DNA from: a bacterium | GTDB taxonomy: Bacteria; Myxococcota_A; Bradymonadia; UBA7976; UBA1532 | Assembly: GCA_030427205.1 (NCBI GenBank) | Contig: JAUHXC010000011.1 | Location: 172,016 to 236,015 of the forward strand | Length of the DNA: 64,000 nt | Direction: 5' to 3' | Shown: positions 1 through 64,000 of the stretch, one piece after another | Numbering within the stretch: position 1 is the stretch's first letter | Layout: the number at the start of each line of letters is the position of its first letter | The notes under the pieces: generated by a model | Database searches by the model: none | Told to the model about the DNA's origin: nothing | Seen by the model: only the letters and a program-made list of their open reading frames with translations | Program-made: the position numbers and the translations under genes

Positions 1-357
1 CCCGCGGGCCTGGCCGACATGCCGGCGGTGGCCTATCGCGCCGAGGTGCAGATCACCCGCTGGAGCTACCTCGACGGCGAGAGCATCCGCTCGGTCGAGG
101 TCGATCCGGTGCTGCGGGTCGACGACGGCAACGCCCTGCTCGACGCGGTCCTCGACGGGCTGGGGGTGGGCTACCTCTCGCGCTTCGCCGCCCGCCCGCA
201 CATCGAGCGCGGCGCGCTCGTCGAGCTCCTGCCCCACGTCGAGCTGCCGCCGTACGATCCGATCTTCGTCATCCGCGCAGCCGCCGATCCGGCGCCGCCG
301 CGGGTGCGGGTCTTCGAGGAGACCCTGCGCGACGTCGCCGCCGAGCTGCGCGGCTGA
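1..357 (+). CDS. LysR-family transcriptional regulator, C-terminal part (5' end lies outside window)
   Basis: ORF 19..357 is in frame with base 1; sequence (GVGYLSRFAARPHIERGALVELLP...) resembles the C-terminal substrate-binding region of LysR regulators. Confidence 0.5.
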   Translation, partial: PAGLADMPAVAYRAEVQITRWSYLDGESIRSVEVDPVLRVDDGNALLDAVLDGLGVGYLSRFAARPHIERGALVELLPHVELPPYDPIFVIRAAADPAPPRVRVFEETLRDVAAELRG

Positions 358-700
358 CCCCCACCACCCGCGCAGCCGAAGGCGGTCGAGCGCATCGCGC
401 GAGACGCGACGGGCGAAGCCCGGAGCACGCGAGCCGTCAGGCGAGCCGCCGAGCGCAGCGAGGGTGCCGGAGACGAACACGGCAACGAGAGACTGTTGGC
501 GCGTCCCGACCCGGCGCCGGATCGCCGTGCCTACCCTCAGCGTTGCCCAGACCGCCGCCCCCGAGCACCGCGCTTCATCTCCAGGCAGGCCCAAGCACGT
601 CTTGGGCAGCGGCCCCGCACAGCGCGCCGCTCACCGCCCTTCGAAAGGCGAACGGCGCCCGCCCTCTCGGGCGCGCGCCGTTCATGCACCTCGGGCGAGC

Positions 701-1834
701 TCAGCCTTCGGCGTCGTCCTCGCCGCCCTCGTCCTCGGGGGCCGGGCGCTCGGGGCGCTCACCCTCGGGGGCCTCGCCGTCCTCGGGAGCCGGGCGCTCG
801 GGGCGCTCGCCGCCGTCCTCGGGGGCCGGGCGCTCGGGGCGCTCACCCTCGGGGGCCTCGCCGTCCTCGGGGGCCGGGCGCTCGGGGCGCTCACCCTCGG
901 GGGCCTCGCCGTCCTCGGGGGCCGGGCGCTCGGGGCGCTCGCCCTCGGGGGCCTCGCCGTCCTCGGGGGCCGGGCGCTCGGGGCGCTCGCCCTCGGGGGC
1001 CTCGCCGTCCTCGGGAGCGGGGCGCTCGGGGCGCTCGCCGCCGTCCTCACCCTCGGGCCGCTGCGGGCGCTGGCCCTCGCCGTCCTCGCCCTCGGGCCGC
1101 TGCGGGCGCTCGCCCTCGCCGTCCTCGCCCTCGGGCCGCTGCGGACGCTCGCCCTCGCCGTCCTCGCCCTCGGGCCGCTGCGGACGCTCGCCCTCGCCGT
1201 CGTCACCGCGCTGCGGGCGCTCGGCGCCTTCTTCACCCTCGGGCCGCGGCGGCGCGTCGGGGCAGGCCTCGTGGCAGGCCTCGGCGACGCCCATCGCCTC
1301 TTCGCGGCAGGCCTCGGGCTCGCCGCCGTCCTCGGTGCACAGACCGAAGACCGCCCGCGCCTCGGGCCGGCACTCCTGGTGGCACGCCCGGATCCGATGG
1401 CGGATGGCCCGAGCGGCGCGGTGCAGGCAGACCTCTTCGGCGATGACCTCGCAGCCGGGGAAGTCCTCGGGCAGCTGCTCGGCCTCGGCGACCCGCGCCT
1501 CGCAGCCCTCGATGAACGCGTCGAGGTTCTCGGCGCAGAACTCGGCTGGGTCGACGCCGGGCGCCGGGCCCTCGCCCTCCGGCGGCATGCGCTCACCGCG
1601 CTCACCGCGCTCGCCGCGCTCGCCCTCGGGCATGCCCTCGGGGGCCTCTTCGCCGGCGTCGTCGGGCAGGCCGTGGCGGCGCATCGCGGCGGCTTCGCCC
1701 TCGGCGCCGAGCTCGGAGAGCTGGGTCTCGAGCGTATCGTCGACCGGCTCGTCGCCCTCTTCGACGTTGCAGGCGGTGATGGCGAGGCCGGCGGCCAGGG
1801 TCAGCGACAGGCGGTTGATGGTGCGACGGAACAT
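701..1834 (-). CDS. secreted lipoprotein with acidic Pro/Glu-rich tandem repeats and a central Cys-rich domain
   Basis: Internal ATG (cat 1832..1834) preceded by GGGAGG-like RBS gives MFRRTINRLSLTLAAGLAITACN (signal peptide + lipobox); 16-aa (GERPERPAPEDGEAPE) and 13-aa (GERPQRPEGEDGE) repeats; track ORF 701..2032 trimmed. Confidence 0.6.
   Translation of the reverse strand: MFRRTINRLSLTLAAGLAITACNVEEGDEPVDDTLETQLSELGAEGEAAAMRRHGLPDDAGEEAPEGMPEGERGERGERGERMPPEGEGPAPGVDPAEFCAENLDAFIEGCEARVAEAEQLPEDFPGCEVIAEEVCLHRAARAIRHRIRACHQECRPEARAVFGLCTEDGGEPEACREEAMGVAEACHEACPDAPPRPEGEEGAERPQRGDDGEGERPQRPEGEDGEGERPQRPEGEDGEGERPQRPEGEDGEGQRPQRPEGEDGGERPERPAPEDGEAPEGERPERPAPEDGEAPEGERPERPAPEDGEAPEGERPERPAPEDGEAPEGERPERPAPEDGGERPERPAPEDGEAPEGERPERPAPEDEGGEDDAEG
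733..1200. repeat. in-frame tandem DNA repeats: 48-bp unit (about 6 copies, one 36-bp deletion variant) followed by 39-bp unit (4 copies)
   Basis: Unit cctcgggggccgggcgctcggggcgctcaccctcgggggcctcgccgt repeated from 733; unit cctcgccctcgggccgctgcgg(g/a)cgctcgccctcgccgt at 1045..1200. Confidence 0.8.
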
Positions 1835-2297
1835 GGGGACCTCCCTCGGTTCGACTGTGTCTGTTTCGGGCTGTGGCGGGCTCGAAGCGCCTCGCCGTTC
1901 ACGCTCAGAAGGGATTGCAGCCGCCGTGCCAACTCTCGAGATCGCCCGAAAACGCGGTTTTTCGCCGATCGAGGCCCGATCGGGGTCAAGCGCGGGCGAC
2001 ACCTGTCCAGCGCCGCCGACACGGCGGCGCAAACAGCGCCAATCGCGCTTGGCATGACCGGCTTGTCAGGGCGGGGGCGGCGCTGAGCGGGTGTCACCGA
2101 CGGGTGTCGCGCGCCTCGCGTGCGCGCGATCGGGACTGCCGGTTGATTTTGCGGGGGCAGGCGGTCCACCATTCGGCCCCGGCGGTTCGGTGGGCGCAAC
2201 TCCGCATGGTACGGGGCATCTCACGCTGCCGGATCGATCTGATTTCGCCGCTTTGAGGGATTGCGCCCGATCGCTGTCCCCGTTACGGTAGCGCACC

Positions 2298-4616
2298 ATG
2301 CGACATATACACACATGTATTCAGGTATCCGTGGCCCTGGTGGCCGCGGTTGTTCTGGGCTGCGGTGGCGGGCCGTCCGACGACGCCCCCGATACCCCGC
2401 CGCCCGAGCCGGCCCAGCCGGCGCCCGAGGCCAATGCGCCGGCGCCGACGCCCGGCGAGACGCCGACGGCGAAGGTCGAGCCGCCGAAGCCGCCCGACCC
2501 GCTGCGCCACCGCGACGACCTGCCGCCGGAGAAGCGCATCGTCATCGCCATCGACGGCGAGCAGCGGGTGGTCGACATCGACGCGGCGCGGGCGGCGGGC
2601 TATACGCCGGTCGACCTGACCAACGACTGGACCCCGTACATCTTCGAGGAGCGCCTCGACGACGCGGGCGAGCCGCTATCGAACCGCTATCGCCAGATCT
2701 ACATGGGCCTGGCCAACGACGAGACCGACGGCGACGGTCGGCCGCTGCCGGACAACGAGCTCAACTTCCTCGAGGTCTTCGGCATCCCGCCGTCGATGGG
2801 CGTCATCCGCACCCGCTTCATCGAAGACGAGGCGAAAGAGTGCCACGCCGAGATCGACTACGCCGCCATCGGCGCGGTGGAGAACATCCCCTTCCTCAAG
2901 GGCTCGCGGCTGCGCAGCTACAACGGCCGGGTGGCCCGCGCCCGGCGGGCGGTGAAGAAGGCCATCGGTCAGGCGAACGCAAAGGGCGAGAAGGCCTACA
3001 AGAAGGCGCTGCGCGCGGCCAAGGCCGAGCAGAAGGCCCGGGAGAAGGCCTACGCGGCGGCGCTGAAGGCCCATCAGGCGGCGGTGAAGGCGGCGACGGC
3101 CCAGGGCCAGCCGGCCCCCGCGGCGCCGGCGCCGGTCGAGGCGGTGGCGATGCCCGCGCCGTGGGATCCGATCGACGACGCCGAGGAGCTGCGCGCCCGC
3201 GACCCGGACGTGGCGGGCACCGTCGAGGAGTCGATGGCCCTCGCCGACAAGGCCGACCGCCGCGAGATCGCCTTCGACCACGTCGAGAAGCGGCTGAAGT
3301 GTGATGATCACGACCGGCCGCGCTTCAAGCACAAGAAGGGGCGCTTCGATCACGGGCTGCGCATGGCGGTGCGCCGCTTCCAGCGCAAGCACAAGATCTA
3401 CGAGTACGCCAACATGAAGGGCGAGACGATGGAGATGCTCGCCACCCCGCCGCGGGCGTCGAACTTCAAGTCGTTCGAGCGGGCGCTGACCGAGCGGGTG
3501 GTCGCCGCGACCCACATCATCGAGGACGGCACGACGCAGACGGGGGACGAGCCGCCGACCTATACCGGCACCGACGGCAAGGAACACCCGATCCGCAACC
3601 TCGTCGCCGAGTTCGTCGACGCGGCGAAGACCCAGACCGCGCTCGATACCCCCGAGCGGGTGCTGGCGTTCTTCAACCGGTTCTCCGCCGAGGACTTCGA
3701 CACCTGGATGCGGGTGGGGGTCAAGTTCCCCGAGCTGCCCGAGTACTACAGCGGCGACATGGACCTGAAGATCGTCATCGACAAGGGCGACGTCTGGTAC
3801 GACCTGCCCTATAACGACGAGGGCAAGGAGCTGCGCCAGCCGCGGCGGCGCATGCCCAAGCTGATGGTCTACCTGCGCTGGAACGACCAGACCATCCGCC
3901 TCGTGCGCTGGCCCACGACCATCGGCGGCTGGCGCAAGGATCTGGCGCCCAACGGCTACGTCTACATGCGCTACAAAGGCTCGGACACCGGCGATCGGGT
4001 GATCCGCAAGATCATCTCCGGGCCGACGTGGGTGCCGCCGACGAGCACCCCGCTCAAGAGCCTCGCCAAGCGCCGCTGGGTCAACGGCAAGGGTCAGGGC
4101 ATCGTCAATTACGAGGAGATGGGCCCCGGCTACCTGTCGGCCTACGGGCTGGTGGCGGGCTACTTCGTCATCCCGGGCCGCAATGGCGACGTCGACCGCG
4201 GCATCCGGGCCCACGGCTCGTCGGACTACATGTCCATCCGCAGCTCGCGGCGCTTCAGCCACGGCTGTCACCGGCTGCTCAACCACCTCTCGGTGCGGCT
4301 CTACGGGTTCATCCTCAACCACCGGCCGCATACGGTCGGCGGTGATCAGAAGATGAACGCCGAGCGCCAGTTCTACTACAAGGAGCAGGTCTACCAGATG
4401 CGCATGCCGTCCCGCGGCTTCGCGTATTTCCTCGATCCGCCGGTGCCCGTCTCGGTGCTCGAGGGCAACATCAAGGGCAAGCGCAAGCGGCCCTACGAGG
4501 GTTACGTGAAGATCCCCGGCGAGCTGTACCCCGACGCGCTGCCCGGCGAAGAGACCGGCAGCGAGGACGATCGGGCCGGCGGCGGCGCCCCGGTCGACGA
4601 GGACGACGACGCATGA
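2298..4616 (+). CDS. large lipoprotein with C-terminal L,D-transpeptidase (YkuD-like) domain
   Basis: N-term MRHIHTCIQVSVALVAAVVLGCGG (lipobox), Pro-rich linker, Lys/Ala-rich segment, then HGSSDYMSIRSSRRFSHGCHRL matching the HG[ST]...S.GC.R catalytic signature of L,D-transpeptidases. Confidence 0.55.
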   Translation: MRHIHTCIQVSVALVAAVVLGCGGGPSDDAPDTPPPEPAQPAPEANAPAPTPGETPTAKVEPPKPPDPLRHRDDLPPEKRIVIAIDGEQRVVDIDAARAAGYTPVDLTNDWTPYIFEERLDDAGEPLSNRYRQIYMGLANDETDGDGRPLPDNELNFLEVFGIPPSMGVIRTRFIEDEAKECHAEIDYAAIGAVENIPFLKGSRLRSYNGRVARARRAVKKAIGQANAKGEKAYKKALRAAKAEQKAREKAYAAALKAHQAAVKAATAQGQPAPAAPAPVEAVAMPAPWDPIDDAEELRARDPDVAGTVEESMALADKADRREIAFDHVEKRLKCDDHDRPRFKHKKGRFDHGLRMAVRRFQRKHKIYEYANMKGETMEMLATPPRASNFKSFERALTERVVAATHIIEDGTTQTGDEPPTYTGTDGKEHPIRNLVAEFVDAAKTQTALDTPERVLAFFNRFSAEDFDTWMRVGVKFPELPEYYSGDMDLKIVIDKGDVWYDLPYNDEGKELRQPRRRMPKLMVYLRWNDQTIRLVRWPTTIGGWRKDLAPNGYVYMRYKGSDTGDRVIRKIISGPTWVPPTSTPLKSLAKRRWVNGKGQGIVNYEEMGPGYLSAYGLVAGYFVIPGRNGDVDRGIRAHGSSDYMSIRSSRRFSHGCHRLLNHLSVRLYGFILNHRPHTVGGDQKMNAERQFYYKEQVYQMRMPSRGFAYFLDPPVPVSVLEGNIKGKRKRPYEGYVKIPGELYPDALPGEETGSEDDRAGGGAPVDEDDDA

Positions 4617-5149
4617 TCACCTTCCGACGATGGGTCTGGGCGCTGGGTCTGGCGCTGGTGCCGGCGATCGCCGTCGCTCAGGAGAAGGGCGACGATGCCC
4701 CGGCGGTGGTCAAGGACTTCGAGGCCGGCCAGAAGAGCAAGGACGGCGCGAAGACCAAGGCGCCGAAGAAGACCAAGGCGCCCAAGAAGACGGTGCGCCT
4801 CAGCTTCACGACGGTGCCCCGGGTCAAGGCGCGGGTGTACTACGGGCGCAAGCTCTTGGGCACGACGCCGTTCTCGGTCGAGTGGAAGCGCAACTCGGGG
4901 CCGGTGGATGTCGTGGTGCGGGCCCATGGCTACCTGCCGGTCAATACCCGGGCGTATACCTTCCGCGACGACGACGTGAGCGTGAGGCTGACCCGCCCCG
5001 CCAACGCCCACACCCTGCTGGGCTACAAGAAGCCGGTGGAGGCGCCGCCCGAAGAGGACGCCGAGGGTGAAGAAGAGGCGCCGTCGTCCGCGCCGACGGC
5101 CCCTGTCGCGCCCCCCGCCGCGCCGAGCCCCACCGCGCCGAGCCCCTGA
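4613..5149 (+). CDS. secreted PEGA-domain protein
   Basis: ATGA overlap with upstream gene; signal peptide MITFRRWVWALGLALVPAIAVAQ; PEGA-like segment RVKARVYYGRKLLGTTPFSVEWKRNSGPVDVVVRAHGYLPV; Pro/Ala-rich C-term. Confidence 0.5.
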   Translation: MITFRRWVWALGLALVPAIAVAQEKGDDAPAVVKDFEAGQKSKDGAKTKAPKKTKAPKKTVRLSFTTVPRVKARVYYGRKLLGTTPFSVEWKRNSGPVDVVVRAHGYLPVNTRAYTFRDDDVSVRLTRPANAHTLLGYKKPVEAPPEEDAEGEEEAPSSAPTAPVAPPAAPSPTAPSP

Positions 5150-5176
5150 ACCGGCCGGCGACGACCGGCGGCCGCG

Positions 5177-5653
5177 CTACAGCGGGCGCGTCGGGATGGC
5201 GCGGCGGACCCAGAAGCCGGCGACGTCGTCGATCTCGAAGAGCACCTCGAGCAGGTCGCCGTCCTCGCCGCAGAAGATCTGCTCCGAGTCGTCGGCGTGG
5301 CGCCACGTATAGCGCGCCACGCACTGCCCCTCGGCGCCGTCGCAGCCGAGCTCCTCGCCGGTCTCGGGATCGGTCGGCGGGGTCTCCGACGGCTCGACCA
5401 TCATCGGCAAGGCCGTGGCCACCACCGTCGCCAGCGGATCGTTGAGGTCGGCGATGCCGTCCAGATCGGCGACGAGCACCGTGACCTGGTCGAGCTTGTA
5501 GACCCCCTCGACCCGGCGGCAGACCGCCTCCGCCGACAGCACCGAGGGCTTGTTGACGGTGGCCGGCTCGTCGCAGCCGGTGAGGGCGGCCGGGACGGCG
5601 AGGGCGGACAGTGTGAGAGCGGACAGGGCGAGGGCGAGACGGGCGCGCGGCAT
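5177..5653 (-). CDS. hypothetical lipoprotein
   Basis: Internal start MPRARLALALSALTLSALAVPAALTGC (lipobox) at 5653; longer track ORF 5177..5770 has Arg-rich non-proteinlike N-term. Confidence 0.45.
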   Translation of the reverse strand: MPRARLALALSALTLSALAVPAALTGCDEPATVNKPSVLSAEAVCRRVEGVYKLDQVTVLVADLDGIADLNDPLATVVATALPMMVEPSETPPTDPETGEELGCDGAEGQCVARYTWRHADDSEQIFCGEDGDLLEVLFEIDDVAGFWVRRAIPTRPL

Positions 5654-5816
5654 GGCAGAACCCCGGGCTGGTGGTCGAGCGCGGCGAGGATAGGGCAGCC
5701 GCCGACGACGGGGCAAGCGCAGCCGATCGGGTCTCTCGAGCCCCGCCCGCGGGAATACTTCACGGCGCACATGTATTCTGTTGTCCTACAGATTGATTTC
5801 GAGCTAGAGTCCCGCC

Positions 5817-7247
5817 GTGCTGACCTTGATCGCCACTGTGATGCTCGCCGCGAACCCGCCGCTCGACTGGCAGTTTCCCGGTATGTCCGGCCCCGACCTG
5901 CAGGCCGCGGTGCGCGCCGCCGCCGGCCCGCTGCCCCGGGGTCATCTCTTCGACGAGGCCGCCCGCGAGGCGCACCTGGCCGAGGTCCGCTGGACCGACG
6001 CGCTGGGCTGCCTGGCCGACGAGGCCGAATGCGCCGACGGGCGACGGGCGGTCTTCGCCGCGCTGCAGCTCGCCGGGCAGGTGGTCGCCGTCGCCACGTC
6101 CCAAGGCGCCGGCCACCGCGTCGTCTTGACCCTGCACGGGCTCGAATCCGCCGAGCCGCAGGTCTACAGCGGCACCGGGGCGACGCTCGACGAGGCGGCC
6201 AAGGCGGCCTACGCCGCGCTGCAGGGCCGGGTGACGCTGGTCTTGACCCTCGACCCGCCCGACGCCTCGATCCGGCTCGACGGCGAGGCGTTCGGCCAGG
6301 GGTCGGGCACCTACACCGTGCCGCCCGGCGATCACGACCTGACCTTCGAGGCCCCCGGGCGGCGCACTGTGAAGCAGCCGATCCGGGCCGACGCGGGCGA
6401 TACCCTCGAGATCGAGACCGTGCTGCCGGCGGCGGTGGGCCACCTCAGCCTGAAGGTCGAGCCGGCGAGCGCCACCGTCTTCCTCGACGGGGCCAAGTGG
6501 CCCGACCCGGGCACCGCCCGCGAGCTGTCGCCGGGGCCCCACGGGCTGCGCATCGAGGCCGAGGGCTACGAGACGTTCACCACCGAGGTGACCGTCAAGA
6601 GCGGCACGGTGCACGACCTGAACATGAAGCTGCGCCCCGAAGAACCCGACTGGCGCGAGGCGCTCTCCCGGCCGCACCCCGATACCCGCGCCCGCCCGTG
6701 GACGGTGCGCGCCGACCTGCGCCTGGGCTCGGCCCGGGACGGCGAGGTGGGGCTGGCTCTGCCCAACGGCGGCGAGCTGGTGAACCAGGACAACGCCATC
6801 GGTACGGTGGGGGTCGGCCTCTCGGTGGGCTGGCGCGGCGAGCACCTGCTCGTCGAGGGTCTGGGGCTGTCGTACGCCGCGGGCAGCGCGCAGACCGGCG
6901 CCACCTTCGAGAACCAGAGCACCGGCGACATCGACGCGCTCAGCCAGCTCACCCTGCGCCCGCTGTGGGTCGGGGCGCGCTACCCGTTCTGGCGCATCGA
7001 GCCCTACGCCCTCGCCGGCGTCGGCTTCGTCTGGGAGACCTTCGACGTCGACCGCCCCAGCGGCGCGCAGCAGGTCAGCGATACCCGCTTCCTGCTCGGC
7101 ACCGAGCTGGGCGTGCGCTACGCGTTCGACGACGCCTTGTCGGCGGGTATGGGCGCGGTGTTCGACTTCCTGCCCGGCGGCCGCGCCTCGGCGGCGTTCA
7201 TGGTGCAGGTGGGCTACGCCATCGACTTGCCGGAGCCATGGAAGTGA
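5817..7247 (+). CDS. outer-membrane protein: two PEGA-like domains fused to a C-terminal beta-barrel-like domain
   Basis: PEGA-like segments (TLVLTLDPPDASIRLDGEAFGQGSGTYTVPPGDHDLTFEA; HLSLKVEPASATVFLDGAKW...GPHGLRIEAEGYETF); C-terminal alternating hydrophobic strands ending ...GYAIDLPEPWK-like OM barrel. Confidence 0.5.
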   Translation: MLTLIATVMLAANPPLDWQFPGMSGPDLQAAVRAAAGPLPRGHLFDEAAREAHLAEVRWTDALGCLADEAECADGRRAVFAALQLAGQVVAVATSQGAGHRVVLTLHGLESAEPQVYSGTGATLDEAAKAAYAALQGRVTLVLTLDPPDASIRLDGEAFGQGSGTYTVPPGDHDLTFEAPGRRTVKQPIRADAGDTLEIETVLPAAVGHLSLKVEPASATVFLDGAKWPDPGTARELSPGPHGLRIEAEGYETFTTEVTVKSGTVHDLNMKLRPEEPDWREALSRPHPDTRARPWTVRADLRLGSARDGEVGLALPNGGELVNQDNAIGTVGVGLSVGWRGEHLLVEGLGLSYAAGSAQTGATFENQSTGDIDALSQLTLRPLWVGARYPFWRIEPYALAGVGFVWETFDVDRPSGAQQVSDTRFLLGTELGVRYAFDDALSAGMGAVFDFLPGGRASAAFMVQVGYAIDLPEPWK

Positions 7248-7516
7248 GCGTCTTGCATCTGCCGTGCTCATCCGGCCCTGCGGGCCACGCCGACGCCCCG
7301 TCGAGTCGGGGGCTTGGCGTCCCTTCGGGCGGGTGCTCCGCTGCGTCGTCGACCCCTGCGGGGCACTCCTCCTTGCTGCGACCCGGGCCCCTCGAGGGCC
7401 GGGCTGCGCCCCGTCTGGTCGAGGGCTCGCCCGCCTTCCGCTCGGCGGCTCGCTTCGCTCGCGTGTTCGGCGCCTTCTGCGCCTCACGTCTCGCGCAAGG
7501 CGCTCGACTTGCCGCC

Positions 7517-8503
7517 ATGCTCGGCTTGTGCTTGATGCCGGCCGTCGCGCTGGGCCAGGCGGCCGACGAGGGCGACCTGCCGCCGCCGGCCGCCGTCGAG
7601 GCCGACGCCGCCGGTCCGGGGCTGCCCGACGACCCCGACGTGGCCGTGGGCCGGGCGGCCTACAACGCGCAGAAGTACGCCGAGGCGGTCACCGCGTTCC
7701 AAGACGTCGCCCGGCGCCATCCGCGGTCGGCCGGCGTCTACCGGGCCCTGGCCCGGGCGGCGAGCTGGGCCGGACAGCCCGAGACCGCCGTGCGCGCCTA
7801 TCGCCACTACCTGCAGCTGGCCCCCGACGCGGGGGACGCGACCAAGGTCGAGGCCGAGCTCAAGCTCGCCGAGCGCAAGCTGTCGACGCCGCTGGCCGAG
7901 GGCCCGCCCGATGACGTCGCCGCGGCGCTGGCGGTGGTCAAGGCGCGGGCGGCGGCCGACGCGTTCGCCGGAGACGACGGCGCGCTCGCCGCGCTCGATA
8001 CCTTGCTGGCCATGGACTACGTCGGCCCCGAGATCGCCGAGGCGACCGCCGCCGTCGACGCGACCCTGCGCGCGCGCACCGACGAGCTGATCGGCCGCTG
8101 GTGGGCGCCGGAGGCGACGGCGTCCAAAGAGGCGCTGGCCGCCATGGCCGCCGGCTGGGCCGCGCGGGCGAAGCGCGGCGCGCTCGATTACGAGGGCTCG
8201 CGCATGTCGAGCGCGGTGACCGGCCTGCAGCAGCTCGCCGCCGGGCAGTTCGCCGAGGCCGTCGAGACCCTGGGCCCGGTGGCGCCGGGTGACGGGCGCC
8301 TGCGCTATGCCCAGGCGGTCGCCCTCGCCCGCGCCGAGCGCCACGTCGAAGCCGAGCAGCTGCTCACCGCGCTCTTGCGCAAGGCCGACGACCCGCGGGT
8401 CGCCGCGCTGCTCGGGCTCGTGCGTCGGGCGCAGGGCCGCATCGACCACGCGCTGGACGCGTGGCGTATCGCGCTCGAGCCGCCGGGCGCCGGTGAGGGA
8501 TAG
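7517..8503 (+). CDS. secreted TPR-repeat protein
   Basis: ATG 7517 (alternative in-frame GTG 7463) within long artefactual ORF 5297..8503; signal-like MLGLCLMPAVALGQA; TPR-like helices (AYNAQKYAEAVTAFQDV..., YRHYLQLAPDAGDA...). Confidence 0.5.
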   Translation: MLGLCLMPAVALGQAADEGDLPPPAAVEADAAGPGLPDDPDVAVGRAAYNAQKYAEAVTAFQDVARRHPRSAGVYRALARAASWAGQPETAVRAYRHYLQLAPDAGDATKVEAELKLAERKLSTPLAEGPPDDVAAALAVVKARAAADAFAGDDGALAALDTLLAMDYVGPEIAEATAAVDATLRARTDELIGRWWAPEATASKEALAAMAAGWAARAKRGALDYEGSRMSSAVTGLQQLAAGQFAEAVETLGPVAPGDGRLRYAQAVALARAERHVEAEQLLTALLRKADDPRVAALLGLVRRAQGRIDHALDAWRIALEPPGAGEG

Positions 8504-8623
8504 CGTGATTCGGGCGAGGCATGGTGTGTCTCGGGCGTGTCATTGCGCCAGGGCAGGGTGGGGGGTATCCTGCGCCCCTTCCCGCCGGGCGCGGGGCTCG
8601 ACGAATGTGAGGAACAGCCGGGG

Positions 8624-9460
8624 ATGAGCAAAACGAACCGCAAGGAAGTGCGCAAGAACGTGCCCCGGCTCGAGACCGCCGTGCCCGACTTCCGGCTGGT
8701 GGCCCACGGCGCCACCGACGTCGGCCGTCGGCGCGAGGTCAACGAAGACTCCTTCCTCATCCTGCCGCGCAATCACGTCTGGATCGTCGCCGACGGCATG
8801 GGCGGGCACGCGGGCGGTCAGGTGGCGAGCACGCTGACCATCGGCACGGTGGGCGACGCGCTCGTGCGCCGGCTCGCCGACGCCGAGGAGTCCGCCGAAG
8901 CGCCGCTCAACGTCGCCGCGCTCGTCGAGTCGTCGGTGCTCGAGGCGTGCCATACCGTCTTCGACACCGCCCGCGAGAACCCCGAGCTGACCGGTATGGG
9001 CAGCACGGTCACCGCGATGATGGTGCACGGCGCCGAGGCCTGGTTCGGCCACGTGGGCGACAGCCGGGCCTATCTGGTGCGCGAGGGCAAGATCCATCAG
9101 GTCACCGAAGACCACTCGCTGGTGCAGGAGCACGTGGCCGCGGGGCTCATCACCCCCGAGCAGGCGCGGGTCTCGGTCATCCGCAACATCATCACCCGCA
9201 GCATCGGCTTCGAGCGCGACGTCAAGGTCGACATCGGCGCGGTGCCGCTCGAGCGGGGCGACGTCTTCCTCCTGTGCTCCGACGGGCTGACCGGCCACGT
9301 CGAAGACCACGAGATCCTCGAGATCATCGAAGGCAACAAGCGCGGGGCGGTGCCCAAGATCCTCATCGACCTGGCCAACAGCCGGGGCGGCGAAGACAAC
9401 TGCACGGTGATCCTCGTCGCGGTCACCGGCCGCCGGGGCCGCAGCCGCAAGGCCAGCTGA
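8624..9460 (+). CDS. PP2C-family Ser/Thr protein phosphatase
   Basis: ATG 8624 after GAGGAA RBS; motifs ATDVGRRREVNEDS, ADGMGGHAGG, GDSRAYL, LCSDGL, GGEDNCTVIL typical of PPM/PP2C. Confidence 0.85.
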   Translation: MSKTNRKEVRKNVPRLETAVPDFRLVAHGATDVGRRREVNEDSFLILPRNHVWIVADGMGGHAGGQVASTLTIGTVGDALVRRLADAEESAEAPLNVAALVESSVLEACHTVFDTARENPELTGMGSTVTAMMVHGAEAWFGHVGDSRAYLVREGKIHQVTEDHSLVQEHVAAGLITPEQARVSVIRNIITRSIGFERDVKVDIGAVPLERGDVFLLCSDGLTGHVEDHEILEIIEGNKRGAVPKILIDLANSRGGEDNCTVILVAVTGRRGRSRKAS

Positions 9461-9472
9461 CCGCGCCCCGCG

Positions 9473-11008
9473 GTGAAGACCCCCGATCCCCGACCCACCC
9501 TCTCGGTCTGCCTCATCGTGCGCGACGAGGCCGCCATGCTCGGCCCGTGCCTCGAGAGCGTGAGCGCGCTCGCCGATCAGATCGTCGTCGTCGATACCGG
9601 CAGCGTCGACGCCACCGTCGACATCGCCCGGGCGCACGGGGCCGAGGTGCATCACTTCAGCTGGTGCGACGACTTCGCCGCCGCCCGCAACGCCAGCCTC
9701 TCCCATGCCCGCGGCGACTTCGTGCTGGTGCTCGACGCCGACGAGCGGCTGGCCCCCGACGCCGCCGACCGCATCCGGGCGGTGATGGCCGCCGAGCCGG
9801 CCGGGGCGCCGCCGACGGTGCACCTGCCGCTGATCGACAACCGCGACGCCGCCGGACAGGCCCTGGGCGCCGACTTCATGCCCCGCCTGTGGCGCAACCG
9901 CCCCGAGCTGCGCTTCACCGGGCGGGTCCACGAGCAGATCGGGGTCGGCGTCGGCGGCTTGCGGCAGGCGTTCGACGACCGCATCCGCATCATGCACCTG
10001 GGCTACGACCCGGATTACGCCGCCGAGCGCGGCAAACGGGCCCGCAACCGCGCGCTGCTCGAAGCCGAGCGGCGCGAACGCCCCGGCGACCCGACCATCG
10101 CCTTCTATCTGGCCAAGGAGGACTACGCCGAGGGCCGCGACGCCGAGGCTCTGGCCGGGTTTCGCCGGGCGATCGACGGCGCGGGGGCCAACCTGTCGCT
10201 GTCGGCGACGCTCTTCGCGGTCGAGTGCCTGCGCAACCTCGGCCGCCACGCCGACGGGGTGGCCCTGGCCCGCGCCGGCCTCGACCGGGCGCCGAGCTAT
10301 GGCGACCTGTGGTTCGTCGCCGGGCGGACGGCCCTCGAAGGCGGCGACCCGGAGACCGCGCTGACGCTGCTCGCCGAGGCCGGCCGCGCGCCCACGGGGC
10401 TGGCGGCCATCGCGTTTCGCGACCTGTCCGTCGGCGAGTGGCGCGCCGCGCTGACCACCGCCCGGGCCCACGCCGCCCGCGCCGGGCAACTCGACGGCGC
10501 GCGCCAGCCCGAAAGCGCCATCCAAGACCGCCGCGCGGCCGCCGCGATCTACTCCCGACTGCGTCGCCGACTGCCCGACGCCGAGCGCCTCGTCGCCGAT
10601 CTGGAGGCCGCCGAGCTGGCGGTGGCCCTGCGCGACCCCGAAGGCGCGTGGCGCCTGCTCGCGCCGACGCTCGACGCCGCGCCGGTCGACGGCGGCGAGA
10701 TCCTGCTCGGGCTGGTGCAGCTGGTCATCGAGCTCGCCGGCCTGCAGCCGGCCTACGGGCTGCTGGTCGACGCGCTCTCGGCCCACCCCGCGCTGCTGCA
10801 TCGGCTGCCGCTGGTGGGCGCCGCCGCCGAGCTGGCCGAGGCGCTGGGCGACGGCGCGCTGACCCAGTGGCTGCACATCTGCACTCTGCTCGACAGCCCG
10901 CATCCGGTGCACTACCGCGCCCTGGCCGACCTGCGCGACGCCGCCGGCGAGGCCGAAGAGGCCGCCCGGCTGCGGTCCCGCGCCGCGTCCCTCGACGACG
11001 CGCCGTAG
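9473..11008 (+). CDS. family-2 glycosyltransferase with C-terminal TPR-like region
   Basis: GTG start 13 bp after phosphatase stop; LSVCLIVRDEAAMLGPCLESV...VVVDTGSVD...VLVLDADERL (GT2 DxD fold) followed by helical repeat region. Confidence 0.7.
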   Translation: MKTPDPRPTLSVCLIVRDEAAMLGPCLESVSALADQIVVVDTGSVDATVDIARAHGAEVHHFSWCDDFAAARNASLSHARGDFVLVLDADERLAPDAADRIRAVMAAEPAGAPPTVHLPLIDNRDAAGQALGADFMPRLWRNRPELRFTGRVHEQIGVGVGGLRQAFDDRIRIMHLGYDPDYAAERGKRARNRALLEAERRERPGDPTIAFYLAKEDYAEGRDAEALAGFRRAIDGAGANLSLSATLFAVECLRNLGRHADGVALARAGLDRAPSYGDLWFVAGRTALEGGDPETALTLLAEAGRAPTGLAAIAFRDLSVGEWRAALTTARAHAARAGQLDGARQPESAIQDRRAAAAIYSRLRRRLPDAERLVADLEAAELAVALRDPEGAWRLLAPTLDAAPVDGGEILLGLVQLVIELAGLQPAYGLLVDALSAHPALLHRLPLVGAAAELAEALGDGALTQWLHICTLLDSPHPVHYRALADLRDAAGEAEEAARLRSRAASLDDAP

Positions 11009-11014
11009 CGGCGG

Positions 11015-11689
11015 CTACTCGGCGAGCTTGTAGCCCACCCCGCGCACCGTCTCGATGGTCTCCGCCGACAGCCCGGCGGCCACCAGCTTCTTGCGCAGCG
11101 TCTTGATGTGCACGTCGACCGTGCGCTCGGTCACCGCCACGTCCGGCCCCCAGGCCCGGTCGAGCAGCTGCCCGCGCTCGAAGACGCGGCCCGGCGCGCC
11201 GACGAAGACCGCCAGCAGGTCGAACTCGGTGCGCGACAGGCCCAGCTCGGTGCCTTCGGCCCACGCTTGGCGCTTCTCCGGATCGACCCGCAGCCGGGGC
11301 ACGCCGGTGGGCCCCGCCGGGCTCACCCGGCGCAAGACCGCGCGCACGCGGGCCACCATCTCCCGCGGTGAGAACGGCTTGTCCACGTAGTCGTCGGCCC
11401 CCAGCTCGAGCCCGACGATGTGCTCCACCGGGTCGTCGTGGCTCGACAGGATGATCACCGGGATGCGGTCGCCGTCGGCCCGGGCGCGCAGCCAGTCGAG
11501 GCCGTTGCCGTCGGGCAGCATCAGGTCGAGGATGACCAGCGCCGGCGGCGCCTGGGTCAGCGCGGCGTCGGCCTCGGCCAGGGTGCGGGCGGTGCGGGTC
11601 TCGAAGCCGGCGCGCCCGAGGGCATAGGCCAGGCTCTCGGTGATGGCCGGCTCGTCGTCGACGAGCAGGATCGTCTGGGGGGCGGGCAT
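11015..11689 (-). CDS. OmpR-family response regulator (receiver + winged-helix DNA-binding)
   Basis: ILLVDDEPAI...LVILDLMLPDGNGLD...RTVDVHIKTLRKKL...GVGYKL. Confidence 0.85.
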   Translation of the reverse strand: MPAPQTILLVDDEPAITESLAYALGRAGFETRTARTLAEADAALTQAPPALVILDLMLPDGNGLDWLRARADGDRIPVIILSSHDDPVEHIVGLELGADDYVDKPFSPREMVARVRAVLRRVSPAGPTGVPRLRVDPEKRQAWAEGTELGLSRTEFDLLAVFVGAPGRVFERGQLLDRAWGPDVAVTERTVDVHIKTLRKKLVAAGLSAETIETVRGVGYKLAE

Positions 11690-11725
11690 CGCGACTCCCG
11701 ACGCTCGGCGCGGTCGCCGGCCAGG

Positions 11726-12388
11726 TCAGCCGGCCGGGCTCGGCTCGGGGCCGGTCTCCATGTTCGCGCGCACGTTGCGGATGATGGTGCGGATCCTGTG
11801 CTGCCAGTTGTAGACCACCTGGGTGGTGACCTGCATCACCTCCGCGACATCGGCCGGCTTTCGCCCGTCGACGTAGATGTAGGTGAAGATGAGCTTGCCC
11901 CGCTCGGGCAGGGTGTCGATCAGCGCCGCCTTCAGCCGCCCGGCGAGCTCGCGGCTCATCGCCTGCGCCTCCGGGTCGGCGCCGCCGGAGAGCCCGTGCA
12001 GGTCGTCGAGGTTGGTCATGGTGACGTTGCCTCCGCTCTTCTGGGTCTCGGTCTTGATGCGCTCGCCGCGGGTCTTCGAGCGGGCGACGACGGTCACGTA
12101 GGCCTCCAGGTTGCCCCGCGTCGGGTCGAACTTGCGCAGCACCGCCGCGTCCTTGTCGAGGATGTGGGTCCAGACCTCCTGCACCAGATCGTCGCCGTCG
12201 TGCGCCCCGAGCGTGAAGCGGCCGCGCTTGCGCAGGGCGTAGCGCACGGTGCGCCGGATGATCGGCATCAGCCACTCGACGAGGTCGCGCATCGCCCGCC
12301 GGTCACCGCCGAGCGCCTTCTTCAAGAGATCAACGCCCGCGTCGACGGCCACCGACATGGCCACCGTCAGCAACCAGAAGCCATTCAT
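11726..12388 (-). CDS. ECF (sigma-70 family) RNA polymerase sigma factor
   Basis: Region 2 (DLVQEVWTHILDK) and region 4 HTH (IFTYIYVDGRKPADVAEVMQVTTQVVYNWQHRIR); start overlaps upstream anti-sigma stop (ATGA). Confidence 0.7.
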   Translation of the reverse strand: MNGFWLLTVAMSVAVDAGVDLLKKALGGDRRAMRDLVEWLMPIIRRTVRYALRKRGRFTLGAHDGDDLVQEVWTHILDKDAAVLRKFDPTRGNLEAYVTVVARSKTRGERIKTETQKSGGNVTMTNLDDLHGLSGGADPEAQAMSRELAGRLKAALIDTLPERGKLIFTYIYVDGRKPADVAEVMQVTTQVVYNWQHRIRTIIRNVRANMETGPEPSPAG

Positions 12389-13179
12389 TCGGACCCCTCC
12401 TTCCGGTCGACGTAGTCGAACTCGACCGCGTGCCAGCGTACGCCGCCCTCGTCTTCAGAGGTGGGTAGGGATTCGCCGGCGAGCCCTTGCAACTGCGCCT
12501 CGTCGAAGGCGAAGGCGACGTGCAGGCTGCGCTGACCGAGCCGGTCTCCGAGGATCCGGGTGATCGGCGCTTCGAGGGTCCACGCGCCGCCGGCACCGAA
12601 CTGCCCTTGCGCCTTCGAGAGTTCGAGCTTGCCGCCCTCATCGACGAAGGCCCGGGCGGTGATGGCCGCGTCTGCTTTGGCGTCGAGGTCCTCGCCGGGC
12701 TTGAGGATCACCGTCACCGTCGCCTCGTTGTCGACGCGATACGGTCCTCCGACGGACGGCCCGCGGAGCGGCGACTCGTCCCCGCGGACCAGCTTTTGGG
12801 CGCCGACGACGTCGAAGACCGCGTAGCCCGGCGGCGGATCGACCGTGGGCCGCATCACGAAGAAGGCCACCGCCGCCGCCAGGCTCAGCAGGGTCACCGT
12901 CGGGGCGATCCACCGCTTCGGGGGCCGCACCGCGCGGGTGCCGTGCTTGACCGCCCAGGCCTGTACGAACGCGCTCGGCGCGTCCTCGAACTCGTCGATG
13001 AAGGCCCGCGCCGCCGGATCGGCCGCCAGCATGACTTCGGCGCGGGCGGTCTCCACCTCGTCGAGCTCACCGGCGCGCCAGGCCATCAGGAGCGCCAGAT
13101 CGGCCTCCTCCTCGGGGGGGTCGAGCAGCGGCCCCAGGCCGCTGGCGAGGGCGTCGATGTCGTCGTCGCTGAGGGTCAT
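12385..13179 (-). CDS. putative transmembrane anti-sigma factor
   Basis: Cytoplasmic N-term (Glu/Asp-rich), single TM (WIAPTVTLLSLAAAVAFFVM), periplasmic C-term; 4-bp overlaps with CHAT gene upstream and sigma gene downstream. Confidence 0.5.
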   Translation of the reverse strand: MTLSDDDIDALASGLGPLLDPPEEEADLALLMAWRAGELDEVETARAEVMLAADPAARAFIDEFEDAPSAFVQAWAVKHGTRAVRPPKRWIAPTVTLLSLAAAVAFFVMRPTVDPPPGYAVFDVVGAQKLVRGDESPLRGPSVGGPYRVDNEATVTVILKPGEDLDAKADAAITARAFVDEGGKLELSKAQGQFGAGGAWTLEAPITRILGDRLGQRSLHVAFAFDEAQLQGLAGESLPTSEDEGGVRWHAVEFDYVDRKEGSE

Positions 13180-15995
13180 TGCGCTTCCTCACAGTGTCGC
13201 AGGGATCGTTCGGGTGGAATCGGGATGTGCGGCCGGCCGACGAGGCGCCAGTTGTTCCAGCTCTCGTTGCCTGCGTCGAGCAAGGCGCGGGTCGCCGCAC
13301 GCAGCGCCGGTCCCGGCCGATGGTCGCCGCCGTGCACGTAGAAGGCCTCGCTGAACAGCTTCGCGTGCTCGTCCCGCACTGGCCGATCGGTGGCGACGAC
13401 CGCGCCGCTGCCCGCCACGAGCAGCGCCTCGGGCAGTCCGAGCACGTCGTCGCGGGTCGACAGCGCGTCGGCGCCGGTCTGACAGCCGTTGAGCACGACC
13501 AGCCCGGCGACGGCCTGTTCGAGCCCGAGGATGTCGAAGACGTCAAAAGGCTTCTTGCCGGCCATGACCAGATGCGTCGACCAGGGGTGATCGGGGATCG
13601 ACTCGCCATGCCCCGAGAAGTGCACCAGCCGCGATGCCTTCAAGCTGCCTTCGAGCTTCGGGCCGGTCGCCGCCTCCCGGGCGAAGAGGCGCGAGCCGGG
13701 CAGGGTCCGCGCGAGCCACTCCCCCTCGGCGTAGGCATTGCCCAGCTCACTGGTCGGGTCGGCCAGGATCGTCGGTGGTCCGCACGGGATCTTGCGTTCG
13801 GCGACGAGCAGCTCGCCCGCCGGCAGCAGGGAGACCGAATACGGCCGATAGTTCGCCGCGCGGAAGGCGACCGCCACGACGTCCGGGTGGCCGCCCGCGA
13901 CCACATACAGATGCGCGGTGCTCCACGGCGGCGTGGGCAGGGTGTCGTCGTCGACGAATTCGGGCAGCGGGGTGGTCTCGTAGGCCGTCGCGCTGGCCCA
14001 CAGCGCGACCCGGCCGCCATCGCGCCGGGCCACCACCATGATGGTCTGCCCCGGCTCCAGCGCCGCCTGGACCTGCGCCGGGTCGACCCCGGTCAGCGGC
14101 AGCTCGGCGTCGAGGAAGTCGGCGACCGCCTTCACCGCAGCCCGCTGACGCGCCTCCGCCCTCTTCAGCTCGCGCTCCGATGCGCGCTGAGCCGCGCCCG
14201 CCGTGCGGCGAATCCGCTGCTTCAGGGCGCGGATCTCGTCGGCGATTTCGGCGATCCGCCCGCGCAGCCCACGCAAGACGTCGCGCTTGTCGGCGTCGAG
14301 GCTGTCGGCGAGTCGAGCGGCGAGCATCGTGCGCAGGACGCGGCCCTGGTTGCGGTCGGCCAGGGTGAACGCTCGCCGCAGGCTCCTCTGGTCGCCCCGC
14401 TCGATGGCCAGCGTCAACGAGGCGCGCAGCAGCTCGGCCCGGTCGTCGAGGAATCCGATCCGCTGCTCGAGCGGGTCCGTCAGCGCAGCCAGCCGCTTCA
14501 GCCGCGTCCGGGCTCGGGCGAAGTGCGTCTCGGCGGTCTGCAGATCACCGGCGGCGCGGGCCGCCTGTCCCAGCCCCAGCGCTGCCCGCCAGCCGTAGTC
14601 CCCGCCGTGAACTCCCCAGTGCGCCACCGCCGCCGCCTCGGCGGCCTCGAAGGGCGCCCGTGCCTCCGCCCAGCGCCCCTGAGCCAGCTCGAGCCGCCCC
14701 GTCAGCAGCGACGCGAACCCGCGGATCTCGTCGGCGGCGCTGCTCGCGAAGGGCGCGATCAACGCCGCCGCGGTCGACCAGTGTCCGTCGAGAAGCTCGA
14801 CGAGGGCCAGATTGAGCTGTACGTGGGCCCACGCGCTCGACCGGGTATCGGCCAGGAGGGCCGCCGCCTGCTCGAAGAGCCGACGGACCCGGCCGAAGTC
14901 ACGGGGGATCGCGCCGCGCTCCATGGCTTGCAGCAGGACGAAGCCGGCGTTGCTCGCGAAGCTCGCCCGGGTCTCGGGATCCAGCGTCGGGATGTCGACC
15001 AGCGGCTCGATCAGCTCGACCGCCGCCCGATGGTTGCCGAGGGACTGCGCCAGCGCCGCTCGGATCTGGCCCGTATTGGCCGCCAGCTCGTCCACGGCCG
15101 GACCGGCGCGCTTGATGAGGTCGGTCACGGCGACGGCCGCCGCGTGCGCTTCGCGCCAGCGCGCGGTGAGGTAGTACAGCTGCAGGGAGACATCGGTCAG
15201 GCGCAGGCGGGCCTCGGCGTCGAGCTCGGCGGCGATCGACCGCGCCTCGTCGAGGTACGCCGCGGCGGTGGTGAAGTCCGAGCGGACCAGCGCCCAGAAC
15301 GCCGCGGCGCACAACCGGCTCACCCGCTCCGACGGCACGCGCTGGCGCGCCGCCAGCTCGGCCGCGCGGACGTAGGCCGCCTCGCTGACCCGGCGGTGAT
15401 CTTCATCCGGGCCGCAGAGGCTCTTCGCCTTGTTCGCCGCCAGGAGGGTCGCCCACAACGCCACCTCGTCTTCGCTCTGTCGATCGACGATGGTCGCGAT
15501 CTCGGTCTCGCTCGCGCAGCGCGCGGCCTCGTCTTCGGGGTCGCCCTCGACCTCCGCGGCCAGCGTCACGATCCGGGCCACCGCCGGCAGCTGCTTGGGT
15601 GGCCTGCGCCATTCGGCCGGCCAGCGGGCCACGGTGAAGCCCGCCTGGCGCAGCTGCAGCTCGCCGGGGCTGAGGGGCGGATCGTTCTCGACGACGAGGA
15701 AGTTCATCTCACCCCTCGCCTCGGTCCGATGATCCAGCGGGAAGATACGGCCGTCGGCGTCCACCCAGCGCAGCGCCAGCCCGAGCGGGCTCGGCACCCG
15801 AACGATCGGCCGCTGCTCGTCGTCGAACCAGCGGACCGGCCGGCCGTCGCGCAGGGCGATCGCCCGCCGGCCGTGCAGCTCGACGTCGGGCATCGGTCGC
15901 TGCGCCGCGGCCGATGCGCTCGGCTCTTCGGCAGCGGAGACGCCGCCCAGGACGATGGCGACCAGCCAGAGAGCATGCAGTGGGGCACAACGCAT
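13176..15995 (-). CDS. secreted TPR-repeat protein with C-terminal CHAT (caspase-like) protease domain
   Basis: Signal peptide MRCAPLHALWLVAIVLGGVSAAEE; long helical TPR-like region; C-terminal VHFSGHG ... LVVLNGCQTG His/Cys dyad arrangement of CHAT domains. Confidence 0.65.
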   Translation of the reverse strand: MRCAPLHALWLVAIVLGGVSAAEEPSASAAAQRPMPDVELHGRRAIALRDGRPVRWFDDEQRPIVRVPSPLGLALRWVDADGRIFPLDHRTEARGEMNFLVVENDPPLSPGELQLRQAGFTVARWPAEWRRPPKQLPAVARIVTLAAEVEGDPEDEAARCASETEIATIVDRQSEDEVALWATLLAANKAKSLCGPDEDHRRVSEAAYVRAAELAARQRVPSERVSRLCAAAFWALVRSDFTTAAAYLDEARSIAAELDAEARLRLTDVSLQLYYLTARWREAHAAAVAVTDLIKRAGPAVDELAANTGQIRAALAQSLGNHRAAVELIEPLVDIPTLDPETRASFASNAGFVLLQAMERGAIPRDFGRVRRLFEQAAALLADTRSSAWAHVQLNLALVELLDGHWSTAAALIAPFASSAADEIRGFASLLTGRLELAQGRWAEARAPFEAAEAAAVAHWGVHGGDYGWRAALGLGQAARAAGDLQTAETHFARARTRLKRLAALTDPLEQRIGFLDDRAELLRASLTLAIERGDQRSLRRAFTLADRNQGRVLRTMLAARLADSLDADKRDVLRGLRGRIAEIADEIRALKQRIRRTAGAAQRASERELKRAEARQRAAVKAVADFLDAELPLTGVDPAQVQAALEPGQTIMVVARRDGGRVALWASATAYETTPLPEFVDDDTLPTPPWSTAHLYVVAGGHPDVVAVAFRAANYRPYSVSLLPAGELLVAERKIPCGPPTILADPTSELGNAYAEGEWLARTLPGSRLFAREAATGPKLEGSLKASRLVHFSGHGESIPDHPWSTHLVMAGKKPFDVFDILGLEQAVAGLVVLNGCQTGADALSTRDDVLGLPEALLVAGSGAVVATDRPVRDEHAKLFSEAFYVHGGDHRPGPALRAATRALLDAGNESWNNWRLVGRPHIPIPPERSLRHCEEAQ

Positions 15996-16084
15996 CGTCT
16001 GGTGCTACGTGAGCCGACGCGACGTGTCCAGGGATCGGGGTGTTTCATGGGTCTATCAACCACTTACGGCCGGCTCGATACCGC

Positions 16085-17233
16085 TCAGAACCACGGCGAC
16101 GCGGCGGCCGCCGCCGAGCCCACCGCGAGGCTCGCGGCCACGGCGGACGCGCTCAGGAGCCAGCGGGACCGCCGGCGGCTGCGCTCGCCCGGCGCGCGAC
16201 TGCGCCGGACCGAGCCGGTGCCGTCGCCGCCGTCCCGGGCCCGCTCGGCCTCGTGCTCGGCGAAGCGCGCCAGCAGCTCGGCGCTCGGCGGGTCGATGAG
16301 CGTATCGTCCTCGCCGCCGAAGAGCCCGGTCAGCTCGGCGAGCGCGGCGCTCATCGCCCGCGGGTCGGCGAACCGCGAGCTGGGGGACTTGGCCATCGCC
16401 CGGGTGATGACCGCGCTCAGCTCGCCGGTGGGGTCGACCTCCAGCGGCAGCCGCGGCACCGGATCGACCGCGTGGCCGAGCAATACGGTCTCGAGCGTGC
16501 CGCGGAAGGGCGCGTGGCCGGCGAGCATCTCGAAGAGCACGACGCCGAGCGAGTACTGGTCGGCCGCCGGGCCCACCGGCAGCTCGGCCAGCGGCTCGGG
16601 GGCCATGTACAGCGGGCTGCCGAGCATCCAGCCGGCCTGGGTCAGGTCTTCGTCGTCGTCGTCGAAGCCGTCCTCGCGCCGGGCGAGGCCGAAGTCGATG
16701 AGGGTCACCTGCTCGTGCCCGAAGCCATCCCGCCGCAGCAGGATGTGGGCCGGCTTGATGTCCCGGTGCACCACGCCGTGGCGGTGGGCGACGGCGAGGG
16801 CGTCGAGCACCTGCCGGGCGATGTCGAGCGCCCGCGCCGGCGCCAGGGCGCCCTCGGTGTCGATCACCCGCTCCAGCGAGGTGCCCTCGACGAGCTCTTC
16901 GACGATGTACAGCCCGCCCGACTCGGGGCCCTCGTCACGCAGGGTGCCATAGCGCAGGAGCCCGACGATCGACGGGTGGTCGAGCAGCTCGAGGGCCCGC
17001 ACCTCGCGCAGGAAGCGCATGCGGTGCTGCATGTCGTGGGCGTTGGGGCCGGTCAGCAGCTTGACCGCCACCGACCGGCCCGATGGCCGTTGCTCTGCGC
17101 GGTAGACGGTGCCTTGCACCCCGGCCCCGAGGCGCTCGACCAGGTCGAACTCACCGGCGATGGTCCGGCCGATCCAGGGATCGACGGTCTCGGCGGCGTT
17201 CGGGGCGGCGACGGCGGGGTCGGAGTGGCGCAT
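16085..17233 (-). CDS. Hanks-type Ser/Thr protein kinase with C-terminal TM segment
   Basis: Internal start MRHSDPAV (cat 17231..17233); GAGVQGTVY, AVK, HRDIKPAHILL, DFGLAR, APE motifs; C-term RWLLSASAVAASLAVGSAAAA; track ORF extended upstream through non-proteinlike sequence. Confidence 0.85.
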   Translation of the reverse strand: MRHSDPAVAAPNAAETVDPWIGRTIAGEFDLVERLGAGVQGTVYRAEQRPSGRSVAVKLLTGPNAHDMQHRMRFLREVRALELLDHPSIVGLLRYGTLRDEGPESGGLYIVEELVEGTSLERVIDTEGALAPARALDIARQVLDALAVAHRHGVVHRDIKPAHILLRRDGFGHEQVTLIDFGLARREDGFDDDDEDLTQAGWMLGSPLYMAPEPLAELPVGPAADQYSLGVVLFEMLAGHAPFRGTLETVLLGHAVDPVPRLPLEVDPTGELSAVITRAMAKSPSSRFADPRAMSAALAELTGLFGGEDDTLIDPPSAELLARFAEHEAERARDGGDGTGSVRRSRAPGERSRRRSRWLLSASAVAASLAVGSAAAAASPWF

Positions 17234-17410
17234 GATGACCTCGGGGGCGGAGGGTTCGTCGAGATCTAGGGCGGGCGACGGATTTTCTTTCGTTGGCGGG
17301 CCATGATTTTTCGATCGAGATATCGGGGGCCTTTCCGATCGGCCCCGGCGGTTGTCGCCGGGCGACGCCGATGCCAAGATGCGGCCACGACAACCCACGG
17401 GAGCCCTCTG

Positions 17411-17899
17411 ATGCGTATCGTCCTGCTGTCCCTCACGATGCTCGCCCTCGCCGTCGCCTGCGGTCCCAACCCCGAGCCCAAGCCCGACGCGCCGGCGGAG
17501 GCCACGAGCAGTGACCCCCGGCCGATCATCATCACCTGCGGCTCGTGCCGGGTGGAGGTCTGCTACGACACCGCCAACCCCGAGCGGCTCGGCAACGTCA
17601 AGCTCGACCTGCGGCCGACCGCCGACGGCGAGCCGCTCGTCGGCGACTGGCAGGCGGCGCTGCTCGAGCTCGAGCCCCCGTCGGGCGGCGCGCAGGGCCT
17701 CGCGCTCAAGACCGACGCCTGGAAGGACAGCGGCCCGATCCTGGCCTCGGTGAAGGACCCCAAGCTGCAGCCGGTCTCCGGCGGCTGGGCCAAGGCCAAG
17801 GCCACGCTGACCCTCACCTGGAAGGACGGCAAGCAGGTCCGCTCGCACAAGTTCACCGCCAAGGACGGCCTGCGGGTCAACGTCATGTCCTGCAAGTAG
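17411..17899 (+). CDS. hypothetical lipoprotein
   Basis: MRIVLLSLTMLALAVACG lipobox; ATG 17411. Confidence 0.45.
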   Translation: MRIVLLSLTMLALAVACGPNPEPKPDAPAEATSSDPRPIIITCGSCRVEVCYDTANPERLGNVKLDLRPTADGEPLVGDWQAALLELEPPSGGAQGLALKTDAWKDSGPILASVKDPKLQPVSGGWAKAKATLTLTWKDGKQVRSHKFTAKDGLRVNVMSCK

Positions 17900-18072
17900 G
17901 AGTCTGTAGTGCATAGCCCGACACATCGCCCAGCACGGTCCCGTTCACCGATTTCGGTGTCGTCAGGCGCTCGACATACGTCGAGTATCTCTGCGGCCCT
18001 CCTCCTTGAACTCGGCGAACGGCCCCGCACCGGGCTCGGTCGTCTACGCCCTACAGCCTCCTAGTCCGGCCC

Positions 18073-19560
18073 GTGTCGCACCACCCTCAATCGGCGGCGG
18101 TGGTGGTCGGCGTCGACCACTACCCCGACCCGGCCATCGCCGATCTGCGCGGCGCGGTGGCCGACGGCCGGGCCATGGCCCGGCTGCTCGTCGAACACTT
18201 CGGCTTCGCGCCCGATCGCGTCGTGACCCTCTTCGACGAACGGGCGACCGCCGCCCGCATCGAAGGGGCCGTCGACTGGCTGGCGCGCACCGTCGGCCCG
18301 GAGGGCGCGGCGGTCTTCTTCTTCGCCGGGCACGGGGCGCAGCGCTTCGACGACTCGGGGGACGAGTCCGACGACTTCGACGAGACCTTCGTGCCCCACG
18401 ACAGCGGCCGCGGCGCGCGGCCCGATCGCGACCTGACCGACGACTGGATGCGCGTCCGGCTCGAGCGGCTCGCCAAGCGGGCGGCGAGCGTCACCGCCAT
18501 ATTCGACTGCTGTCACTCGGGCACCATGGGCCGGGCGGAGGGCTACACCGGCGTGCGTGGGGCCGCGCCGGTCAAGGGCCCGCGGCGCGCCCGCGGACCG
18601 GCCCTGCGCCGCGCCGGCGGCGACCTGCCCTATGTGCTGCTCGCGGCGGCCGCCGCCGACGAGGCGGCCCACGAGAAGACCGTCGGCGAGAAGCCGCAGG
18701 GGGTCTTCACCCGGGCGCTGGTCGGCGCGCTGGCGGCGAGCACGGCCCGGGACTCGTGGCGCACCCTCATCGCCCGGGTCGCCGACGACGTCGGCCGGGC
18801 GCAGGCCGAGGGGCAGCGGCAGACCCCGCAGCTCGAAGGCGCCCATCGCGATCGACGGCCGTTCTCCACCGCGCAGCCCGAGGCGCGCTGGGCGCCGGCC
18901 GAGGCCGACGGTGGGGGCATCGCGGTGGCCCTCGGCGCGCTGCACGGCGTCGCGATGGATACGGTGCTGACCATCGAGCCCATCGGGGGGCAGACAGGCC
19001 CGCTGAACGCCCGGGTGGTCGATCTGGGGCCGTTCTCGTGCCGCTGCGTACCGCTGGACGGGCGAGCGGTCGACGGGCCGCTGCGGGCCTTCCCGCCGCC
19101 CCAGCGGCCGTCTCTCTGGGATCTGACCGCCGATCCGACCTATGCCGCCGACCCGTTCGACCTCGTCTTCGACGCCAGCGGGCTCGTCGACGACGACGGG
19201 GCGCAGGTGGTGCACGCGGGCGACGCGCTGACGCTGACCTTCGACAATACCGGCAACCGGCGGGTGCACGTCGCGCTGGCGGCGATCGACGTCGACGGCC
19301 GGGTGCGGGTGCTGGCGCCCGAGCCGGGCGGCGAGATGCAGATCGCGCCCTTCGGCCGCCACGCCGAGATCATCGAAGCCGAGCTGCCCCGCGAGCGCCC
19401 GGGCGGCATGCGCTGGCGGCTGGTGCTCGTCGTCAGCAGCGCGCGCTTCGACGCCGGCCTGCTCGAGACCGCGGCGCGTACGATCATCCCCCCGATAAAG
19501 AATCTGCTGCTGGCGCTCTATCCCATGGTGGTGCGGGTGCTGCCCCCGCCCGAGCGCTGA
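18073..19560 (+). CDS. caspase-family (peptidase C14) protein with C-terminal beta-rich domain
   Basis: Caspase His/Cys dyad FFFAGHGAQ ... AIFDCCHSGT; GTG start as in ORF track (no good SD, start uncertain). Confidence 0.7.
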   Translation: MSHHPQSAAVVVGVDHYPDPAIADLRGAVADGRAMARLLVEHFGFAPDRVVTLFDERATAARIEGAVDWLARTVGPEGAAVFFFAGHGAQRFDDSGDESDDFDETFVPHDSGRGARPDRDLTDDWMRVRLERLAKRAASVTAIFDCCHSGTMGRAEGYTGVRGAAPVKGPRRARGPALRRAGGDLPYVLLAAAAADEAAHEKTVGEKPQGVFTRALVGALAASTARDSWRTLIARVADDVGRAQAEGQRQTPQLEGAHRDRRPFSTAQPEARWAPAEADGGGIAVALGALHGVAMDTVLTIEPIGGQTGPLNARVVDLGPFSCRCVPLDGRAVDGPLRAFPPPQRPSLWDLTADPTYAADPFDLVFDASGLVDDDGAQVVHAGDALTLTFDNTGNRRVHVALAAIDVDGRVRVLAPEPGGEMQIAPFGRHAEIIEAELPRERPGGMRWRLVLVVSSARFDAGLLETAARTIIPPIKNLLLALYPMVVRVLPPPER

Positions 19561-19575
19561 GCCACCGGAGACGTC

Positions 19576-21960
19576 ATGCCCGAAGAGAGACAGCGCGCCG
19601 AGGCCGGCGCGAAGCCCGATGAGTCCCGCGCCGGCTGGCGGGCCCTCATTGTCGGCATCGACCGCTTCGCCCGGGTCGGCGGTCTGCAGGGCGCCGCCCA
19701 GGACGCCGCGCAGGCCGAGGCGTTCGCCCGCGAGGGCCTGCGCATCCCGCCCGAGAACATCACCGTGCTCACCAACGAGGCGGCCACCCGCGAGGCGGTG
19801 ATCGCGGCCCTGCGCGCGCTCGGCGACGCCGAGCTGACCGCCGACGATCAGGTGTTCGTGCACATCTCCAGCCACGGCACCCGCATGCTCGACCCGCTCG
19901 ACCAGAGCCCCAGCGGCTTCATCGAGTGCCTGGTGGTCTACGACAGCGGCCCGGGCGGCGCGTGGCACATCCCCGACCTGACCATGGGCGCGCTTTTCGA
20001 CCGCGTCACCCGCAAGACCGAGCGGCTGACGGTGGTGATCGACACCTGCCACTCGGGCTCGGCCACCCGCAGCAACGTGCGGCTGACGAACACCGACAAG
20101 CGCTCGCCGCCGGCCGACCTCGACGCACACATCCGCGCCGAGGGCTCCGGCGTCCTCGACGGCACCATGCGCTATGTGGTGCTCGCCGCCTGCCAGGACC
20201 GGGAGCTGGCCTTCGAACACCACGAGCGGGTCGGCGACCAGACGATCGTCTCGGGGCTCTTCTCACGCTTCCTCTATCCCGCGCTGCGCGCGGCGCGCAG
20301 CGACACCTCGTACCGCATGCTGATGGAGCGGGTGGCGGTGCAGGTCAGCGGCCGGCAGAGCCAGCACCCGCTCTGCGAGGGCCGCGCCGATCGGGCGATC
20401 TTCGGCGGGGCCGACGTGCGGGTCGACCGCTTCTTGACGGTGGTCGGCGAGCGCATCGGCAGCGTCGCCATCGACGGCGGCACGCTGCACGGGCTGCGGC
20501 CGGGCGACCGCGTGGCGTTCTACGGGCCCGAGCTGCGCACGCTGGACCAGCTGAAGGCCGGCGCCGACGACGTACCGGTCGAGCCGCTGGCCATCGGTAC
20601 GCTCACCGCGGTGGACAGCACCCGCAGCAGCGCGCGTATCGAGCCGCCGCCCGAAGGCCGGCCGGCGCCCGAGAGCCTGATGTTCGCCCGCGTATTGCGC
20701 GAAGGGCCGCTGACCGATGGCGGCACCGTGCGCTTCGAGGTCGAGCCCGGGGCCCGGCCGCTCGGCAAGCCGCCGCACTACATCCAGTGGCGGCTGGCCG
20801 AGCCGGGCGAGGTGCCCGACACCGTGGTGAAGGTGGGGCACACGCAGATCGAGCTGCTCGACGCCGCCGGCCACCAGCGGGTCTCGCCGCAGCCCCGCTC
20901 GGGCGAGATCTGGGACAGCATCTCGATCATCGCCCGGGTCGATCGGCTCAAGCGCCTGCGCAACCCCGACCGCGGCTCGCTGCTGCAGGACGGCTTCGAG
21001 ATTCGGGTGCGGCGGCTGGTCGACGATCACGACGCCCGCAAGAGCCCGGTGATCGAGCCGACGCGGGGGCGCGTCGTGCTGCCCTACGATCCTGGCGCGC
21101 CGACGACCTGGTACATGACCGAGCTGATCAACCGCACGACCCGCACCGCGCGGCCGCATCTGCTGCTGCTCAACGCCGACTACAGCGTCGTGCCGCTGCT
21201 CTCGCAAGCCTCGGGCGCGCGCGCGGTGGACGACGGACGGGCTGTCTTCGTCGGCCATCGAGACCAGTCCCAGCGCTTCGCCGCGTTTCTGCCCGGCGAC
21301 GTACCCGGCGACGCATGGTGGGTCCGGGCCGACAATACCTTGCTGCTGCTGGCGAGCCGGCGACCGATCAACGTCGACCTGCTCCGCCAGGGCGGGATCC
21401 GCAGCCAGCCGCCCCAGGGCCGCACCCCCGAGCGCGACAGCCTGACGAACCTGCTCGCCGACTGCGCCGCCGGCCGACGCATGCTGCGTCGACGAGCGCC
21501 GGAGGACTGGGGCGCCCAGCACTTTCAGATCACGGTGCTGCGCCGCCCCGCCGAGGTGCGTCCGGTCGGCGCGGGCGCGCTGCCCATCGGCCTCGGCTTC
21601 GACGCCGCCGGCATCGAGGGCACCCTCTGCGCCGCCGAGTTCGACCGGATGGCGCTCTTCACCCCGCTCGACCGCCCGCCGCTGGAGTCCTTGTCCGTCG
21701 CCGGCCTCGAGCCGGTGCTCTCACCCGCCCGCGGGTCGGGCACCTCGCCGCTGGTGGTGCGCGTCGTCGGCAAGGCGGCCCCCGGGGCGAAGCTGACCCT
21801 GAAGGTGCCCACCGAAGATCAGCCGCTGGTGCCGGTGGCCTTCGATCGCGCGGGCCATACCGTCGTCGGTCGACCGGGCGGGCCCGGCGAGGCCGTCTTC
21901 GACCTGCCTACGGCCTTCGACCGCCCGTTCCTGCTGGCCCGCCCCCGCTCGAGCTCATGA
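19576..21960 (+). CDS. caspase-family (peptidase C14) protein, large, paralog of upstream gene
   Basis: VFVHISSHGTRM ... VVIDTCHSGSA dyad; post-caspase segment GSVAIDGGTLHGLRPGDRVAF parallels GIAVALGALHGVAMDTVLTI of the upstream protein. Confidence 0.7.
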   Translation: MPEERQRAEAGAKPDESRAGWRALIVGIDRFARVGGLQGAAQDAAQAEAFAREGLRIPPENITVLTNEAATREAVIAALRALGDAELTADDQVFVHISSHGTRMLDPLDQSPSGFIECLVVYDSGPGGAWHIPDLTMGALFDRVTRKTERLTVVIDTCHSGSATRSNVRLTNTDKRSPPADLDAHIRAEGSGVLDGTMRYVVLAACQDRELAFEHHERVGDQTIVSGLFSRFLYPALRAARSDTSYRMLMERVAVQVSGRQSQHPLCEGRADRAIFGGADVRVDRFLTVVGERIGSVAIDGGTLHGLRPGDRVAFYGPELRTLDQLKAGADDVPVEPLAIGTLTAVDSTRSSARIEPPPEGRPAPESLMFARVLREGPLTDGGTVRFEVEPGARPLGKPPHYIQWRLAEPGEVPDTVVKVGHTQIELLDAAGHQRVSPQPRSGEIWDSISIIARVDRLKRLRNPDRGSLLQDGFEIRVRRLVDDHDARKSPVIEPTRGRVVLPYDPGAPTTWYMTELINRTTRTARPHLLLLNADYSVVPLLSQASGARAVDDGRAVFVGHRDQSQRFAAFLPGDVPGDAWWVRADNTLLLLASRRPINVDLLRQGGIRSQPPQGRTPERDSLTNLLADCAAGRRMLRRRAPEDWGAQHFQITVLRRPAEVRPVGAGALPIGLGFDAAGIEGTLCAAEFDRMALFTPLDRPPLESLSVAGLEPVLSPARGSGTSPLVVRVVGKAAPGAKLTLKVPTEDQPLVPVAFDRAGHTVVGRPGGPGEAVFDLPTAFDRPFLLARPRSSS

Positions 21961-22892
21961 CCGCGCGCCCGATCCACCTCGCCCTGCTCGCGCTGGCCGC
22001 CGCGTGCAGCGATCCGCCGCCCGCGGCCCCACCGGCCGCCGAGACGCCGCCCGCCGAAGCGGCCCCCGCGGCCCCGACCGGCCCGACCGTCGCCGAGCGG
22101 CGGGCCCGATTCGAAGCCCGCCCGACGGTCGACCTGCCCGACGACCTGCCGCCCGCGTGGCGCGGCTACGCCAAGGCGCTCGACGGCCGGCTGGTCGAGG
22201 CGCGGCACGCGGTGCGCAGCCACCCCGGCCGCGCCGGCTATCGCGCGGTCTCGCTGACGATCCGGGTCTTCGGCCTCGACGACGCCGTCCGGGCGCGGGT
22301 GCACGGCGCGCTGGCCGGGCTCGATCTGCCCGAGCTGCCGCCGCTGGCCGACGCCGGCGAAGACTTCTGGCGCGGCGAGGTGATCGTCGATGGGCCGGTG
22401 CGCTGGCGGATCGACATCGGCCGGCTGGTGGCCCCGCCCGGCGAGCCCCGAGAGCAGATCGTGGCCCTGGAGTGGACCCGCGAGCCGCCGCCGGCCGCGC
22501 CGGACGTGCGCGACTGCCGCAAGCCCCCCGCGGTGCCGGCGCCGGCGAGCGCGCCGGCGTGGCTCAGTCGCACGACGAGCAAACGCACCACCCGCCGCCG
22601 GGTCACCGCCGAGATCCGGCGCACCGCGAAGGCGAAGGCGATCGAAGAGCGCATCGAGCTGCGCATGCTCTTCCGCAACAGCTACGCCCACGACGAGCAC
22701 CTGCGCCATCTGGCCGAGGCGGCGGCCAAGGCCGGCTTCACCCGGGAGGGTGACGCGGGCACCCGCCAGCGCTGGGCGCACCCCGACGGCAGCCGGTTCA
22801 CCTTCGCGCCGGAGACCGCGGGTGATCTGAAGCTGGGGTGCACTCTGGCGGGGCCGGCCTTGCGGCTGACGCTCACCCGCTCGGGCGGCTGA
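21957..22892 (+). CDS. hypothetical lipoprotein translationally coupled to caspase gene
   Basis: ATGA overlap 21957..21960; MTARPIHLALLALAAACSDPPP (lipobox); 3' part of artefactual ORF 19926..22892. Confidence 0.5.
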   Translation: MTARPIHLALLALAAACSDPPPAAPPAAETPPAEAAPAAPTGPTVAERRARFEARPTVDLPDDLPPAWRGYAKALDGRLVEARHAVRSHPGRAGYRAVSLTIRVFGLDDAVRARVHGALAGLDLPELPPLADAGEDFWRGEVIVDGPVRWRIDIGRLVAPPGEPREQIVALEWTREPPPAAPDVRDCRKPPAVPAPASAPAWLSRTTSKRTTRRRVTAEIRRTAKAKAIEERIELRMLFRNSYAHDEHLRHLAEAAAKAGFTREGDAGTRQRWAHPDGSRFTFAPETAGDLKLGCTLAGPALRLTLTRSGG

Positions 22893-22953
22893 GCGTCGGG
22901 CGGGCGGCGGGCGGCGGGCGGTGAGAGGCAGGAGGCGGGCGCTCGACCGCCCG

Positions 22954-23430
22954 TCAGAGGGCCTTGATGCTGGTCAGGATCTTGGTGATGGCGGCGTCGT
23001 GCTTCTTGCCGGCGCCCTTCTCGCTGAAGCCGATGAGGACCAGCGCCTTGCCGTTGGGCGGCACCACGATCGCCAGCCCGACCTCGATCGCCTGGCCCTC
23101 CATGGTGCCGGTGCCCTCGGCTGCGAAGACCGGCATGCCGTTGGCCTTGCCCTCCTGGGGCTCGCCGCCCTGGAAGTTCTTGATGCCCATCTCGTCGAGC
23201 ATGCCGTCGAGCTCGTCCATCATCGCCTCGAGCGCCGGCTGATCGACGCCGAGGAAGATCGCGAAGACGGTCTCGTCGGGCGAGATGGTGCTGACCATCG
23301 GGCCCTGCATCTCGGTCTTCCACGCGTCGGGCAGGTGGTACTGCACCCCGGCCTCGGGGTGCTCGATCTCCTTGGCGAAGGCGGGACCGGCGACGAACAG
23401 GGCGGCGAGGCACAGCATGAGGGTACGCAT
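22954..23430 (-). CDS. hypothetical secreted protein
   Basis: Internal start MRTLMLCLAALFVAGPAFA (signal peptide), cat 23428..23430. Confidence 0.45.
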   Translation of the reverse strand: MRTLMLCLAALFVAGPAFAKEIEHPEAGVQYHLPDAWKTEMQGPMVSTISPDETVFAIFLGVDQPALEAMMDELDGMLDEMGIKNFQGGEPQEGKANGMPVFAAEGTGTMEGQAIEVGLAIVVPPNGKALVLIGFSEKGAGKKHDAAITKILTSIKAL

Positions 23431-23584
23431 CGGATGACTCCTTTGTCGTTGTGTGATGCGGGGTTGTGATGATTTCTGCTGGGAGGCGCGCAGGCTCGGC
23501 CCCCAGTCCGCAATCAGAATCGAAAAAAGTGTCAAGCGGGCTTTACAGCCGCCGTCGGCGCGCGGGCGACACCCGACGCATCGG

Positions 23585-23613
23585 TTGACTCCACGGTGCT
23601 GCGGCCCTACACT
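23585..23613 (+). promoter_or_regulatory. sigma-70-like promoter upstream of ffh (TTGACT-N17-TACACT)
   Basis: ttgact 23585..23590, 17-nt spacer, tacact 23608..23613; about 57 nt upstream of ffh ATG. Confidence 0.4.
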
Positions 23614-23669
23614 CCCATGCCCCTCGTCCGGCCCCTTCCGGCCGGGCGCCACTCCAGCCGGGACGTCCG

Positions 23670-25366
<1,697 letters not shown>

Positions 25367-25370
<4 letters not shown>

Positions 25371-26263
25371 CCGATACGCCGCGCTGCCCGGCGCACCCGG
25401 CGGCCGAGGCCGTCGCCGCCTGCGTGCAGTGCGGGCGCTGGGTCTGCGCCGACTGCCGGCGGGTCGACGAGGACGGCCTCGGCGGCTGCACGGAGTGCGT
25501 GCTCGACGCGGGCGACCCGCCGCAGGATGACGCCCCGGCGCACGAGACCCCCGACGCCGTCGCCGCCGGCCCAGCGGCGGTGGTCGAGCCGGACGTCGAG
25601 CCGGCCGACCGTCCGCCCCCGCCGAGCCCCCGAACCCCGCCCACATGGGTCGAGGCCCCGCCGCCCGAGCCCGAGCTGCACGTCGTCGGGCCGACGCCGG
25701 TCCCCTGGGAGAACGGCGGCCGCCACAGCGATTTGCAGGCCTTCGTGCTCACCGCCCGCGCGGCGTTGCTGGGTCCGGCGCGATACATGGCCCGCATCCC
25801 GTGGGCGCGCGGCGACCTGCGCACGCCGCTGCTCTTCGCCCTGCTCGCGGGCATCATCGGCCAGTTGGGCTTGATGCTCATCACCCGCTTCGTCGGCCCG
25901 CCGGCGGGTATGACCGGCGCCGCGGGCGGCTTCTCCCAGCTGCCGGTGGGCAGCGCGCTGGCCACCGCGCCGCTGCTGCCGCTGATGGTGGCGGTGTCGA
26001 TCTTCGTGGGCTCCTGGCTGGCCCACGGGATGCTGCGCCTCTCGGGCGATCCGCCGCGGCCCTACGAGGCCACGTTTCGGGTCTACGCCTACGCCGAGGT
26101 CTCGTCGCTGCTGCTGCTCGTGCCGTGGATCGGGCCCTACGCGGCCCGCTTCGCGTTCGTCTTCCTGCTGCTGACCGGCTTCCGCATGGCCCAGGGCGCC
26201 GGCTTCTCGGCGAGCCTGCTGGCGATGGCCCCCAGCGTGGTGTTGATGTGGGTGCTGGTCTGA
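25367..26263 (+). CDS. membrane protein: N-terminal zinc-ribbon (CxxC..CxxC) plus Yip1-like polytopic domain
   Basis: GTG 25367 overlapping ffh TGA (GTGA); CPAHPAAEAVAACVQCGRWVCADCRR...CTEC; 5 predicted TM helices. Confidence 0.5.
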
Positions 26264-26333
26264 CGGGGGCCGCGTCCGATACCATCCCGACAGGCGGTCC
26301 CGGCGAGCGACGCCGGGCGCGAGGGAGGCGTGG

Positions 26334-27332
26334 ATGCGTTCGGCGGTGATCGGCGGCGGCAGCTGGGGCACGGCCCTGGCCAGGGTGCTCTGCGACAAGG
26401 GTCCGGTGACGCTGTGGGCCCGCTCGAAGGAGGTGGTCGAGGGCATCAACCGCGACCACAAGAACCCGCGCTACCAGAGCGAGATCGAGCTGCCGGCGCA
26501 CCTGAGCGCCACGAATACGCTGGCCGAGGCCCTCGACGGGGCCGAGCTGGTCTGCGTCGTGGTGCCGAGCCACGCGATGCGCTCGGTGATGGGCGAGGCC
26601 GCCGAGCACCTGACGCCGGGCGTGCCCATCGTCAGCGCCAGCAAAGGCATCGAGAACCAGACCCTCAAGACGATGGAAGAGGTGCTCACCGACGTGCTGC
26701 CGCGGGCGTTGTGGGCCGATCTGGCCTATCTCTCGGGGCCGAGCTTCGCCCGGGAGACCCTGCTCGAGATGGCCACCGCGGTGACGATCGCCGCCCGCTT
26801 CATGCCGGTGGCCGAGGCGGTGCAGGAGGCGTTCAGCACGGCGTACTTCCGCTGCTACACCACCGAGGACGTCACCGGCGTCGAGCTGGGCGGCGCGCTC
26901 AAGAACGTCGTCGCCATCGCCAGCGGCGTGGCTCACGGCCTCGGCCTGGGCCATAACAGCCGGGCGGGCCTGCTCACCCGCGGGCTGGCCGAGATCAGCC
27001 GCCTCGCCGTGGCCCGCGGCGCCAACCCGCTGACCCTCAGCGGCCTGGCGGGCATGGGCGACCTGGTGCTCACCTGCACCGGCAGCCTGTCGCGCAATCG
27101 CTCGGTGGGCGTCAAGCTGGGCCAGGGCGAGACCCTCGACGAGATCCTGGCCGGCATGAACCAGGTGGCCGAAGGGGTGCGCACCGCCCGCAGCGCCTAC
27201 AACCTCGCCCGCCGCGAGGGGGTCGAGATGCCGATCACCACCGAGGTCTACCGGGTGCTCTACGAGGGCAAGAGCCCGGCGAAGGGCGTGGCCGATCTGA
27301 TGGGCCGCGACCTCAAGCGGGAGCGGACCTGA
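26334..27332 (+). CDS. gpsA: NAD(P)H-dependent glycerol-3-phosphate dehydrogenase
   Basis: MRSAVIGGGSWGTALA Rossmann motif; full-length similarity pattern to GpsA (…NVVAIASG…GLGLGHN…). Confidence 0.9.
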   Translation: MRSAVIGGGSWGTALARVLCDKGPVTLWARSKEVVEGINRDHKNPRYQSEIELPAHLSATNTLAEALDGAELVCVVVPSHAMRSVMGEAAEHLTPGVPIVSASKGIENQTLKTMEEVLTDVLPRALWADLAYLSGPSFARETLLEMATAVTIAARFMPVAEAVQEAFSTAYFRCYTTEDVTGVELGGALKNVVAIASGVAHGLGLGHNSRAGLLTRGLAEISRLAVARGANPLTLSGLAGMGDLVLTCTGSLSRNRSVGVKLGQGETLDEILAGMNQVAEGVRTARSAYNLARREGVEMPITTEVYRVLYEGKSPAKGVADLMGRDLKRERT

Positions 27333-27949
27333 TGGCCCGGCTGCTCATCGTGCTGGGGCTGGCGACCGCGTTGGCGCCGGCGGTGGCCGGGGCTCAGGCC
27401 CGGGTCCGCACCGACGGCATCGCCCCCCGCGCCGCCGACTTCTACCCGGCCAACGACCGCGAGCGCGCCAAGAAGGCCAAGATCGACGAGATCTTCGGCG
27501 TCTTCCAGGTGCACCCGCCGCGGCGCCACCCGTCCGAGCGCGTGCGCACCAAGGGCCGCGCGGTGCAGATCGAGGTCTGGCACCCGGTGGGCGGCAATAC
27601 GGACGTCGAGCTCAAGACCCGGGCGGTGCAGTGGTTCGTCTTCGGGCGCACGCAATACGCCGAGGGCGTGCGCGGCGTCTTCAGCGAGTTCCCCGACATC
27701 ACCGATGTGCGCTTCGCCTTCACCGAGATCATCCGCCCCGACGAGAAGGGGCGTCGCCGCTCGGCCCAGAAAGACAAGGTCAAGCGCTACCTGCTGCTGC
27801 ACCTCGACCGGCGCACCTTCGAACGGCTCGACATGCAGAAGCTCACCGGCTGCGTCGAGCGCGGCGACTGCGCCCGGGAGTTCCGCAGCCTGTTCAAGGA
27901 CGCGCGCTTCGACCGCCGCTACACCCGCAAGGCCCGCCAAGAAGACTGA
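27332..27949 (+). CDS. hypothetical secreted protein
   Basis: TGATG overlap with gpsA stop; signal peptide MARLLIVLGLATALAPAVAGAQA. Confidence 0.45.
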   Translation: MARLLIVLGLATALAPAVAGAQARVRTDGIAPRAADFYPANDRERAKKAKIDEIFGVFQVHPPRRHPSERVRTKGRAVQIEVWHPVGGNTDVELKTRAVQWFVFGRTQYAEGVRGVFSEFPDITDVRFAFTEIIRPDEKGRRRSAQKDKVKRYLLLHLDRRTFERLDMQKLTGCVERGDCAREFRSLFKDARFDRRYTRKARQED

Positions 27950-27967
27950 CCCCATGCAGGACATGCC

Positions 27968-28831
27968 GTGAGCGAGACCTGGACCATCGCCCGGGTCCTC
28001 GATTGGACCACCGGCTACTTCAAAGACAAGCAGATCGACAGCCCGCGGTTCGACGCCGAGCTGCTCATCGCCGACGCGCTGGGCATCGACCGCATGCGGA
28101 TCTACCTCGATCACCACAAGCCGCTGCGCCCGAGCGAGCTGAGCGAGATCCGCGCGCGGGTTCAGCGCCGCGGGCGCTACGAGCCGGTGGCCTACATCAC
28201 CGGCAGCCGCGGCTTCTGGAGCATCGATCTGGCGGTCGATCGGCGGGTGCTGGTGCCCCGGCCCGATACGGAGCGGCTGGTCGAGCGGGCCATCGCCCGG
28301 CTGAAGGGCATCGAGGCCCCGCGGGTGGCCGACATCGGCTGCGGCAGCGGCGCCATCGCCCTGGCCATCGCGCACGACGTCGCCGACGCCCGGGTCATCG
28401 GCGTCGACCGCTCGGCGGACGCGCTGGCCGTCTCGCGGCACAACGGCGAAGCTCTGGGGCTCGGCGACCGGGTCGAGTGGCGCGAAGGCGACCTGCTCGG
28501 GCCGCTCGGCGAGGCCGACGGCCCGCTGCAGCTCATCGCCAGCAACCCGCCCTACATCCCCACCGGCGACCTGGCCGGGCTGATGCCCGATGTGCAGCAC
28601 GAGCCCCGCGCGGCGCTCGACGGCGGCGCCGACGGGCTCGATCTGGTGCGGCGCCTGATCGCCGACGCCCCGCCTTTGCTGGCCGAGGGCGGCGCGCTGC
28701 TGATCGAGATCGGCCACGACCAGGGCGCAGCGGTCAAGGCGCTGGCCGAGGCCGACGGGCGCTATACCGACGTGCAGATCGTGCAGGACTACGGCCGCCG
28801 CGATCGGGTGCTCGAGGCGACCCGCGCCTGA
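27968..28831 (+). CDS. prmC: release-factor glutamine N5-methyltransferase PrmC (HemK)
   Basis: GTG start; DIGCGSGAIALA SAM motif, NPPY catalytic motif. Confidence 0.85.
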   Translation: MSETWTIARVLDWTTGYFKDKQIDSPRFDAELLIADALGIDRMRIYLDHHKPLRPSELSEIRARVQRRGRYEPVAYITGSRGFWSIDLAVDRRVLVPRPDTERLVERAIARLKGIEAPRVADIGCGSGAIALAIAHDVADARVIGVDRSADALAVSRHNGEALGLGDRVEWREGDLLGPLGEADGPLQLIASNPPYIPTGDLAGLMPDVQHEPRAALDGGADGLDLVRRLIADAPPLLAEGGALLIEIGHDQGAAVKALAEADGRYTDVQIVQDYGRRDRVLEATRA

Positions 28832-28882
28832 GTCGTCCGCGGCCCGCTCCATCGCGCTGCTGCAGCGGCGCTTCCCGATGCG

Positions 28883-31162
<2,280 letters not shown>

Positions 31163-31304
31163 CGCGCCTCTCCCCCTCGTCGACGATGCCGTCTGACATA
31201 CCAGAACATGCCCGGCGCACGCCGCTGAAAGGCCGCCCGGCGCAGCATATGCGCTTGACACCCCTCGGACGTTCGAATAGTTTGCGCGTTCGGCGGATGG
31301 CAGT

Positions 31305-31380
31305 GCCGACATAGCTCAGCTGGTAGAGCAGCTCACTCGTAATGAGCAGGTCGTCGGTTCAAGTCCGACTGTCGGCTCCA
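31305..31380 (+). tRNA. tRNA-Thr (anticodon CGT)
   Basis: Cloverleaf by hand: acceptor gccgaca/tgtcggc, D arm gctc-agctggta-gagc, anticodon stem gctca/tgagc with loop ctCGTaa, T arm gtcgg-ttcaagt-ccgac, encoded CCA. Confidence 0.85.
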
Positions 31381-31402
31381 ACCCCATCCGCCGCACCATC
31401 CG

Positions 31403-32296
31403 ATGATTCGACCCCGAGAGCCATCGAACGCGACCGCCCGGCGGCCGCGTATGGGGTCGATCTGTCCGCGCGGCCGGGGTCCCGGTGCAGCGCTCGGCCC
31501 GCTGCTGGGCGCCGCCCTGGCGCTGCTCGTCGCGCTGCCCGCCGTCGCCGCGCCCCCCGGGCTGCGGCTGGTCGTCATCGACCCGGGCCACGGCGGCACC
31601 AACCTCGGGGCGCCCTCCCGGGTGCACCACCCGGTGCGTTACGAGAAGGAGTTCACCCTCAAGGTCGCCCGCAAGGTCGCCGCCCGCCTGCGCGAAGCGG
31701 GGGTGACGGTGGTCATGACCCGCGAGCGCGACCGCGACATGTCGCTCAAGGCCCGCATCAGCCTCGCCAACCGCCTGCGGGCCGACGCCTTCGTCAGCAT
31801 CCACCTCAACGCCACCGAGGTGCCCGGCCCCACCGGCCACGAGACGTTCTTCCTCGCGCTCGAGGCCACCGACGAGGCGGCGAAGCGGCTGGCCACGTTC
31901 GAGAACCGCGACCCGGTCGCCGTCGAGGGCGACGCCACCGCGCCGGTGCCCGACGACGCGGTGGGCGACATCCTGCTCGACCTCACCCGCGAGCGGGCCC
32001 ACCACGACGCGCAGCGGCTCGCCGAGCTGATCCAGCGGCGGCTGACCCCGCAGAGCCCGTTCAAGAACCGGGGGGTCAAGCAGGCCCCCTTCTTCGTGCT
32101 GATGGGGGCCGCCATGCCGGCGGTCGTCACCGAGATCGGCTTCATCAACCACCGCGCCGAAGGGCGCTACATCACCAGCGAGAAGGGCATGTCGGCCATC
32201 GCCGAGGGCATCGCCGAGGGCATCCTCGACTACGGTCGACTCGTCAACGCCCCGCGCAGCCGCCCCGCCTCGCCCCCGACCCCAGGAGACCCATGA
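31403..32296 (+). CDS. N-acetylmuramoyl-L-alanine amidase (amidase_3 family)
   Basis: VVIDPGHGG ... FVSIHLNA ... GHETFFL motifs; signal peptide; alternative start at 31451 possible. Confidence 0.8.
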   Translation: MIRPREPSNATARRPRMGSICPRGRGPGAALGPLLGAALALLVALPAVAAPPGLRLVVIDPGHGGTNLGAPSRVHHPVRYEKEFTLKVARKVAARLREAGVTVVMTRERDRDMSLKARISLANRLRADAFVSIHLNATEVPGPTGHETFFLALEATDEAAKRLATFENRDPVAVEGDATAPVPDDAVGDILLDLTRERAHHDAQRLAELIQRRLTPQSPFKNRGVKQAPFFVLMGAAMPAVVTEIGFINHRAEGRYITSEKGMSAIAEGIAEGILDYGRLVNAPRSRPASPPTPGDP

Positions 32297-33024
32297 CCGC
32301 CCAGCCCCAAGGCCGCCCCGACGGGCGCAGCCCCGATGTCCTGCGCCCGGTGCGCATCGAGCTCGACGCCCAGCGCGGGCCCGCCGGCAGCTGCATCATC
32401 CACTGGGGCAATACCCGCGTGCTGTGCGCGGTCAGCGTCGACGAGCGCACCCCGCACCACGTGCAGAGCGGCGGCTGGCTGACCGCCGAGTACTCGATGC
32501 TGCCCGGCGCCGGCAGCGAGCGGGTGCGCCGCCAGCGCAGCAAGGTCTCGGGCCGCACCGCCGAGATCCAGCGGCTCATCGGCCGCAGCCTGCGGGCGGT
32601 CGTCGACCTCGGCCGGGTCGGCACCCGCACCCTGTGGATCGACTGCGACGTGCTCGACGCCGACGGCGGCACCCGCTGCGCCTCGATCACCGGGGCCTAT
32701 GTGGCGCTGTGCCTCGCCATCCGCAAGATCGCCAAGGCCGATACCGTCAAGCCGGCCTACCCCCCGCCCGTCGCGGCGGTCAGCGTCGGCCTGCACCGCG
32801 AGAGGCCCGTGCTCGACCTGTGCTACGCCGAGGACCGCGACGCCGAGGTCGACCTCAACTTCGTGGCGACCGCCGACGGCATCGTCGAGATCCAGGGCAC
32901 CGCCGAGGGCCGCCCGTTCACCCGGGCCGAGCTCGACGAGATGTTGCGGCTGGCCGAGAAGGGCACCGCCGAGCTGATCGCCCTGCAGCGGGCGGCGCTG
33001 GCCACGGTGGGCATCGACCCGTGA
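32293..33024 (+). CDS. rph: ribonuclease PH
   Basis: ATGA overlap with amidase stop; GRSPDVLRPV..GSC..GNTRVLCAV...LDCDVLDADGGTRCASITGA typical RNase PH. Confidence 0.9.
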   Translation: MTAQPQGRPDGRSPDVLRPVRIELDAQRGPAGSCIIHWGNTRVLCAVSVDERTPHHVQSGGWLTAEYSMLPGAGSERVRRQRSKVSGRTAEIQRLIGRSLRAVVDLGRVGTRTLWIDCDVLDADGGTRCASITGAYVALCLAIRKIAKADTVKPAYPPPVAAVSVGLHRERPVLDLCYAEDRDAEVDLNFVATADGIVEIQGTAEGRPFTRAELDEMLRLAEKGTAELIALQRAALATVGIDP

Positions 33025-33659
33025 GCCGCCCGCAGACCCCGACCCTGGTCATCGCGACCGGCAACGCGCACAAGCTCGACGAGTACCGCGAGCTGCTGCC
33101 CGGTCTGCCGCTCGTCGGCCTCGATGGCTTCCCGCCCGGCCCGCCGGTGGTCGAAGACGCGCCGGACTACATCGGCAACGCCTTGATCAAGGCCCGCGCC
33201 GGCCACGCACGCAGCGGCCGGCCCACCCTGGCCGACGACAGCGGCATCGGCGTCGCCGCGCTCGACTGGGCCCCCGGCGTGCGCAGCGCGCGCTATGCCC
33301 CCGGCAGCGACCGCGACCGGCTCGAAGCGCTGCTCGCGGCCACCGCCGACGCCGAAGACCGGCGGGCGCGCTTCACCTGCGCCATCGCCATCGCCGGCCT
33401 GCCCGAGTCGGCCCTCGACGGCCCGCTGCCCGACGGCGTGCAGCGCCACGGCGACTGCCTCGTGGGGCTGGGCACCGTCGACGGCACGCTCACCCGAGCG
33501 CCACGGGGCGAGAGCGGATTCGGCTACGACCCGATCTTCCGACTGCCCGACGGCCGCACCGCCGCCGAAGTGGGCTCCGCCGAGAAGCACGCCATCAGCC
33601 ATCGCGGCCGCGCCACCCGGATCGTCGCCCCCGTATTGCGCCGGATCTTTTTTGGTTGA
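33021..33659 (+). CDS. rdgB: non-canonical purine NTP pyrophosphatase (RdgB/Ham1 family)
   Basis: GTG overlapping rph TGA; ATGNAHKLDEY...TLADDSGI...GFGYDPIF motifs. Confidence 0.85.
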   Translation: MSRPQTPTLVIATGNAHKLDEYRELLPGLPLVGLDGFPPGPPVVEDAPDYIGNALIKARAGHARSGRPTLADDSGIGVAALDWAPGVRSARYAPGSDRDRLEALLAATADAEDRRARFTCAIAIAGLPESALDGPLPDGVQRHGDCLVGLGTVDGTLTRAPRGESGFGYDPIFRLPDGRTAAEVGSAEKHAISHRGRATRIVAPVLRRIFFG

Positions 33660-33682
33660 CGGCGGGGGGGTCGATGTATAGC
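33656..33682 (+). promoter_or_regulatory. possible promoter for tRNA cluster (TTGACG-N15-TATAGC)
   Basis: ttgacg 33656..33661 (overlaps rdgB stop), tatagc 33677..33682; spacer shorter than optimal. Confidence 0.25.
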
Positions 33683-33707
33683 CTTCCGCGTCTCCGAGTC
33701 CCCCGGA

Positions 33708-33787
<80 letters not shown>

Positions 33788-33887
33788 GACTCGGACGGCT
33801 CTTTGACAGTCGGTCGGTCGAGGCCGCGCAGTTCATCGGGTGGCCGCCCACACGGCGCCGATGGTCCGTGCGAGGGCGAGCAAGTGC

Positions 33888-33960
33888 GCGCCTGTAGCTC
33901 AGTGGATAGAGCAGCGGCCTTCTAAGCCGTCGGTCGGTGGTTCGAGTCCACCCAGGCGTA
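33888..33960 (+). tRNA. tRNA-Arg (anticodon TCT)
   Basis: acceptor gcgcctg/caggcgt (G1-U72), anticodon stem gcggc/gccgt, loop ctTCTaa, T loop ttcgagt; no encoded CCA. Confidence 0.8.
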
Positions 33961-33966
33961 CCGTGT

Positions 33967-34044
33967 GGAGGATGTAGCTCAGTTGGTTAGAGCGCCGGTT
34001 TGTGGTACCGGATGTCGCGGGTTCAAATCCCGTCTTCCTCCCCA
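33967..34044 (+). tRNA. tRNA-His (anticodon GTG) with extra 5' G(-1)
   Basis: G-1 pairs with C73; anticodon stem ccggt/accgg loop ttGTGgt; T loop ttcaaat; encoded CCA. Confidence 0.8.
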
Positions 34045-34070
34045 ATTCTTCTCTCGGTGGCCGGGTGTGA

Positions 34071-34147
34071 GCGTCCGTAGCTCAGCTGGATAGAGCGTCG
34101 GACTTCGAATCCGCAGGTCGCAGGTTCGAATCCTGCCGGACGCGCCA
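34071..34147 (+). tRNA. tRNA-Arg (anticodon TCG as read from loop ctTCGaa)
   Basis: acceptor gcgtccg/cggacgc perfect, D arm gctc-agctggata-gagc, T loop ttcgaat, encoded CCA; backbone resembles bacterial Arg tRNAs. Confidence 0.7.
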
Positions 34148-34215
34148 CAGCATGCCCTCCGGGGGATGCGAGCCCGCCGCCGACCGTCGAGAGCAGGCCC
34201 GATCCGGGCCATCGT

Positions 34216-34288
34216 GGGCCATTAGCTCAATTGGCAGAGCAACGGACTCTTAATCCGCAGGTTGAAGGTTCGATTCCTTCATGGCCCA
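34216..34288 (+). tRNA. tRNA-Lys (anticodon CTT), copy 1
   Basis: acceptor gggccat/atggccc, anticodon loop ctCTTaa, T loop ttcgatt; followed by CCC (no CCA). Confidence 0.85.
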
Positions 34289-34293
34289 CCCCC

Positions 34294-34322
34294 GCCCCGA
34301 CCCGCCATGCGCGGGTCGGGGC
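34294..34322 (+). other. perfect 12-bp stem / 5-nt loop hairpin in spacer between the two tRNA-Lys copies
   Basis: gccccgacccgc-catgc-gcgggtcggggc; no T-run, so likely processing/structural element rather than terminator. Confidence 0.5.
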
Positions 34323-34384
34323 GGTGCTCTCGACCCACGGCACCGACCCCGGCGAGGCGCGTACCGCCCTCCTCCTCCTCCTTC

Positions 34385-34460
34385 GGGCCATTAGCTCAAT
34401 TGGCAGAGCAACGGACTCTTAATCCGCAGGTTGAAGGTTCGATTCCTTCATGGCCCACCA
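34385..34460 (+). tRNA. tRNA-Lys (anticodon CTT), copy 2 (identical mature sequence)
   Basis: identical 73-nt body to copy 1 plus encoded CCA. Confidence 0.85.
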
Positions 34461-34466
34461 CATCCT

Positions 34467-34550
34467 GCGAGGGTGGCGGAACTGGTAGACGCACTGGATT
34501 TAGGTTCCAGCGGTCGTGAGACCGTGGGGGTTCGAGTCCCCCTCCTCGCA
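34467..34550 (+). tRNA. tRNA-Leu (anticodon TAG), long variable arm
   Basis: acceptor gcgaggg/tcctcgc, anticodon stem ctgga/tccag loop ttTAGgt, variable arm cggtcgtgagaccgt, T loop ttcgagt. Confidence 0.8.
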
Positions 34551-34649
34551 CCGATCGACCGTCCCGACGTATCGCTCGGCCCGACGCCTCGGCATCGGGT
34601 CCCAACCCGCCACAGGACCGGGCGTCCCGGCGCCCCTGCAAGACCACAT

Positions 34650-36044
34650 ATGCAACTCGAGATCGAAGAGCTCGGCCCCGTTCGCAGGCGCGCCCGCATC
34701 GAGGTGCCCGCCCCCCGTGTCGATTCGGCCTTCTCCGGGGCCTACAATCGCATCGCCCAGCGGGTCTCGCTGCCCGGCTTCCGCAAGGGCCGGGTGCCGA
34801 TGAGTCACCTGCGCAAGCGCTATGGGCGGCAGGTGACCTCCGACGTCACCAATGAACTGCTCGAACAGGGCTTTCGGACGCTGATCGACGAGCACAAGCT
34901 CAGCCCGCTCGGCCAGCCCGAGGTCGACCTCGAGCCGGCGAAGCAGGGCCGGTCGTTCGTGGCCACCCTCACCTTCGAGGTGGCCCCGACCGTCGAGCTG
35001 CTCGACCCGCAGAGCTACGCCGTCGAGCAGGAGAAGTGGACCGCCTCCGAGGCCGTCGTCGACCACGAGCTCGAGCACATCGCCGAGCGGGTCGCCGCGT
35101 TCGAAGACGTCACCGACCGCGAGATCGCCGAGGACGGCGACCAGGTCGTGCTCGACTACCGCGGCGAGATCGACGAGGTGCCCTTCCCCGGCGGCACCGC
35201 CAGCGACGCCACCCTCGAGCTCGGCAGCGGCCGGTTCATCCCCGGCTTCGAAGAGCAGGTCGTCGGCCAGAAGGTCGGCGAAGACTTCGCCATCGAGGTC
35301 GCGTTCCCCGAGGACTATCCCAGCGCCGATCTGGCCGGCAAGCCCGCGGTGTTCCACTGCACGCTCAAGGGCCTCAAGGCCAAGGTCGTGCCGGCCATCG
35401 ACGACAGCCTCGCCGAGAAGGTGGGGCTCGAGAACCTCGCCGACCTCAAGGCGCGGGTGAAGGCCGACATCGAGAACCACTTCAACAGCCAGTCGGCGGG
35501 CACCGCCCGCGACGCGCTCAAGGTCGAGATCGGCAAGGCCTACGACTTCGAGGTGCCGCCGGTGCTGCTCGAGGCCGGCCTGGCCGACAAGCGCAACAGC
35601 CTGGTGCGCGAGGCGATCCAGGAAGGCGTCGCGCGCGAAGAGGCCGAAGAGAAGGCCGACGCCGCGCTCGAAGAGCAGCGTGACGAGGTGGTGCGCGCGT
35701 CCCGGGCCGAGATCGTGCTCGACCAGATCGGCGACGCGCAGGACATCAGCGTCTCCGATCAGGAAGTCGACATGTACGTCGAGCACATCGTGCGCCAGAC
35801 GGGGCAGTACGGGCCGCGATTCCGTCAGGTGTACGCCGATCCGAATCGTCGGGCCGGTCTGCGGCGTCGAATGCGTCAGGACAAGGTGCTTGATTTTCTC
35901 CTGACCAAGGCTAACGTGACCGCGATCCCGAAGGATGTGCCCGAACACGACCACGGGCACGACGATGATCATGACCACGACCACGATCATGATCACGACC
36001 ACGCGCACGATCACGGGGAACAGCCAGAGGACGCCGCCGAATGA
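34650..36044 (+). CDS. tig: trigger factor (ribosome-associated chaperone / PPIase) with His/Asp-repeat C-terminal tail
   Basis: ATG 34650; N-terminal ribosome-binding (GFRKGRVP), FKBP-like middle ([17 protein letters not shown]...[15 protein letters not shown]), C-terminal helical domain; tail [24 protein letters not shown]. Confidence 0.9.
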
Positions 36045-36664
36045 GCAAGCCGGACTGGATGGAATTCGTACCGCGGGCCCTGATCCCGACGGTTGTCGAG
36101 CAGACCCACCGGGGTGAGCGGGGCTGGGACATCTTCAGCCGCCTGCTGAAGGACCGCATCATCTTCCTCGGTACGCCGATCGACGACCGCATCGCCAACG
36201 TCGTGATCGCGCAGCTGCTGTACTTGGAGAGCGAAGACCCCGACAAGGAGATCTCGCTGTACATCAACTCGCCGGGCGGGGTCATCACCAGCGCGCTGGG
36301 CATCTTCGACACGATGAACCACGTCAAGAGCCCGGTGAGCACCATCTGCCTGGGCCAGGCGGCGAGCGCGGGCGCGTTCCTGCTGTCGAGCGGGGAGAAG
36401 GGGCGCCGCTTCGCGCTGCCCCACGCCCGGATCATGGTGCACCAGCCGCTCGGCGGGGCGCAGGGCCAGGCCACCGACATCGAGATCCAGGCCAAGGAGA
36501 TCCTGCGGCTGCGGGACGTGCTCAACAAGATCCTGGCCGACAATACGGGCCAGAGCCTGGAGCAGATCGCCACCGATACCGACCGCGATCGCTTCATGAC
36601 CGCCGAGGAGGCCCGGGAGTACGGCATCGTCGACACGGTCATGAGCCGGGTGCCCAAGGGCTGA
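36041..36664 (+). CDS. clpP: ATP-dependent Clp protease proteolytic subunit
   Basis: ATGA overlap with tig; [11 protein letters not shown] (Ser), MVHQP (His) catalytic motifs. Confidence 0.95.
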
Positions 36665-36752
36665 CCGCCGGCGACGTCCGCCGGGCACGGGGGCGGACCT
36701 GCGCGGCGTCCCCGTCCGCCATCGTTCGAACGCGCCCACCGAGGAGGCCTCT

Positions 36753-38006
<1,254 letters not shown>

Positions 38007-38094
38007 CCGAAGACGGCGGCGACCCGACCATGGGCAACTGAATCTGCCCCACGACACCTAGACCGACGCGGCGCCCCCGCGGCTTGGACGGCCC

Positions 38095-40542
<2,448 letters not shown>

Positions 40543-40580
40543 GCGGGTCTGCCGGCGACCGGCGGGGAGAAGCGCATCGG

Positions 40581-40653
40581 GGGCGGGTAGCTCAGTTGGT
40601 AGAGCAGCGGCCTTACATGCCGCGGGTCGCAGGTTCGAGCCCTGTCCCGCCCA
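40581..40653 (+). tRNA. tRNA-Val (anticodon TAC)
   Basis: acceptor gggcggg/cccgccc, anticodon stem gcggc/gccgc loop ctTACat, T loop ttcgagc. Confidence 0.85.
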
Positions 40654-40723
40654 CCCATCGCTTCCCCTGCCGGTCACCCGGCGCCGGCGCGGGCGAGAAA
40701 ATCACCCCGGGCTGTTTTTCTTT

Positions 40724-40752
40724 TTGACGTGCCCCCGAACCCCTGATAAATA
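40724..40752 (+). promoter_or_regulatory. near-consensus sigma-70-like promoter for tRNA-Asp (TTGACG-N17-TAAATA)
   Basis: ttgacg 40724..40729, 17-nt spacer, taaata 40747..40752; preceded by GC hairpin + T-run (terminator of tRNA-Val). Confidence 0.45.
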
Positions 40753-40782
40753 TCCGCCTCACCGCACGCGGTGCTGACTGAT

Positions 40783-40856
40783 GGAGTCGTAGTTCAGTCG
40801 GTTAGAACGCCGGCCTGTCAAGCCGGAGGCCGCGGGTTCAAGTCCCGTCGACTCCG
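40783..40856 (+). tRNA. tRNA-Asp (anticodon GTC)
   Basis: acceptor ggagtcg/cgactcc, anticodon stem ccggc/gccgg loop ctGTCaa, T loop ttcaagt. Confidence 0.85.
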
Positions 40857-40860
40857 CTGA

Positions 40861-40897
40861 AACCCCGGATGCCTCAGGCATCCGGGGTTTCGCTTTT
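40861..40897 (+). terminator. rho-independent terminator after tRNA-Asp
   Basis: 13-bp perfect stem aaccccggatgcc/ggcatccggggtt with 3-nt loop, followed by T-rich tcgcttttcg. Confidence 0.6.
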
Positions 40898-40899
40898 CG

Positions 40900-40985
40900 A
40901 AGGCGTGCGGGTGCGCCCTGTGAGGTTGGGCGCCGTGCGGGTGCGCGCCGTGCGGATGGGCGCTGCGCGGGTGCGCGCCGTGCCC
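40900..40985. repeat. three imperfect direct repeats (about 29-bp period) with core TGCGGGTGCGCGCCGTGC
   Basis: ggcgtgcgggtgcgccctgtgagg / ggcgccgtgcgggtgcgcgccgtgcgg / ggcgctgcgcgggtgcgcgccgtgccc between two convergent terminators. Confidence 0.6.
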
Positions 40986-40990
40986 GCCAC

Positions 40991-41020
40991 GAAAAACGGC
41001 CACCCGAGGGTGGCCGTTCG
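40991..41020 (-). terminator. rho-independent terminator of ftsK (minus strand)
   Basis: minus-strand RNA: aacggccaccc-tcg-ggtggccgtt followed by UUUUU (plus-strand gaaaaacggccacccgagggtggccgtt). Confidence 0.6.
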
Positions 41021-41041
41021 TCCTGCGCGCCGCCGGCGGCG

Positions 41042-43942
41042 TCAGCCGGTATCGCCGTCCCAGCGCCCGACCAGCTCGTTGATCAGCGCCTTGTTGATCT
41101 GGCGTGGCTTTGCCCCCCGCCCCGGCCCCACCAGACCGTCGCGCTCCATCTGGTCGATGATGCGCGCCGCGCGGTTGTAGCCCAGCGACAGCCGCCGCTG
41201 CAGGTGGCTGGTGCTGGCCCGGCCATCGCGGGCCACGGTGCGCACCGCCTCCTCGTACATCGGATCCATATCCCCGCCGTCGTCGTCGTCGGGCCCCGAC
41301 TCGTCGGGGTCTTCGAGGATCGACTCGTCGAGGTAGTCCGGCTCCTGCTGCGCCGAGATGAACTCCACGATCTGGTGGATCTCCTCCTCGCTGACGAAGG
41401 CGCCGTGCACGCGGGTCAGCCGCGACGTGCCCGGGGGCATGAAGAGCATATCGCCCTTGCCCAGCAGGTTCTCGGCGCCGTTGGTCGACAGGATCGTGCG
41501 GCTGTCGATGGCGCTCGACACCTGGAACGCGATGCGGGTCGGGAAGTTGGCCTTGATCACGCCGGTGATGACGTCCGTCGATGGGCGCTGCGTCGCCAGG
41601 ATGAGGTGGATGCCCGCCGCGCGCGCCTTCTGGGCGATACGCGCCACGCAGTACTCGACCTCCTTGCCGGCGACCATCATCAGGTCGGCGAACTCATCGA
41701 TGACCACCACGATGTAGGGCAGCTTGCTCGGCATGTCGTCCAGATCGGGCAGATCGGGATCGTCCGCCGGGCTCCACATGGGCGCGTCGTCGCTGCCCGC
41801 GCGGGCCTCGACCGCCGCCGCCTGCGCCCGCAGCACCTCGGCCTCCGCCTCGGCGCGCGCCTTCTCGAGCTTCTTGTTGTAGCCGCGCAGGTCGCGCACG
41901 CCGGCGTCCTTCATCAGCTCGTAGCGCCGCTCCATCTCGTCGACGGCCCACTTCAGCGCCATCGACGCCTTCTTGGGGTCGGTCACCACCGGCAGCAGCA
42001 GGTGGGGGATGCCCTCGTAGATGCTCAGCTCGAGCATCTTGGGGTCGACCATGATGAAGCGCACCTCTTCGGGGGTCGCGTGGTACAGCAGGCTGGTGAT
42101 CATGCCGTTGACGCCCACCGACTTACCCGAGCCGGTCGTACCGGCGACGAGCAGGTGCGGCATCTTCGAGAGGTCGGTGACGTTGGCGTCGCCGTGGATG
42201 TCCTTGCCGAGCGCCATCGGCAGGTTGAGCTTCTTGTTGCGGAACGCCTTCGAGCCGATGATCTCCTTGAGGAAGACCATCTCCCGCCGCTTGTTGGGCA
42301 CCTCGAAGCCGACGACGCCCTTGCCGGGGATCGGCGCCACGATGCGCACCTTGACCGCCTTGAGGGCCATCGCCAGGTCGTCGGCCAGGCCGGCGATCTT
42401 GCTGATGCGCACCCCGGGGGCGGGCTCGAACTCGAACATCGTCACCACCGGACCGGGGTGGATCTCGGTGACCCGGCCCTCGATGCGGAAGGTCGACAGC
42501 GCCTCGACGAGCTTCTCCGCCTGCTCCTGCAAGAACAGCGGGTCGACCTCGATCTGGGACGACTCGTCGTAGTCGAGGAAGCGCAGCGGCGGCTTCTTGT
42601 AGTCGTCGTAGCGGGTCAGCTCGGGCAGCGGCAGGTCGAGCGGTTCGTCCTCCGGGCGCTCGTTGGCCTTGCGCGCCTTGACCACCGGCTTGCCCTCGGG
42701 CTCCGGCGCGGGGTTCGGATCGGCCTCGGCGGCGCCCTCGTCGATCGACGCGGCGATCACGGTGTCGCCGCCGCCGTCGAGCGCCGCCTGATCGAGCGGA
42801 TCGTCCAGCTGCACGCCGAGGGACTCGGCGTCGTGCACCTCGTCGCTCGCATCACCGCCCGCGTCACCGCCGAGCACGAAGCCCTCGTCGGCGGCGTCGT
42901 CGACGGCGCCAATGGTGAAGGGGCCCGAGGCCGCAGCCTGATTCTCGGCGGTCGCCGCGGCCTTCGCCCGGGCCTTGCCCTTACGCAACTTCTCGCTGCG
43001 GGCCTTCTCCTTACGCGCGCGGCGCCCCTTGAGCCGGATCAGCGGCTTGCGCTTCGGCTCGGCGACCTCCGGCTCATCGGACGTATCCGCCTCGGGCTCC
43101 TCGTCCTCCCACTGCTCGTCCTCATCGTCCTCCCACTGCTCGTCGGCCGCCGCGCGGGCCGCCCGCCGCTGCTCGCGACGGGCCTGCCGCTCGGCGCGAC
43201 GCTCGGCGCGACGCTCCGCCCGCTCGGCGCGCCAGCCGGCGAAGCGCTCGCCCAGGCCGCTGCGCACCTCGCCCGCCCGCTCCGCCGCGCCGCCCGCCGC
43301 CGACCTGGCCCGGCTGGCCACCGGCGCGGTCGCCCGGCTGAAGAGGCGCACGATGCTGACCCGGGTGGTGAGCACGAAGGTCAGCGCGATGACCGCGTAG
43401 ATGATGATGTAGGCCCCTGTCAGCCCGAAGAGCGCTTGCAGGACCTCGGCCCCGTAGGTGCCGATGAGCCCGCCGGCGTCGTGCCCGAGCACCATGCGCC
43501 CCGCCATCCACAGATGGGCCGCCATCGCCGAGCAGAAGACCAGCACCGGGTAGCCCACCGCGTCGGTCGGGCGGATGCGGACCCGCTTGCCCAGCATGAA
43601 GCACAGCCCGGGCACCGCCAGGGTCACCGGCAGCAGGAAGCCGGCCACCCCGAACACCCGCAGCAGCACGTCGGCCATCGACGCGCCCACCGGCCCGATG
43701 AGGTTGCGGGCGTGGCCGGTCGCCGCCGCCGGGCCATCGGGCGCGACATCTTCGGGGTGGAACGACGCCAGCGCCAGCAGCAGGCACAGCGCCGCGGCCA
43801 TCACCGCGATGCCGAGCACCTCGTTGCGCAGGGCGTCGGCCTCGAAGTCCGACGCGCGGCGCCGGGGGGCCTCTTTGGCCTTGCTCTTGCTCCGGCGCTT
43901 GCGCCGGGTGCCGGACGATACGGCCTGCGCGTCGGCTGCCAT
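41042..43942 (-). CDS. ftsK: DNA translocase FtsK
   Basis: Internal start MAADAQAV (cat 43940..43942, GAGGAGG RBS); N-terminal TM helices, long Arg/Glu-rich linker, C-terminal motor (GTTGSGKS Walker A, ...LLVDP... gamma domain winged helix). Confidence 0.9.
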   Translation of the reverse strand: MAADAQAVSSGTRRKRRSKSKAKEAPRRRASDFEADALRNEVLGIAVMAAALCLLLALASFHPEDVAPDGPAAATGHARNLIGPVGASMADVLLRVFGVAGFLLPVTLAVPGLCFMLGKRVRIRPTDAVGYPVLVFCSAMAAHLWMAGRMVLGHDAGGLIGTYGAEVLQALFGLTGAYIIIYAVIALTFVLTTRVSIVRLFSRATAPVASRARSAAGGAAERAGEVRSGLGERFAGWRAERAERRAERRAERQARREQRRAARAAADEQWEDDEDEQWEDEEPEADTSDEPEVAEPKRKPLIRLKGRRARKEKARSEKLRKGKARAKAAATAENQAAASGPFTIGAVDDAADEGFVLGGDAGGDASDEVHDAESLGVQLDDPLDQAALDGGGDTVIAASIDEGAAEADPNPAPEPEGKPVVKARKANERPEDEPLDLPLPELTRYDDYKKPPLRFLDYDESSQIEVDPLFLQEQAEKLVEALSTFRIEGRVTEIHPGPVVTMFEFEPAPGVRISKIAGLADDLAMALKAVKVRIVAPIPGKGVVGFEVPNKRREMVFLKEIIGSKAFRNKKLNLPMALGKDIHGDANVTDLSKMPHLLVAGTTGSGKSVGVNGMITSLLYHATPEEVRFIMVDPKMLELSIYEGIPHLLLPVVTDPKKASMALKWAVDEMERRYELMKDAGVRDLRGYNKKLEKARAEAEAEVLRAQAAAVEARAGSDDAPMWSPADDPDLPDLDDMPSKLPYIVVVIDEFADLMMVAGKEVEYCVARIAQKARAAGIHLILATQRPSTDVITGVIKANFPTRIAFQVSSAIDSRTILSTNGAENLLGKGDMLFMPPGTSRLTRVHGAFVSEEEIHQIVEFISAQQEPDYLDESILEDPDESGPDDDDGGDMDPMYEEAVRTVARDGRASTSHLQRRLSLGYNRAARIIDQMERDGLVGPGRGAKPRQINKALINELVGRWDGDTG

Positions 43943-44124
43943 GGATCCTCCTCGGGTCTCATCGCTGGAGTGTAGGATAATGTATACAATTGTCAACCCT
44001 CTCGCACATCGAGGCACATTGTGCTCTGGAAACCGCCCGCCGGTCGTCGCGCAGATCGCGGCGGCTTGATTTCCCCGCCGACGCCGCGCATGCTTTCGGC
44101 CAATCGTCGACCTGGAGACCGGCC

Positions 44125-44382
44125 ATGGCCCTCGACCCCGACTTCCTCGCCGCGCTCATCTGCCCCGACTCCCGCGAGCCGCTCGCGGAGGCCGACGCCG
44201 GGCTGGTGGACAAGGTCAACCGCGCGATCGCCGACGGGCTGAAGAACAAGGGGGGCGAGGCGGTGGAGAAGCCGCTCGACGGCGGCTTGCTGCGCGCCGA
44301 CGGCAAGGTGCTCTATCCCATCTGGAATGAGATCCCGAACCTGCTCGTCGACGAGGGGATCGCGGTCGACGAGCTGGGCTGA
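44125..44382 (+). CDS. Trm112-family small protein (UPF0434-like) with internal insertion
   Basis: LAALICPDSREPL ... KVLYPIWNEIPNLLVDEG matches Trm112p-like CP...YPI..GIP.LL pattern. Confidence 0.6.
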   Translation: MALDPDFLAALICPDSREPLAEADAGLVDKVNRAIADGLKNKGGEAVEKPLDGGLLRADGKVLYPIWNEIPNLLVDEGIAVDELG

Positions 44383-44406
44383 CGGCGGTCGGGCGGCCCG
44401 CGGCGC

Positions 44407-45417
44407 TCAGCCCTGGCTGCTCGCCGCGCGGAAGGCCCGAATCGCGCCGGCCGCGTCGCCCGGGTGGCTCTCGACGGCCGCGCGCAGCCGATCGAGGCTG
44501 GGCGAGATCAGCTCGACGCTGGCCTCGGGCAACAGCTCGAGCTCGGGCTCGAGCATGTTCCAGTCGTTGCCGAGCACCAGCTCTTGCAGCAGCTGATAGG
44601 TCAAGCCGTAGTCGGGCAGGGTCGACTGGGCCATGAGGTAGTAGGTCAGCGCGACCTTGGGCTGGCGCATACCGTAGACGTGGATCTCGCCCATCGTCAG
44701 CATGTAGGTCACCGCCAGCTCGGGGCGCTTCTTGCGCCGCTGCATCTTGTCGATGAGCGCGTGGCAGGTCTCGATGGCCTCTTCCCAGTTCTCGAGCTCG
44801 AGGTCGAGCTTGAGCATCTTGTCGAGCAGCTTGGTCTCGTCGCCCAGCACCTGCCGGGCGCGGATGTAGCACGGGCGGGCCTTCTTGGGGGCGGCCAGCT
44901 TGCGCCAGTGCACATCGCCCAGCTTCTGCCAGGCTCGACCGCCGGCCTCGCCGGGCTGATCGACGAGCCGCTCGACGCACTCGGCCACCTCGGGCCAGCG
45001 GCTGCCCGCCGCGGCCAGCGCGGCCAGGGCCCGCAGGCTGGGGAAGTGGTTGTCGTCGTCTTCGAGCGCCGCCCGCAGATTGCCCGTCGCCTCGTCGCGG
45101 ATCTCGGCCGGCAGGGCCTCGAGGATCGACGGCGCGCCCGGCTCGCCGGCCAGCTGGCGCGCGAGCTGCTCGACGAGGGTGCTCGCCTCCTGGGCGTCGC
45201 CCAGCGCCTCGCTCGCCGCCTCGTGCTCTTCGAGCACCGCCCGCCGCAGCCGGACGAGCGCGACCCGGTAGAACAGGGGTGCGACGAAGGTCGCCGGGAT
45301 CCGCCCGCGGGTGGCCCCGAGCAGGTGCTCGAGGTCACGCTCGACGGCGAACCACGCATCGATGTCCAACTGCCTCGCGTCCATAGCGCGCAGTCTATCA
45401 CCGTATCGGCCCGACAC
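44407..45417 (-). CDS. hypothetical helical-repeat (TPR-like) protein
   Basis: Track ORF (GTG start at 45417; alternative ATG at 45384); helical-repeat character, no catalytic motifs recognised. Confidence 0.4.
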   Translation of the reverse strand: MSGRYGDRLRAMDARQLDIDAWFAVERDLEHLLGATRGRIPATFVAPLFYRVALVRLRRAVLEEHEAASEALGDAQEASTLVEQLARQLAGEPGAPSILEALPAEIRDEATGNLRAALEDDDNHFPSLRALAALAAAGSRWPEVAECVERLVDQPGEAGGRAWQKLGDVHWRKLAAPKKARPCYIRARQVLGDETKLLDKMLKLDLELENWEEAIETCHALIDKMQRRKKRPELAVTYMLTMGEIHVYGMRQPKVALTYYLMAQSTLPDYGLTYQLLQELVLGNDWNMLEPELELLPEASVELISPSLDRLRAAVESHPGDAAGAIRAFRAASSQG

Positions 45418-45545
45418 AACGATCTCTTGCCGGCGGTCTGCTCTGCGCCGCGGGCGGCCCGCGGGGTGATGCCCGTCTCCCGGGGTAGACGCGTCCGGGA
45501 CGCAGGGTTACACTGCGTCGGCACTCATCCCCCTCGAGGAGCACC

Positions 45546-46367
45546 ATGCGTCGCATCGCTGCTGCGTTCACCGCGCTGACCATCGCCGCGGGGCCCGCGC
45601 TCGCCACCGAGCCCGGCCAGACGATCGATCCGACCGCCGCCCCCGCGCCGGGTGTGTTGATCGCCCAGGCGGGCATCGACGCGCTCGACGCCGATATGGA
45701 CGACGAGATCTCCCTGGAGGACTTGCAGAGGATCGAGTTCGACGAGAGCGCGCAGTCCCTCGGCGCGGCCATCGGGCTCAGCCTGATCCCCGGGGCCGGC
45801 TGGGGGCTGATGTACGCCGACAAGTCCGCGCAGTCGACGGTGCCCTTCCTGCTGTCGGCGGTGGGCTACTCGCTGGGCGCGATGTACATGGCCGGCCTCT
45901 TCGATGAGCAGGCCACCCAGATCTGCAACCATGTGCGCGACGGCCGGGTCGGCTTCGACGAGTGCGGGTACGGCGACATCGTCTTCGACCCCAACGTCGA
46001 CCAGATCGACAACAACGACATCGACCCCCGCGACAACCAGAACCCGGCGCGGGCCTACTTCGCCACCAAGTCCGACTACGAGTACGCCACCCGCGGCGAA
46101 GACTTCGACGGCACCACCACCGGGCTGATCATCCTCGGCAGCACCTACGTGGTCACCACGCTCATCGGCGCGGTGTGGGCCGGCTCGACGGTCTACGAGT
46201 TCAACGAGCAGCTGCGCAAGGACATCGAGTCGACCGCCGGCCGCGACGCCGTCGCCCGCGCCGAGGACGTGCGGGCGAGCGAGCCCGCCGTCGAGGCGCT
46301 GCCGCCGCGGCCCTACTTCGGCTACACCGGCCGCGAGGGCGTCGTGGGGCTCGTGCTCGACTTCTGA
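45546..46367 (+). CDS. hypothetical exported membrane protein
   Basis: Signal peptide MRRIAAAFTALTIAAGPALA; two hydrophobic segments; Asp/Asn-rich loop DQIDNNDIDPRDNQNP. Confidence 0.45.
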   Translation: MRRIAAAFTALTIAAGPALATEPGQTIDPTAAPAPGVLIAQAGIDALDADMDDEISLEDLQRIEFDESAQSLGAAIGLSLIPGAGWGLMYADKSAQSTVPFLLSAVGYSLGAMYMAGLFDEQATQICNHVRDGRVGFDECGYGDIVFDPNVDQIDNNDIDPRDNQNPARAYFATKSDYEYATRGEDFDGTTTGLIILGSTYVVTTLIGAVWAGSTVYEFNEQLRKDIESTAGRDAVARAEDVRASEPAVEALPPRPYFGYTGREGVVGLVLDF

Positions 46368-46437
46368 GCCGCGCCCCTGCGCTGCCCCCTTCGCCGCGCC
46401 CGCCCGTTCGCCGCCCCGCCCGATCCGCCATTCCGTC

Positions 46438-47343
46438 TTGATCGCCCTGCTGCTCGCCATCGCCGCCAGCGCCACCATGGCCCTAGTGCTCAAGCTCTCC
46501 GAGAGCCGCGACCTCGATCGCTACGCGGTCACCGCCATCAACTACGTGATCGCCGCGGGCGGCGCGGCGCTGATGGGCCTGGGCCTCGACTGGGGCGCGG
46601 TCTTCGCCCCCGGGATGCAGCAGACCATCATCGACGCGGTGCTCTCCGGCGAGCGGGTCGCGCCGGCCCACGGGCCCACCTGGGCCGCCCGCTGGGGGCT
46701 GGTGACCGGGGTCTTGCTCTTCGCCGGCCTGATCAGCCTGCAGATCGCCATCCGGCGTCACGGGGTCGGGCTGTCGACGGCGATGGCCAAGCTGGGGGTG
46801 CTGGTGCCGATGACCCTGGCCATCGGCCTGTGGGGTGAGCACCCGCAGCCGGTGCAGTGGGCCGGCATCGGGCTGGCGCTGGCCGCCATCGTGCTGGCCA
46901 ACTGGCCCGACGACGGCGACCGCTGGCGCGACGCGATCCGCCCGGCGCTGGTCGTCGTGCTCGTCTGCGTCGGGCTCTCCGAGTTCAGCGGCAAGGTCTT
47001 CCAGCAGAACGGGCACCTCGCCGACAAGCCGATCTTCCTCGCGGTGGGCTTCGGCGCCGCCGGCGTCATCGCCTGGCTGGTGGTCGCCGCGCGCCGTCGG
47101 CGGTTCGGGTCGAGCGAGGTCGCGGTGGGCATCGCGGTGGGCGTGCCCAACCTGTTCAGCATCGGCAGCCTCGTCGACGCGCTCGACGTCTTGCCGGCGG
47201 CGGTCGTCTTCCCGATCTTCGCCGCCGGATCGCTGCTCGTCGTGCAGATCGCCGGGGTCGTGGTCTTCGGCGAGCGGCCCGACCGCAAGGGCTGGGCCGC
47301 GGTCGCGCTGACCGGCGTCGCGCTGGTGCTCATCAACCTCTGA
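46438..47343 (+). CDS. EamA/DMT-superfamily transporter (10 TM)
   Basis: Two tandem 5-TM halves, hydrophobicity pattern typical of EamA domains. Confidence 0.6.
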   Translation: MIALLLAIAASATMALVLKLSESRDLDRYAVTAINYVIAAGGAALMGLGLDWGAVFAPGMQQTIIDAVLSGERVAPAHGPTWAARWGLVTGVLLFAGLISLQIAIRRHGVGLSTAMAKLGVLVPMTLAIGLWGEHPQPVQWAGIGLALAAIVLANWPDDGDRWRDAIRPALVVVLVCVGLSEFSGKVFQQNGHLADKPIFLAVGFGAAGVIAWLVVAARRRRFGSSEVAVGIAVGVPNLFSIGSLVDALDVLPAAVVFPIFAAGSLLVVQIAGVVVFGERPDRKGWAAVALTGVALVLINL

Positions 47344-47351
47344 GCCGACGG

Positions 47352-48521
47352 TCAGCCGCGCGGCACCGGATTGCGCGGCCCCAGATCGCCCAGGACCCCG
47401 TCGACGATACGATCGTAGCCCAGGCGCCGCGCCCGGGCGGCGCGCTCGGCGCGGGCGCCCGCCGGCTCATCGGCGACGCTGGCCGCGCCGTGCACCAGCG
47501 CCGCCGCCAGCGCAGGCACCGAGCCCGCGGCGAAGAGCCGGCCGTCGGCCGGGCCGGTCAGCAGCCAATCCATCGAGCCGCCGTCCGCCAGCACGCCGAA
47601 GAGGCCGGTGCCCAGCGCCTCCTGGGCCGAGATCGACGGCCGCACGAAGACCGCCAGATCGGCCGCGCGAAACGCGTCCGCCAGCGCCTGCCGATCGCCG
47701 AACGGTCGCCGGTGCAGGCGCGCCCGATGTCGGCTGCTGTCGAGCGCCGCCGCCATCCGCCGGCTCACCGGGCCATCGTCGAAGCCCACGAACAGGCCAT
47801 CCAGCGTCGGCGACCGGTCCATCGCCCGCTCGAGCCCGGCCAGCGCCATGGTCAGGGCCGCCTGCTTCTCGGGCGCAAAGCGCGACGAGACCACCGCGAC
47901 CACCCGGCCGGCGTGGCGCGCCGGGCGCGGCGCCTCGACGAAGCCGAAGACCCGCGGATCGAAGCCCAGCGGCGTCGGCCGCAGCTTCGGCTCGGCCAGC
48001 GCCCGCAGCCGGCGGGGCAGCAGGTCGAGCACGATGCCCGCCGTCTCGGGGGTATTGCAGACCACGCGCTCGGCCCGCTGCGCGGCCAGGGCCACCGCCG
48101 GGCCGCGGATCAGGCGGTAGGCCAGGGCCAGCCCGCGCTCGCGCAAAGGCGCCGACCCGCGCCAGTCGAAGGCGTGCATCTGTCGGTTCTGGCCCATGAA
48201 CGCCACCAGCGGCACGCCGGACAACGCCCGGTCGCGGGCCATGTCGACCCCGAAGCCCTGCGGCGGGCCGAACCACAGGATCAGATCGGGCGCGAAGCGG
48301 CGGACCGCGGGCGCCAGCGCCCGACTGTAGAAGAGGTGACGCGCGGGCAGGCCGTAGGCGGGCACCCGCTCATGGTGGCCTGACACCGCAGCGCGGCCGG
48401 GCGCACCCGGGCTGAAGACCCGGACCGTCTGGCCCCGGCGGACCAGCTCCTCGGTCCAGAGGTTCTCCTGATAGCTGAAGCCGGCCCGGAACGAGCCGCT
48501 GACCACCGCGATCCGGCCCAC
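47352..48521 (-). CDS. glycosyltransferase (GT-B fold, family 1/4-like)
   Basis: MGRIAVVSGSFRAGFSYQENL... N-terminal acceptor domain and C-terminal E..(8)..E-like region; assignment by overall pattern only. Confidence 0.5.
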   Translation of the reverse strand: MGRIAVVSGSFRAGFSYQENLWTEELVRRGQTVRVFSPGAPGRAAVSGHHERVPAYGLPARHLFYSRALAPAVRRFAPDLILWFGPPQGFGVDMARDRALSGVPLVAFMGQNRQMHAFDWRGSAPLRERGLALAYRLIRGPAVALAAQRAERVVCNTPETAGIVLDLLPRRLRALAEPKLRPTPLGFDPRVFGFVEAPRPARHAGRVVAVVSSRFAPEKQAALTMALAGLERAMDRSPTLDGLFVGFDDGPVSRRMAAALDSSRHRARLHRRPFGDRQALADAFRAADLAVFVRPSISAQEALGTGLFGVLADGGSMDWLLTGPADGRLFAAGSVPALAAALVHGAASVADEPAGARAERAARARRLGYDRIVDGVLGDLGPRNPVPRG

Positions 48522-48524
48522 CGC

Positions 48525-49316
48525 TCAGGTGCCGCCGGCCGCGCCCGCTTCGCCGCGCTCGAAGATGAGGATGTACTGCCGCGACAGGGTCTCTTCGTCG
48601 CGCACCACCGCCCGATAGCCGGCGGCCTTCATCTCGGCCTCGACGGTCTCCGGCGCCAGCCGCATTGCCGGCGGCGGCCCCTTGCCTTCGAACTCGAGCT
48701 TGTAGTCGACGATCGCCACCCGGCCCGCCGGCTTCAGCGACGACGCGAGGCGGGTGAAGTAGGCCGTGCGGTCGCCGATGTGGTGGTAGGTATTGGTCAG
48801 CATCACCAGATCGACCGGCTGGGGGATGCGCGCGTCGTCGACGGTCGCCTCGATCGGCTCGACGTTGCTCAGGCCCATCTGCGCCGCCCGCTGGCCGAGG
48901 TACTCGACCATCTTCGGCGCGAGGTCGATGGCGTAGACCGTGCCCTCGGGCGCCTTCTGGGCCAGCCGCATCGCGAAGTAGCCGGTGCCGGCGCCGATGT
49001 CGGCGATCAGATCAGCCGGCTTCGGCGCGATCACCGCCAGCACGGCGTCGGGCTTCTGCCACGCGTCGCGCTCGGCGGTGTCCCACTTACCGGCCCACTC
49101 GGCCGGGTTGTCGAAGCGGTGGTGGTGGTGGCCGTGCTTCGCGCCGTGGTGGCCGTGCTTCTCGCCGTGGTGCATGTGCTCACCGTGGGGCTGGCTGGTC
49201 GGGGCGGCGTGCGTATCGCCGGCCGGCGCAGGCGCCCCGCCGCACCCGGCGAGCCACAGGCCCGCCGCCAGCAGAGCGAGCGGCGATACGAGCCACGACA
49301 GAGCGCGGTACTGCAT
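48525..49316 (-). CDS. exported class-I SAM-dependent methyltransferase lipoprotein with His-rich N-terminal segment
   Basis: MQYRALSWLVSPLALLAAGLWLAGC lipobox; HGEHMHHGEKHGHHGAKHGHHHH tract; DIGAGTGYF motif I; three alternative in-frame ATGs (49316, 49331, 49346) within a 15-bp tandem triplication. Confidence 0.55.
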   Translation of the reverse strand: MQYRALSWLVSPLALLAAGLWLAGCGGAPAPAGDTHAAPTSQPHGEHMHHGEKHGHHGAKHGHHHHRFDNPAEWAGKWDTAERDAWQKPDAVLAVIAPKPADLIADIGAGTGYFAMRLAQKAPEGTVYAIDLAPKMVEYLGQRAAQMGLSNVEPIEATVDDARIPQPVDLVMLTNTYHHIGDRTAYFTRLASSLKPAGRVAIVDYKLEFEGKGPPPAMRLAPETVEAEMKAAGYRAVVRDEETLSRQYILIFERGEAGAAGGT

Positions 49317-49378
49317 GAGGGAGGACTGCATGAGGGGGGACTGCATGGCCGGCAGGCTGCACCATCGACCGCCCGCCG

Positions 49379-49930
49379 TCAATCGAGCGGAGCGCCCGGG
49401 CCGCTGTCATCCGGCCCGTCGGGCCCGCCGCGATGCCCGCGCTTGCCGCGGTGACCGCGCTTGCCGCGCTTGCCGCGGGCGCGCCGCTCGCTGCGCATCT
49501 GCTTGAGCTGGCTGCGCTGCTCGGGGGTCAGCATGCCGCGCACGTCGAGCATCAGCCCGATCTGGTGCTGCCGCAGGCGGGTCTCGAGATCACCCACCTC
49601 CTCGACCCGCGTCATCACCGCGCCCTTGTCCGGCGCGTCGGCGTCGAGGGCCCGCCGCAGCTCCAGCTTGGCCAGCTCGAGCTTCGCCTTGAGGTCGATG
49701 CCGATCTTCTCGGCCTGATAGACGCGGTCCTTGATGCGCGACAGGGTCGCGTCGTCGAGGCCGAGCCGGCCGGCGGCCCGCTCGAGCATGCGCAGGTTGA
49801 ACTCGGCCCCCGGCCGGCCGTGGCCGGGCCCGCCGGGTCCCTTGCGGGCGAGGGCGGTGCCCGCCGTCGCCATGAGGAAGGCCAACAGCAGCGTGAGCGG
49901 GACGAAGAGCGTACGGGTCGGGCGGTTCAT
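49379..49930 (-). CDS. periplasmic LTXXQ-motif protein (CpxP/Spy/ZraP family-like)
   Basis: ATGA overlap with anti-sigma stop; signal peptide MNRPTRTLFVPLTLLLAFLMATAGTALA; LTPEQRSQL motif; polybasic Gly/Arg/Lys tail. Confidence 0.55.
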   Translation of the reverse strand: MNRPTRTLFVPLTLLLAFLMATAGTALARKGPGGPGHGRPGAEFNLRMLERAAGRLGLDDATLSRIKDRVYQAEKIGIDLKAKLELAKLELRRALDADAPDKGAVMTRVEEVGDLETRLRQHQIGLMLDVRGMLTPEQRSQLKQMRSERRARGKRGKRGHRGKRGHRGGPDGPDDSGPGAPLD

Positions 49931-50484
49931 GGCCAGTCCTCCGCGTAGGGGTCGTAGGGTTCGATGTCGATGAGGCCGGCGAGCACGGTGTACTCGTCGG
50001 GCAGGTACGCCGGGGCGCTGTCGGTCTCGGCGTCGGCTTCGGCGTCGTTCTCGTTGTCGGCGGCGCCCGTCTCGGCGGCCAGCGCCGCGCGCTGCGCCAG
50101 GGTCGGCACCGCCAGCGGGTCGGCCGGCAGCACCGTCGAGCCGCCGAGCCAGTCGGCGGCGCTGTCGTCCACCAGCCAGTCGAGCTCCGGCGACGCGTCG
50201 TCGAGCGCGGGCGCGGCGGCCATCGCCGGCAGCGCCACCGGCTCGCCGGGCGCGCCCAGCGGCTCGGGGGCGCGCAGCGCGAAGAGCGCCACCGCCGCCG
50301 CCGCGCCGGTCACCGCCAGGCCCCACAGCCCCCAGCGCCGCCGCTGCTGGCGCTCGATGCACGCCCGCAGCCGGGCGTCGAAGCGGGTGCGCTCGACCTC
50401 GGTCAGCGGCGGCGGGGCATAACCCCGGCGGATCTGGTCGATCAGCCGGCGGTCGGCGTCGTCTCGGATATCCGACGGGTTCAT
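49927..50484 (-). CDS. transmembrane anti-sigma factor
   Basis: ATGA overlap with sigma gene; cytoplasmic N-term, TM WGLWGLAVTGAAAAVALFAL, acidic periplasmic C-term. Confidence 0.55.
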   Translation of the reverse strand: MNPSDIRDDADRRLIDQIRRGYAPPPLTEVERTRFDARLRACIERQQRRRWGLWGLAVTGAAAAVALFALRAPEPLGAPGEPVALPAMAAAPALDDASPELDWLVDDSAADWLGGSTVLPADPLAVPTLAQRAALAAETGAADNENDAEADAETDSAPAYLPDEYTVLAGLIDIEPYDPYAEDWP

Positions 50485-51044
50485 GCCGCCTCCTCTCGCA
50501 GATCGTTCAGCTCGGCGCGCAGCTTCTTGAGCGCGCGGTGCAGGTGGCTCTTGACCGTGCCCGGCGCTCGGCCGAGCACCGCGGCGGTCTCCTCGACGGT
50601 CAGCCCCTCGAGGTGGATGCAGGTGAACGCCTCCCGCTGACCGGCGGAGAGGGTCTGCATCGCCTGGGCGATGCGCTGCTGCATGCCCCCGTCGGGGGTC
50701 GGCGGCTCGATGGCGCCCTGGGGCACCTCGCCGTCTTTGCTCAGCAGGCCCAGCTTGTCGCGCACCCCGTGCCAGCGCTGATGGCTGCGCACCTGGCGCA
50801 CCAGGATGCGGTGGAACCACGTCGACAGCTTGGCCTCGCCGCGGAAGCCGTCCAGCCCGCGCCAGGCCTTGACGAAGGCCTGCTGGGTCACGTCCTCCGC
50901 CGCCGCCCGGTCGCCGCCGAGCAGCCGCCAGGCCAACGCCACCGCCCGGTCGCGATGCGCGGCGACGAAGGCGTCGAAGCGCTGCGCGCGGGTCAGGTCG
51001 GCGGCCAGGGCGATCTCGGTCACGGGCGGCTCCATCGGGTTCAT
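50481..51044 (-). CDS. ECF RNA polymerase sigma factor
   Basis: Region 2 (EDVTQQAFVKAWR) and region 4 (LTVEETAAVLGRAPGTVKSHLHRA). Confidence 0.75.
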   Translation of the reverse strand: MNPMEPPVTEIALAADLTRAQRFDAFVAAHRDRAVALAWRLLGGDRAAAEDVTQQAFVKAWRGLDGFRGEAKLSTWFHRILVRQVRSHQRWHGVRDKLGLLSKDGEVPQGAIEPPTPDGGMQQRIAQAMQTLSAGQREAFTCIHLEGLTVEETAAVLGRAPGTVKSHLHRALKKLRAELNDLREEAA

Positions 51045-51121
51045 CGACTCAGAGGCGGGTGGCGGTGATGCGGTTTACGGGGGCTCGAAGAAAGGCGGGA
51101 ACGCGACGAGCGCCGATGAGC

Positions 51122-51958
51122 TCAATCGGCCGTACGCCGGGCTACCAGCGCCCGGCTCAGCGCGCCCAGCTCGTCCAGCGACAGCGCCTCGCCGCGGGCC
51201 GTGGGGTCGACCCCCGCCGCTTCGAGCAGCGCCACCGGGTCGGCGCAGACCGAGCGCAGCGCGCGGCGGGCCATCTTGCGCCGCTGGGCGAAGAGCGCGC
51301 GCACCACCGCGCGATAGGCCTTGGGGTCGCCCACGTCGATCGCCGGCGCCGGCCGGCGCTCCATGACCAGCACCGCGCTGTGCACCTTGGGCGGCGGGTG
51401 GAACGCCTGCGGCCCCACCTGAAACGCCAGCGTCGAGATCGACCACAGCGCCGCCTGGGCCGACAGCGCGCTGGTGCCGCGCTCGCCGGGCGGGGCGGCG
51501 AGGCGGGCGGCGAACTCCTGCTGCAAGAGGAAGCACGCCCGGGTCCACGCCATGGGCGCCGCGAGCAGCCCGAGCACGATCTGGGTCGAGAGGTGGTAGG
51601 GCAGGTTGCCGTAGATCACCAGCGGGCCGCCGTTGGCCTCGGCCTCGGCGGCCCAGTCGACGTCGAGCACGTCGCCCTCGCGGATGGTGACCGCCTCCTG
51701 CCCGGCGAGCTCGCTCTCCAGCACCGGGATGAGGGTGCGGTCGCGCTCGAGGGCGATGACCCGCCCGGCGCGGGCGGCCAGGGCGTGGGTCAATGTGCCC
51801 ACCCCGGCCCCGATCTCGAAGACCGTATCGCCGGCCCGCGCGCCGCCCGCCGCCGCGATGCGGTCGGGCACGCCCGGGGCCACCAGGAAGTTCTGGCCGA
51901 AGTGCTTCTTGGTCCACAGCCCGTGAGCCCGGAGGATCGTGCGCGGGTCGCGGCTCAT
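51122..51958 (-). CDS. rsmA: 16S rRNA (adenine1518/1519-N6)-dimethyltransferase RsmA/KsgA
   Basis: Internal start MSRDPRTIL (cat 51956..51958); KKHFGQNFL, EIGAGVGTLT, GNLPY motifs; track ORF extended upstream. Confidence 0.85.
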   Translation of the reverse strand: MSRDPRTILRAHGLWTKKHFGQNFLVAPGVPDRIAAAGGARAGDTVFEIGAGVGTLTHALAARAGRVIALERDRTLIPVLESELAGQEAVTIREGDVLDVDWAAEAEANGGPLVIYGNLPYHLSTQIVLGLLAAPMAWTRACFLLQQEFAARLAAPPGERGTSALSAQAALWSISTLAFQVGPQAFHPPPKVHSAVLVMERRPAPAIDVGDPKAYRAVVRALFAQRRKMARRALRSVCADPVALLEAAGVDPTARGEALSLDELGALSRALVARRTAD

Positions 51959-53040
51959 CGGGCAGCCTCGAGGGGCCGGTGCAGGCGCCAGGACGCGATG
52001 GCGGTCATCCGGCGGTCTTCGGGGGCATGCCCCGGGCCGAGGGCGGCGATGCGGGCCTGGGCGTTGGCGAAGGCGGCCCCGGCGATCATCGCCGCGTTGT
52101 CGGTGCACCAGCGCGGCCGCGGCACTTGCAGCGCGACCCCGTCTTCGGCCAGGGCGTCGCGCATGCGCTGGCGCAGCACCGAGTTGCAGGCCACGCCGCC
52201 GCTGAGCACCACGTCGCCCGCGCCCACCTGCGCCGCCGCCCGCCGGGTGCGCAGCACGAGCTGGTCGACCGCCGCCCGCTGGAAGCTGGCGAGCAGATCG
52301 GCCCGCGCCTGCCCCTCGGGCAGGCCCTCGGCGGCGTGACGCTTGATCCAGGTCAAGACCGCGGTCTTGAGCCCGCTGAAGCTGAAGTCGAGCTGCGCCC
52401 GCGGGCCGCCGTCCTTGAAGCGCGGCTGGGGGAACCGGATCGCCTCCGGGTCGCCGGGGCGGGCCAGCCGCTCGACGACCGGGCCGCCGGGATAGCCCAG
52501 GCCCAGCATGCGGCTGACCTTGTCGAACGCCTCGCCGGCGGCGTCGTCCCGGGTATTGGAGAGCTGATGCACGGTGGTCGGGTCGTCGACCCGGTACAGC
52601 GCGGTGTGCCCGCCGCTGACCGCCAGGGCCACGTGGGGCCAGGCCGGCCCGGCGGGCTTCGGCTCGTCGGGGCGATGCAGGAAGACCGCGTGCAGGTGCC
52701 CGGCGAGGTGATGCACCGGCACCAGCGGCTTGTCGTGGGCGAAGGCCAGCGCCTTGGCCACCTGCAGGCCGACGAGCAGCGCGCCGACCAGCCCCGGCCC
52801 GCGGGTGATGCCGATGGCGTCGATGTCGGCCCAGGTCAGCCCGGCGTCGCTCAGCGCCTGACGCACCACGGGCACGATGTCGACGACGTGGTTGCGGCTG
52901 GCGAGCTCGGGCACCACGCCGCCGTAGCGGGCGTGCACCTCGATCTGGGTCGCCACCGGATCGGCCAGCACCCGGTGGCCGTCCTCGACGATGGCGCAGG
53001 CGGTCTCGTCACAGCTCGTCTCGATGGCGAGGATCTTCAT
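51955..53040 (-). CDS. tsaD: tRNA N6-adenosine threonylcarbamoyltransferase TsaD (Kae1/Gcp family)
   Basis: MKILAIETSCDETA..., HxxGH metal motif (HHLAGHL), SGGVACN; 4-bp overlap with rsmA. Confidence 0.9.
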   Translation of the reverse strand: MKILAIETSCDETACAIVEDGHRVLADPVATQIEVHARYGGVVPELASRNHVVDIVPVVRQALSDAGLTWADIDAIGITRGPGLVGALLVGLQVAKALAFAHDKPLVPVHHLAGHLHAVFLHRPDEPKPAGPAWPHVALAVSGGHTALYRVDDPTTVHQLSNTRDDAAGEAFDKVSRMLGLGYPGGPVVERLARPGDPEAIRFPQPRFKDGGPRAQLDFSFSGLKTAVLTWIKRHAAEGLPEGQARADLLASFQRAAVDQLVLRTRRAAAQVGAGDVVLSGGVACNSVLRQRMRDALAEDGVALQVPRPRWCTDNAAMIAGAAFANAQARIAALGPGHAPEDRRMTAIASWRLHRPLEAAR

Positions 53041-53116
53041 GCCGGGCTCCGCGGTGGCTGTGGGTGGATGGGCTGCTCGACCAACGCTCGGGCGAGAAGA
53101 TGCGCCGCGGGCGGCG

Positions 53117-55354
53117 TCAGTTGCCCAGGCCCGAGCGCAAACCCTTGAGGATCTGGGTCACGTCGGCGGCGTACTCCCCCTGGGGGGCGAGCTGCAGATA
53201 GCGCTCGTAGGCCTTGATGGCCCCCGGGATGCGGCCCAGATTCTGGCGGGCGTCGGCCAGGATGAGCTGCACCTCGGCGTCGCTGCCGTCGATGCGCGAG
53301 GCCCGCTCGGCGGCTTCGAGCGCGTCGCGGATGCGGCCCTGCTCGATGAGCGCCTTGGCGTAGGCCAGCAGGCCCGCCTTGTTGGTCGGGGCCAGCGCCA
53401 GCCCCTGCTCGAGCGCGTCGCCGGCGGCCTTGTACTTGCCCTTCTTGTAGAGGGCCAGGCCCTCGGCGATGAGCGCGCGGGCGTCGCCGGCGGGCGCGTC
53501 GGCCTTCTCGGCGGCTTCTCTGGGGGCCTCTGCCGGCTTCGCGGCCGTGCCCGCAGAGGCCTTCGGCGTCGCGCCGGCCGGCCGCTCGGCCCGGGGCGCG
53601 GGCTCGACCTTCGCCGGCGCCGGATCGGCCGCCGGCGGGGCCTCTGGAGCCGCTGGCGGGGCCTCGGGGGCCGCCTCGGGGGCTGCCGCCTCGTCGAAGC
53701 TCGGCACCGCCGGCGTCGGGCCGCCGCCCGGCTCGCTGGGGATGCGCCACTCGCCGCCGATCGGGGCGACCTTGCCCACCGGCTCGGCGGCGGCGAGCAC
53801 CGCGCGATGCCAGCCGCCGTTGCGCGGGTTCTCGGGCAGCGGCATCGGCTCGACGACGTCGCGCAGGGCGAAGAAGAGCAGCGCCCCGATCACCGCCGCC
53901 CCGCCGATGCCCATGGCGATCCAGGCGATGCGCGGCAGCGGCTCGGTCAGCGGCTCGTCGTCGAAGAGCGGGTCGTCGGCCAGGGTCGCGTCGGCCACCG
54001 CGTCGCCGGCGTGGTCGAAGAAGGCGCCCTCGTGGTCGAGGTCGGCCACCGCGTCGGTCTCGGGCAGCGCCGGGAAGTCTTCGACCTCGGGCTCGGAGAC
54101 CTCGGGCTCGGGGGCCATGACCACCCGGGCCGGGGTCGCCTTCTCGCCCAGGGCGCCCCAGGTGGAGGGCGGCTCTTCGACGGGCGGCGCGGAGGGCTCG
54201 GCGGGCAGGTCGCGGGGGCGCTGCAGGTCGTGGGGGCGCTGCAGGTCGTGAGGGCGCTGCATCACCCGCCGCGGCTCGGGCGCCGGCTCGTCGTGCACCG
54301 CCGGGAAGCCCCCGCTGGCCCGCTCGAGCAGCGCGTCGGCCAGGCTCGGGGCCGGGCCGGCGTCGGGCAGGGTGCCGGTGCTCACCGCCGCGGTCTCGAT
54401 GCGCGGGCGGGCGTCCTCGGCGACCCGGATGATGCCTTCGAAGTAGAGCTGGCTCAAGAGCCCCAGCGCCACCAGATCGGGCAGGTCGGCGTCGTCGATG
54501 ACGTCGAGCGCGGTGCGCCGACCGTCGAACATGCGCAAGAGCGCGTTGGCCTCGTCGGGCAGCTCGGCGAGCCGGTCGGCGAGCTCTTCGTAGTCGACCT
54601 CGAAGACCGACTCGAGGCCCGGCAGCTGCTCGCAGATGCGGTTCCACTCGTCGAAGCGGCGCATGCCCTCCATGAGCAGGGCCGCGGTGGGCGGCTCGAG
54701 CACCGGCGGCCGCTGGGGCTCGCGGAAGTCGATCTCGAAGTCGCCCGTCTCCCAGGTCAGCGTGCGGTAGACCGCGTCGGCGCCGCCCTGGGTGCCGGTG
54801 CTGGCGTCGATGAGGTGCCCCTTGCGGAACCACAGCGTCGCGTGGTGCCCCGGCCGGTCGATGCGCACCGTGCCGCTCTTCTCGCCCACCGACATCGTCT
54901 GGATCAGGTCGACGACGCCCATGTCGCCCAGCGAGCCGAAGAAGCGCCGGCGGGCGGGGGCCTGCTCGGCCCGCAGCCGGGCCTGCTTCTGCAGGATGGT
55001 GCGCACCCGGGCGACGAGCTCGCGGGTGTAGATCGGGCGGGTGAGGTAGTCGTCGGCCCCCAGCTCGAGGCCGCGCACCTTGCTCTCGACGGTGTCGTCT
55101 TCCGAGAGGAAGAGAAAGGGCACCCGGCTCAGCCGCGGGTCCTGCTTGAGCCGCGCGCACAGCCCGAAGCCGTCGAGCACCGGCAGGGTCGTATCGGCGA
55201 TGATCAGATCGGGGGTCACCGCCGCGGCCCGGGTCAGCGCCGCCGCGCCGTCGGTCGCGGTGGTCACCGCGTGCCCCGCGTTGCGCAGCGAGACCTCCAT
55301 CACCCGCAGGTGCTGGAGGTCGTCGTCGACCAGCAGGATGTTCGGCTTCGCCAT
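53117..55354 (-). CDS. transmembrane response-regulator-like protein: receiver + DUF4388-like domain + TM + Pro/Ala-rich linker + TPR
   Basis: ILLVDDD...LIIADTTLPVLDG (REC); GDMGVVDLIQTMSVGEKSGTVRID...GDFEIDF; TM IAWIAMGIGGAAVIGALLFFAL; C-terminal TPR-like helices. Confidence 0.6.
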   Translation of the reverse strand: MAKPNILLVDDDLQHLRVMEVSLRNAGHAVTTATDGAAALTRAAAVTPDLIIADTTLPVLDGFGLCARLKQDPRLSRVPFLFLSEDDTVESKVRGLELGADDYLTRPIYTRELVARVRTILQKQARLRAEQAPARRRFFGSLGDMGVVDLIQTMSVGEKSGTVRIDRPGHHATLWFRKGHLIDASTGTQGGADAVYRTLTWETGDFEIDFREPQRPPVLEPPTAALLMEGMRRFDEWNRICEQLPGLESVFEVDYEELADRLAELPDEANALLRMFDGRRTALDVIDDADLPDLVALGLLSQLYFEGIIRVAEDARPRIETAAVSTGTLPDAGPAPSLADALLERASGGFPAVHDEPAPEPRRVMQRPHDLQRPHDLQRPRDLPAEPSAPPVEEPPSTWGALGEKATPARVVMAPEPEVSEPEVEDFPALPETDAVADLDHEGAFFDHAGDAVADATLADDPLFDDEPLTEPLPRIAWIAMGIGGAAVIGALLFFALRDVVEPMPLPENPRNGGWHRAVLAAAEPVGKVAPIGGEWRIPSEPGGGPTPAVPSFDEAAAPEAAPEAPPAAPEAPPAADPAPAKVEPAPRAERPAGATPKASAGTAAKPAEAPREAAEKADAPAGDARALIAEGLALYKKGKYKAAGDALEQGLALAPTNKAGLLAYAKALIEQGRIRDALEAAERASRIDGSDAEVQLILADARQNLGRIPGAIKAYERYLQLAPQGEYAADVTQILKGLRSGLGN

Positions 55355-55449
55355 CGAGGTCCCTTTCTGACGCCGACATATTGTGATGGCGGGGCGTCAG
55401 GGGCAAGGAAACCGCGTGCGCGAGGCGCGCCGGGTGACGCGCTGGCCCG

Positions 55450-57501
55450 TCAAGCGTCTTCGTCGCCCCCGCCGAGCAGCCCGAGCATCTGCCCGAAGCG
55501 GGAGCGGCCCTCCTGCTGCAGCGCCTCGCCGGTGAGCTCCGCGACTTTGCCGGTGCGGCCGCCTTCGAAGAGGTCGGGCGGGATCTCGTCGATGAAGCGG
55601 CTCGGGCGGCGGGCCTGGGTCCGGCCCCACTTGAGGCGCTTGCGGGCGGCGGTCAGCGTCAGCCGGCGCTTGGCCCGGGTGATGCCGACGTACATCAGCC
55701 GCCGCTCCTCGGCGATCTCGGCGGCGGTGGGCGGGGTGGCCTTCTCGCCCCGCGGGCGGCGGATGTTGGGCAAAAAGCCCTCTTCGCAGCCGACGAGATA
55801 CACCGCGGGGAACTCCAGCCCCTTCGAGCCGTGCAGCGTCATCAGGCTCACCTCGTCGGTGGCCTCTTCGCCCTCGTCTTTTTTGTTGTCGAGGCTCAGC
55901 CTGGCCAGGAAGTCGGCCAGGCTGCTCTGCGCATGGCGCGCGCGGAAGGCGTCGAGGGCGTCGGCGATCTCTTCGAGGTTGTCCATGCGCTGGTTGACCT
56001 TGCGCACGTTGTCGTCGAGCCGGGTCAGGTAGTTGCGAAAGCCGAGCGTGCTCACCAGCCGGCGGCAGATCTGGCCGAACTGCGCGCCGTCGGCGGCGAA
56101 CGCCCGGCGGTACTCGTCGACGAGCCCCGCCAGCGCGCTGAGGGTGTCGCGGGTCTTGCCCTTGAGCGCCGGGATCTGTTCGGGGGCCTCGACGAGCCTG
56201 AAGAACGGCACGTCCCGCTGGCGGGCGAGGTCGCCGATCTTGGTGATGGTGCGGTCGCCGATGCCCCGCGGCGGGTAGTTGACGATGCGCCGCCACGCCG
56301 ACTCGTCGTAGGGGTTGCCGATGACCCGCAGGTAGCCGACGAGGTCGCGCACCTCCTTGCGGTCGTAGAAGCGGGTGCCGCCGATGATGCGATAGGGGAT
56401 GTCGGCGGCGCGGATGGCCTCTTCGATGAGCCGGCTCTGGGCGTTGGTGCGGTAGAGCACCGCGAAGTCGGCCCAGTCCATGCGGTTGCGGTTGCGGGTG
56501 CGCAGCAGGTCGGTGGCGACGAAGTGGGCCTCGTCGTCGCCGTCGTCGGCGAGGCGATAGCGCAGCTTGTGGCCGTCGCCGTTCTCGCTCCACAGCGACT
56601 TGGCGTGGCGCACGGTGTTATTGCCGATGACCGCGTTGGCCGCCTTGAGGATGTTGTTCGTCGAGCGGTAGTTGCGGGTCAGCGCGATGATGCGCGCCCC
56701 GGGGAAGTGCTTGTCGAAGCCGAGGATGTTGGCCGCCACCGCGCCGCGGAACGCGTAGATCGACTGGTCGTCGTCGCCCACCACGCAGATGTTGGGTCGC
56801 GGCAGGCCGCGCACGAGCGCCTTGAGCATGCCCAGCTGCGCCAGGTTGGTATCCTGGTATTCGTCGACCATGATGTAGCTGAAGCGGCCCACCCAGCGGG
56901 CGGCGACCTCGGCCTTCTTCTGCAATATCCACCACGGGCGCACGATGAGGTCGTCGAAGTCGACGGCGTTCATCGCCCGCAGCCGCTGGGCGTAGGGGGC
57001 CATGACGTGGCTGACGACGGCGTCGAGCCCGCCGTGGGCCGCCTTGGGGCCCGAGAGGCGGCCTTTGAACCAGCTCAGCCGGCTGTGCACCGCTTTGGGC
57101 TCGTAGCGCTCGAGGTCGAAGCCTTTGTCCTTGAGCGCGGTGCGCACCGCGTCGATCTGGTCGCCTTCGTCGAGGATGGTGAAGCCCTTGGCCAGCCCCG
57201 CGGCGGCGAACTCTTCGCGCAGGAACCGCAGCCCCAGCGCGTGGAAGGTCGACAGCGCGGCGCCCTCGGCCCGCGGGCCGCAGAGCTGCTCGACGCGCTC
57301 CTTCATCTCGCCGGCGGCCTTGTTGGTGAACGACAGCGCCAGGATGCGCTGCGGCGCGACCCCACGCGCGAGCAGGTGCGCGATACGCATGGTGATGACC
57401 CGGGTCTTGCCCGAGCCGGCGCCGGCCAGCACCAAGAGCGGGCCCTCGGTGGTGACCACCGCCTGGTGCTGCTCGGGGTTGAGGCTGCTGAGGTCGATCA
57501 T
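55450..57501 (-). CDS. UvrD/Rep/PcrA-family ATP-dependent DNA helicase
   Basis: LNPEQHQAV, AGAGSGKT (Walker A), VDEYQDTN, ...helicase motifs IV-VI (LTLHGSKGLEFPAVYLVG). Confidence 0.85.
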   Translation of the reverse strand: MIDLSSLNPEQHQAVVTTEGPLLVLAGAGSGKTRVITMRIAHLLARGVAPQRILALSFTNKAAGEMKERVEQLCGPRAEGAALSTFHALGLRFLREEFAAAGLAKGFTILDEGDQIDAVRTALKDKGFDLERYEPKAVHSRLSWFKGRLSGPKAAHGGLDAVVSHVMAPYAQRLRAMNAVDFDDLIVRPWWILQKKAEVAARWVGRFSYIMVDEYQDTNLAQLGMLKALVRGLPRPNICVVGDDDQSIYAFRGAVAANILGFDKHFPGARIIALTRNYRSTNNILKAANAVIGNNTVRHAKSLWSENGDGHKLRYRLADDGDDEAHFVATDLLRTRNRNRMDWADFAVLYRTNAQSRLIEEAIRAADIPYRIIGGTRFYDRKEVRDLVGYLRVIGNPYDESAWRRIVNYPPRGIGDRTITKIGDLARQRDVPFFRLVEAPEQIPALKGKTRDTLSALAGLVDEYRRAFAADGAQFGQICRRLVSTLGFRNYLTRLDDNVRKVNQRMDNLEEIADALDAFRARHAQSSLADFLARLSLDNKKDEGEEATDEVSLMTLHGSKGLEFPAVYLVGCEEGFLPNIRRPRGEKATPPTAAEIAEERRLMYVGITRAKRRLTLTAARKRLKWGRTQARRPSRFIDEIPPDLFEGGRTGKVAELTGEALQQEGRSRFGQMLGLLGGGDEDA

Positions 57502-57544
57502 CGGGTGCGGGTCTGGGCTGGGGCGGTCGAGGCCACTGCGGGGA

Positions 57545-57967
57545 TCAAGGCCACTGGGGCGGCGGCGTATCGGCGTTCTGCACCTCGCGCTCCTCGATGA
57601 TGCGCCAGCGGGCCTCGACCTCCTGCCAGACCTGGGCGTAGGTCGCCCGGCGCACGGTGGTCTCGGGCATGCGGTACCAGCTCAGCGAGACGAGCACCTC
57701 GACGGTCTTCTCCTCGACGTCGGGCTTCTGCAGCCGCAGCACCTGGATGTCGGTGAAGTGCAGCCCCGCGGCGCTCGAGACGCGGCTCGCCAGCCACTCG
57801 GCGCGCTGCTCGATGGCGATGAAGGCCGAGGCGGCCTCGAAGCGGTTCCAGCGCAGGTGCTGGTTGTAGGTGCGTACGGCCTCCTTGAGGTCGATGCCCC
57901 GGTCGCGGGATCCGCAGCCGAGGCCCGGGACCGAGAGCAGGAGCGCCATCACGAGCAGCCAGCGCAT
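57545..57967 (-). CDS. hypothetical lipoprotein
   Basis: MRWLLVMALLLSVPGLGCG lipobox. Confidence 0.45.
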   Translation of the reverse strand: MRWLLVMALLLSVPGLGCGSRDRGIDLKEAVRTYNQHLRWNRFEAASAFIAIEQRAEWLASRVSSAAGLHFTDIQVLRLQKPDVEEKTVEVLVSLSWYRMPETTVRRATYAQVWQEVEARWRIIEEREVQNADTPPPQWP

Positions 57968-57970
57968 GTG

Positions 57971-59593
57971 TCAGCCCTTCTTGCGCTTGATGATGCGCAT
58001 CAGCCGTTCTTTGTCTTCGGCGCCGAACTCGCCGCTGATCACCAACAGCGCCAGGAAGCTCAGCCCGACGGCGGCGGCCACCGCCAGCGAGGCGATCTTG
58101 CCCATCGGCGGGATGAACAGGCCGGCGGCGACCAGCGCGCCGCCGATGGCCAGCACGCGGATGGTGGTCGACAGCGGCGCGGGCGCGCCATATTTGCGCC
58201 ACAACAGCGCCAGGCCGGTCACCAGCCCGAAGGCGAAGGCGATGAGGGTGCAGATGCCGGTGCGCTCGAGCAGGTCGTGCAGGCCCACCGCGCCGGGCAG
58301 GATCGCGTAGTAGAGGCCGGCGGCCAGCGCGATCGTCAGCAGGCCCACGATCATGGCCTGATCGGCCCGACCGGCCGACATCAGCAGCGTATTGACGATG
58401 TTGAAGAGGCTGAAGCAGAAGTAGGCCGGCGCGAGCCACGCGAGGGCGACGACGCCGTCGGCGAAGCTCGCGGGCAGGAGCCCGAAGACCGCCTCGGGCA
58501 CCGCGACGAGCACCACCGCCGCCGCCCCGACGAGGATCATCGAGTAGCGCAGCGTCTGGCGGATGTAGAGCCGGGTGCGCTCGCGGTCCTGAGCGAAGGT
58601 GGCCTCGCTGACCATGGGGAAGACGACGAAGGTGATGGCGATGGTCGCCTGCCACGGCACCCGGCTGATGTTGAGCGCGAGGCCATAGGTGCCGACGAGG
58701 CCGTCGGCGCTGACCTCGACGGCGCGGCCGCGGATCCACTCGAAGAGCGCGCCGCCGCCCAGCAGCCACTCGGCGCTCTGGTACATGTCGACCGCCAGCG
58801 GCTTGAGCATCACCACGTCGAGCTTGAAGATGAAGTTGAAGACGAGGGTGTAGCCCATCACCCAGGCGGCGAAGGTGTAGAGCCCCTTCGCCCGCGGGCC
58901 GTCGGGCAGGTCGCGGCCGACGCGCCAGATGGCGACCGCCATGATGATCAGCGCGGCGGTGGCGAAGCCGCTGAACGCGCCGATGACCCCCAACCCGGCG
59001 ACGGCGAGGCCCAGCACCAGCGAGGCCTTGAGGGTGGTGAAGCCGATGTCGAAAAGGGCCTGACGGAAGAACTGTTTCCGGCCGTTGAGCGTGCCGATGT
59101 AGACGGTGTAGATGCCGTACGCGAAGAGGATGAGCCCCGCGGCGCGGTAGCCGTCGACCAGCTCGGGGTTGCTGCGCGAGGCGGCGATCTGCGGCGCGAG
59201 CAGGATGAAGCCGCCGGCGACGAGGGTGCCGACGACCAGCATCATGTTGCGGGTCTGGCGCACGACCCCGCCCGGCGCGCCGGGGCGCTCGCTGACGAAG
59301 CGGGCCACCGACTGCATCACGCCGGTGACCATCACCATGCTCAGGATCGACAGGGTGTTGTTGAGGTCGATGTACTGCCCGTAGAGCGCCCGTCCGTCGG
59401 CGCCGTCGCCGTAGAACAGGTCGCTGCCGAAGATATAGGGCAGCCCGAAGTTGATGGCGACGCCGCCGACCATGAACCACAGCTTGGCGGCGGTGATGAC
59501 CAAAAAGCCGCGGCCGGCGGTGGCCGCGTCGTCCCGTTCGGGGGCGGCGGTCGGCTCGGGCGGGCTGTCGGGGGCCGCGGAGGGCTCGGACAT
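57971..59593 (-). CDS. polysaccharide biosynthesis/export protein (MOP-superfamily flippase, Wzx-like)
   Basis: Internal start MSEPSAAPD (cat 59591..59593); about 12-14 hydrophobic helices; pattern typical of oligosaccharide flippases. Confidence 0.55.
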   Translation of the reverse strand: MSEPSAAPDSPPEPTAAPERDDAATAGRGFLVITAAKLWFMVGGVAINFGLPYIFGSDLFYGDGADGRALYGQYIDLNNTLSILSMVMVTGVMQSVARFVSERPGAPGGVVRQTRNMMLVVGTLVAGGFILLAPQIAASRSNPELVDGYRAAGLILFAYGIYTVYIGTLNGRKQFFRQALFDIGFTTLKASLVLGLAVAGLGVIGAFSGFATAALIIMAVAIWRVGRDLPDGPRAKGLYTFAAWVMGYTLVFNFIFKLDVVMLKPLAVDMYQSAEWLLGGGALFEWIRGRAVEVSADGLVGTYGLALNISRVPWQATIAITFVVFPMVSEATFAQDRERTRLYIRQTLRYSMILVGAAAVVLVAVPEAVFGLLPASFADGVVALAWLAPAYFCFSLFNIVNTLLMSAGRADQAMIVGLLTIALAAGLYYAILPGAVGLHDLLERTGICTLIAFAFGLVTGLALLWRKYGAPAPLSTTIRVLAIGGALVAAGLFIPPMGKIASLAVAAAVGLSFLALLVISGEFGAEDKERLMRIIKRKKG

Positions 59594-59737
59594 GGCGTAT
59601 TTCCGGGGGGTGGCGCGTGGGCGGACGATACGGAATCGGATCGGGGCTGACAAGAGGTAGGTAGATGTGGGTTCAACCGGGCGGCGGGCGCAATGCTACG
59701 GATGGCGCTCGTCGGGCCGAGCCCGCACCGTGGGGCC

Positions 59738-60871
59738 ATGCGCCGCCCGCTCGTCATCGCCTGCGCCCTGGGCCTCGCCGCCGTCGCCCTCGCCGCCCGC
59801 GTCGATCGGCCCGCGGCGGAAGACGGGCCGGGGCCGTGGGGTGTGCGCACGCTGCCCGATGGGGCCGATGGCTGGCGGGTGCGCTGGCAGGGCGCGGCGG
59901 CAGGCACGGCGGCGGACGGACAGGCGGGGCTGCGGGTCGCGGCGGGCGCGGTGAGCATCGGCGCGACCCGCATGGTGCTGCCGCCGCGGCCCGGGCCGTG
60001 CGCGCCGCTGCGCTTCGTGGTGCTCGGCGACGGCCGCGCGGCGGTGGACGGGATCGGGCCGTCGGCGTACTGGCCGGGCATCCTCGACGAGGCGCTGGCC
60101 CTGCGGCCGGCGTTCGTCGTCAATACCGGCGATCTGGTGAAGAACGGCGACGCCCCGGGCGAGTGGCCGGCCTATCTGCGCAGCCTGCCGCCCTGGCCGC
60201 CGATCATCGCGGTGCGCGGCAATCACGACCGCGGCCCGGCTTTCTACGATCTGGGGCTGGCGCCCGACACCGTCTTCGGTCACCGGCTGGGCCCGGTCTA
60301 TCTGGTGGGCCTGGACACCGAGCTGCGCGACGGGGCCTTCGACGCGGCGCTGGCGCGCGTCGAGCGGCTCTTCGAAGGGCCCGAGGCGCAGCGGGCGACG
60401 TGGCGCATCCTGGCGCTGCATCGGCCGGTCTGGAGCCGCGGCAACCACGGCAGCGACGAGCGGCGGGTCAATGATCGGCTGGTGCCGCTGATCGATCGGC
60501 TGGGCTTCGACGCGGTCTTCGCCGGGCACGACCATCACTACGAGCGGTTCTGCCCGTCGCTGGGCCACGGCGCCGACCGCCGCTGCGCGCCGCCGGGGCA
60601 GGGGGTGCTGTATGTGGTCACGGGCGGCGCGGCGACCTATACCAACCCGGTGCCGGGGGTCTCGCAGAAGGTGGACGATGCCGTCGCGGCGGTCGACGAG
60701 GCGCACAGCCGGGTCTTTTCGGGCAGCAAGCACGTCGTCGAGGTCGAGGTCGACCTGCAGCGGCTCTCGCTGACCGCGCGCCGCACCCGCACCGGCAACC
60801 TGCGGCCCGCGGCGGTGATCGACCGCTTCTCGGCGCCCGCCCGCCGCCGGCCACCGACCGCGTGTCGATGA
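59738..60871 (+). CDS. secreted calcineurin-like metallophosphoesterase
   Basis: Start MRRPLVIACALGLAAVALAA (signal peptide); GDLVKNGD, RGNHD, GHDHHYERF metal-binding motifs. Confidence 0.65.
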   Translation: MRRPLVIACALGLAAVALAARVDRPAAEDGPGPWGVRTLPDGADGWRVRWQGAAAGTAADGQAGLRVAAGAVSIGATRMVLPPRPGPCAPLRFVVLGDGRAAVDGIGPSAYWPGILDEALALRPAFVVNTGDLVKNGDAPGEWPAYLRSLPPWPPIIAVRGNHDRGPAFYDLGLAPDTVFGHRLGPVYLVGLDTELRDGAFDAALARVERLFEGPEAQRATWRILALHRPVWSRGNHGSDERRVNDRLVPLIDRLGFDAVFAGHDHHYERFCPSLGHGADRRCAPPGQGVLYVVTGGAATYTNPVPGVSQKVDDAVAAVDEAHSRVFSGSKHVVEVEVDLQRLSLTARRTRTGNLRPAAVIDRFSAPARRRPPTACR

Positions 60872-61173
60872 GCGAGGACGGCACGGTCGAGGTGCGCCTG
60901 GGCGATGATCCGCCGCTGCGGGTAGCCCGCGGACGGCGGGTCTTCGGGGTCGTCATCGAGGCCGGCCGGCCCATCGGTCGGGCGTGCCGCGGGGCGGGGG
61001 TCTGTCTGGCCTGCGGGGTCTGGGTCACCGGCCCGATGAGCCCGATCGGCGAGGACGAGGCGGCCCTGATCGCCCGCCGCGCTGGCCCTACGGCGCGCGG
61101 CGCGGCCCGCTGGCGCATCGCCTGCCTGGCCCGCATCGCCGGCGACGTGCGCGTGGACACCGACTATTGGTGA
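60862..61173 (+). CDS. small [2Fe-2S] ferredoxin-like protein
   Basis: C-x4-C-x2-C ... C pattern (CRGAGVCLACGV ... IACLARI); overlaps upstream gene by 10 bp. Confidence 0.4.
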   Translation: MSMSEDGTVEVRLGDDPPLRVARGRRVFGVVIEAGRPIGRACRGAGVCLACGVWVTGPMSPIGEDEAALIARRAGPTARGAARWRIACLARIAGDVRVDTDYW

Positions 61174-61183
61174 TACGGCGCGG

Positions 61184-61639
61184 TCAGCCGGCCGTGGCGT
61201 CGAACTCGGCGGCGGGCACCCGCGCCACCCGGCTCCAGTACCAGGCGACGTCGCGGATGACGTCGACGAAGCGGGCGAAGCGAATCGGCTTGCAGATGTA
61301 GGTGTTGGCGCCGAGGGCGTAGGCGGTGCCGATGTCGTCCTGGCGGGCCGAGGTGGTCAGCATCAGCACCGGGATCGACTGCAGGACCGGGTCGCGCTTG
61401 ACGGTGCGCAGCACCTCGATGCCGTTGAGCTTGGGCAGGTTGATGTCGAGCAGCACCAGGTCGGGGCGCTCGGCGTCGGCGTAGGGCGGCCGGCGGAAGA
61501 GGCGGTCGACGGCCTCCTGCCCGTCGCGGGCCACCTGGATCTTCGCCGCGAGCCCGCCTTTCTTGATCGCGCGCCGGGTGATGCGCACGTCGTTGTCGTC
61601 GTCTTCGGCGAGCAGGATGTGGATCGGGCGGTCGCTCAT
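61184..61639 (-). CDS. single-domain CheY-like response regulator
   Basis: Internal start MSDRPIHILLAEDDDNDV (cat 61637..61639); DLVLLDINLPKLNG, ...MLTTS..., K at YICKP. Confidence 0.8.
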   Translation of the reverse strand: MSDRPIHILLAEDDDNDVRITRRAIKKGGLAAKIQVARDGQEAVDRLFRRPPYADAERPDLVLLDINLPKLNGIEVLRTVKRDPVLQSIPVLMLTTSARQDDIGTAYALGANTYICKPIRFARFVDVIRDVAWYWSRVARVPAAEFDATAG

Positions 61640-61846
61640 ATGCCGGGCATCATACTCGGGGCGCCGGATGAATCCCACGGGCGCCGGCGAGCGGGCCGCG
61701 AGAAAAGAGTGCGCGGGCCGCGGTAACCGCCCCCGGCCGAAGGGCGTATCAAGAAGTATGAAGGGCCTCGAACAGGGAATGCCGCCGACCGGGCCCTGGT
61801 TTCCGACCGTGCCGCGAATCACCGCCCGAACCGAAGGGAGAACGCC

Positions 61847-62467
61847 ATGAGCACCCCCACCGCCCGAGACGATCGTCAGCACGAGGCGCAGCTCCTGCAG
61901 CGGGCCCGGGCCGGCGACGAGGCCGCCTTCGCCGAGCTGGTCAGTCCACTCAGAGAGCGCATCTACTGGCGCGCGGCCAAAGCCGTCGGCGACCTCGACG
62001 AGGCCGAGGACGTCACCCAGGAGACCCTGATGCGGGCCTTCACCCGGCTCGAGACGTTCCGCGGGGACGCCCGGTTCAGCTCGTGGCTGTACATGGTGGG
62101 CAGCAACTGCATCCGCATGCACCTGCGCACCCGCCGCCGCAAGGGCGCGCAGCGCATGGACGACCACCTGCCCGAGATCGAGCGCAACGAGGTGCTGGTG
62201 ACCGACGCCGCGCCCACGCTGCCGCCCGACGAGATGGCGATGAGCATGGAGCTCGCCGAGGCGCTCGCCGACGCCATCTCGAATCTGCCGCCGCAGTATG
62301 GCAGCATCCTGCGGCTGTGGGTCGAGGACGGCCTCGACCTCAAGCAGATCCACGAGCGGTCGGGTCTGTCGATCGCCGCGATCAAGTCCCGGCTGCACCG
62401 GGCCCGCCGCCGGCTGCGCAACTCCATCGAGGCCGAGTTCGGCGCGGGGGCGTTGCTGGCCGCCTGA
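61847..62467 (+). CDS. ECF RNA polymerase sigma factor
   Basis: Region 2 (EDVTQETLMRAFTRL) and region 4 (LDLKQIHERSGLSIAAIKSRLHRARRRLR). Confidence 0.75.
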   Translation: MSTPTARDDRQHEAQLLQRARAGDEAAFAELVSPLRERIYWRAAKAVGDLDEAEDVTQETLMRAFTRLETFRGDARFSSWLYMVGSNCIRMHLRTRRRKGAQRMDDHLPEIERNEVLVTDAAPTLPPDEMAMSMELAEALADAISNLPPQYGSILRLWVEDGLDLKQIHERSGLSIAAIKSRLHRARRRLRNSIEAEFGAGALLAA

Positions 62468-62496
62468 CGGGCCCCGCCCGAGGAGGTCCCCCGCCC

Positions 62497-63291
62497 ATGT
62501 CGGCCCTGCGCTCGTCCTGGCTCGTCATCGTCGCCGCGGTCGTCGTCGGCGTCTTGTTCTGGTTCCGCCCCGGCGGCATCGACGGGCCGCAGCCCGACGC
62601 GGTGCCGGTGGACGGCAAGGGCTTCCCCCACGATGGCCTGACCGCCGTGCTGCAGAGCGCGGTCGGCGACGACGGCCTGGTGGACTACGGGGCGCTCGTG
62701 GCCGACCCCGCGCCGCTCGACCGCTACCTGGGCCAGCTGCGCGCGGTGGGGCCGGCCAACGCCCCCCACCGCTTCAAGACCGGCGACGACCGGCTGGCGT
62801 ATTACCTCAACGCCTACAACGCCTTCGTGCTCGCCGCGATCCGCGACGCCTGCCCGGTGGTCGACGCCCATACGATGTATGCCGGCGGCGGGCTGTTCTG
62901 GCGGGTGGAGTTCTTGATGGGCGGCGAGGCGATCACGCTGAGCACCCTCGAGAGCGAGCTGATCCGCGGCGTCGCCGAGCGCGACCCGGCGGTGCGCTTC
63001 GCCCTGGTCAAGGGCACGAAGGGCCTGCCGTTCTTCCGCCGGGCGGCCTATACCGCCGACGGGGTGCGCGCCGAGCTGAAGGCCACCGCCGAGGCGGCCC
63101 TCGCCGACCCGCGCATCGCAAAGCGCGAGGGCGATACGCTGTCGCTGACCGCGCTGTTCAAGGACTACGCCGTCGACTTCGGCGCCGACGTCGCCGGCTG
63201 GATTCGCCAGATCCGGCCGGCGCTGGTGGAGGGGGATCCGACGATCACCCACCACGGCTTCGACGGCGCGCTCAACGGGCGCTGCCCCTGA
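62497..63291 (+). CDS. membrane-anchored DUF547-family protein
   Basis: ATG 62497 after GAGGAGG; N-terminal TM LRSSWLVIVAAVVVGVLFWF; AYYLNAYNAFVL motif characteristic of DUF547. Confidence 0.55.
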   Translation: MSALRSSWLVIVAAVVVGVLFWFRPGGIDGPQPDAVPVDGKGFPHDGLTAVLQSAVGDDGLVDYGALVADPAPLDRYLGQLRAVGPANAPHRFKTGDDRLAYYLNAYNAFVLAAIRDACPVVDAHTMYAGGGLFWRVEFLMGGEAITLSTLESELIRGVAERDPAVRFALVKGTKGLPFFRRAAYTADGVRAELKATAEAALADPRIAKREGDTLSLTALFKDYAVDFGADVAGWIRQIRPALVEGDPTITHHGFDGALNGRCP

Positions 63292-63352
63292 GCCATGACC
63301 CGTACCGCGCACGGTCTGCCGCAGGCGACCGAGCGCGGATCGCGGTAGTGGG

Positions 63353-63691
63353 CTAGTTTGAATCGCCGCCTGGCTCGGCCTCGTCGCCGATGGCCAAAAG
63401 CGTCGCCTCTTTGACGCTCCCGCTTGCTCCGTCATCCTCATCGGGCAGCGGCTCGAACAACTCCTGAACGTCAATCAGCAGAGCGTCGGCGAGGTTCGCC
63501 AGGGTGCCGACGAAGAAGTCGTTGGTGGGCGAGTCGTTCAGGATCCGGTGGACGGTGACCTTGGAGACGCCAGCCCTGCGGGCGAGCCGGGCGATGGGTA
63601 TGCCCGTTTCCTCAATGCGGGCAGCGAGCCGCTTTCTGACGCGGGCGATGACGCGGTCGCTGGGGCGTGGGGGTGAGGGCATGTAGGACAT
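63353..63691 (-). CDS. XRE-family helix-turn-helix transcriptional regulator
   Basis: IPIARLARRAGVSKVTVHRILNDSPTNDFFVGTLANLADAL (HTH_XRE-like). Confidence 0.6.
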   Translation of the reverse strand: MSYMPSPPRPSDRVIARVRKRLAARIEETGIPIARLARRAGVSKVTVHRILNDSPTNDFFVGTLANLADALLIDVQELFEPLPDEDDGASGSVKEATLLAIGDEAEPGGDSN

Positions 63692-63805
63692 GATACGGGC
63701 TCCTCCGGTCGGCTGTCAGCGGGCACATGAATGTGCAACGTATAGTTGCACTCATGCAACCGTGCTCGTTACGCTCAGGGGCACACCACCAGTGAGGGGG
63801 ACGCC

Positions 63806-64000
63806 ATGCCGACGGCAGCCGTGCCGGCGCTACATCTGCGCCAACAGATCACCGACATCTATCTGGCCGCGAAACCGCCACCGGGCGGGCATCGGGCGAC
63901 ATGGTTCGTGGCCGCACTCAAGCGTGAGCCGGACCGCGAGGACTTCCACGCCATGGCGCGGGACTTCCTCGCCGTGGTCGACCTGTATCGGCGCCTCGTG
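63806..64000 (+). CDS. hypothetical protein (3' end outside window)
   Basis: ATG 63806 after GTGAGGGGGA RBS; ORF runs to window end. Confidence 0.4.
   Translation, partial: MPTAAVPALHLRQQITDIYLAAKPPPGGHRATWFVAALKREPDREDFHAMARDFLAVVDLYRRLV

Follow-up and report, generated by a model that had tools for sequence, protein, structure and literature searches.

The window, as we call the whole 64,000-nt stretch of bacterial DNA analysed here, contains an operon that joins the genes for a predicted exported TPR-CHAT cysteine protease, a single-pass anti-sigma factor and an ECF sigma factor, and this linkage is conserved in divergent relatives. The reading we prefer, at a probability of roughly 0.5, is that these proteins form a core unit spanning the inner membrane, in which the CHAT protein would cleave the anti-sigma factor at site 1 and thereby free the sigma factor.

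The preliminary description had placed five genes on the minus strand, and all five open reading frames were found at the positions listed in Table 1. The exact sequences of all five proteins are present in a public collection, from an NCBI record, and the gene boundaries therefore coincide with existing gene calls. The two ATGA overlaps that had been reported, between the CHAT and anti-sigma genes (13176-13179) and between the anti-sigma and sigma genes (12385-12388), were seen by direct reading, and a Shine-Dalgarno-like run lies upstream of each. The other spacings are short, as described, although they measure 36 nt rather than 37 (sigma to regulator) and 89 nt rather than 90 (kinase to CHAT). 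The domain calls for the five genes were upheld by Pfam and NCBIfam HMM searches together with family profiles. The list of partners was incomplete, since beyond the five genes lie a divergent lipoprotein gene, two genes for C14 caspases and one for a PP2C phosphatase. A megablast search against plasmids gave no relevant match.

Table 1. Features of the locus, numbered from the first nucleotide of the window.
Feature	Coordinates	Strand	Size or basis
Hanks-type Ser/Thr kinase	16085..17233	-	382 aa, Pkinase match
Exported TPR-CHAT cysteine protease (predicted)	13176..15995	-	939 aa, Pfam CHAT
Class I anti-sigma factor, zinc ligands lost (predicted)	12385..13179	-	264 aa, family-profile homology
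ECF sigma factor	11726..12388	-	220 aa, Pfam r2 and r4_2, TIGR02937
OmpR/PhoB-type response regulator	11015..11689	-	224 aa, Response_reg and Trans_reg_C
Promoter-like element TGGACA-N16-GTAG (GGAC-N17-CGTA)	16005..16030	-	Motif search
Small probable lipoprotein	17411..17899	+	~162 aa, translation
Cytoplasmic Peptidase_C14 caspase-like protein	18073..19560	+	495 aa, Pfam Peptidase_C14 1.3e-24
Second cytoplasmic Peptidase_C14 caspase-like protein	19576..21960	+	794 aa, Pfam Peptidase_C14 6.1e-14
PP2C-type Ser/Thr phosphatase	8537..9460	+	Pfam PP2C_2 2.8e-16
Family-2 glycosyltransferase with TPR tail	9473..11008	+	Pfam Glycos_transf_2 4.1e-19

The CHAT protein matched its Pfam model (7.7e-25) over residues 719-910, and the caspase-fold domain (~650-930) carries His796 followed by Cys838, the order of the dyad in CHAT proteins and clan CD. 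The Pfam match for TPR is weak; the predicted model shows a helical superhelix over residues ~133-645. The sequence contains both halves of the described His/Cys pair (VHFSGHG and NGCQTG). Neither H796 nor C838 varies among 7 family members; across an alignment of 31 CHAT sequences C838 likewise does not vary, and H796 is conserved at 90% or more. The N-terminus, MRCAPLHALWLVAIVLGGVSA/AEEP, is Sec-like, as had been claimed (Kyte-Doolittle 1.83 over residues 1-22), with a predicted signal peptide of about residues 1-21, and from this N-terminal sequence the protein looks like an exported one with a predicted periplasmic location. All CHAT orthologues carry some type of export signal, whether a Sec signal peptide (the window and loci L002 and L005), a lipobox (L018 and L020) or an N-terminal membrane anchor (L003, L009, L011 and L012). 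The segment that follows the signal peptide (~22-130) is conserved and is modelled with low confidence (pLDDT <50), which is compatible with folding upon binding to a partner. A word-indexed homologue search with the CHAT protein returned only 2 full-length relatives, and the sole match in a scan of genome contigs was an unrelated CHAT domain from Omnitrophota.

Single-sequence searches were nearly blind to the 264-aa protein, so that family profiles were needed. Pfam and NCBIfam gave chance-level scores only (MLTR_LBD 0.0029; anti-sigmaE 0.015), and phmmer against the PDB returned ankyrin noise. The family profile matched RslA (3HUG_B, 4.5e-05) and ChrR (7.9e-04) over residues 24-70, and the anti-sigma identity that had been proposed is now backed by homology beyond gene position. 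Pfam zf-HC2 was matched by 37 of 113 relatives, and 45 of the 113 have H/C/C in the columns where the window protein has M50, D54 and A57, plus E25. The H-x3-C-x2-C motif of the ZAS proteins is thus replaced here, so that the domain is of the non-zinc kind known from RseA and MucA. These comparisons of sequence place the protein among the class I anti-sigma factors, with the zinc ligands lost. Its topology agrees: the N-terminus is cytoplasmic, with a predicted helical anti-sigma domain at residues ~25-78; the one TM helix of the preliminary description lies at residues 90-113, with R/K on its N-terminal side; and the periplasmic domain is a predicted Ig-like beta-sandwich (residues 119-257). 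As is usual for this class, the gene is joined to that of its sigma factor, here by the ATGA overlap. R132, conserved at 90% or more, adjoins a low-confidence loop in the predicted model. The family is not rare and counts 1425 representatives in all. The profile collected 298 cluster representatives at E<=1e-10, the best 150 relatives by score were all 188-308 aa long, and the members sampled carried neither a functional name nor a Pfam annotation.

The 220-aa protein is an ECF (group IV) sigma-70 factor (Sigma70_r2 8.5e-07, Sigma70_r4_2 2.1e-06, TIGR02937 58 bits against a cutoff of 42.9). It has a hydrophobic N-terminal extension (Kyte-Doolittle 1.7 over residues 4-22) and keeps an acidic DGDD in region 2, where orthologues have DxDD or QQED. 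These orthologues are 35-62% identical and occur in both of the locus types described below. The regulator is of the OmpR/PhoB class (Response_reg 9.9e-23, Trans_reg_C 8.4e-25) and the receiver residues read from its sequence are canonical (D11/D12/D54/S82/K104); the PhoB and CreB equivalog models scored under their cutoffs. There is no histidine kinase among the annotated genes of the locus (8537-21960). Identity to the regulators of L005 and L006 is 92-93%, compared with ~60% for the sigma factor in these loci. The kinase is of the Hanks type (Pkinase 9.5e-45, with HRDIKPAH and DFG motifs) and is tail-anchored by a TM helix at residues 359-377. Only 5 residues follow this helix, and the kinase therefore has no extracytoplasmic sensor domain. 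It is 65% identical in L005 and is confined to loci of the window's type.

Relatives were sampled from high-GC metagenomes, for which a scan with the sigma alignment was productive. The adjacency of CHAT, anti-sigma and ECF sigma genes given in the preliminary description is conserved: all 13 of the distinct loci that were informative have the CHAT/anti-sigma operon, and the sigma gene was present in all 10 with enough sequence to include it. The 4-nt overlap of the CHAT and anti-sigma genes is retained even where the proteins are only 25-45% identical, and within loci of the anti-sigma family the CHAT gene is the most constant neighbour. The aligned dyad, the signal peptide and this adjacency, any of which could have failed in a computational check, were thus all found. 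Relatives of the window's type share the kinase, CHAT, anti-sigma, sigma and regulator genes together with the divergent lipoprotein and the two cytoplasmic C14 caspases. In the other type an S8 subtilase replaces the kinase and regulator, and its gene lies between those of the anti-sigma and sigma factors in 8 distinct loci (L003, L009/10, L011, L012, L015/16, L017, L018 and L020). The S8 gene was absent from window-type loci, in which the kinase adjoins CHAT in 4 of the 4 that reach upstream of it (the window, L002, L005 and L013), and no adjacent kinase was found beside the orthologous sigma genes of subtilase-type loci. The regulator and kinase had been described as further layers of control. 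Both are present but, as the gene content of the relatives indicates, they are lineage-specific accessories and not core parts.

All five genes had also been assigned to one operon. The two ATGA overlaps agree with this for the genes they join; the kinase probably does not belong with them, as it is separated from CHAT by a conserved promoter-like element, TGGACA-N16-GTAG, whose end lies 9 nt upstream of the start codon of CHAT. In its GGAC-N17-CGTA form the element has a single match in 64 kb, compared with 0.04 expected, and L002, L005 and L013 each have one match at the corresponding position; in L015, GGAAC-N17-CGTAC precedes the CHAT gene. Because this motif divides kinase from CHAT, the putative promoter is probably the start of a CHAT-anti-sigma-sigma(-regulator) transcript. 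It is possibly dependent on the ECF sigma factor itself. The motif fits TTGACA at 5 of 6 positions, however, and could alternatively be a housekeeping promoter. No other target genes with the motif were found in the 64-kb window, a looser search (GGAC-N16-18-CGTA) added no intergenic sites there, and no convincing alignment of a promoter common to both locus types was obtained. Inside the operon there were neither intrinsic terminators nor sigma-70 consensus promoters.

In the mechanism we favour, translational coupling would supply the TPR-CHAT protein, the anti-sigma factor and the sigma factor in fixed proportion. At rest, the N-terminal helical domain of the anti-sigma factor would hold the sigma factor, and the TPR-CHAT protein would be docked, latent, on the periplasmic domain. 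Possible sites of docking or cleavage, suggested by the predicted models, are the CHAT segment at ~22-130 and the loop beside R132 of the anti-sigma factor. The dyad would be activated by a cue in the periplasm, probably some protein or peptide to which the TPR superhelix binds, and would then clip the periplasmic part of the anti-sigma factor. What remains would be removed by a site-2 protease of the RseP type together with cytoplasmic proteases, and the sigma factor so released may re-induce its own operon through the element upstream of CHAT, raising the co-transcribed OmpR-type regulator as well. The window's lineage adds to this the tail-anchored kinase with PP2C, and the divergent lipoprotein with two cytoplasmic C14 caspases, all in putative roles; elsewhere a lipoprotein of the S8 subtilase family stands in for these additions. 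The scheme resembles the RseA/DegS/RseP cascade in having a single-pass class I anti-sigma factor whose periplasmic part is presumably removed by a site-1 protease. The site-1 candidate here, in contrast to the PDZ serine protease of the RseA cascade, is a caspase-fold cysteine protease whose gene belongs to the operon and is translationally coupled.

According to the preliminary description no established family had such wiring, a view overtaken by Myxococcus xanthus DdvA/DdvS (PMC11506125, PMC6061681) and by the neighbourhoods of ECF54 (PMC8999054). In DdvA an anti-sigma domain is fused to a periplasmic TPR-CHAT region, and the protein has been proposed to be its own site-1 protease (PMC11506125, PMC6061681). 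DdvA that lacks TPR-CHAT becomes an RseP substrate, and dyad mutants were like wild type under the conditions tested (PMC11506125). The window protein shares the TPR-CHAT architecture and, as its N-terminal export signal predicts, the periplasmic location, but its likeness to the DdvA TPR-CHAT region is structural only. Whereas DdvA is one polypeptide, the window has two genes, for proteins of 264 aa and 939 aa, and the anti-sigma factor has an Ig-like periplasmic domain of its own. The gene order is the reverse of ddvS-ddvA and would not result from a simple split of ddvA. A further difference is the loss of the zinc ligands in the window's protein. Neither single sequences nor family profiles gave matches to DdvA or DdvS, and with the N-terminal domain of DdvA the anti-sigma profile reached only E 0.89. 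Judged by sequence and gene order, then, the locus is a variant of DdvA-like wiring with separate polypeptides, reversed order and no detectable DdvA homology.

Several observations count against the preferred reading. CHAT cleavage is undemonstrated even in DdvA, in which the trigger is unknown and protease and substrate are one chain, and the wild type-like behaviour of the DdvA dyad mutants adds to this. The order CHAT, anti-sigma and sigma last is atypical for sigma/anti-sigma pairs. In most relatives, moreover, the S8 subtilase of the operon could be the real site-1 protease. The last point leads to a rival that we consider rather unlikely, in which CHAT is a co-sensor or shield on the Ig-like domain, comparable to RseB on RseA. 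A TPR ligand would release it, the site-1 cut would be made by a housekeeping protease here and by the S8 subtilase in relatives, and the dyad would work on another substrate or on CHAT itself. The placement of the subtilase gene in 8 distinct loci fits this idea, as do the stoichiometric complex suggested by translational coupling, the steric block to RseP by the bulky TPR-CHAT of DdvA and the lack of a resting phenotype in DdvA dyad mutants. Nevertheless, the dyad is strictly conserved at 25% identity, which argues that catalysis matters, and window-type loci have no S8 gene to do the cutting.

It is distinctly unlikely that CHAT is instead an output of the system, a co-expressed envelope protease acting on other periplasmic substrates (the divergent lipoprotein, surface proteins or invader proteins) with an anti-sigma factor that senses unaided. 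Effectors are frequently encoded in ECF operons, the promoter-like element upstream of CHAT means that CHAT would be induced along with the sigma factor, and a conserved, cysteine-rich lipoprotein is encoded close by. Effectors seldom retain a 4-nt overlap with an anti-sigma gene at such divergence, however; CHAT is the gene most constantly linked to the anti-sigma gene; and the DdvA fusion favours a regulatory TPR-CHAT.

That phosphorylation dominates, with the Hanks kinase opposed by PP2C and acting on the sigma factor or the orphan regulator, and with CHAT and anti-sigma secondary, seems to us very unlikely. As in ECF43 (EcfP/PknT, EcfK/PknS), a Hanks kinase gene adjoins the ECF sigma operon, and it does so in every window-type locus extending far enough upstream; PP2C is syntenic in L006, the sigma factor is weakly similar to Planctomycete-type ECF families (the Sigma70_ECF model matches its orthologues), and several ECF groups have been tied to kinases (PMC7826278, PMC8999054). 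In ECF43, however, the acidic DAED of region 2.2 is lost in favour of Ser/Thr (PMC8999054), and since the window and its orthologues keep DGDD/DxDD where ECF43 has STTA, an ECF43-style phospho-switch was rejected. There is also a bona fide anti-sigma factor here, which kinase-linked groups typically lack, subtilase-type orthologues have no adjacent kinase, the kinase has no extracytoplasmic domain, and the promoter-like element stands between it and the operon. We strongly doubt, too, a protease cascade across compartments that leads from an extracellular trigger to executioner caspases, in which periplasmic CHAT would sense an envelope or invader cue and cut the anti-sigma factor in trans, and the freed sigma factor, tail-anchored kinase/PP2C and orphan regulator would control the divergently encoded cytoplasmic C14 pair. 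If true, such a pathway could serve abortive infection, for example, or the death of cells during development of a multicellular-type bacterium.

Other known systems come close to this locus. ECF54 of Actinobacteria has conserved carboxypeptidase, subtilase and CHAT neighbours, and proteolytic control has been proposed for it (PMC8999054; PMC7826278). The window shares with it an ECF sigma factor linked to CHAT and, in subtilase-type relatives, to an S8 subtilase. The resemblance is one of gene context only, and ECF54 is described as lacking an anti-sigma factor, whereas the window family has a clear one. The TPR-CHAT protease of Craspase (Csx29) and separase are cytoplasmic or nuclear and are activated by the RNA-guided Cas7-11 complex, or through securin and Cdk; the window protein, in contrast, is predicted to be exported and is linked to an anti-sigma factor. 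As protease and anti-sigma factor are separate proteins here, the hypothesis reduces to a simple question of binding and cleavage in trans, and as CHAT is the partner in every informative locus sampled, a demonstration of this would reveal a form of ECF control that is widespread but unannotated. That S8 subtilases or cytoplasmic C14 caspases are repeatedly encoded alongside hints at bacterial signalling through several proteases.

The genes around the five include those for PP2C, a family-2 glycosyltransferase, the C14 caspases and Ffh, among others. Only a subset of DdvA-like pairs lies near defence genes (PMC11506125); no CBASS or CRISPR genes, as in the antiphage island next to DdvA, were found nearby, and a reading of the locus as a defence island was set aside after PADLOC gave generic-domain matches only (PD-T4-6 kinase, 'caspase'). 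The lipoprotein (MRIVLLSLTMLALAVAC...) is the first gene product of the divergent operon and has counterparts in L005 (43% identity) and in L013; it has no Pfam match. Of the C14 proteins, the 495-aa one has an intact AGHG/DCCHSG dyad, is 58% identical in L005 and is encoded syntenically in L005 and L013, and the 794-aa one has SSHG/DTCHSG and is 41% identical in L005. The PP2C gene, convergent toward that of the regulator, encodes a phosphatase 90% identical in L006 and is likely the partner of the kinase. The glycosyltransferase gene is also syntenic (77% identity in L006), with ppk at that position in L013, and its link to the signalling module is uncertain. In the kinase-lipoprotein intergenic region, where a -12 element is not conserved, a conserved CATCTTGGCAC block resembles the -24 box of sigma-54 promoters.

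The CHAT, anti-sigma and ECF sigma genes form a real and conserved module, wider than the preliminary description had it, and its wiring is not unprecedented. The G+C content of the region is 70-77% and spurious ORFs are abundant. All five minus-strand ORFs showed the codon-position G+C pattern typical of real genes and their exact translations were present in a public protein collection (NCBI record), which upholds them as genes; domain searches bore out the identities so marked in the table. The two stop/start overlaps were read directly in the sequence as ATGA, each with a Shine-Dalgarno-like run before it. Spacing is tight as described, but the sigma-regulator and kinase-CHAT gaps are 36 and 89 nt rather than 37 and 90 nt.

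Features of the locus (window positions), with protein identity to related loci L005 or L006
Feature	Position	Strand	Basis	Identity
PEGA-domain/outer-membrane beta-barrel protein	5808-7247	+		
PP2C and GT2-TPR glycosyltransferase genes	8537-11008	+		PP2C 90%, GT2 77% (both L006)
OmpR/PhoB-type response regulator	11015-11689	-	domain search	92-93%
ECF sigma	11726-12388	-	domain search	59-61%
Sigma residues 1-22	12320-12388	-		
Anti-sigma		-	family profile	43-45%
Anti-sigma K-L-x-R motif	12700-12790	-		
CHAT protein	13176-15995	-	domain search	41-44%
TGGACA-N16-GTAG motif	16005-16030	-		
Hanks kinase	16085-17233	-	domain search	65%
Kinase residues 359-382	16085-16160	-		
Kinase-lipoprotein intergenic region	17234-17410			
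Divergent operon (lipoprotein, C14a, C14b)	17411-21960	+		43%, 58%, 41%
SRP protein Ffh	23589-25370	+		
tRNA genes (10)	31305-34550 and 40581-40856	+		

Contexts were gathered for relatives of the CHAT and anti-sigma proteins; a scan of metagenomes, started from the sigma alignment, added more, and HMMs made for this analysis were applied to every context alike. The predicted adjacency held in these relatives: a same-orientation CHAT-family gene was present in 13 of 13 distinct loci having the anti-sigma family and sufficient flanking sequence, and each of the 10 loci with enough sequence to show it had a sigma, these sigmas belonging to a single orthologous family (35-62% identity). CHAT lay directly upstream of the anti-sigma gene in 12 of the 13, usually with a 4-nt overlap; the order in L017 was sigma, anti-sigma, S8 subtilase, CHAT. 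Type A loci (the window, L002, L005, L006-8 and L013/14) read kinase, CHAT, anti-sigma, sigma, regulator; those with upstream sequence (the window, L005, L013) have a divergent operon for a small lipoprotein and two Peptidase_C14 proteins, and in L006 the window's GT2 and PP2C genes recur as well, again convergent. Type B loci (L003, L009/10, L011, L012, L015/16, L018 and L020) read CHAT, anti-sigma, large S8 subtilase-like lipoprotein, sigma, without the regulator and usually without the kinase. Two exceptions occurred on the sigma side, L019 with CHAT on the opposite strand and L021 with sigma alone. Judged by sequence identity, the exported parts of the module are the fastest evolving. The regulator was 92-93% identical across loci where sigma, anti-sigma and CHAT were just 41-61% identical.

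The S8 subtilase-like lipoproteins (L003, L009, L011, L012, L015, L017, L018, L020) are 750-1170 aa long and some carry TSP3 or MopE-like repeats. An S8 gene lying between anti-sigma and sigma shows translational coupling to each of them. In L015 a further S8 gene follows downstream, and a kinase-FGE-sulfatase fusion is encoded divergently.

As a single query, the 264-aa anti-sigma gave no significant match in domain and sequence searches. In an exhaustive search, a family profile built from 12 relatives reached 1425 cluster representatives at E<=1e-3, of which 298 also passed E<=1e-10; the best 150 hits listed were 188-308 aa long, and most were matched over their full length. The Pfam model for the zinc-binding anti-sigma domain, zf-HC2, was matched by 37 of 113 aligned relatives (best 5.8e-09), and about 40% of aligned members have [H/C]...H-x3-C-x2-C ligands, columns occupied by E25, M50, D54 and A57 in the window's protein. 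Across the anti-sigma helices, the 113-sequence profile matched two anti-sigmas of solved structure, RslA (3HUG_B, 4.5e-05) and ChrR (7.9e-04). In the AlphaFold model, residues 25-78 are helical, the TM helix spans 93-108, and 119-257 fold with confidence (pLDDT about 90) into an Ig-like beta-sandwich that has generic structural neighbours only. On these grounds the protein is a class I anti-sigma of the non-zinc kind whose periplasmic domain is Ig-like, and its earlier identification stands. R132, in the K-L-x-R motif, is at least 90% conserved in the 113 relatives and adjoins a low-confidence loop (135-143) of the modelled periplasmic domain; speculatively, this region could be a cleavage or contact site.

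The CHAT protein was correctly described as exported. Its N-terminus, MRCAPLHALWLVAIVLGGVSA/AEEP (slash, cleavage point), matches a Sec signal peptide in its charge, its hydrophobic core and its pattern of small residues for cleavage, and an export signal, not its sequence, is retained across orthologues: ...GGPSYA/EP in L002, ...VPAAFA/QPE in L005 (start corrected to 5916), lipoboxes in L018 and L020 (LVSC, LVAC) and a hydrophobic N-terminal anchor in L003, L009, L011 and L012. The caspase-like pair was also confirmed, as H796 (HF[SA]GHG) and C838 (GC[QE]TG) are invariant in seven family members at identities down to 25%; a CHAT alignment of 31 sequences has C838 throughout and H796 in at least 90%. 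Craspase CHAT was the sole system reached at sequence-profile level (about 1e-04, catalytic His and Cys aligned); DdvA, the M. xanthus anti-sigma of DdvS, was not reached by this search. The N-terminal 100 residues are conserved with low predicted-structure confidence and are a possible contact or cleavage element.

On the best-supported reading, a periplasmic TPR-CHAT, a transmembrane anti-sigma and a cytoplasmic sigma would form a translationally coupled complex, and the protease would decide what becomes of the anti-sigma. The foremost candidate mechanism, at a probability of about 0.5, is site-1 cleavage by the CHAT dyad. The remark that no established family with this wiring was known did not hold, since DdvA already embodies the idea (PMC11506125) and the neighbourhoods of ECF54 retain genes for CHAT, subtilase and carboxypeptidase proteins, with proteolytic control proposed (review, PMC8999054). 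DdvA joins a zinc anti-sigma domain, a TM helix and a periplasmic scaffold-TPR-CHAT in one chain (PMC11506125; PMC6061681). Its self-cleavage in trans, ahead of RseP, has been proposed; DdvA without TPR-CHAT is RseP-sensitive, CHAT cleavage was not observed and dyad mutants were silent at rest (PMC11506125). That CHAT is instead a shield or co-sensor, with another protease cutting the anti-sigma, seems considerably less probable than cleavage by the dyad, and that it is an effector somewhat less probable again.

Unlike DdvA, the window's family uses two polypeptides, and its anti-sigma has an Ig-like ectodomain of its own. Gene order is reversed relative to ddvS-ddvA and is not the product expected from splitting ddvA; sequence and profile searches detected no homology to DdvA/DdvS; the CHAT fold is nearer craspase and separase than DdvA; and, again in contrast to DdvA, no defence genes lie nearby (annotated neighbours and PADLOC). 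An exported TPR-CHAT seems to have been recruited into ECF signalling independently here. The literature searched contains no account of a periplasmic TPR-CHAT that is a protein of its own and is paired with an anti-sigma. The main value of the system is that the CHAT-as-site-1-protease hypothesis becomes testable in trans.

Control centred on the kinase is improbable. The kinase is tail-anchored (TM segment 359-377), as in L002 and L005, without a sensor ectodomain; since only five residues lie beyond the TM segment, its sequence indicates that it cannot sense the periplasm directly. Direct activation of the sigma as in ECF43, whose members have STTA in region 2 and require kinase phosphorylation (PMC8999054), is unlikely because the acidic DGDD motif is retained there and an anti-sigma, typically absent from kinase-linked ECF groups, is present. 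The regulator has canonical receiver residues and no histidine kinase occurs among the annotated locus genes (8537-21960); cross-talk to it from the kinase/PP2C is plausible. Most family sigmas start with a hydrophobic stretch of 12-20 residues, in the window MNGFWLLTVAMSVAV. Its character, not its sequence, is kept in most orthologues of both locus types (absent in L018), and it may serve as a peptide for docking to the membrane or to a partner.

The proposed five-gene operon survives in part: the transcription unit is likely CHAT, anti-sigma and sigma, probably with the regulator (no terminator was found in the sigma-regulator gap), while the kinase would come from a separate or additional transcript, a conserved promoter-like motif lying between it and CHAT. 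TGGACA-N16-GTAG has one match in the 64-kb window (0.04 expected by chance), its end 9 nt ahead of the CHAT ATG; L002, L005 and L013 each have a single match in the corresponding position, and L015 has GGAAC-N17-CGTAC upstream of CHAT. Written as GGAC-N17-CGTA, it resembles an ECF promoter; AAc...cGT is common to those of M. xanthus (PMC6061681). The motif also agrees with TTGACA at 5 of 6 positions and could be a housekeeping promoter. Three loci share the blocks GCCGCATCTTGGCAC, GAAAGA and CCTAG...GAAC in the kinase-lipoprotein intergenic region; GCCGCATCTTGGCAC is similar to the -24 box of sigma-54 promoters, with no conserved -12 element after it in the three loci compared.

The divergent operon adjoining the kinase gene keeps its synteny in L005 and L013. 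Its products are a probable lipoprotein, small and rich in cysteine, and two caspase-like Peptidase_C14 proteins of 495 and 794 aa, both cytoplasmic; in each of the two the His/Cys dyad is intact and the long C-terminal region has no Pfam match. With CHAT, the locus thus encodes three caspase-superfamily proteases. The PP2C and GT2-TPR genes converge on the regulator gene; L013 has a polyphosphate kinase in their place. The PEGA/beta-barrel protein and Ffh are ordinary chromosomal neighbours, which suggests that the module lies in the core chromosome and not on an obvious mobile element. Seven of the tRNA genes are tightly clustered at 33708-34550.

Follow-up and report, generated by a model that had tools for sequence, protein, structure and literature searches.

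Which genes are controlled from the short gap at 17234-17410 of the window, the whole 64-kb stretch of DNA analysed here, and are the genes on its two sides regulated together? The original prediction saw two operons diverging from a common region of 178 bp, kinase/CHAT/anti-sigma/sigma/response regulator on the minus strand and lipoprotein/caspase/caspase/lipoprotein on the plus strand, each with a caspase-superfamily protease, and suggested that they are co-regulated through the encoded ECF sigma factor or OmpR-type regulator. The start codons read from the sequence, CAT at 17231-17233 on the minus strand for the kinase and ATG at 17411-17413 on the plus strand for the lipoprotein, set the length of the gap at 177 bp rather than 178 bp, and independent gene calls on the Logan contig L001 of the same organism again yielded 177 nt. 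The divergent gap as such exists, and its geometry, genes on opposite strands facing a common short non-coding stretch, is that of a bidirectional promoter region. All proposed gene identities were borne out by Pfam and NCBIfam, including the protease on each side, CHAT on the minus strand and two Peptidase_C14 proteins on the plus strand.

17234-17410, no strand: divergent intergenic region between the kinase and lipoprotein genes, 177 bp (start codons, Logan gene calls, four-way alignment A10)
16085-17233, minus strand: Ser/Thr protein kinase with a C-terminal membrane anchor (Pkinase E = 9.5e-45; hydrophobic segment at residues 359-377)
13176-15995, minus strand: TPR-CHAT protease of 939 aa, predicted to be exported (CHAT E = 7.7e-25; N-terminal signal-like segment)
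12385-13179, minus strand: single-pass membrane anti-sigma-like protein of 264 aa (TM segment at residues 90-110)
11726-12388, minus strand: ECF sigma factor of 220 aa (Sigma70_r2 and Sigma70_r4_2; TIGR02937, 58 bits against a cut-off of 42.9)
11015-11689, minus strand: OmpR-family response regulator, RR (Response_reg and Trans_reg_C)
17411-17899, plus strand: small lipoprotein with an invariant CxxCx4C...C pattern (lipobox LAVAC; alignments A7 and A9)
18073-19560, plus strand: caspase (Peptidase_C14) 1, no signal peptide (E = 1.3e-24)
19576-21960, plus strand: caspase (Peptidase_C14) 2, no signal peptide (E = 6.1e-14)
21957-22892, plus strand: second lipoprotein of 311 aa (frame analysis, ORF list; Logan gene call also 311 aa)

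The His796/Cys838 dyad of the CHAT protein is invariant in alignment A4. Its structure model (pLDDT 50, pTM 0.32) displays helical repeats at residues 130-630 followed by an alpha/beta domain and, being too poor for a fold search, was used for secondary structure only. The protein therefore has the features of a DdvA-type periplasmic TPR-CHAT protein with a His-Cys dyad, its location in the periplasm being predicted and its repeats taken from the low-confidence model. The anti-sigma-like protein is encoded by a gene that shares 4 nt with the sigma gene. In family alignment A6 the window protein has M/D/A where L026 keeps HxxxCxxC, such that the zinc-binding motif of the ZAS subclass is absent from it; zf-HC2 was found in 2 of 12 family members, and the top three matches of the family profile in the PDB were anti-sigma factors (ChrR, RslA), with weak E-values of 0.06-0.09. 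The product of 11726-12388 is an ECF sigma factor (sigma-70 group 4). On the plus strand, the translations of the two caspases contain AGHG/DCCHSG and SSHG/DTCHSG, respectively, and hence the catalytic His and Cys of Peptidase_C14. The small lipoprotein belongs to a family of 7 proteins among 5.8 billion, and its model (pLDDT 63, beta-sandwich) had no match in the PDB by Foldseek at E <= 0.001.

Two outward-facing promoter-like elements occupy the gap.

17239-17243, minus strand: ribosome-binding site of the kinase gene, CGAGG on the minus strand, invariant in four lineages
17263-17268, minus strand: -10-like box TAGATC, CTAGG core invariant
17286-17291, minus strand: -35-like box GAAAGA (plus strand TCTTTC), invariant in four lineages
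17307-17311, no strand: T5 tract (A5 in two relatives) in the centre between the candidate -35 boxes
17352-17357, plus strand: candidate -35 box TTGTCG, TTG invariant and spacer exactly 17 nt in all four lineages
17372-17381, plus strand: candidate extended -10 TGcCAAGAT(G), TGCCAAGATG invariant in four lineages
17399-17403, plus strand: ribosome-binding site GGGAG of the lipoprotein gene, read from the sequence and conserved in L003

The layout, one or two caspase genes and the lipoprotein gene diverging from kinase-CHAT-antisigma-sigma-RR, is kept in four lineages, represented by the window, L003/L004, L049 and L055. Invariant among them in alignment A10 are TTG, TGCCAAGATG, A17387, TCTTTC, CTAGG, TTC and the ribosome-binding site. 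Both bipartite motifs have a spacer of exactly 17 nt that varies in sequence, a conserved A follows 7 nt past each -10-like box, and in a scan of 658 kb on both strands the motifs occurred only at the four loci. Given this recurrence in four lineages and the confinement of the motifs, the divergent arrangement exceeds chance, and judged by its conservation the gap is a genuine control region. Shared ancestry contributes to the conservation of the motifs, as the four lineages are related, but the identity of 4-fold-degenerate sites between the window and L049/L055 is 0.5-0.65, near saturation (protein identities 33-67%), which argues against ancestry as the full explanation.

The plus-strand element reads TTGnnn-N17-TGcCAAGAT in the four lineages, followed 7 nt on by the invariant A17387, the predicted start site of the lipoprotein-side transcript. 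It resembles housekeeping-type promoters that have an extended -10 (TG) and is weak by strict sigma-70 consensus, with CAAGAT matching TATAAT at 3 of 6 positions and TTGTCG matching TTGACA at 4 of 6. Scans for the sigma-70 consensus and for terminators found no match within 16800-18400; the sole consensus promoter in 10800-23700 lies upstream of ffh. L006 and L008/L043/L044 likewise carry the core AAGATG-N3/4-CCA, whose background is 0.02 per kb per strand, ahead of their orthologous lipoprotein gene, and a shared AT-rich 6-mer of any kind was obtained in 0.6% of shuffles. The core is located 165-185 nt 5' of the lipoprotein start in L006 and L008, which implies long leaders there. An upstream ORF that runs from the ATG of AAGATG to the lipoprotein start codon in the window, L006 and L008 was rejected as coding because of a 1-nt indel in L003, an ATA in L043 and 1-2-nt indels among L008/L043/L044.

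On the kinase side, GAAAGA-N17-TAG[AT][TC]C is restricted to these loci in the 658 kb; a conserved GAAC is positioned 7 nt downstream of the -10-like box, and transcription is predicted to start near the conserved A at 17255-17256. GAAAGA is not sigma-70-like. The centre between the two -35 boxes measures 57-60 nt in all four lineages, and the tract within it is the only A5/T5 tract on the contig in each of L003, L055 and L049, compared with a window background of 0.16 per kb. With its poor -35 and an A/T tract conserved about 50 bp before the start, the kinase-side promoter seems to need a helper, which may be an UP-element-like contact, an AT-hook protein or an activator. The conserved blocks could also serve as regulator-binding sites rather than as -35/-10 boxes. 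An Rfam scan of 16500-18600 at E <= 1 found no RNA family, and the 177-bp gap folded no better than shuffled sequences (z = -0.35).

The kinase and CHAT genes are 89 bp apart, and this second gap contains a conserved promoter-like element of its own.

16002-16031, minus strand: CTGGACA-N15-CGTAGCAC, then 6 nt and the ATG of the CHAT-antisigma-sigma-RR unit, in four lineages with a variable spacer

TAGCAC occupies positions -12 to -7 relative to the CHAT ATG, where there is no ribosome-binding site; with the putative -10 box in this position, the CHAT mRNA is probably leaderless. The 89-bp gap folds worse than shuffled sequence (z = +1.8). Since the CHAT and sigma genes appear to have their own promoter, strictly only the kinase gene diverges from 17234-17410, so that the predicted divergent layout holds and the minus-strand genes probably do not form a single operon served from that gap.

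These observations are best accommodated by a model that, taken as a whole, we consider reasonably probable. The gap would consist of two back-to-back promoters with their -35 boxes about 60 bp apart. The rightward promoter (TTGTCG at 17352-57, N17, TGcCAAGAT at 17372-80), of housekeeping-sigma architecture, would transcribe lipoprotein-caspase-caspase-lipoprotein, and the leftward promoter (GAAAGA from 17291 to 17286, N17, TAGATC from 17268 to 17263) the Ser/Thr kinase gene. CHAT-antisigma-sigma-RR would mainly be transcribed from the third conserved promoter, from 16031 to 16002, and the products of both sides would belong to one envelope signalling module. As in other back-to-back divergent promoters, the two proposed outward promoters would share a short gap with fixed spacing and central room for the sites of a shared regulator. 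In contrast to typical divergent regulatory loci, neither side has a classical one-component regulator beside its own operator, and the regulators are encoded downstream, in what is probably a separate transcription unit.

Which sigma factor would read the divergent promoters? The usual targets of an ECF sigma are its own operon and the genes next to it. The encoded ECF sigma, freed from its anti-sigma, might directly transcribe one or both divergent promoters, with the caspase operon as its regulon, just as DdvS of Myxococcus xanthus controls neighbouring defence genes (PMC6061681). Ahead of the co-directional cluster of L008 there is just one non-coding region of any size, the one with the AAGATG core, so that autoregulation there, if any, must pass through it. 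In addition, GAAAGA is A-rich like ECF -35 boxes and part of a promoter that is not sigma-70-like, and the CHAT element can also be read as the ECF-like GGAC-N16-CGTA. We nevertheless regard direct control by the ECF sigma as unlikely. The ECF motif proposed for inspection, AAC-N16/17-CGT, is absent from both strands of 17234-17410 and 17900-18072, and the DdvS-type GTAA-N16-CGT was found in none of the upstream regions examined, including both strands of these two. No -35/-10 pair is common to the three conserved promoters, and an exhaustive bipartite-motif search of the upstream regions of 14 lineages yielded a best motif in 9 of the 14, the level reached with shuffled sequences. The extended -10 TG on the lipoprotein side likewise argues against an ECF sigma, as these factors lack a region that reads it, and the gene for the caspase or S8 protease belongs to the module throughout, unlike a variable downstream target.

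TGAAAC-N17-CGTC, from 16044 to 16022 in the gap between kinase and CHAT, is the sole intergenic match on the gene's own strand to the canonical ECF pattern and was considered as the sigma's own promoter; it was rejected because its -10 is altered in L004 and the whole motif is absent from L049 and L055. Another sequence, AGACG, is over-represented ahead of S8-type operons (in 8 of 10; 0.3% of shuffles) and could not be built into a promoter.

A second alternative, which we judge quite unlikely, assigns the coordination of both promoters to the OmpR-family RR bound at the centre of the gap. In every sub-lineage relative (L045, L046, L049, L052-55) the sigma gene is followed by the RR gene, whose product, with 89-94% amino-acid identity to the L049 and L055 counterparts, is by far the most conserved component. 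The length of the centre is kept, and the window has T-rich direct repeats, D3 and D7, spaced 22-25 nt, as well as two CGATCG palindromes in the gap where about 0.15 are expected. However, the palindromes and the direct repeats D3/D6/D7 vary in position and orientation among the four lineages and were for this reason dropped as control sites. The RR is missing from L006 and L008, the more distant loci that retain the lipoprotein-side core, no cognate histidine kinase was found nearby, and no binding motif is known for the RR.

It is very improbable that the two sides are mere neighbours whose conserved blocks reflect recent common ancestry without regulatory meaning, although divergent gene pairs are common in bacteria and the identity of the gap to that of the closest relative (72%) is similar to that of silent sites (0.61-0.81), since the layout and motifs, unique to these loci, persist in L049 and L055 despite the near-saturated silent sites and the components recur elsewhere in several gene orders. 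Of the co-regulation proposed originally, the functional linkage of the two sides is upheld by co-occurrence and the kept layout; action of the sigma or the RR on the gap can only be inferred, and the specific claim finds no support in the sequence.

That both sides contribute to one module, as in the favoured model, draws on the recurrence of the components, the evidence for an anti-sigma domain, the signal-like segment and His/Cys dyad of the CHAT protein and the DdvA/DdvS precedent (PMC11506125, PMC6061681). An ECF sigma, an anti-sigma, TPR-CHAT and a second protease co-occur in about 20 independent loci, the second protease being either a caspase accompanied by a lipoprotein or an S8 subtilase, which in one case is fused to the anti-sigma (anti-sigma::S8). 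In L006 and L008 the lipoprotein, caspase, anti-sigma, sigma and CHAT genes form, in this order, one co-directional cluster. A Ser/Thr kinase gene is found beside that of an ECF sigma in the window, L049, L055 and L039, and the kinase is confined to part of the family. Co-function of the two sides, as parts of one rare envelope protease/ECF-sigma gene set in myxobacteria-like bacteria, is thus supported by gene content and order. PADLOC matched only a generic kinase model (PD-T4-6) and generic caspase models, with none for CHAT, anti-sigma, sigma or lipoproteins; it made no system assignment, and the locus was therefore not taken as a known anti-phage defence system.

Among known systems, DdvS/DdvA of Myxococcus xanthus comes closest (PMC6061681, PMC11506125). 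There, a single-pass anti-sigma in the membrane keeps the ECF sigma bound, its signalling involves a caspase-like TPR-CHAT module in the periplasm, and the operon encodes another clan-CD peptidase (C25) as well as a protein of unknown function. Common to both are the ECF sigma, the membrane anti-sigma (predicted here), TPR-CHAT, the second protease and the myxobacterial or myxobacteria-like source. DdvA unites the anti-sigma domain, the TM helix and the periplasmic TPR-CHAT in one polypeptide, whereas here they are distributed over two genes (264 aa and 939 aa), the CHAT protein has its own predicted signal peptide and the anti-sigma domain lacks zinc ligands. DdvS promoters have GTAA-N16-CGT no more than about 50 bp from the start codon; this pattern is absent here, and instead of CBASS/CRISPR the neighbours are caspases and lipoproteins, plus the kinase and the response regulator. 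A phmmer search of all PDB chains with the CHAT protein gave 0 matches at E <= 0.01, and the sigma profile matched no DdvS chain and scored best with other ECF and FliA sigmas; both results presuppose that the DdvA-DdvS entries are present in the PDB copy.

The type III-E CRISPR Craspase set comprises the TPR-CHAT protease Csx29, Csx30 and the ECF sigma RpoE (PMC10028731). It shares with the present locus the genetic connection of a TPR-CHAT protease with an ECF sigma and an anti-sigma-like protein, the latter being the substrate of the Craspase protease. Craspase, however, is cytoplasmic and RNA-guided (Cas7-11), while here CRISPR genes are absent and CHAT and the ectodomain of the anti-sigma are predicted to be periplasmic. 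The locus resembles sigmaE-RseA-DegS-RseP in its predicted membrane anti-sigma, part of which would reach into the periplasm, and in a periplasmic protease that would probably supply the site-1 activity. It differs in that the putative cleavage would be carried out by CHAT plus a caspase or S8 rather than by a serine protease of the DegS/Prc type. As a rule, ECF groups associated with Ser/Thr kinases, such as ECF43, do without an anti-sigma, and phosphorylation of the sigma is believed to activate them (PMC7826278). The kinase gene beside the sigma gene recalls these groups, from which the locus is set apart by its predicted full anti-sigma and by the limitation of the kinase to part of the family.

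By analogy with DdvA/DdvS and with the regulated proteolysis of anti-sigma factors, it is proposed that the exported TPR-CHAT protease and the second protease cut away the portion of the membrane anti-sigma that lies in the periplasm, which would free the ECF sigma; in the lineage of the window, the kinase and the response regulator would add further inputs. A more far-reaching version can be offered only tentatively, as it is rather doubtful that all of its parts hold together. It posits undescribed rare envelope signalling modules, a kind of split DdvA, in which exported TPR-CHAT is joined by a second protease, either an S8 subtilase (once fused to the anti-sigma) or a caspase paired with a small lipoprotein rich in Cys. 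Acting in trans, the two would cut the membrane anti-sigma, a separate protein, and so set free an ECF sigma dedicated to the module. In the sub-lineage of the window, the caspases would have lost their export signals and come to lie behind the conserved two-way promoter, and the kinase, RR and sigma together would decide whether cytoplasmic caspases are made. If true, this would amount to a transcriptionally gated cell-death or defence switch. The work on DdvA left open whether the periplasmic CHAT protease makes the first cut that frees the ECF sigma; since protease and anti-sigma are separate proteins here, this step could be tested in trans with purified parts. The two-way promoter offers three elements for mutation, TGcCAAGAT, GAAAGA/TAGATC and the A/T tract, and mutating them would reveal how bacterial caspase genes are silenced and switched on, about which very little is known.

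Two features of the plus-strand genes complete the description of the locus. The start of the second lipoprotein gene overlaps the stop of caspase 2, and the mechanically listed ORF 22004-22753 was discarded as being in the wrong frame. The junction between lipoprotein and caspase 1 measures 173 bp in the window as opposed to 12 nt in L003, 7 nt in L055 and 5 nt in L049, and it contains an insertion.

17900-18063, no strand: MITE-like lineage-specific hairpin insertion, including the palindrome at 17970-17985 and absent from L003, L055 and L049

The palindrome had been put forward as a possible control site; it is the tip of this hairpin of about 164 nt and, because the insertion is missing from three relatives, cannot be a conserved one. 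The insertion has the attributes of a MITE: it is short, has terminal inverted repeats (17897-17916 and 18044-18063, 85% complementary) and a target-site duplication, with TAG at both ends, and corresponds to an empty site in L003, L055 and L049. A second copy was found neither in the 64-kb window nor at any relative locus examined. The insertion folds with -79.7 kcal/mol (z = -4.4), and the organism's Logan contigs, assembled from short reads, break within it, as a repeat would cause them to do.

The divergent arrangement proposed in the original prediction, with a kinase/CHAT/anti-sigma/sigma/response regulator set facing a lipoprotein/caspase/caspase/lipoprotein set, was borne out by ORFs and Pfam/NCBIfam assignments. 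The gene set of this DNA (about 72% G+C) was defined by its third-codon-position G+C and its ORF lists together with Pfam and NCBIfam. Kinase ATG and lipoprotein ATG are separated by a gap of 177 bp (17234-17410), and the gene calls of a Logan contig of the same organism yield the identical gap. The features of the locus are:

11015-11689, minus strand: OmpR-type response regulator, RR (ORF, Pfam/NCBIfam)
11726-12388, minus strand: ECF sigma factor (ORF, Pfam/NCBIfam)
12385-13179, minus strand: single-pass membrane protein, 264 aa, the putative anti-sigma factor
13176-15995, minus strand: CHAT protein (ORF, Pfam/NCBIfam)
16085-17233, minus strand: Ser/Thr kinase (ORF, Pfam/NCBIfam)
17411-17899, plus strand: lipoprotein, 162 aa
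17900-18063, between lipoprotein and caspase 1: putative MITE-like hairpin insertion of ~164 nt, absent from three relatives
18073-19560, plus strand: Peptidase_C14 caspase 1 (ORF, Pfam/NCBIfam)
19576-21960, plus strand: Peptidase_C14 caspase 2 (ORF, Pfam/NCBIfam)
21957-22892, plus strand: second lipoprotein, 311 aa

On the minus strand, 89 nt separate kinase and CHAT, CHAT and anti-sigma as well as anti-sigma and sigma overlap by 4 nt, and 36 nt lie between sigma and RR. On the plus strand the spacing is 173 nt from lipoprotein to caspase 1 and 15 nt from caspase 1 to caspase 2, which overlaps lipoprotein 2 by 4 nt. The layout casp(-casp)-lipoprotein <-> kinase-CHAT-antisigma-sigma-RR recurs in three further lineages: the closest relative, Logan SRR14597287 (L003, L004; 66-91% protein identity), and the more distant loci L049 and L055, found via the anti-sigma search. 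Most proteins of the latter two are 33-67% identical to those of the window, with an identity at 4-fold-degenerate sites of 0.5-0.65, close to saturation. L050 and L051 match L049 in gene calls and motif positions.

A four-way alignment of the gap revealed a bipartite pattern on either side:

17352-17354, plus strand: TTG of the lipoprotein side, invariant
17372-17381, plus strand: TGCCAAGATG, invariant
17387, plus strand: invariant A, 7 nt past CAAGAT, followed by the ribosome-binding site
17291->17286, minus strand: GAAAGA of the kinase side, invariant
17268->17263, minus strand: TAGATC box within CCTAG(A/T)(T/C)C of the kinase side

On the lipoprotein side the -35 hexamer is followed by a spacer of exactly 17 nt and variable sequence; the pattern, -35 TTGnnn plus extended -10 TGnCAAGAT, is the predicted signature of a promoter. 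The kinase side likewise has a 17-nt spacer of variable sequence after GAAAGA, a conserved GAAC whose A lies 7 nt beyond the TAGATC box, and at the downstream end a CGAGG ribosome-binding site and the ATG. Both patterns were confined to these loci when 658 kb of sequence were searched on both strands. A promoter scan with the plain sigma-70 consensus reported none in the gap, whose elements are weak by that consensus; what speaks for candidate promoters is their conservation, the fixed spacing and the conserved A at +7. The centre between the two -35 boxes measures 57-60 nt in all four lineages and is otherwise free in sequence, but always contains a CG-(A5 or T5)-CG element (17307-11 in the window). 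The contigs of L003, L055 and L049 each have no other A5/T5 tract, and such tracts occur in the window at 0.16 per kb. A factor that binds AT tracts may act on the gap; an example is CarD-CarG of M. xanthus, which binds AT-rich sites at ECF promoters (PMC6061681). In the kinase-less loci L006 and L008/L043/L044, the orthologous lipoprotein gene is likewise preceded by the core AAGATG-N3/4-CCA, with GAC-containing -35-like hexamers 15-16 nt upstream of the core. The ATG within AAGATG is the start of an ORF whose length is 10 codons in the window (17379-17411), 61 in L006 (5546-5731) and 55 in L008 (5453-5620), and in each the TGA overlaps the lipoprotein start codon. Indels in L003 and L008/L043/L044 and an ATA in L043 speak against a coding role. 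As a probable divergent promoter region the gap is of a common kind, and because it is conserved with unusual clarity it lends itself well to experiments.

The original prediction let the whole minus-strand operon diverge from this gap, which strictly holds for the kinase only. In the kinase-CHAT gap, CTGGACA-N15-CGTAGCAC-N6-ATG is kept in four lineages (window 16031->16002, minus strand). Read as TGGACA-N17-TAGCAC, it places the -10 box at -12 to -7 of the CHAT ATG, where a ribosome-binding site is absent; this geometry predicts a leaderless CHAT mRNA. The kinase-CHAT gap folds less well than shuffled sequence (z = +1.8), which rules out a terminator or structured RNA. CHAT-antisigma-sigma-RR is thus probably, at least partly, an independent unit, with a candidate promoter of its own. 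A 5-mer of the kinase-CHAT gap, AGACG, is found again in front of 8 of 10 operons with an S8 subtilase (0.3% of shuffles), at -100 to -121 in L005, L023, L024, L026 and L033. In L055 the automatic gene call missed the true CHAT start (5917-6201; signal peptide MRLPSSAAVLL...), which lies 284 nt upstream of the called gene and out of frame with it, either a frameshift or an error in the assembly of that contig.

We consider it probable that two back-to-back promoters, for the kinase and for the lipoprotein-caspase operon, and a third for CHAT-antisigma-sigma-RR all serve one envelope signalling module. The CHAT protein has a signal-like N-terminal segment and an intact His796/Cys838 pair. A model of low confidence (pLDDT 50) gives it helical repeats over about 500 residues and, after these, an alpha/beta domain; export is predicted for this TPR-CHAT architecture. 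The protein of 264 aa combines a single transmembrane helix (residues 90-110) with an N-terminal segment, LLMAWRAGELDEVETARAEVMLAADPAARAF, alignable with its family, of which L026 retains the canonical HxxxCxxC of zinc anti-sigma domains and two members match Pfam zf-HC2. Searched against the PDB, the family profile has ChrR and RslA, both anti-sigma factors, as its top three matches, with marginal E values of 0.06-0.09, and we read the protein as a putative class I anti-sigma in which the zinc ligands have been lost. By analogy with DdvA/DdvS (PMC11506125) and the regulated proteolysis of anti-sigma factors, sigma would be freed when the TPR-CHAT, predicted to be exported and perhaps acting with the second protease, clips the ectodomain of the anti-sigma. 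DdvS/DdvA of Myxococcus xanthus is the closest known system; the common logic consists of an ECF sigma with a membrane anti-sigma (here putative), a TPR-CHAT in the periplasm (here by prediction) and, as part of the operon, an additional clan-CD peptidase. Here, however, anti-sigma and CHAT are encoded as two proteins, no zinc site is left, similarity to the solved chains is not detectable, the promoter pattern is another, and the neighbours are caspases instead of CBASS/CRISPR. PADLOC assigned no defence system to the locus, and a literature search found no description of this gene set.

The kinase carries a C-terminal membrane anchor, and both caspases retain their His/Cys motifs. Signal peptides were found in neither window caspase. 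The caspases of the window (18073-, 19576-), L003, L049 and L055 lack leaders and are predicted to be cytoplasmic, whereas those of the kinase-less lineages (L006 6216-, L007 -9081, L008 ~6076-) carry a signal or lipoprotein leader, which predicts export. Within the family, the effector seems to have changed compartment. The sigma family has an unusual C-terminal motif, QVVYNWQHKIR, and a hydrophobic N-terminal extension of about 20 residues before the sigma-2 domain (window 12323-12379, residues 4-22; also L008, L009, L010, L049, L055), which could be a membrane tether or a cleavable pro-sequence.

Action of the encoded ECF sigma on the gap is possible but rather unlikely. The kinase-CHAT element, read as GGAC-N16-CGTA, resembles ECF-type promoters. 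The ECF-type elements that the original prediction proposed to look for are missing from 17234-17410 and 17900-18072 when searched as AAC-N16/17-CGT, as is the DdvS-type GTAA-N16-CGT. No -35/-10 pair is common to the three conserved promoters, and a bipartite-motif search across 14 lineages performed no better than shuffles. Control of the gap by RR is still more doubtful. In L045, L046/47 and L052-54, too, RR comes after the sigma gene. Its identity to RR of L055 and L049 is 89-94%, far above the other components (33-67%); it looks like a strongly constrained gene with a fast-evolving module attached, and no histidine kinase was found near it. Either control would add regulation to the promoter arrangement we favour rather than exclude it, so the likelihoods are not meant to sum to one. 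PP2C Ser/Thr phosphatase and GT2 glycosyltransferase-TPR genes (8537-11008) converge on RR; since the same GT2/PP2C pair lies beyond RR in the relative L046, the locus kinase may have its partner in this phosphatase.

Pure coincidence is very improbable, given the co-occurrence of the components across loci, which supports linkage more strongly than divergence by itself. A word-indexed search of 5.8 billion proteins yielded only 7 relatives of the lipoprotein and 6 of the CHAT protein, both very rare, and 70 relatives of the anti-sigma emerged when 1.84 billion representatives were searched in full with HMMER. Loci were taken from genome contigs scanned with the CHAT alignment and metagenome contigs scanned with the sigma alignment, and components were placed by tblastn, followed by a Pfam check; the best-matching loci are mostly MAGs labelled Myxococcales or Bradymonadia. 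Sigma, anti-sigma and TPR-CHAT are nearly always accompanied by a second protease of one of two kinds. It is an S8 subtilase in L005, L009, L022-L024, L027, L030, L031 and L033, and a caspase with a small CxxCx4C lipoprotein in the window, L003, L006, L007 and L008. L006 and L008 carry lipoprotein-caspase-antisigma-sigma-CHAT on a single strand with tight spacing; in L007, CHAT diverges directly from lipoprotein-caspase with 56 nt between. This co-occurrence with a second protease places the caspase operon in one system with the CHAT/sigma genes. In L010 (5168-8511) the anti-sigma N-terminal domain and an S8 subtilase are fused in one polypeptide, mirroring the anti-sigma::TPR-CHAT fusion of DdvA, which suggests that the second protease acts at the anti-sigma.

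The palindrome at 17970-17985, which the original prediction included in its proposed promoter search, turned out to be the tip of an insertion and not a conserved operator. The stretch 17900-18072 folds into a hairpin that is long and imperfectly paired (-79.7 kcal/mol, z = -4.4), with terminal inverted repeats (17897-17916/18044-18063) and TAG at both ends; the lipoprotein-caspase 1 junction of the relatives measures 12 nt (L003), 7 nt (L055) and 5 nt (L049), and short-read contigs of the same organism break within the stretch. These features point to a lineage-specific insertion resembling a miniature inverted-repeat transposable element (MITE), which may alter the coupling or stability of the operon mRNA. 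In L009 (15175-15470), an insert of ~230 nt, bordered by inverted (GGGCAC)n runs, lies between the S8 gene and the anti-sigma gene and is a second small insertion with inverted repeats within a locus of this sigma/anti-sigma/TPR-CHAT family.

Follow-up and report, generated by a model that had tools for sequence, protein, structure and literature searches.

In Myxococcus xanthus, a domain of DdvA, a fused TPR-CHAT anti-sigma factor, is proposed to cleave itself, after which proteolysis by RseP frees the ECF sigma factor DdvS (PMC11506125). The characterised bacterial defence caspases, PCaspase and that of type IV Thoeris, are promiscuous executioners specific for Arg. PCaspase figures in a list of abundant protease-associated modules, and partners of protease-effector systems of the DUF7379, Trypco1, patatin or STAND type have been shown to be death effectors (bioRxiv 10.1101/2025.11.14.688446). 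We describe here a signalling-protease cluster of eight genes (11015..21960) in the window, i.e., the whole stretch of 64,000 nucleotides of bacterial DNA that was analysed. This cluster looks like a new version of the recently described bacterial protease cascades linked to defence or regulated cell death.

An eight-gene cluster conserved as a unit

The cluster is composed of two divergent arms. The first is a regulatory operon on the minus strand (11015..17233), encoding a Ser/Thr kinase, an exported TPR-CHAT protein, a probable anti-sigma factor, an ECF sigma factor and an OmpR-type response regulator. The second encodes a small lipoprotein followed by two caspase-family (peptidase C14) proteins, hereafter C14-A and C14-B. 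In seven distinct and independent metagenomic loci (7/7), the lipoprotein, C14-A and C14-B genes are divergent from the kinase gene, with 46 to 80% identity between C14-A proteins across related loci. C14-A and C14-B are adjacent and in the same order in every related locus, separated by a 15-bp gap or overlapping. The genes encoding the CHAT protein, the anti-sigma factor, the sigma factor and the response regulator are found at every locus whose contig extends that far (the operon is complete in the window, L005 and L006, and covered only as far as CHAT in L009). The outer flanks vary from one locus to another: GT2/PP2C in the window, ppk in L006 and an ABC transporter in L003. Since the cluster is kept while the flanking genes change, the eight genes travel as a unit. 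The preliminary description framed this locus as the C14 pair with its lipoproteins (17411-22892) and asked whether their order recurs elsewhere; the pair and the upstream lipoprotein do recur in 7/7 related loci, but this frame missed the co-conserved divergent regulatory operon, which changes what the conserved unit is.

In the window, the cluster is surrounded by housekeeping genes (ffh, gpsA and a glycosyltransferase gene) and by no obvious defence island, which counts against the reading that we favour below. PADLOC analysis of the window returned generic caspase and kinase matches and no known defence system beyond these. The cluster encodes no SAVED domain, cyclase, CD-NTase or histidine kinase and contains no CBASS or CRISPR genes, and no hydrolase, Pepco, EACC1 or TIR gene adjoins the C14 genes.

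Two metacaspase-like proteases with intact catalytic residues

C14-A (495 aa; 18073..19560, plus strand) and C14-B (794 aa; 19576..21960, plus strand) match Pfam Peptidase_C14 with 87.6 bits (E 1.3e-24) and 52.7 bits (E 6e-14), respectively, both far above the threshold of 21.4 bits. These E-values, together with the conservation of the gene pair in seven independent metagenomic loci, exclude a chance caspase match. The two gene calls stand as originally made, but the gap between them, first given as 16 bp, is actually 15 bp (it contains GGAG); neither ORF can be extended upstream. In C14-A, the caspase domain (8-265) is followed by a small beta-barrel (~276-335) and a DUF4384-like beta-sandwich (~365-470). 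C14-B comprises a caspase domain (20-270), a beta-barrel (287-355), a second beta domain (372-428), a helix (445-460), a DUF4384-like sandwich (474-594), a helix plus strand (622-656) and a beta-sandwich (665-790). The relatedness of the two beta-rich tails, already noticed by the preliminary description, is borne out by a profile-profile alignment of the C14-A family (7-465) with the C14-B family (20-606; probability 100, E 1e-45, 453 columns).

The HG / D-x-C-H-S-G dyads had also been read correctly: AGHG (His87) and DCCHSG (Cys147) in C14-A, and SSHG (His100) and DTCHSG (Cys158) in C14-B, line up with the catalytic His and Cys in metacaspases of known structure. Across 8 C14-A-type and 7 C14-B-type orthologues, this dyad and two acidic residues of the S1 pocket do not vary (His87, Cys147, Asp31 and Asp145 in C14-A). 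With only 28% identity between them and dyads kept in the orthologues, the two genes form an old pair and neither copy is a decaying recent duplicate, a possibility raised at the outset. The best sequence and structure matches of both caspase domains are the metacaspases AtMC4 (6w8s), AtMC9 (8a53), Yca1 (4f6o) and TbMCA2 (4af8), and Geobacter GSU0716 (3bij). C14-A and C14-B share with metacaspases the His/Cys dyad, an Asp at position -2 relative to the Cys, and the Asp of a LxGxxxD motif; in TbMCA2, these two Asp reportedly form the S1 pocket for basic residues. The specificity of C14-A and C14-B is probably for Arg/Lys. The acidic loop D93-D110 of C14-A falls, in the alignment, on that of fungal metacaspases; the long beta-barrel and beta-sandwich tails of the bacterial proteins, in contrast, have no counterpart in eukaryotic metacaspases.

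By inspection, both proteins lack a signal peptide, as first proposed: the caspase domain begins at residue 8 in C14-A and at residue 22 in C14-B, where it is preceded by 21 charged residues. Judging from their sequences, the two proteases are apparently catalytically intact and cytoplasmic. Arg-rich linkers are visible in both after the catalytic Cys. C14-A and C14-B could be related as activator and effector; should one of the proteases act as initiator, CHAT is by gene content at least as good a candidate, yet it is exported, unlike the C14 proteins. Tandem C14 genes are common among bacteria, so that the pairing itself carries little information.

The caspase domain of C14-B is followed by a 370-aa module that is abundant (5526 cluster representatives). 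Its relatives frequently occur in fusion with alpha/beta-hydrolase (DUF7379), Trypco1, patatin or STAND domains, and in many of them the module precedes DUF7379, Trypco1 or patatin (e.g., P0005, P0008 and P0009). These frequent fusions make plausible the link to defence and cell death suggested by the preliminary description. Unlike these effector-fused relatives, C14-B terminates in a plain beta-sandwich without toxic effector domain. The caspase domain of C14-A matches Pseudomonas 'caspase family proteins' of ~586 aa, and the NCBIfam EACC1-type caspase model reached 67 bits, far below its 140-bit cut-off.

The regulatory operon

The first gene of the operon encodes a Hanks-type Ser/Thr protein kinase with a hydrophobic C-terminal tail (382 aa; 16085..17233, minus strand; Pfam Pkinase 9.6e-45). 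It is followed by the gene for the TPR-CHAT protein (939 aa; 13176..15995, minus strand; Pfam CHAT 7.7e-25), the third caspase-fold protease of the cluster, whose His-Cys dyad motifs (HFSGHG and LNGCQTG) are invariant among orthologues and whose best PDB sequence matches correspond to the TPR-CHAT protease Csx29 (E 0.003). An N-terminal export signal is present in 4/4 orthologues, of Sec type in the window and L005 and as a lipobox in L006 and L009.

The next gene, which overlaps both the CHAT and the sigma factor genes by 4 bp and is translationally coupled to them, encodes a probable single-pass anti-sigma factor (264 aa; 12385..13179, minus strand). At its N-terminus, a cytoplasmic helical domain of ~85 aa is followed by a single transmembrane helix (~91-110) and then by ~150 aa that form an outside domain, a layout kept in L005 and L006. 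Residues 30-74 weakly match the N-terminus of anti-sigma-E (NF010501, E 0.015). Since the protein has no match in Pfam or PDB, and no zinc-binding ASD motif (CHCC), we infer that it is an anti-sigma factor from its position, its layout and this weak match. The ECF-type sigma factor itself (220 aa; 11726..12388, minus strand), whose start overlaps by 4 bp with the stop of the gene before it, matches TIGR02937 (sigma70-ECF, 8.3e-16, above cut-off) as well as Pfam Sigma70_r2 and r4_2, and is 45-62% identical to its orthologues in L005 and L006. The last gene, at an equivalent position in L005 and L006, encodes an OmpR-family response regulator (224 aa; 11015..11689, minus strand; Pfam Response_reg 9.9e-23 and Trans_reg_C 8.4e-25).

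Lipoproteins and intergenic motifs

The small lipoprotein (162 aa; 17411..17899, plus strand) is encoded by the first gene of the C14 operon and has no match in Pfam or NCBIfam. Its lipobox (LALAVAC) and a CxxC motif are kept in 7/7 loci, in agreement with the lipoprotein initially noticed upstream of the C14 pair. For the accessory lipoprotein encoded downstream (311 aa; 21957..22892, plus strand), the proposed translational coupling to C14-B by an ATGA overlap (21957-21960) and the lipobox (ALLALAAAC) are present, but conservation is confined to the window and its closest relative, the 81%-identical locus L002, where the homologue is 84% identical; no homologue follows C14-B in L003 or L009.

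The intergenic region contains two promoter-like motifs. The one that precedes the kinase operon, rAAAG, 17 nt, CTAGa (17266..17291, minus strand), is conserved in 7/7 loci with a fixed 17-nt spacing, in an intergenic stretch that is divergent elsewhere. The one that precedes the lipoprotein/C14 operon, TTGyCn, 17 nt, CAAGAT (17352..17380, plus strand), is present in 6/7 loci. As the -35 parts of these motifs differ from each other and neither motif resembles a typical ECF promoter (AAC...CGT), we propose only as an inference that the ECF sigma factor drives the C14 operon.

A possible split switch controlling the C14 operon

From the gene content, the conservation of the cluster, the export signals, the intact catalytic residues, the fold and the domain relatedness, we tentatively propose that the exported TPR-CHAT protein and the anti-sigma factor form a split DdvA/DdvS-type switch, controlling the operon of the lipoprotein and the two metacaspases, a reading that we consider quite possible, if short of probable. 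The regulatory operon would be an envelope-facing switch and the C14 genes its output arm. The periplasmic TPR-CHAT protein would sense a signal via its TPR region and cut the outside domain of the anti-sigma factor, taking the role of site-1 protease proposed for DdvA. The ECF sigma factor thus released, perhaps under the influence of the kinase and the orphan response regulator, would switch on the divergent lipoprotein/C14-A/C14-B operon. C14-A and C14-B would be cytoplasmic metacaspase-like zymogens whose beta-domain tails maintain latency or recruit partners; once activated, they could cleave cytoplasmic proteins, leading to growth arrest, dormancy or death (in defence or developmental lysis). 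An Acidobacteriota locus (L013) combines an ECF sigma factor, a zf-HC2 anti-sigma factor, a TPR-CHAT protein with signal peptide and a C14 protein without signal but with a C14-B-type module; by analogy, this appears to be the same logic in another phylum and supports the split switch. The conserved promoter-like motifs between the two arms also speak for this reading; the lack of detectable sequence similarity to DdvA and DdvS speaks against it.

Alternatively, CHAT could directly cleave and activate C14-A and/or C14-B, which would cut the sigma factor, the partner protein and perhaps the kinase, as in a cascade running from SAVED-CHAT to PCaspase. The gene content closely matches the published type III-B module of Haliangium ochraceum, CHAT genes adjoin C14 genes at ~10 unrelated loci in other phyla, and PCaspase belongs to an abundant set of modules. 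However, TPR-CHAT has an export signal in each of the four orthologues, whereas neither C14 protein has one, a topology mismatch that is repeated at L013, and the lack of SAVED domain, cyclase and CRISPR genes in the cluster further makes such a cascade unlikely. The preliminary description had inferred a cytoplasmic pair, possibly activator and effector, coupled to exported lipoproteins; taken as a self-contained unit in which one C14 protease (initiator) processes the other (executioner), this would make the neighbouring regulatory genes incidental. The strict A-then-B order at all loci, the divergent and yet intact copies, the Arg-rich linkers, which could be processing sites, and the upstream lipoprotein kept in all loci agree with this model; it is nevertheless quite improbable, given a regulatory operon that stays with the pair at 46-80% identity as the outer flanks vary, a downstream lipoprotein that is not conserved and no feature telling initiator from executioner.

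The cluster could also be an envelope-stress or developmental unit performing non-lethal regulatory proteolysis, in which the C14 enzymes would process a few specific substrates (e.g., sigma/anti-sigma factors, the kinase or pre-lipoproteins). The housekeeping neighbourhood, the PADLOC result and the absence of a fused toxic effector domain in C14-B point in this direction, as does the fact that large high-GC genomes hold many paralogous kinase, CHAT and caspase genes. We find this doubtful, because the relatives of the C14-B module predominantly carry fused domains of the death-effector type, and those bacterial caspase-like proteases of this kind that have been characterised are promiscuous; the dN/dS ratio is also relatively high (0.3-0.7), as in conflict genes, an estimate that is unreliable at 72% GC.

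Comparison with known systems

Compared with DdvA, in which both parts are fused, one gene encodes here the anti-sigma factor (264 aa) and another the TPR-CHAT protein (939 aa), which has an export signal of its own. The dyad of this CHAT protein is complete and conserved, and the anti-sigma factor lacks the CHCC zinc motif. No sequence similarity was detectable between the CHAT or anti-sigma proteins of the window and DdvA, or between the sigma factor and DdvS. The adjacent candidate regulon consists of a lipoprotein and two metacaspases, instead of CBASS and CRISPR-Cas, and the kinase and the response regulator are additional.

Compared with the SAVED-CHAT/PCaspase module of Haliangium, where the sensor is a cytoplasmic cA3-binding SAVED domain, the sensor is here a TPR region with an export signal. 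The cluster has two C14 genes instead of one, its partner protein is a membrane protein, the lipoprotein and the response regulator are additional, and CRISPR and CD-NTase genes are absent. Both clusters nonetheless associate a CHAT protein, an ECF-like sigma factor, a small partner protein, a Ser/Thr kinase and a C14 protease. The C14 proteins of the window also resemble PCaspase in layout, the catalytic domain being N-terminal and the regulatory domain C-terminal, and the catalytic positions are close (H79/C146 in PCaspase and H87/C147 in C14-A).

Gene organization and conservation of the cluster

The G+C content of the window is about 72%, so that most of its long ORFs are spurious mirror frames. 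The two adjacent caspase-family genes reported in the preliminary description, C14-A (18073..19560, plus strand, 495 aa) and C14-B (19576..21960, plus strand, 794 aa), are borne out by matches to the Pfam profile Peptidase_C14 (87.6 bits, E 1.3e-24 for C14-A; 52.7 bits, E 6e-14 for C14-B; cut-off 21.4), which also matches all eight C14-A-type and all seven C14-B-type orthologues. The two genes are separated by 15 bp, not by 16 as first described, and this spacer contains the sequence GGAG. A lipoprotein gene precedes the pair, as described (17411..17899, plus strand), and a second one follows it (21957..22892, plus strand), its start overlapping the stop codon of C14-B in the ATGA noted at 21957. 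Lipoboxes of the form L-[AS]-[GA]-C were recognized by inspection in both proteins (LALAVAC/G upstream, ALAAAC/S downstream).

Comparison of the contigs encoding relatives, which represent seven distinct loci, revealed that the order small lipoprotein, C14-A, C14-B with a divergent Ser/Thr kinase gene is present in all seven. The lipobox and a CxxC motif of the upstream lipoprotein are likewise kept in every locus. The downstream lipoprotein coupled to C14-B, which had been included in the proposed module, turned out not to be conserved: it is present only in the window and in locus L002 (84% identity) and is absent from L003 and L009. Past the kinase, two of the relatives' loci (L005 and L006) and, in part, a third (L009) encode a CHAT protein of about 880-940 aa, a 250-276-aa protein, a sigma-70-like protein and an OmpR-type response regulator. 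The same minus-strand operon is found in the window, where it comprises the kinase in the same position as in the other loci (16085..17233), the TPR-CHAT protein (13176..15995), the 264-aa protein located between the CHAT and sigma genes (12385..13179), an ECF sigma factor (11726..12388; TIGR02937, 8e-16) and, at its end, the OmpR-type response regulator (11015..11689). Overlaps of 4 bp join the CHAT, 264-aa and sigma genes.

The outer flanks vary, with PP2C and GT2 genes in the window, ppk in L006 and an ABC transporter after C14-B in L003, and because they differ between loci, we consider the eight genes as the conserved unit. The observation underlying the preliminary description was therefore correct; its interpretation was right in part, and its frame, a two-protease module coupled to lipoproteins, was too narrow. 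The cluster, whose eight genes include those for three proteases of the caspase fold and for an ECF sigma switch, is a variant of recently described bacterial protease-signalling systems, so far known only from a handful of metagenomic contigs.

The PP2C-type phosphatase gene and the gene for a GT2 glycosyltransferase with TPRs lie immediately to the left of the cluster (8537-11008, plus strand). This phosphatase could oppose the kinase of the cluster; in L006 a polyphosphate kinase gene occupies the flank and the PP2C phosphatase gene is not beside the cluster. A PEGA-domain outer-membrane beta-barrel protein is encoded further left (5817-7247, plus strand) and a small secreted protein between the accessory lipoprotein and ffh (22954-23178, minus strand), neither with an evident link to the cluster. 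Elsewhere in the window, eight tRNA genes are grouped within 850 bp (33708-34550) and three more are located nearby (31305-31377, 40581-40856). These tRNA genes bracket a stretch (34500-40600) in which the G+C content falls from about 0.73 to 0.65-0.67 and the AT skew reaches +0.21, and which could be an integrated or foreign segment.

Catalytic residues and orthologues of the C14 proteins

Both C14 proteins have the caspase/hemoglobinase fold of metacaspase-like Peptidase C14 (clan CD). The canonical dyad attributed to them corresponds to AGHG (His87) and DCCHSG (Cys147) in C14-A and to SSHG (His100) and DTCHSG (Cys158) in C14-B. In HMMER alignments, both dyads coincide with the catalytic His and Cys, in the GHG and DxCHSG motifs, of yeast and Candida metacaspase-1 (Yca1, CgMca1) and Arabidopsis metacaspase-4 (AtMC4). 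The His and Cys are invariant in both orthologue alignments, together with the Asp at Cys-2 (D145 in C14-A, D156 in C14-B) and the Asp of an LxGxxxD motif (D31 and D43, respectively). These two Asp probably correspond to the acidic S1-pocket residues of the TbMCA2 structure that confer the Arg/Lys specificity of metacaspases; mapping this pocket from TbMCA2 onto the aligned sequences would predict a P1 Arg/Lys specificity for C14-A and C14-B. C14-A also retains an acidic loop (D93-D110), which lines up with that of fungal metacaspases. No upstream extension of either ORF is possible, and the caspase domain starts at residue 8 in C14-A and at residue 22 in C14-B, leaving no room for a signal peptide, in agreement with the initial reading.

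Full-length relatives of C14-A (P0016-P0021 and the L003 copy) exhibit 46-80% identity and homologues are rare; those of C14-B are P0002, P0003 and copies read from the loci. No orthologue of either protein was detected in the contigs of GTDB species-representative genomes (best match 36% identity) or in metagenome contigs (best match 43% identity), so that the family is known only from the seven Logan/ENA loci. Neither protein reaches the 140-bit cut-off of the EACC1-associated caspase profile NF047832 (C14-A 67.4 bits, C14-B 32.5 bits). The dN/dS values against the closest relative are 0.43 for C14-A and 0.34 for C14-B; they are unreliable as absolute values, since dS is probably underestimated at this G+C content, and their similarity argues that neither copy is decaying. 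C14-A and C14-B share 28% identity, over the caspase domain only, which together with the two intact dyads and the similar dN/dS values rules out a recent duplication with one decaying copy.

Domain architecture and the post-caspase module

The two proteins had been described as continuing into related beta-rich segments, and profile-profile alignment substantiates this relationship (C14-A 7-465 versus C14-B 20-606, probability 100, E 1e-45). They have in common the caspase domain, a small beta-barrel and a beta-sandwich, to which C14-B adds an insert (around 360-490) and a C-terminal extension. The beta-sandwich can be called DUF4384-like at best: C14-A 381-418 remains below the Pfam cut-off of 27 for DUF4384 (PF14326; 12.2 bits, E 0.21), one member of the C14-B family gives an E-value of 0.0012 and relatives with the same module give values of 1.6e-4 to 8.5e-4. 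An AlphaFold2 model of C14-B built from an alignment of 13 sequences (mean pLDDT 77; single-sequence input gave an unusable pLDDT of 34) exhibits, beyond the caspase domain, two small beta-barrels, the DUF4384-like sandwich, a helix-strand element and a C-terminal sandwich. The structural matches of these domains are generic beta-barrel and Ig/MG-like folds only, and C14-B therefore contains no second catalytic domain.

An exhaustive HMM search with C14-B residues 285-655 (about 370 aa) retrieved 5526 cluster representatives at E<=1e-3 and 589 at E<=1e-30; a word-indexed search with a C14-B C-terminal profile yielded a single relative besides the query. This post-caspase module is large, unannotated and covered only marginally by Pfam. 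Typical lengths among the matched proteins are about 640-710 aa and 1130-1200 aa. Among the best 50 matches, 37 carry Peptidase_C14, 16 a C-terminal DUF7379 alpha/beta-hydrolase and three Trypco1, and patatin, nSTAND1, CHAT and TPR-S domains also occur. Where such proteases are partnered with an alpha/beta-hydrolase or Pepco (Trypco) protein, the partner has been shown to be a latent death effector that is freed by cleavage (bioRxiv 10.1101/2025.11.14.688446). C14-B is therefore a member of a large protease family with a defence flavour, without a fused effector of its own.

Three proteins of 1150-1164 aa (P0005, P0008 and P0009; L072 7058-10552) combine a C14-B-type caspase, the module and a C-terminal DUF7379 alpha/beta-hydrolase in one polypeptide. 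Their genes are solitary among unrelated genes and, from this domain composition, they look like single-chain protease-effector fusions.

Topology of the putative switch proteins and the divergent promoter region

By inspection, all four orthologues of the TPR-CHAT protein begin with an export signal, which is of the Sec type in the window and L005 and takes the form of a lipobox in L006 and L009, and the TPR-CHAT domain is predicted to be periplasmic. The His/Cys dyad of this protein is invariant among the orthologues. In the 264-aa protein, a single hydrophobic helix separates a helical N-terminal region from a C-terminal domain, both of which are conserved. The N-terminal region weakly matches the N-terminus of anti-sigma-E (E 0.015); no Cys/His zinc motif was found in this region and a PDB search gave no structural match for the protein. 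The 264-aa protein has the layout of a single-pass anti-sigma factor, a putative role suggested by topology, gene overlap and the match to anti-sigma-E.

The two operons diverge from an intergenic region of 177 bp. A promoter-like motif rAAAG-N17-CTAGa (17266-17291, minus strand) precedes the kinase operon in all seven loci, and another, TTGyCn-N17-CAAGAT (17352-17380, plus strand), precedes the lipoprotein/C14 operon in six of the seven. Both motifs keep their 17-nt spacing although the surrounding intergenic DNA is divergent between loci. A scan of this region for the sigma-70 consensus gave no match. The two motifs are dissimilar in their -35 parts and are both unlike common ECF promoters, so that action of the ECF sigma factor on the C14 operon is a proposed step.

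Caspase loci in other lineages

Genome and metagenome scans provided about 140 unrelated caspase loci for comparison. At least two C14 ORFs are present in about 25 of them; since tandem C14 genes are this common, the pairing alone is not special. In other phyla, the members of tandem pairs cannot be divided into A-like and B-like proteins, which rules out an ancient, general split between the two types. A CHAT gene lies beside a C14 gene in about 10 of the 140 loci and a kinase gene beside one or two C14 genes in several, e.g., in a Pirellulaceae MAG (OZ247499.1, L040 4474-12046) and in L098 (3-5930), where a Ser/Thr kinase gene adjoins two tandem C14 genes. At L073 (7003-14056), a C14 gene directly precedes a CHAT gene, with response regulator and histidine kinase genes upstream. 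The most informative of these loci, from an Acidobacteriota MAG (CAWHUF010000005.1, L013 3113-12022), encodes an ECF sigma factor, a zf-HC2 anti-sigma factor, a signal-peptide ORF that probably runs into a TPR-CHAT gene via a frameshift, and a C25-like ORF. Its C14 protein is signal-less and carries the C14-B-type post-caspase module. It reproduces the logic of the window cluster in a different phylum.

Proposed mechanism and comparison with known systems

We tentatively favour, as a reading that falls somewhat short of an even chance, a transcriptional link between the periplasmic TPR-CHAT/anti-sigma/ECF sigma switch and the C14 operon. The periplasmic TPR-CHAT protein would remove the anti-sigma factor, and the freed ECF sigma factor would induce the divergent lipoprotein/C14-A/C14-B operon, whose C14-A and C14-B products would be cytoplasmic metacaspase-like zymogens acting on cytoplasmic proteins. 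Speculatively, and by analogy, the role of the kinase may be to modulate either the sigma factor or the orphan response regulator. A direct cascade in which the CHAT protease would act on the C14 proteases, as in the case of PCaspase, has the side-by-side encoding of the two protease types in its favour, but the predicted compartments, with CHAT outside and C14 inside both in the window and in L013, make it improbable.

The transcriptional link can be extended to an outside-in relay of caspase-fold proteases that would need no CRISPR, CBASS or nucleotide second messenger. In such a relay, which we regard as rather unlikely in its entirety, the exported TPR-CHAT initiator would respond in the periplasm to a protein signal of envelope or phage origin and remove the anti-sigma factor, and the ECF sigma factor, gated by the kinase and the orphan response regulator, would induce the two cytoplasmic metacaspases as a heteromeric or sequential executioner pair. 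If true, this relay would be the bacterial equivalent of apoptosis triggered through a receptor (extrinsic apoptosis); the Acidobacteriota locus follows the same logic. Cell death in immunity by bacterial caspase-like proteases has been shown only recently, for PCaspase, type IV Thoeris and caspase-effector pairs, and to our knowledge the trigger is cytoplasmic in every characterized death system of this kind. If the link between switch and proteases is real, the cluster would offer a tractable system for understanding how a periplasmic signal becomes caspase activity, what a periplasmic CHAT protease cleaves and why many bacteria keep tandem C14 genes.

The type III-B module of Haliangium ochraceum comprises SAVED-CHAT, PCc-sigma, PCi, the kinase PCk and PCaspase. 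Once activated by cA3, its CHAT protease cuts PCaspase, a C14-type protease, and activates it; PCaspase in turn cleaves PCi, the sigma factor and a large number of further proteins (Steens et al.). The window cluster closely resembles this module in its parts list, with a co-encoded sigma factor, a Ser/Thr kinase and a C14 protease with a C-terminal regulatory domain. Unlike SAVED-CHAT, the CHAT protein of the window has a signal peptide and TPRs, and exhibits neither a SAVED match nor a sequence match to 8tl0. Neither the eight genes of the cluster nor those directly beside it include any type III CRISPR-Cas or CD-NTase gene, and PADLOC returned only generic caspase and kinase matches. When the sigma, anti-sigma and CHAT profiles were searched against PDB sequences, none could be connected to DdvS, DdvA or SAVED-CHAT; the CHAT catalytic region weakly matches Csx29 (E 0.003).

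The anti-sigma factor DdvA of Myxococcus xanthus resides in the membrane and has a TPR-CHAT as its periplasmic domain, and it has been proposed that this CHAT clips the linker, upon which RseP releases the ECF sigma factor DdvS and a CBASS/CRISPR island is turned on (PMC11506125). The cluster looks like a split version of DdvA/DdvS, with the anti-sigma factor and the exported TPR-CHAT as separate polypeptides: whereas in DdvA the TPR-CHAT is fused to the anti-sigma polypeptide, which has a CHCC zinc-binding ASD, the window contains two genes with a 4-bp overlap. The ECF sigma factor is clear in the window, whereas the neighbouring membrane anti-sigma factor is only putative. We know of no other envelope-facing TPR-CHAT/anti-sigma/ECF switch than that of DdvA. 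The cluster described here joins a switch of this type to two metacaspase-like proteases.

Follow-up and report, generated by a model that had tools for sequence, protein, structure and literature searches.

A candidate self-regulated ECF sigma unit carrying an exported, histidine-rich methyltransferase gene in an uncultured Myxococcota lineage

Our analysis of a 64-kb stretch of DNA (the window) points, by a modest balance of probability, to a five-gene, self-regulated envelope unit of one uncultured Myxococcota lineage, in which a triad of ECF sigma factor, anti-sigma factor and CpxP-like periplasmic protein is joined to a cargo of an exported methyltransferase and a GT4-family glycosyltransferase (Table 1). 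The sigma/anti-sigma/Metal_resist triad is a published architecture and is ordinary; its value lies in putting an unstudied methyltransferase family under what would be an envelope-stress switch. The most likely reading of the cargo protein is a metal-binding or metal-dependent envelope methyltransferase.

Table 1. Features of the unit and its surroundings, in window coordinates
Feature	Position	Strand	Basis or remark
Candidate ECF-type autoregulatory promoter P1	51049..51078	-	Invariant motif upstream of sigma gene
ECF sigma ORF	50481-51044	-	Pfam, NCBIfam
Putative single-pass anti-sigma	49927..50484	-	Position and topology
Periplasmic CpxP-superfamily protein (Metal_resist)	49379..49930	-	PF13801, fold
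P2, a conserved element at the junction and candidate sigma70-like internal promoter	49354..49382	-	Five-lineage alignment
Exported His-rich class-I SAM methyltransferase, putative lipoprotein	48525..49346	-	Pfam, AF2, lipobox
Predicted lipoprotein signal peptide, residues 1-35	49242..49346	-	Lipobox LAGC
His-rich tract, residues 54-76 (23 residues)	49119..49187	-	Directly before H-x-F lid motif
GT4-family glycosyltransferase, fifth gene of unit	47352..48521	-	Glyco_transf_4, synteny
EamA/DMT-family transporter, context only	46438..47343	+	EamA; convergent with GT4

Gene layout and candidate promoters

Translation recovers the four ORFs of the initial annotation on the minus strand, and the arrangement of three genes with 4-bp overlaps described there stands: the ATGA at 50484-50481 combines the sigma stop with the anti-sigma start, and the ATGA at 49930-49927 combines the anti-sigma stop with the start of the CpxP-like gene. 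The methyltransferase gene follows after a gap of 32 nt, and the GT4 gene (Glyco_transf_4, 5e-8, Pfam; no signal peptide) starts 3 nt beyond the methyltransferase stop. Synteny in five related Myxococcota lineages extends the unit to five genes, one more than first noted: the GT4 gene is kept 3′ of the methyltransferase gene in 5/5 lineages, and the order and orientation of all five genes are kept, while the genes upstream of sigma differ or are rearranged. No terminator-like site was found on the coding strand inside the unit. A codon-usage gene caller, trained on the family methyltransferase genes in the fetched loci and the sure genes of the window, returned the same four genes plus neighbours; since the training set included the sigma gene, the caller is no independent check of that gene. 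The neighbouring transporter gene (EamA in two stretches, 2.7e-10, Pfam) is syntenic in four lineages and lies near the methyltransferase gene in only one of 80 other species, weakly there; we count it as context only.

Alignment of the syntenic loci (A3) reveals a candidate promoter, P1, upstream of the sigma gene. In particular, P1 comprises a −35 element GTAAAC (51078-51073), a 19-nt spacer and a −10 element TCTGA (51053-51049), and the sequences CGTAAACCG and CTCTGA are invariant, at fixed spacing, in all five syntenic lineages. The pattern occurs once in the 64-kb window (0.00 matches expected) and once per syntenic locus, always 5′ of sigma, and its −35 element is retained as CGTAAACC or CGTAACCC 5′ of sigma in more distant triads (L091-L093). 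The AAC-type −35, the short −10 and the position upstream of a sigma gene are features that would suit ECF autoregulation. ATG 51044 lies only 5 nt past the P1 −10 and the orthologous sigma genes start further down; the true start is probably GTG 51023, with a Shine-Dalgarno sequence GGAG upstream at 51033-51030.

A second element, P2, occupies the junction between the CpxP-like and methyltransferase genes, and comprises TTGACG (49382-49377), a 17-nt spacer, CAGCCT (49359-49354) and 7 nt to ATG 49346. Its hexamers and spacing are invariant across five lineages while the spacer sequence varies (alignment A8), and in the syntenic loci the pattern occurs at this junction only. A simple consensus scan did not call it, and no supported RNA structure was found at the junction. 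P2 may be an internal promoter, and could free the methyltransferase and GT4 genes from control by the ECF sigma. Because this conserved promoter-like element directly precedes the methyltransferase gene, we infer, rather than observe, that the gene depends on the ECF sigma.

The same element, at its fixed spacing, would suit a separate unit beside the triad, in which the methyltransferase and GT4 genes have a promoter of their own, give a leaderless mRNA and bear no relation to the ECF signal. We hold this reading to be possible, if somewhat improbable: the triad occurs elsewhere without the methyltransferase and the methyltransferase elsewhere without the triad, but the short gap holds no terminator-like site, five lineages preserve the gene order and orientation despite rearrangement upstream of sigma, and read-through is compatible with an internal promoter. 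We favour a single five-gene unit in which both modes of transcription probably operate.

The triad and its relation to known systems

Profile searches place the first gene firmly among ECF sigma factors, as first annotated: the 187-aa protein matches Sigma70_r2 (1e-12, residues 27-90) and Sigma70_r4_2 (5e-17, residues 123-175) in Pfam, and scores 91.5 bits against a cut-off of 42.9 for the NCBIfam superfamily TIGR02937, with no NCBIfam model reached at the equivalog level. It contains only sigma2 and sigma4, within the size range of about 170-200 aa of ECF (group 4) sigma-70 factors, and shows 80-94% identity across the syntenic loci. The second product is a putative anti-sigma factor, an assignment that agrees with the earlier one and draws on position and topology: an overlapping gene downstream of sigma that encodes a single TM segment with the N-terminus inside is consistent with a cognate anti-sigma role. 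Specifically, a cytoplasmic N-terminus of about 50 aa, with one non-conserved Cys and no His, leads into the TM segment WGLWGLAVTGAAAAVALFAL, and the C-terminal domain on the periplasmic side is acidic; among orthologues (alignment A5) an N-terminal RFDARLR motif, the TM segment and C-terminal motifs are conserved, and the acidic linker is variable. No recognisable anti-sigma domain was found with Pfam or NCBIfam: zf-HC2 has no Pfam match, and an RskA-like domain has none at E<=0.01, a cut-off that more remote homology could escape.

The third product had been called an LTXXQ protein of the CpxP/Spy/ZraP type. The fold assignment holds, while the family profile does not: the protein matches PF13801 (Metal_resist; 7e-12, 46 bits against a cut-off of 29.2) and has no match to PF07813 (LTXXQ) at E<=0.01, although its more distant homologues match both. 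A single literal LTXXQ motif, LTPEQ, is present at residues 134-138, with T135, E137 and Q138 invariant or nearly so. A signal peptide is visible in the sequence, and the AF2 model shows helices at residues 60-96, 102-133 and 136-158, the core helical hairpin having pLDDT >90. Its best Foldseek matches in the PDB are CpxP (3itf/3qzc), ZraP (3lay), Spy (6owz) and CnrX (2y3b), with CnrX entries 2y3b, 2y3d, 2y39 and 3epv at TM(target) 0.68-0.76. A polybasic RGKRGKRG tail, encoded by 9/18/27-bp tandem repeats at 49420-49496, is complementary in charge to the acidic anti-sigma ectodomain.

These components suggest a mechanism. The sigma factor would be held at the inner membrane by the single-pass anti-sigma, whose acidic periplasmic domain would be watched by the CpxP-fold protein, the bearer of the polybasic tail. 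Misfolded envelope proteins or cations, as the insult to the envelope, would titrate or alter the CpxP-like protein, inactivating the anti-sigma and releasing sigma, which would then transcribe the operon from GTAAAC-N19-TCTGA. The lineage-specific output would be a lipid-anchored methyltransferase outside the cytoplasm and a cytoplasmic GT4 enzyme, both probably reached by read-through from the ECF promoter and probably also served by a promoter of their own.

By gene architecture the triad resembles ECF281 and ECF290 (formerly ECF20), for which ECF classification 2.0 (Casas-Pastor et al. 2021, PMC7826278) gives an anti-sigma at +1, a 'heavy-metal resistance' (PF13801) protein at +2 and presumed autoregulation. 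The ECF281 anti-sigma carries a zinc finger (HxxxCxxC), whereas the anti-sigma here has neither a zf-HC2 match nor an N-terminal His, a mismatch with ECF281; the ECF290 anti-sigma is RskA-like, and Pfam gives no RskA-like match here at E<=0.01. In the text consulted (PMC7826278), neither group is credited with an exported methyltransferase and GT4 as cargo. Sister triads carry other cargo, namely a Rotamase_2 PPIase, TPR and Laminin_G_3 proteins, or none. Analogy with ECF281/ECF290 (PMC7826278) makes the earlier proposal of a metal or envelope-stress regulon plausible, but the metal-specific half of that proposal is weakened by the lack of a CnrX-type site. Non-metal cargo in sister triads favours a general envelope-stress sensor over a metal-specific one.

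In the CnrYXH system of Cupriavidus metallidurans (ECF291), an ECF sigma and its membrane anti-sigma likewise act together with a periplasmic CnrX-fold protein as one extracytoplasmic sensor. CnrX binds metal at a His3-Glu(-Met) site. In the five orthologues of the CpxP-like protein, H122 is the sole invariant His, Cys is absent and no obvious metal site was found, which excludes a CnrX-type 3-His/Glu site. Gene order also differs (cnrY-X-H there; sigma, anti-sigma, CpxP-like here), and Cnr controls an RND efflux pump, whereas no RND, CDF or P-type ATPase gene was found in or adjoining the unit, and no efflux pump or metal transporter within it. These differences, together with the PPIase or TPR cargo of sister triads, make a metal-specific sensor distinctly unlikely, in which direct binding of Ni, Co, Zn or Cu by the CpxP-fold protein would be signalled via the anti-sigma, with the methyltransferase acting as a periplasmic metal buffer or detoxifier. 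That sensor would accord with PF13801 being the CnrX/ZraP family and CnrX being among the structural matches, with the His tract of the methyltransferase, with the metal-related loci of some family members (below), and with the view that ECF281/ECF290 are metal-related (PMC7826278).

The enterobacterial periplasmic stress modules CpxP-CpxA and Spy/ZraP share the helical-hairpin fold with LTXXQ motif. As proposed here, a basic surface of CpxP faces an acidic sensor domain, and the gene is controlled by the system that its product modulates. The partner here is an ECF anti-sigma rather than a histidine kinase, CpxP has two LTXXQ copies against one here, and the polybasic repeat tail is lineage-specific.

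The exported methyltransferase

The translation of the fourth ORF contains LALLAAGLWLAGCGG and HGEHMHHGEKHGHHGAKHGHHHHRF, exactly as quoted in the initial annotation, and the combination reported there, a poly-His tract and a lipobox on a predicted class-I SAM-methyltransferase lipoprotein, is borne out. Pfam returns Methyltransf_25, Methyltransf_31, Methyltransf_12 and Methyltransf_11 at 1e-13 to 1e-17; two of these, Methyltransf_11 and Methyltransf_25, were the profiles proposed beforehand. The N-terminus has the positive n-region, hydrophobic h-region and lipobox ([LVI][ASTVI][GAS]C) of a predicted lipoprotein signal peptide: the n-region is extended by a 15-bp x2.5 tandem duplication (repeat at 49310-49347), and the lipobox LAGC ends at Cys35 (codon 49244-49242; sequence YRALSWLVSPLALLAAGLWLAG-C35). 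A 21-bp x2.3-2.7 repeat at 49125-49180 encodes the His tract, which AF2 models as disordered.

In four orthologues the start codon falls at the position of ATG 49346 in the alignment, behind the conserved P2 element; TTG 49382 was rejected as a start on the strength of this alignment. A lipobox followed by CGG is present in 16/16 of the nearest methyltransferase homologues, and signal-like N-termini are present in 66 of 69 species-level loci, as read directly from the DNA, the three exceptions being a missed lipobox, an interrupted ORF and a contig edge. In a wider set of diverse representatives the count is 93/109, most exceptions being mis-called starts. It is therefore very improbable that the protein is cytoplasmic and its signal peptide an artefact of start-codon choice, as might be argued from the in-frame Met58 inside the His tract and from a few database homologues annotated without a signal (P0067, P0086, P0094). 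The suggestion that the start might lie downstream of the signal peptide fails because export signals are conserved across homologues.

The predicted structure reveals a confident methyltransferase domain. Specifically, residues 78-265 have pLDDT >95, there are 1,551 methyltransferase-type PDB matches at E<=0.001 (Foldseek), and the fold is the Rossmann-like seven-stranded one. Residues D116, G118, T121, G122, Y123, F124, D141, H188 and H189 are invariant. Across 33 diverse members, motif I (ADIGAGTGYF) does not vary, and neither does D141, the acidic residue ending beta2; the DDA-x-LP motif and D179 of beta4 are invariant or nearly so; and H76, H188 and H189, all invariant, are close to the pocket. 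In the PDB the best match is 3dh0, an Aquifex aeolicus SAM-dependent methyltransferase from structural genomics (Foldseek 9e-18, TM 0.87, rmsd 2.2 Å over 188 residues, 28% identity), which has the SAM motifs and, at its N-terminus, the H-x-F-D lid motif in common with the protein here. About four residues precede H-x-F in the deposited 3dh0 chain, a construct with neither signal peptide nor His-rich linker. As 3dh0 is uncharacterised, it offers no substrate clue.

A widespread exported family and its possible function

The methyltransferase belongs to a large exported family with no characterised member: 1,968 clusters at 50% identity (E<=1e-30), ranging over Myxococcota, Alpha- and Betaproteobacteria, Acidobacteriota and others. 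Nearly all members combine a Sec/lipoprotein signal and a His cluster, adjacent to the lid helix, with intact SAM-binding motifs; Tat-like signals are present in only 2/104, export being mostly of Sec or lipoprotein type, and throughout the family a His-rich region precedes the domain (median of 8 His among the top homologues). In 80 other species the 139 flanking genes carry 182 Pfam families and no conserved partner, with an ECF sigma near the methyltransferase in one locus and Metal_resist in none. This makes the link to the triad lineage-specific, and it could be incidental.

Secreted pathogen effectors such as NleE and Rv1988 are a precedent for SAM-dependent methyltransferases outside the cytoplasm of the producing cell; they use dedicated secretion systems and do their work within host cells, which contain SAM. 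The family described here differs in having Sec/lipoprotein signals and in belonging to free-living soil and water bacteria. Textbook physiology allows the bacterial periplasm no SAM, ATP or NAD(P)H, and the expected methyl donor is known only inside the cell, with no known periplasmic pool of SAM, which argues against catalysis there; the phrase 'periplasmic methyltransferase' was absent from a literature collection of 7.7 million papers. Export of the Sec/lipoprotein type also means that the protein crosses unfolded and without cofactor. These points, the invariant histidines near the pocket, and the His-rich tails typical of periplasmic metal binders would fit a domain that transfers no methyl group in the periplasm, serving as a ligand- or metal-binding module or pseudo-enzyme whose His cluster and pocket bind metal or an adenosyl-type ligand. 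We judge this rather unlikely, since about 2,000 clusters show complete or nearly complete conservation of the SAM-binding motifs, as would be expected of an active enzyme, and 3dh0, the closest solved relative, was deposited as a SAM-dependent methyltransferase.

It is equally doubtful, in our estimate, that the family is a widespread class of catalytically active, metal-dependent, exported SAM methyltransferases acting on an envelope or extracellular substrate. For such a class, SAM or a comparable adenosyl methyl donor would have to be available outside the cytoplasm. It might be supplied by an exporter, for instance the neighbouring two-EamA-domain transporter, which is of the DMT family, as are both known bacterial SAM transporters (PMC3104491). 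An almost always exported family with an apparently functional SAM pocket, in a periplasm held to lack SAM, implies that SAM reaches the envelope, that something else is used, or that a very common annotation as methyltransferase is functionally wrong; any of the three outcomes would be useful.

Although the neighbours of family members are heterogeneous, metal-related contexts recur in some clades. In particular, FeoB-FeoC adjoins the methyltransferase gene on a Methylosinus plasmid; CopC-CopD with Sco1/PCuAC-like genes, named from translated N-termini and not from profiles, lies by a homologue at locus L020; and OmpR-type two-component systems and Met/His-rich periplasmic proteins lie beside the gene in Burkholderiales loci, with an outer-membrane efflux protein (Pfam) in addition at locus L071. 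The His cluster and these repeated neighbourhoods (efflux, Feo and, apparently, Cop) provide a starting hypothesis of metal binding or metal dependence. Direct testing is feasible in cultured bacteria that carry family members, including Cystobacter fuscus, Archangium, Rhodomicrobium vannielii ATCC 17100 and Methylosinus sp. C49.

Organization and candidate promoters of the ECF σ factor unit

Re-reading of the sequence places the genes for the ECF σ factor, the putative anti-σ factor, the CpxP-like protein and the methyltransferase on the minus strand at the coordinates proposed in the initial annotation, with the expected overlaps between the first and second and between the second and third genes (ATGA common to each pair), and confirms, in the methyltransferase, the lipobox LAGC and the His tract as quoted. 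The unit runs beyond position 48525, into a gene for a GT4 glycosyltransferase. A log-odds codon-usage gene caller, trained on methyltransferase genes of the family from retrieved loci together with confidently identified window genes, including the σ gene itself, recovered the same genes and starts. The methyltransferase gene starts at ATG 49346, where the start codons of four orthologues align, directly after a conserved element; the σ gene probably starts at GTG 51023, which is preceded by GGAG, rather than at ATG 51044.

Genes and candidate promoter elements of the unit (window positions)
Feature	Position	Strand	Basis
ECF σ factor	50481-51044	minus	Pfam Sigma70_r2 and Sigma70_r4_2
Putative anti-σ factor	49927-50484	minus	Position and topology
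CpxP-like protein	49379-49930	minus	Pfam Metal_resist (PF13801), 7e-12, 46 bits vs cut-off 29.2
Methyltransferase	48525-49346	minus	Methyltransf_25/31/12/11, 1e-13 to 1e-17 (generic class-I families)
GT4 glycosyltransferase	47352-48521	minus	Pfam Glyco_transf_4; start 3 nt past methyltransferase stop
P1, candidate ECF promoter	51078-51049	minus	GTAAAC-N19-TCTGA; invariant in alignment upstream of σ gene
P2, candidate internal promoter	49354-49382	minus	TTGACG (49382-49377), exactly 17 variable nt, CAGCCT (49359-49354), 7 nt, ATG; conserved

The gene order σ factor, anti-σ factor, Metal_resist protein, methyltransferase, GT4 also occurs in four other lineages (L081, L084/85, L086/87, and L088/89), whose methyltransferase domains share 70-87% identity with the window copy; more distant methyltransferase homologues, at 62-65% identity, have a different gene context. 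The named relatives are Myxococcales MAGs, and the G+C content of the window is 70-76%. Past the unit, a convergent EamA transporter gene and then a gene for a 273-aa protein are present in the syntenic lineages with contigs long enough. Upstream of the σ gene, gene content varies, with ksgA-tsaD in the window and DUF3604 or YtkA in the other syntenic lineages.

Alignment of the sequences upstream of the σ gene in the syntenic lineages reveals an invariant CGTAAACCG, followed by 16 variable nt, followed by an invariant CTCTGA. P1 has a single match in the 64-kb window (0.00 expected) and one in each syntenic locus, at the same place every time. More distant triads retain the −35 element as CGTAAACC or CGTAACCC, with −10 variants TCGTA, TCTCA, and TCCTA. 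P1 resembles the σE-type consensus, GGAACTT-N16-TCTGA, and we read it as the autoregulated ECF promoter. A σ70 and terminator consensus scan called no promoter and detected a sole terminator-like site, on the non-coding strand, with none on the coding strand inside the unit.

P2 is located where the CpxP-like gene gives way to the methyltransferase gene, and its TTGACG contains the stop codon of the former; within the syntenic loci, the pattern occurs at this junction only. Because the spacing is fixed and the spacer sequence is free, P2 suggests a σ70-like promoter inside the unit, from which the mRNA would be leaderless or nearly so, and the methyltransferase could therefore be independent of the ECF σ factor. 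An RNA element at this junction was considered and rejected (RNAalifold, −4.5 kcal/mol with a positive covariation term, no conserved structure), and an Rfam search of 46000-52500 gave no matches.

The low-complexity stretches of the two exported proteins are encoded by three in-frame tandem DNA repeats, whose lengths vary among orthologues. Specifically, a 15-bp x2.5 duplication (49310-49347) lengthens the n-region of the methyltransferase signal peptide by MQSPL/MQSSL in the window copy, a 21-bp repeat (49125-49180) encodes the (G-E/A-K-H-G-H-H) His tract of the methyltransferase, and a 9/18/27-bp repeat (49420-49496) encodes the polybasic RGKRGKRG tail of the CpxP-like protein.

The regulatory triad

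The σ factor matches NCBIfam at superfamily level only. The second protein comprises ~50 cytoplasmic residues, RRRW followed by one transmembrane segment, and a periplasmic domain that is acidic and contains conserved motifs. The protein matches no Pfam family and lacks a zinc-finger motif; its position and topology make it a putative anti-σ factor. The third protein comprises a signal peptide and a helical hairpin, modelled with high confidence, and the best structural matches of the hairpin are CpxP (3itf and 3qzc), ZraP (3lay), Spy (6owz), and CnrX (2y3b and others), so that the original "CpxP/Spy-like" label is valid at superfamily level. Direct sequence matches to solved structures are weak (5ihf, 0.004; CpxP, 1.3), and a link to solved CnrX, ZraP, or Spy by sequence comparison was dropped for this reason, the fold search being needed to reveal it.

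The close family of the CpxP-like protein comprises 19 proteins at E<=1e-5. Three of its members are encoded in the same σ/anti-σ/Metal_resist triad with other cargo: TPR plus Laminin_G_3, a Rotamase_2 PPIase, or none. The ECF281 and ECF290 groups likewise have an anti-σ factor at +1 and a heavy-metal-resistance protein at +2 (PMC7826278), but a Pfam search (E<=0.01) detected none of the anti-σ types described for those groups in the window triad. The triad is thus a further example of an already known architecture and, judging from the other cargo in sister triads, belongs to a known type of module whose cargo varies.

Across five orthologues of the CpxP-like protein, a single His is invariant, Cys is absent, and the tail is polybasic; a CnrX-type His3-Glu site is therefore unavailable. 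The missing metal site and the PPIase cargo favour general envelope stress over a dedicated metal sensor. We propose that the triad would sense an extracytoplasmic signal and switch on its own operon, which in this lineage would also supply the envelope with a His-rich, lipid-anchored methyltransferase and the cytoplasm with a GT4 enzyme. What is new is the pairing of the triad with an exported SAM-methyltransferase, which is worth following up.

A large family of exported methyltransferases

The AlphaFold model of the methyltransferase has pLDDT above 95 for residues 78-265 and is disordered over residues 1-77, which hold the signal peptide and the His linker. The protein fits no curated NCBIfam family. 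The nearest structure is 3dh0, an uncharacterised Aquifex protein (phmmer, 1e-18; Foldseek, 9e-18, TM 0.87), and other structural matches are small-molecule methyltransferases. In a set of 33 diverse members of the family, the SAM motifs ADIGAGTGYF and D141 are invariant, and the N-terminal lid motif H-x-F...W...FD...RDAWQKP, together with NTYHH, GPP, and QY, is invariant or nearly so.

The family is very large and consistently exported. One search returned more than 2,440 clusters at 90% identity, a full HMM scan returned 1,968 clusters at 50% identity (E<=1e-30), and at least 588 species genomes have a relative, with members in Myxococcota, Alpha- and Betaproteobacteria, Acidobacteriota, Krumholzibacteriia, and other taxa. 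A signal-like N-terminus is present in 104 of 118 top matches (lipobox in 70, Tat-like in 2); reading species loci directly from DNA gives 66 of 69, and the diverse representatives give 93 of 109. Most members without one have mis-called starts, the signal peptide lying further in. His-rich linkers are general in the family, in Burkholderiales shrunk to a mature N-terminus SPHTHQHSF, and the extra N-terminal periplasmic domains of some members are invariably ahead of the linker. A literature search retrieved no paper on the family, and the phrase "periplasmic methyltransferase" is absent from the literature searched; recognition of this uncharacterised family is new.

Extra domains behind the signal peptide are present in P0234, P0247, P0271, P0246/P0248, and P0235, each separated from the methyltransferase by a His-rich linker; by eye, from motifs only, these domains look beta-lactamase-like, metallo-beta-lactamase-like, DinB-like, YciI-like, and multi-TM HTTM-like. 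Tandem methyltransferase duplications, either fused within a single two-domain protein or encoded by two adjacent genes, are present in P0143, P0147, P0159, P0201, and four genome loci.

We rank first the reading that the methyltransferase is a metal-binding or metal-dependent envelope enzyme; the main rival is that it is a non-catalytic ligand or metal binder. The intact SAM pocket points to a real enzyme, whereas the Sec/lipoprotein export route and the lack, to our knowledge, of any periplasmic SAM favour a non-catalytic role. Export through the Tat pathway, by which a cofactor could cross already bound to the protein, was considered and rejected, since an RR-like motif is present in only 2 of 104 signal peptides. 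One idea that would let the protein act as an envelope enzyme is SAM supply by the neighbouring EamA transporter; it rests on two facts, that each of the two bacterial SAM carriers known so far has two EamA domains (PMC3104491) and that the gene is syntenic within the lineage, and the 80 loci surveyed lend it no support in other lineages.

Neighbourhoods of family members and other features of the window

Neighbours of the methyltransferase were clustered in 80 species-level loci, and 139 flanking genes were scanned against Pfam. A conserved operon partner was rejected: of 182 Pfam families, the commonest (Ser/Thr kinase) occurs just 6 times. An ECF σ factor is near the methyltransferase in 1 of the 80 loci and Metal_resist in none; EamA (in 1 of 80, weakly) and GT4 (in 0 of 80) were likewise rejected as family-wide partners.

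In a Burkholderiales clade, a divergent OmpR-type two-component system is located upstream of the methyltransferase, and a small Met/His-rich periplasmic protein and sometimes an additional periplasmic domain are encoded 5′ of it; a Tat-signal multicopper oxidase, named by eye from sequence, is nearby. An outer-membrane efflux protein (Pfam OEP) is encoded near the L071 methyltransferase. In L020 (5639-9678, on a contig labelled Acidimicrobiia), CopC and CopD directly precede the methyltransferase, and Sco1/SenC-like and PCuAC-like genes adjoin, the Cop, Sco1, and PCuAC names being assigned by eye from translated N-termini only. In L083, plasmid pMSC49c of Methylosinus sp. C49 (NZ_AP022335.1), an operon encodes an outer-membrane barrel, FeoB, FeoC, the methyltransferase (15551-16282, overlapping FeoC upstream and the permease downstream), and an "amino acid permease", with the methanobactin gene mbnF a few kb away. 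Metal handling in the envelope is, anecdotally, the shared theme of the Burkholderiales, L020, and L083 examples. In Cupriavidus heavy-metal clusters, a "UbiG" methyltransferase is conserved beside the CzcRS two-component system and the small CzcL of unknown function (PMC7060636); this czcLRS-ubiG arrangement, Rmet_4461-4469 in Cupriavidus metallidurans, resembles the Burkholderiales loci, and a link of its "ubiG" to the exported family is possible.

The small protein of the Burkholderiales clade, which is secreted, rich in Met, Gly, and His, without a Pfam match, and marked by the conserved motif QLMTPEERTA..KMRNA.TPEERQ, precedes the methyltransferase in eight loci (L071, L050, L053, L064, L065, L066, L069, and L026). 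Homology to the window CpxP-like protein was rejected (hhalign probability 4.6%), a TPEE(Q)R motif being the only thing common to the two. The methyltransferases of L071 (5525-7339) and L050 carry a fused periplasmic domain of ~200 aa (MLTRQD...DLVHNN...KRTVTNLPDGIKTVTESDD), which has its own gene in L018, L053, and L069.

Elsewhere in the window, a guess that the ORF at 44125-44382 is Trm112/UPF0434-like was dropped, there being no Pfam match. A second ECF-type σ factor (Sigma70_r2 and r4_2) is encoded at 11726-13179 on the minus strand, overlapping a downstream 264-aa gene. A 745-aa response regulator, comprising a receiver, DUF4388/PatA_N, and C-terminal TPR repeats, is encoded at 53117-55354 on the minus strand, upstream of tsaD-ksgA, and a related receiver-PatA_N protein is also encoded near the syntenic operon in L081.
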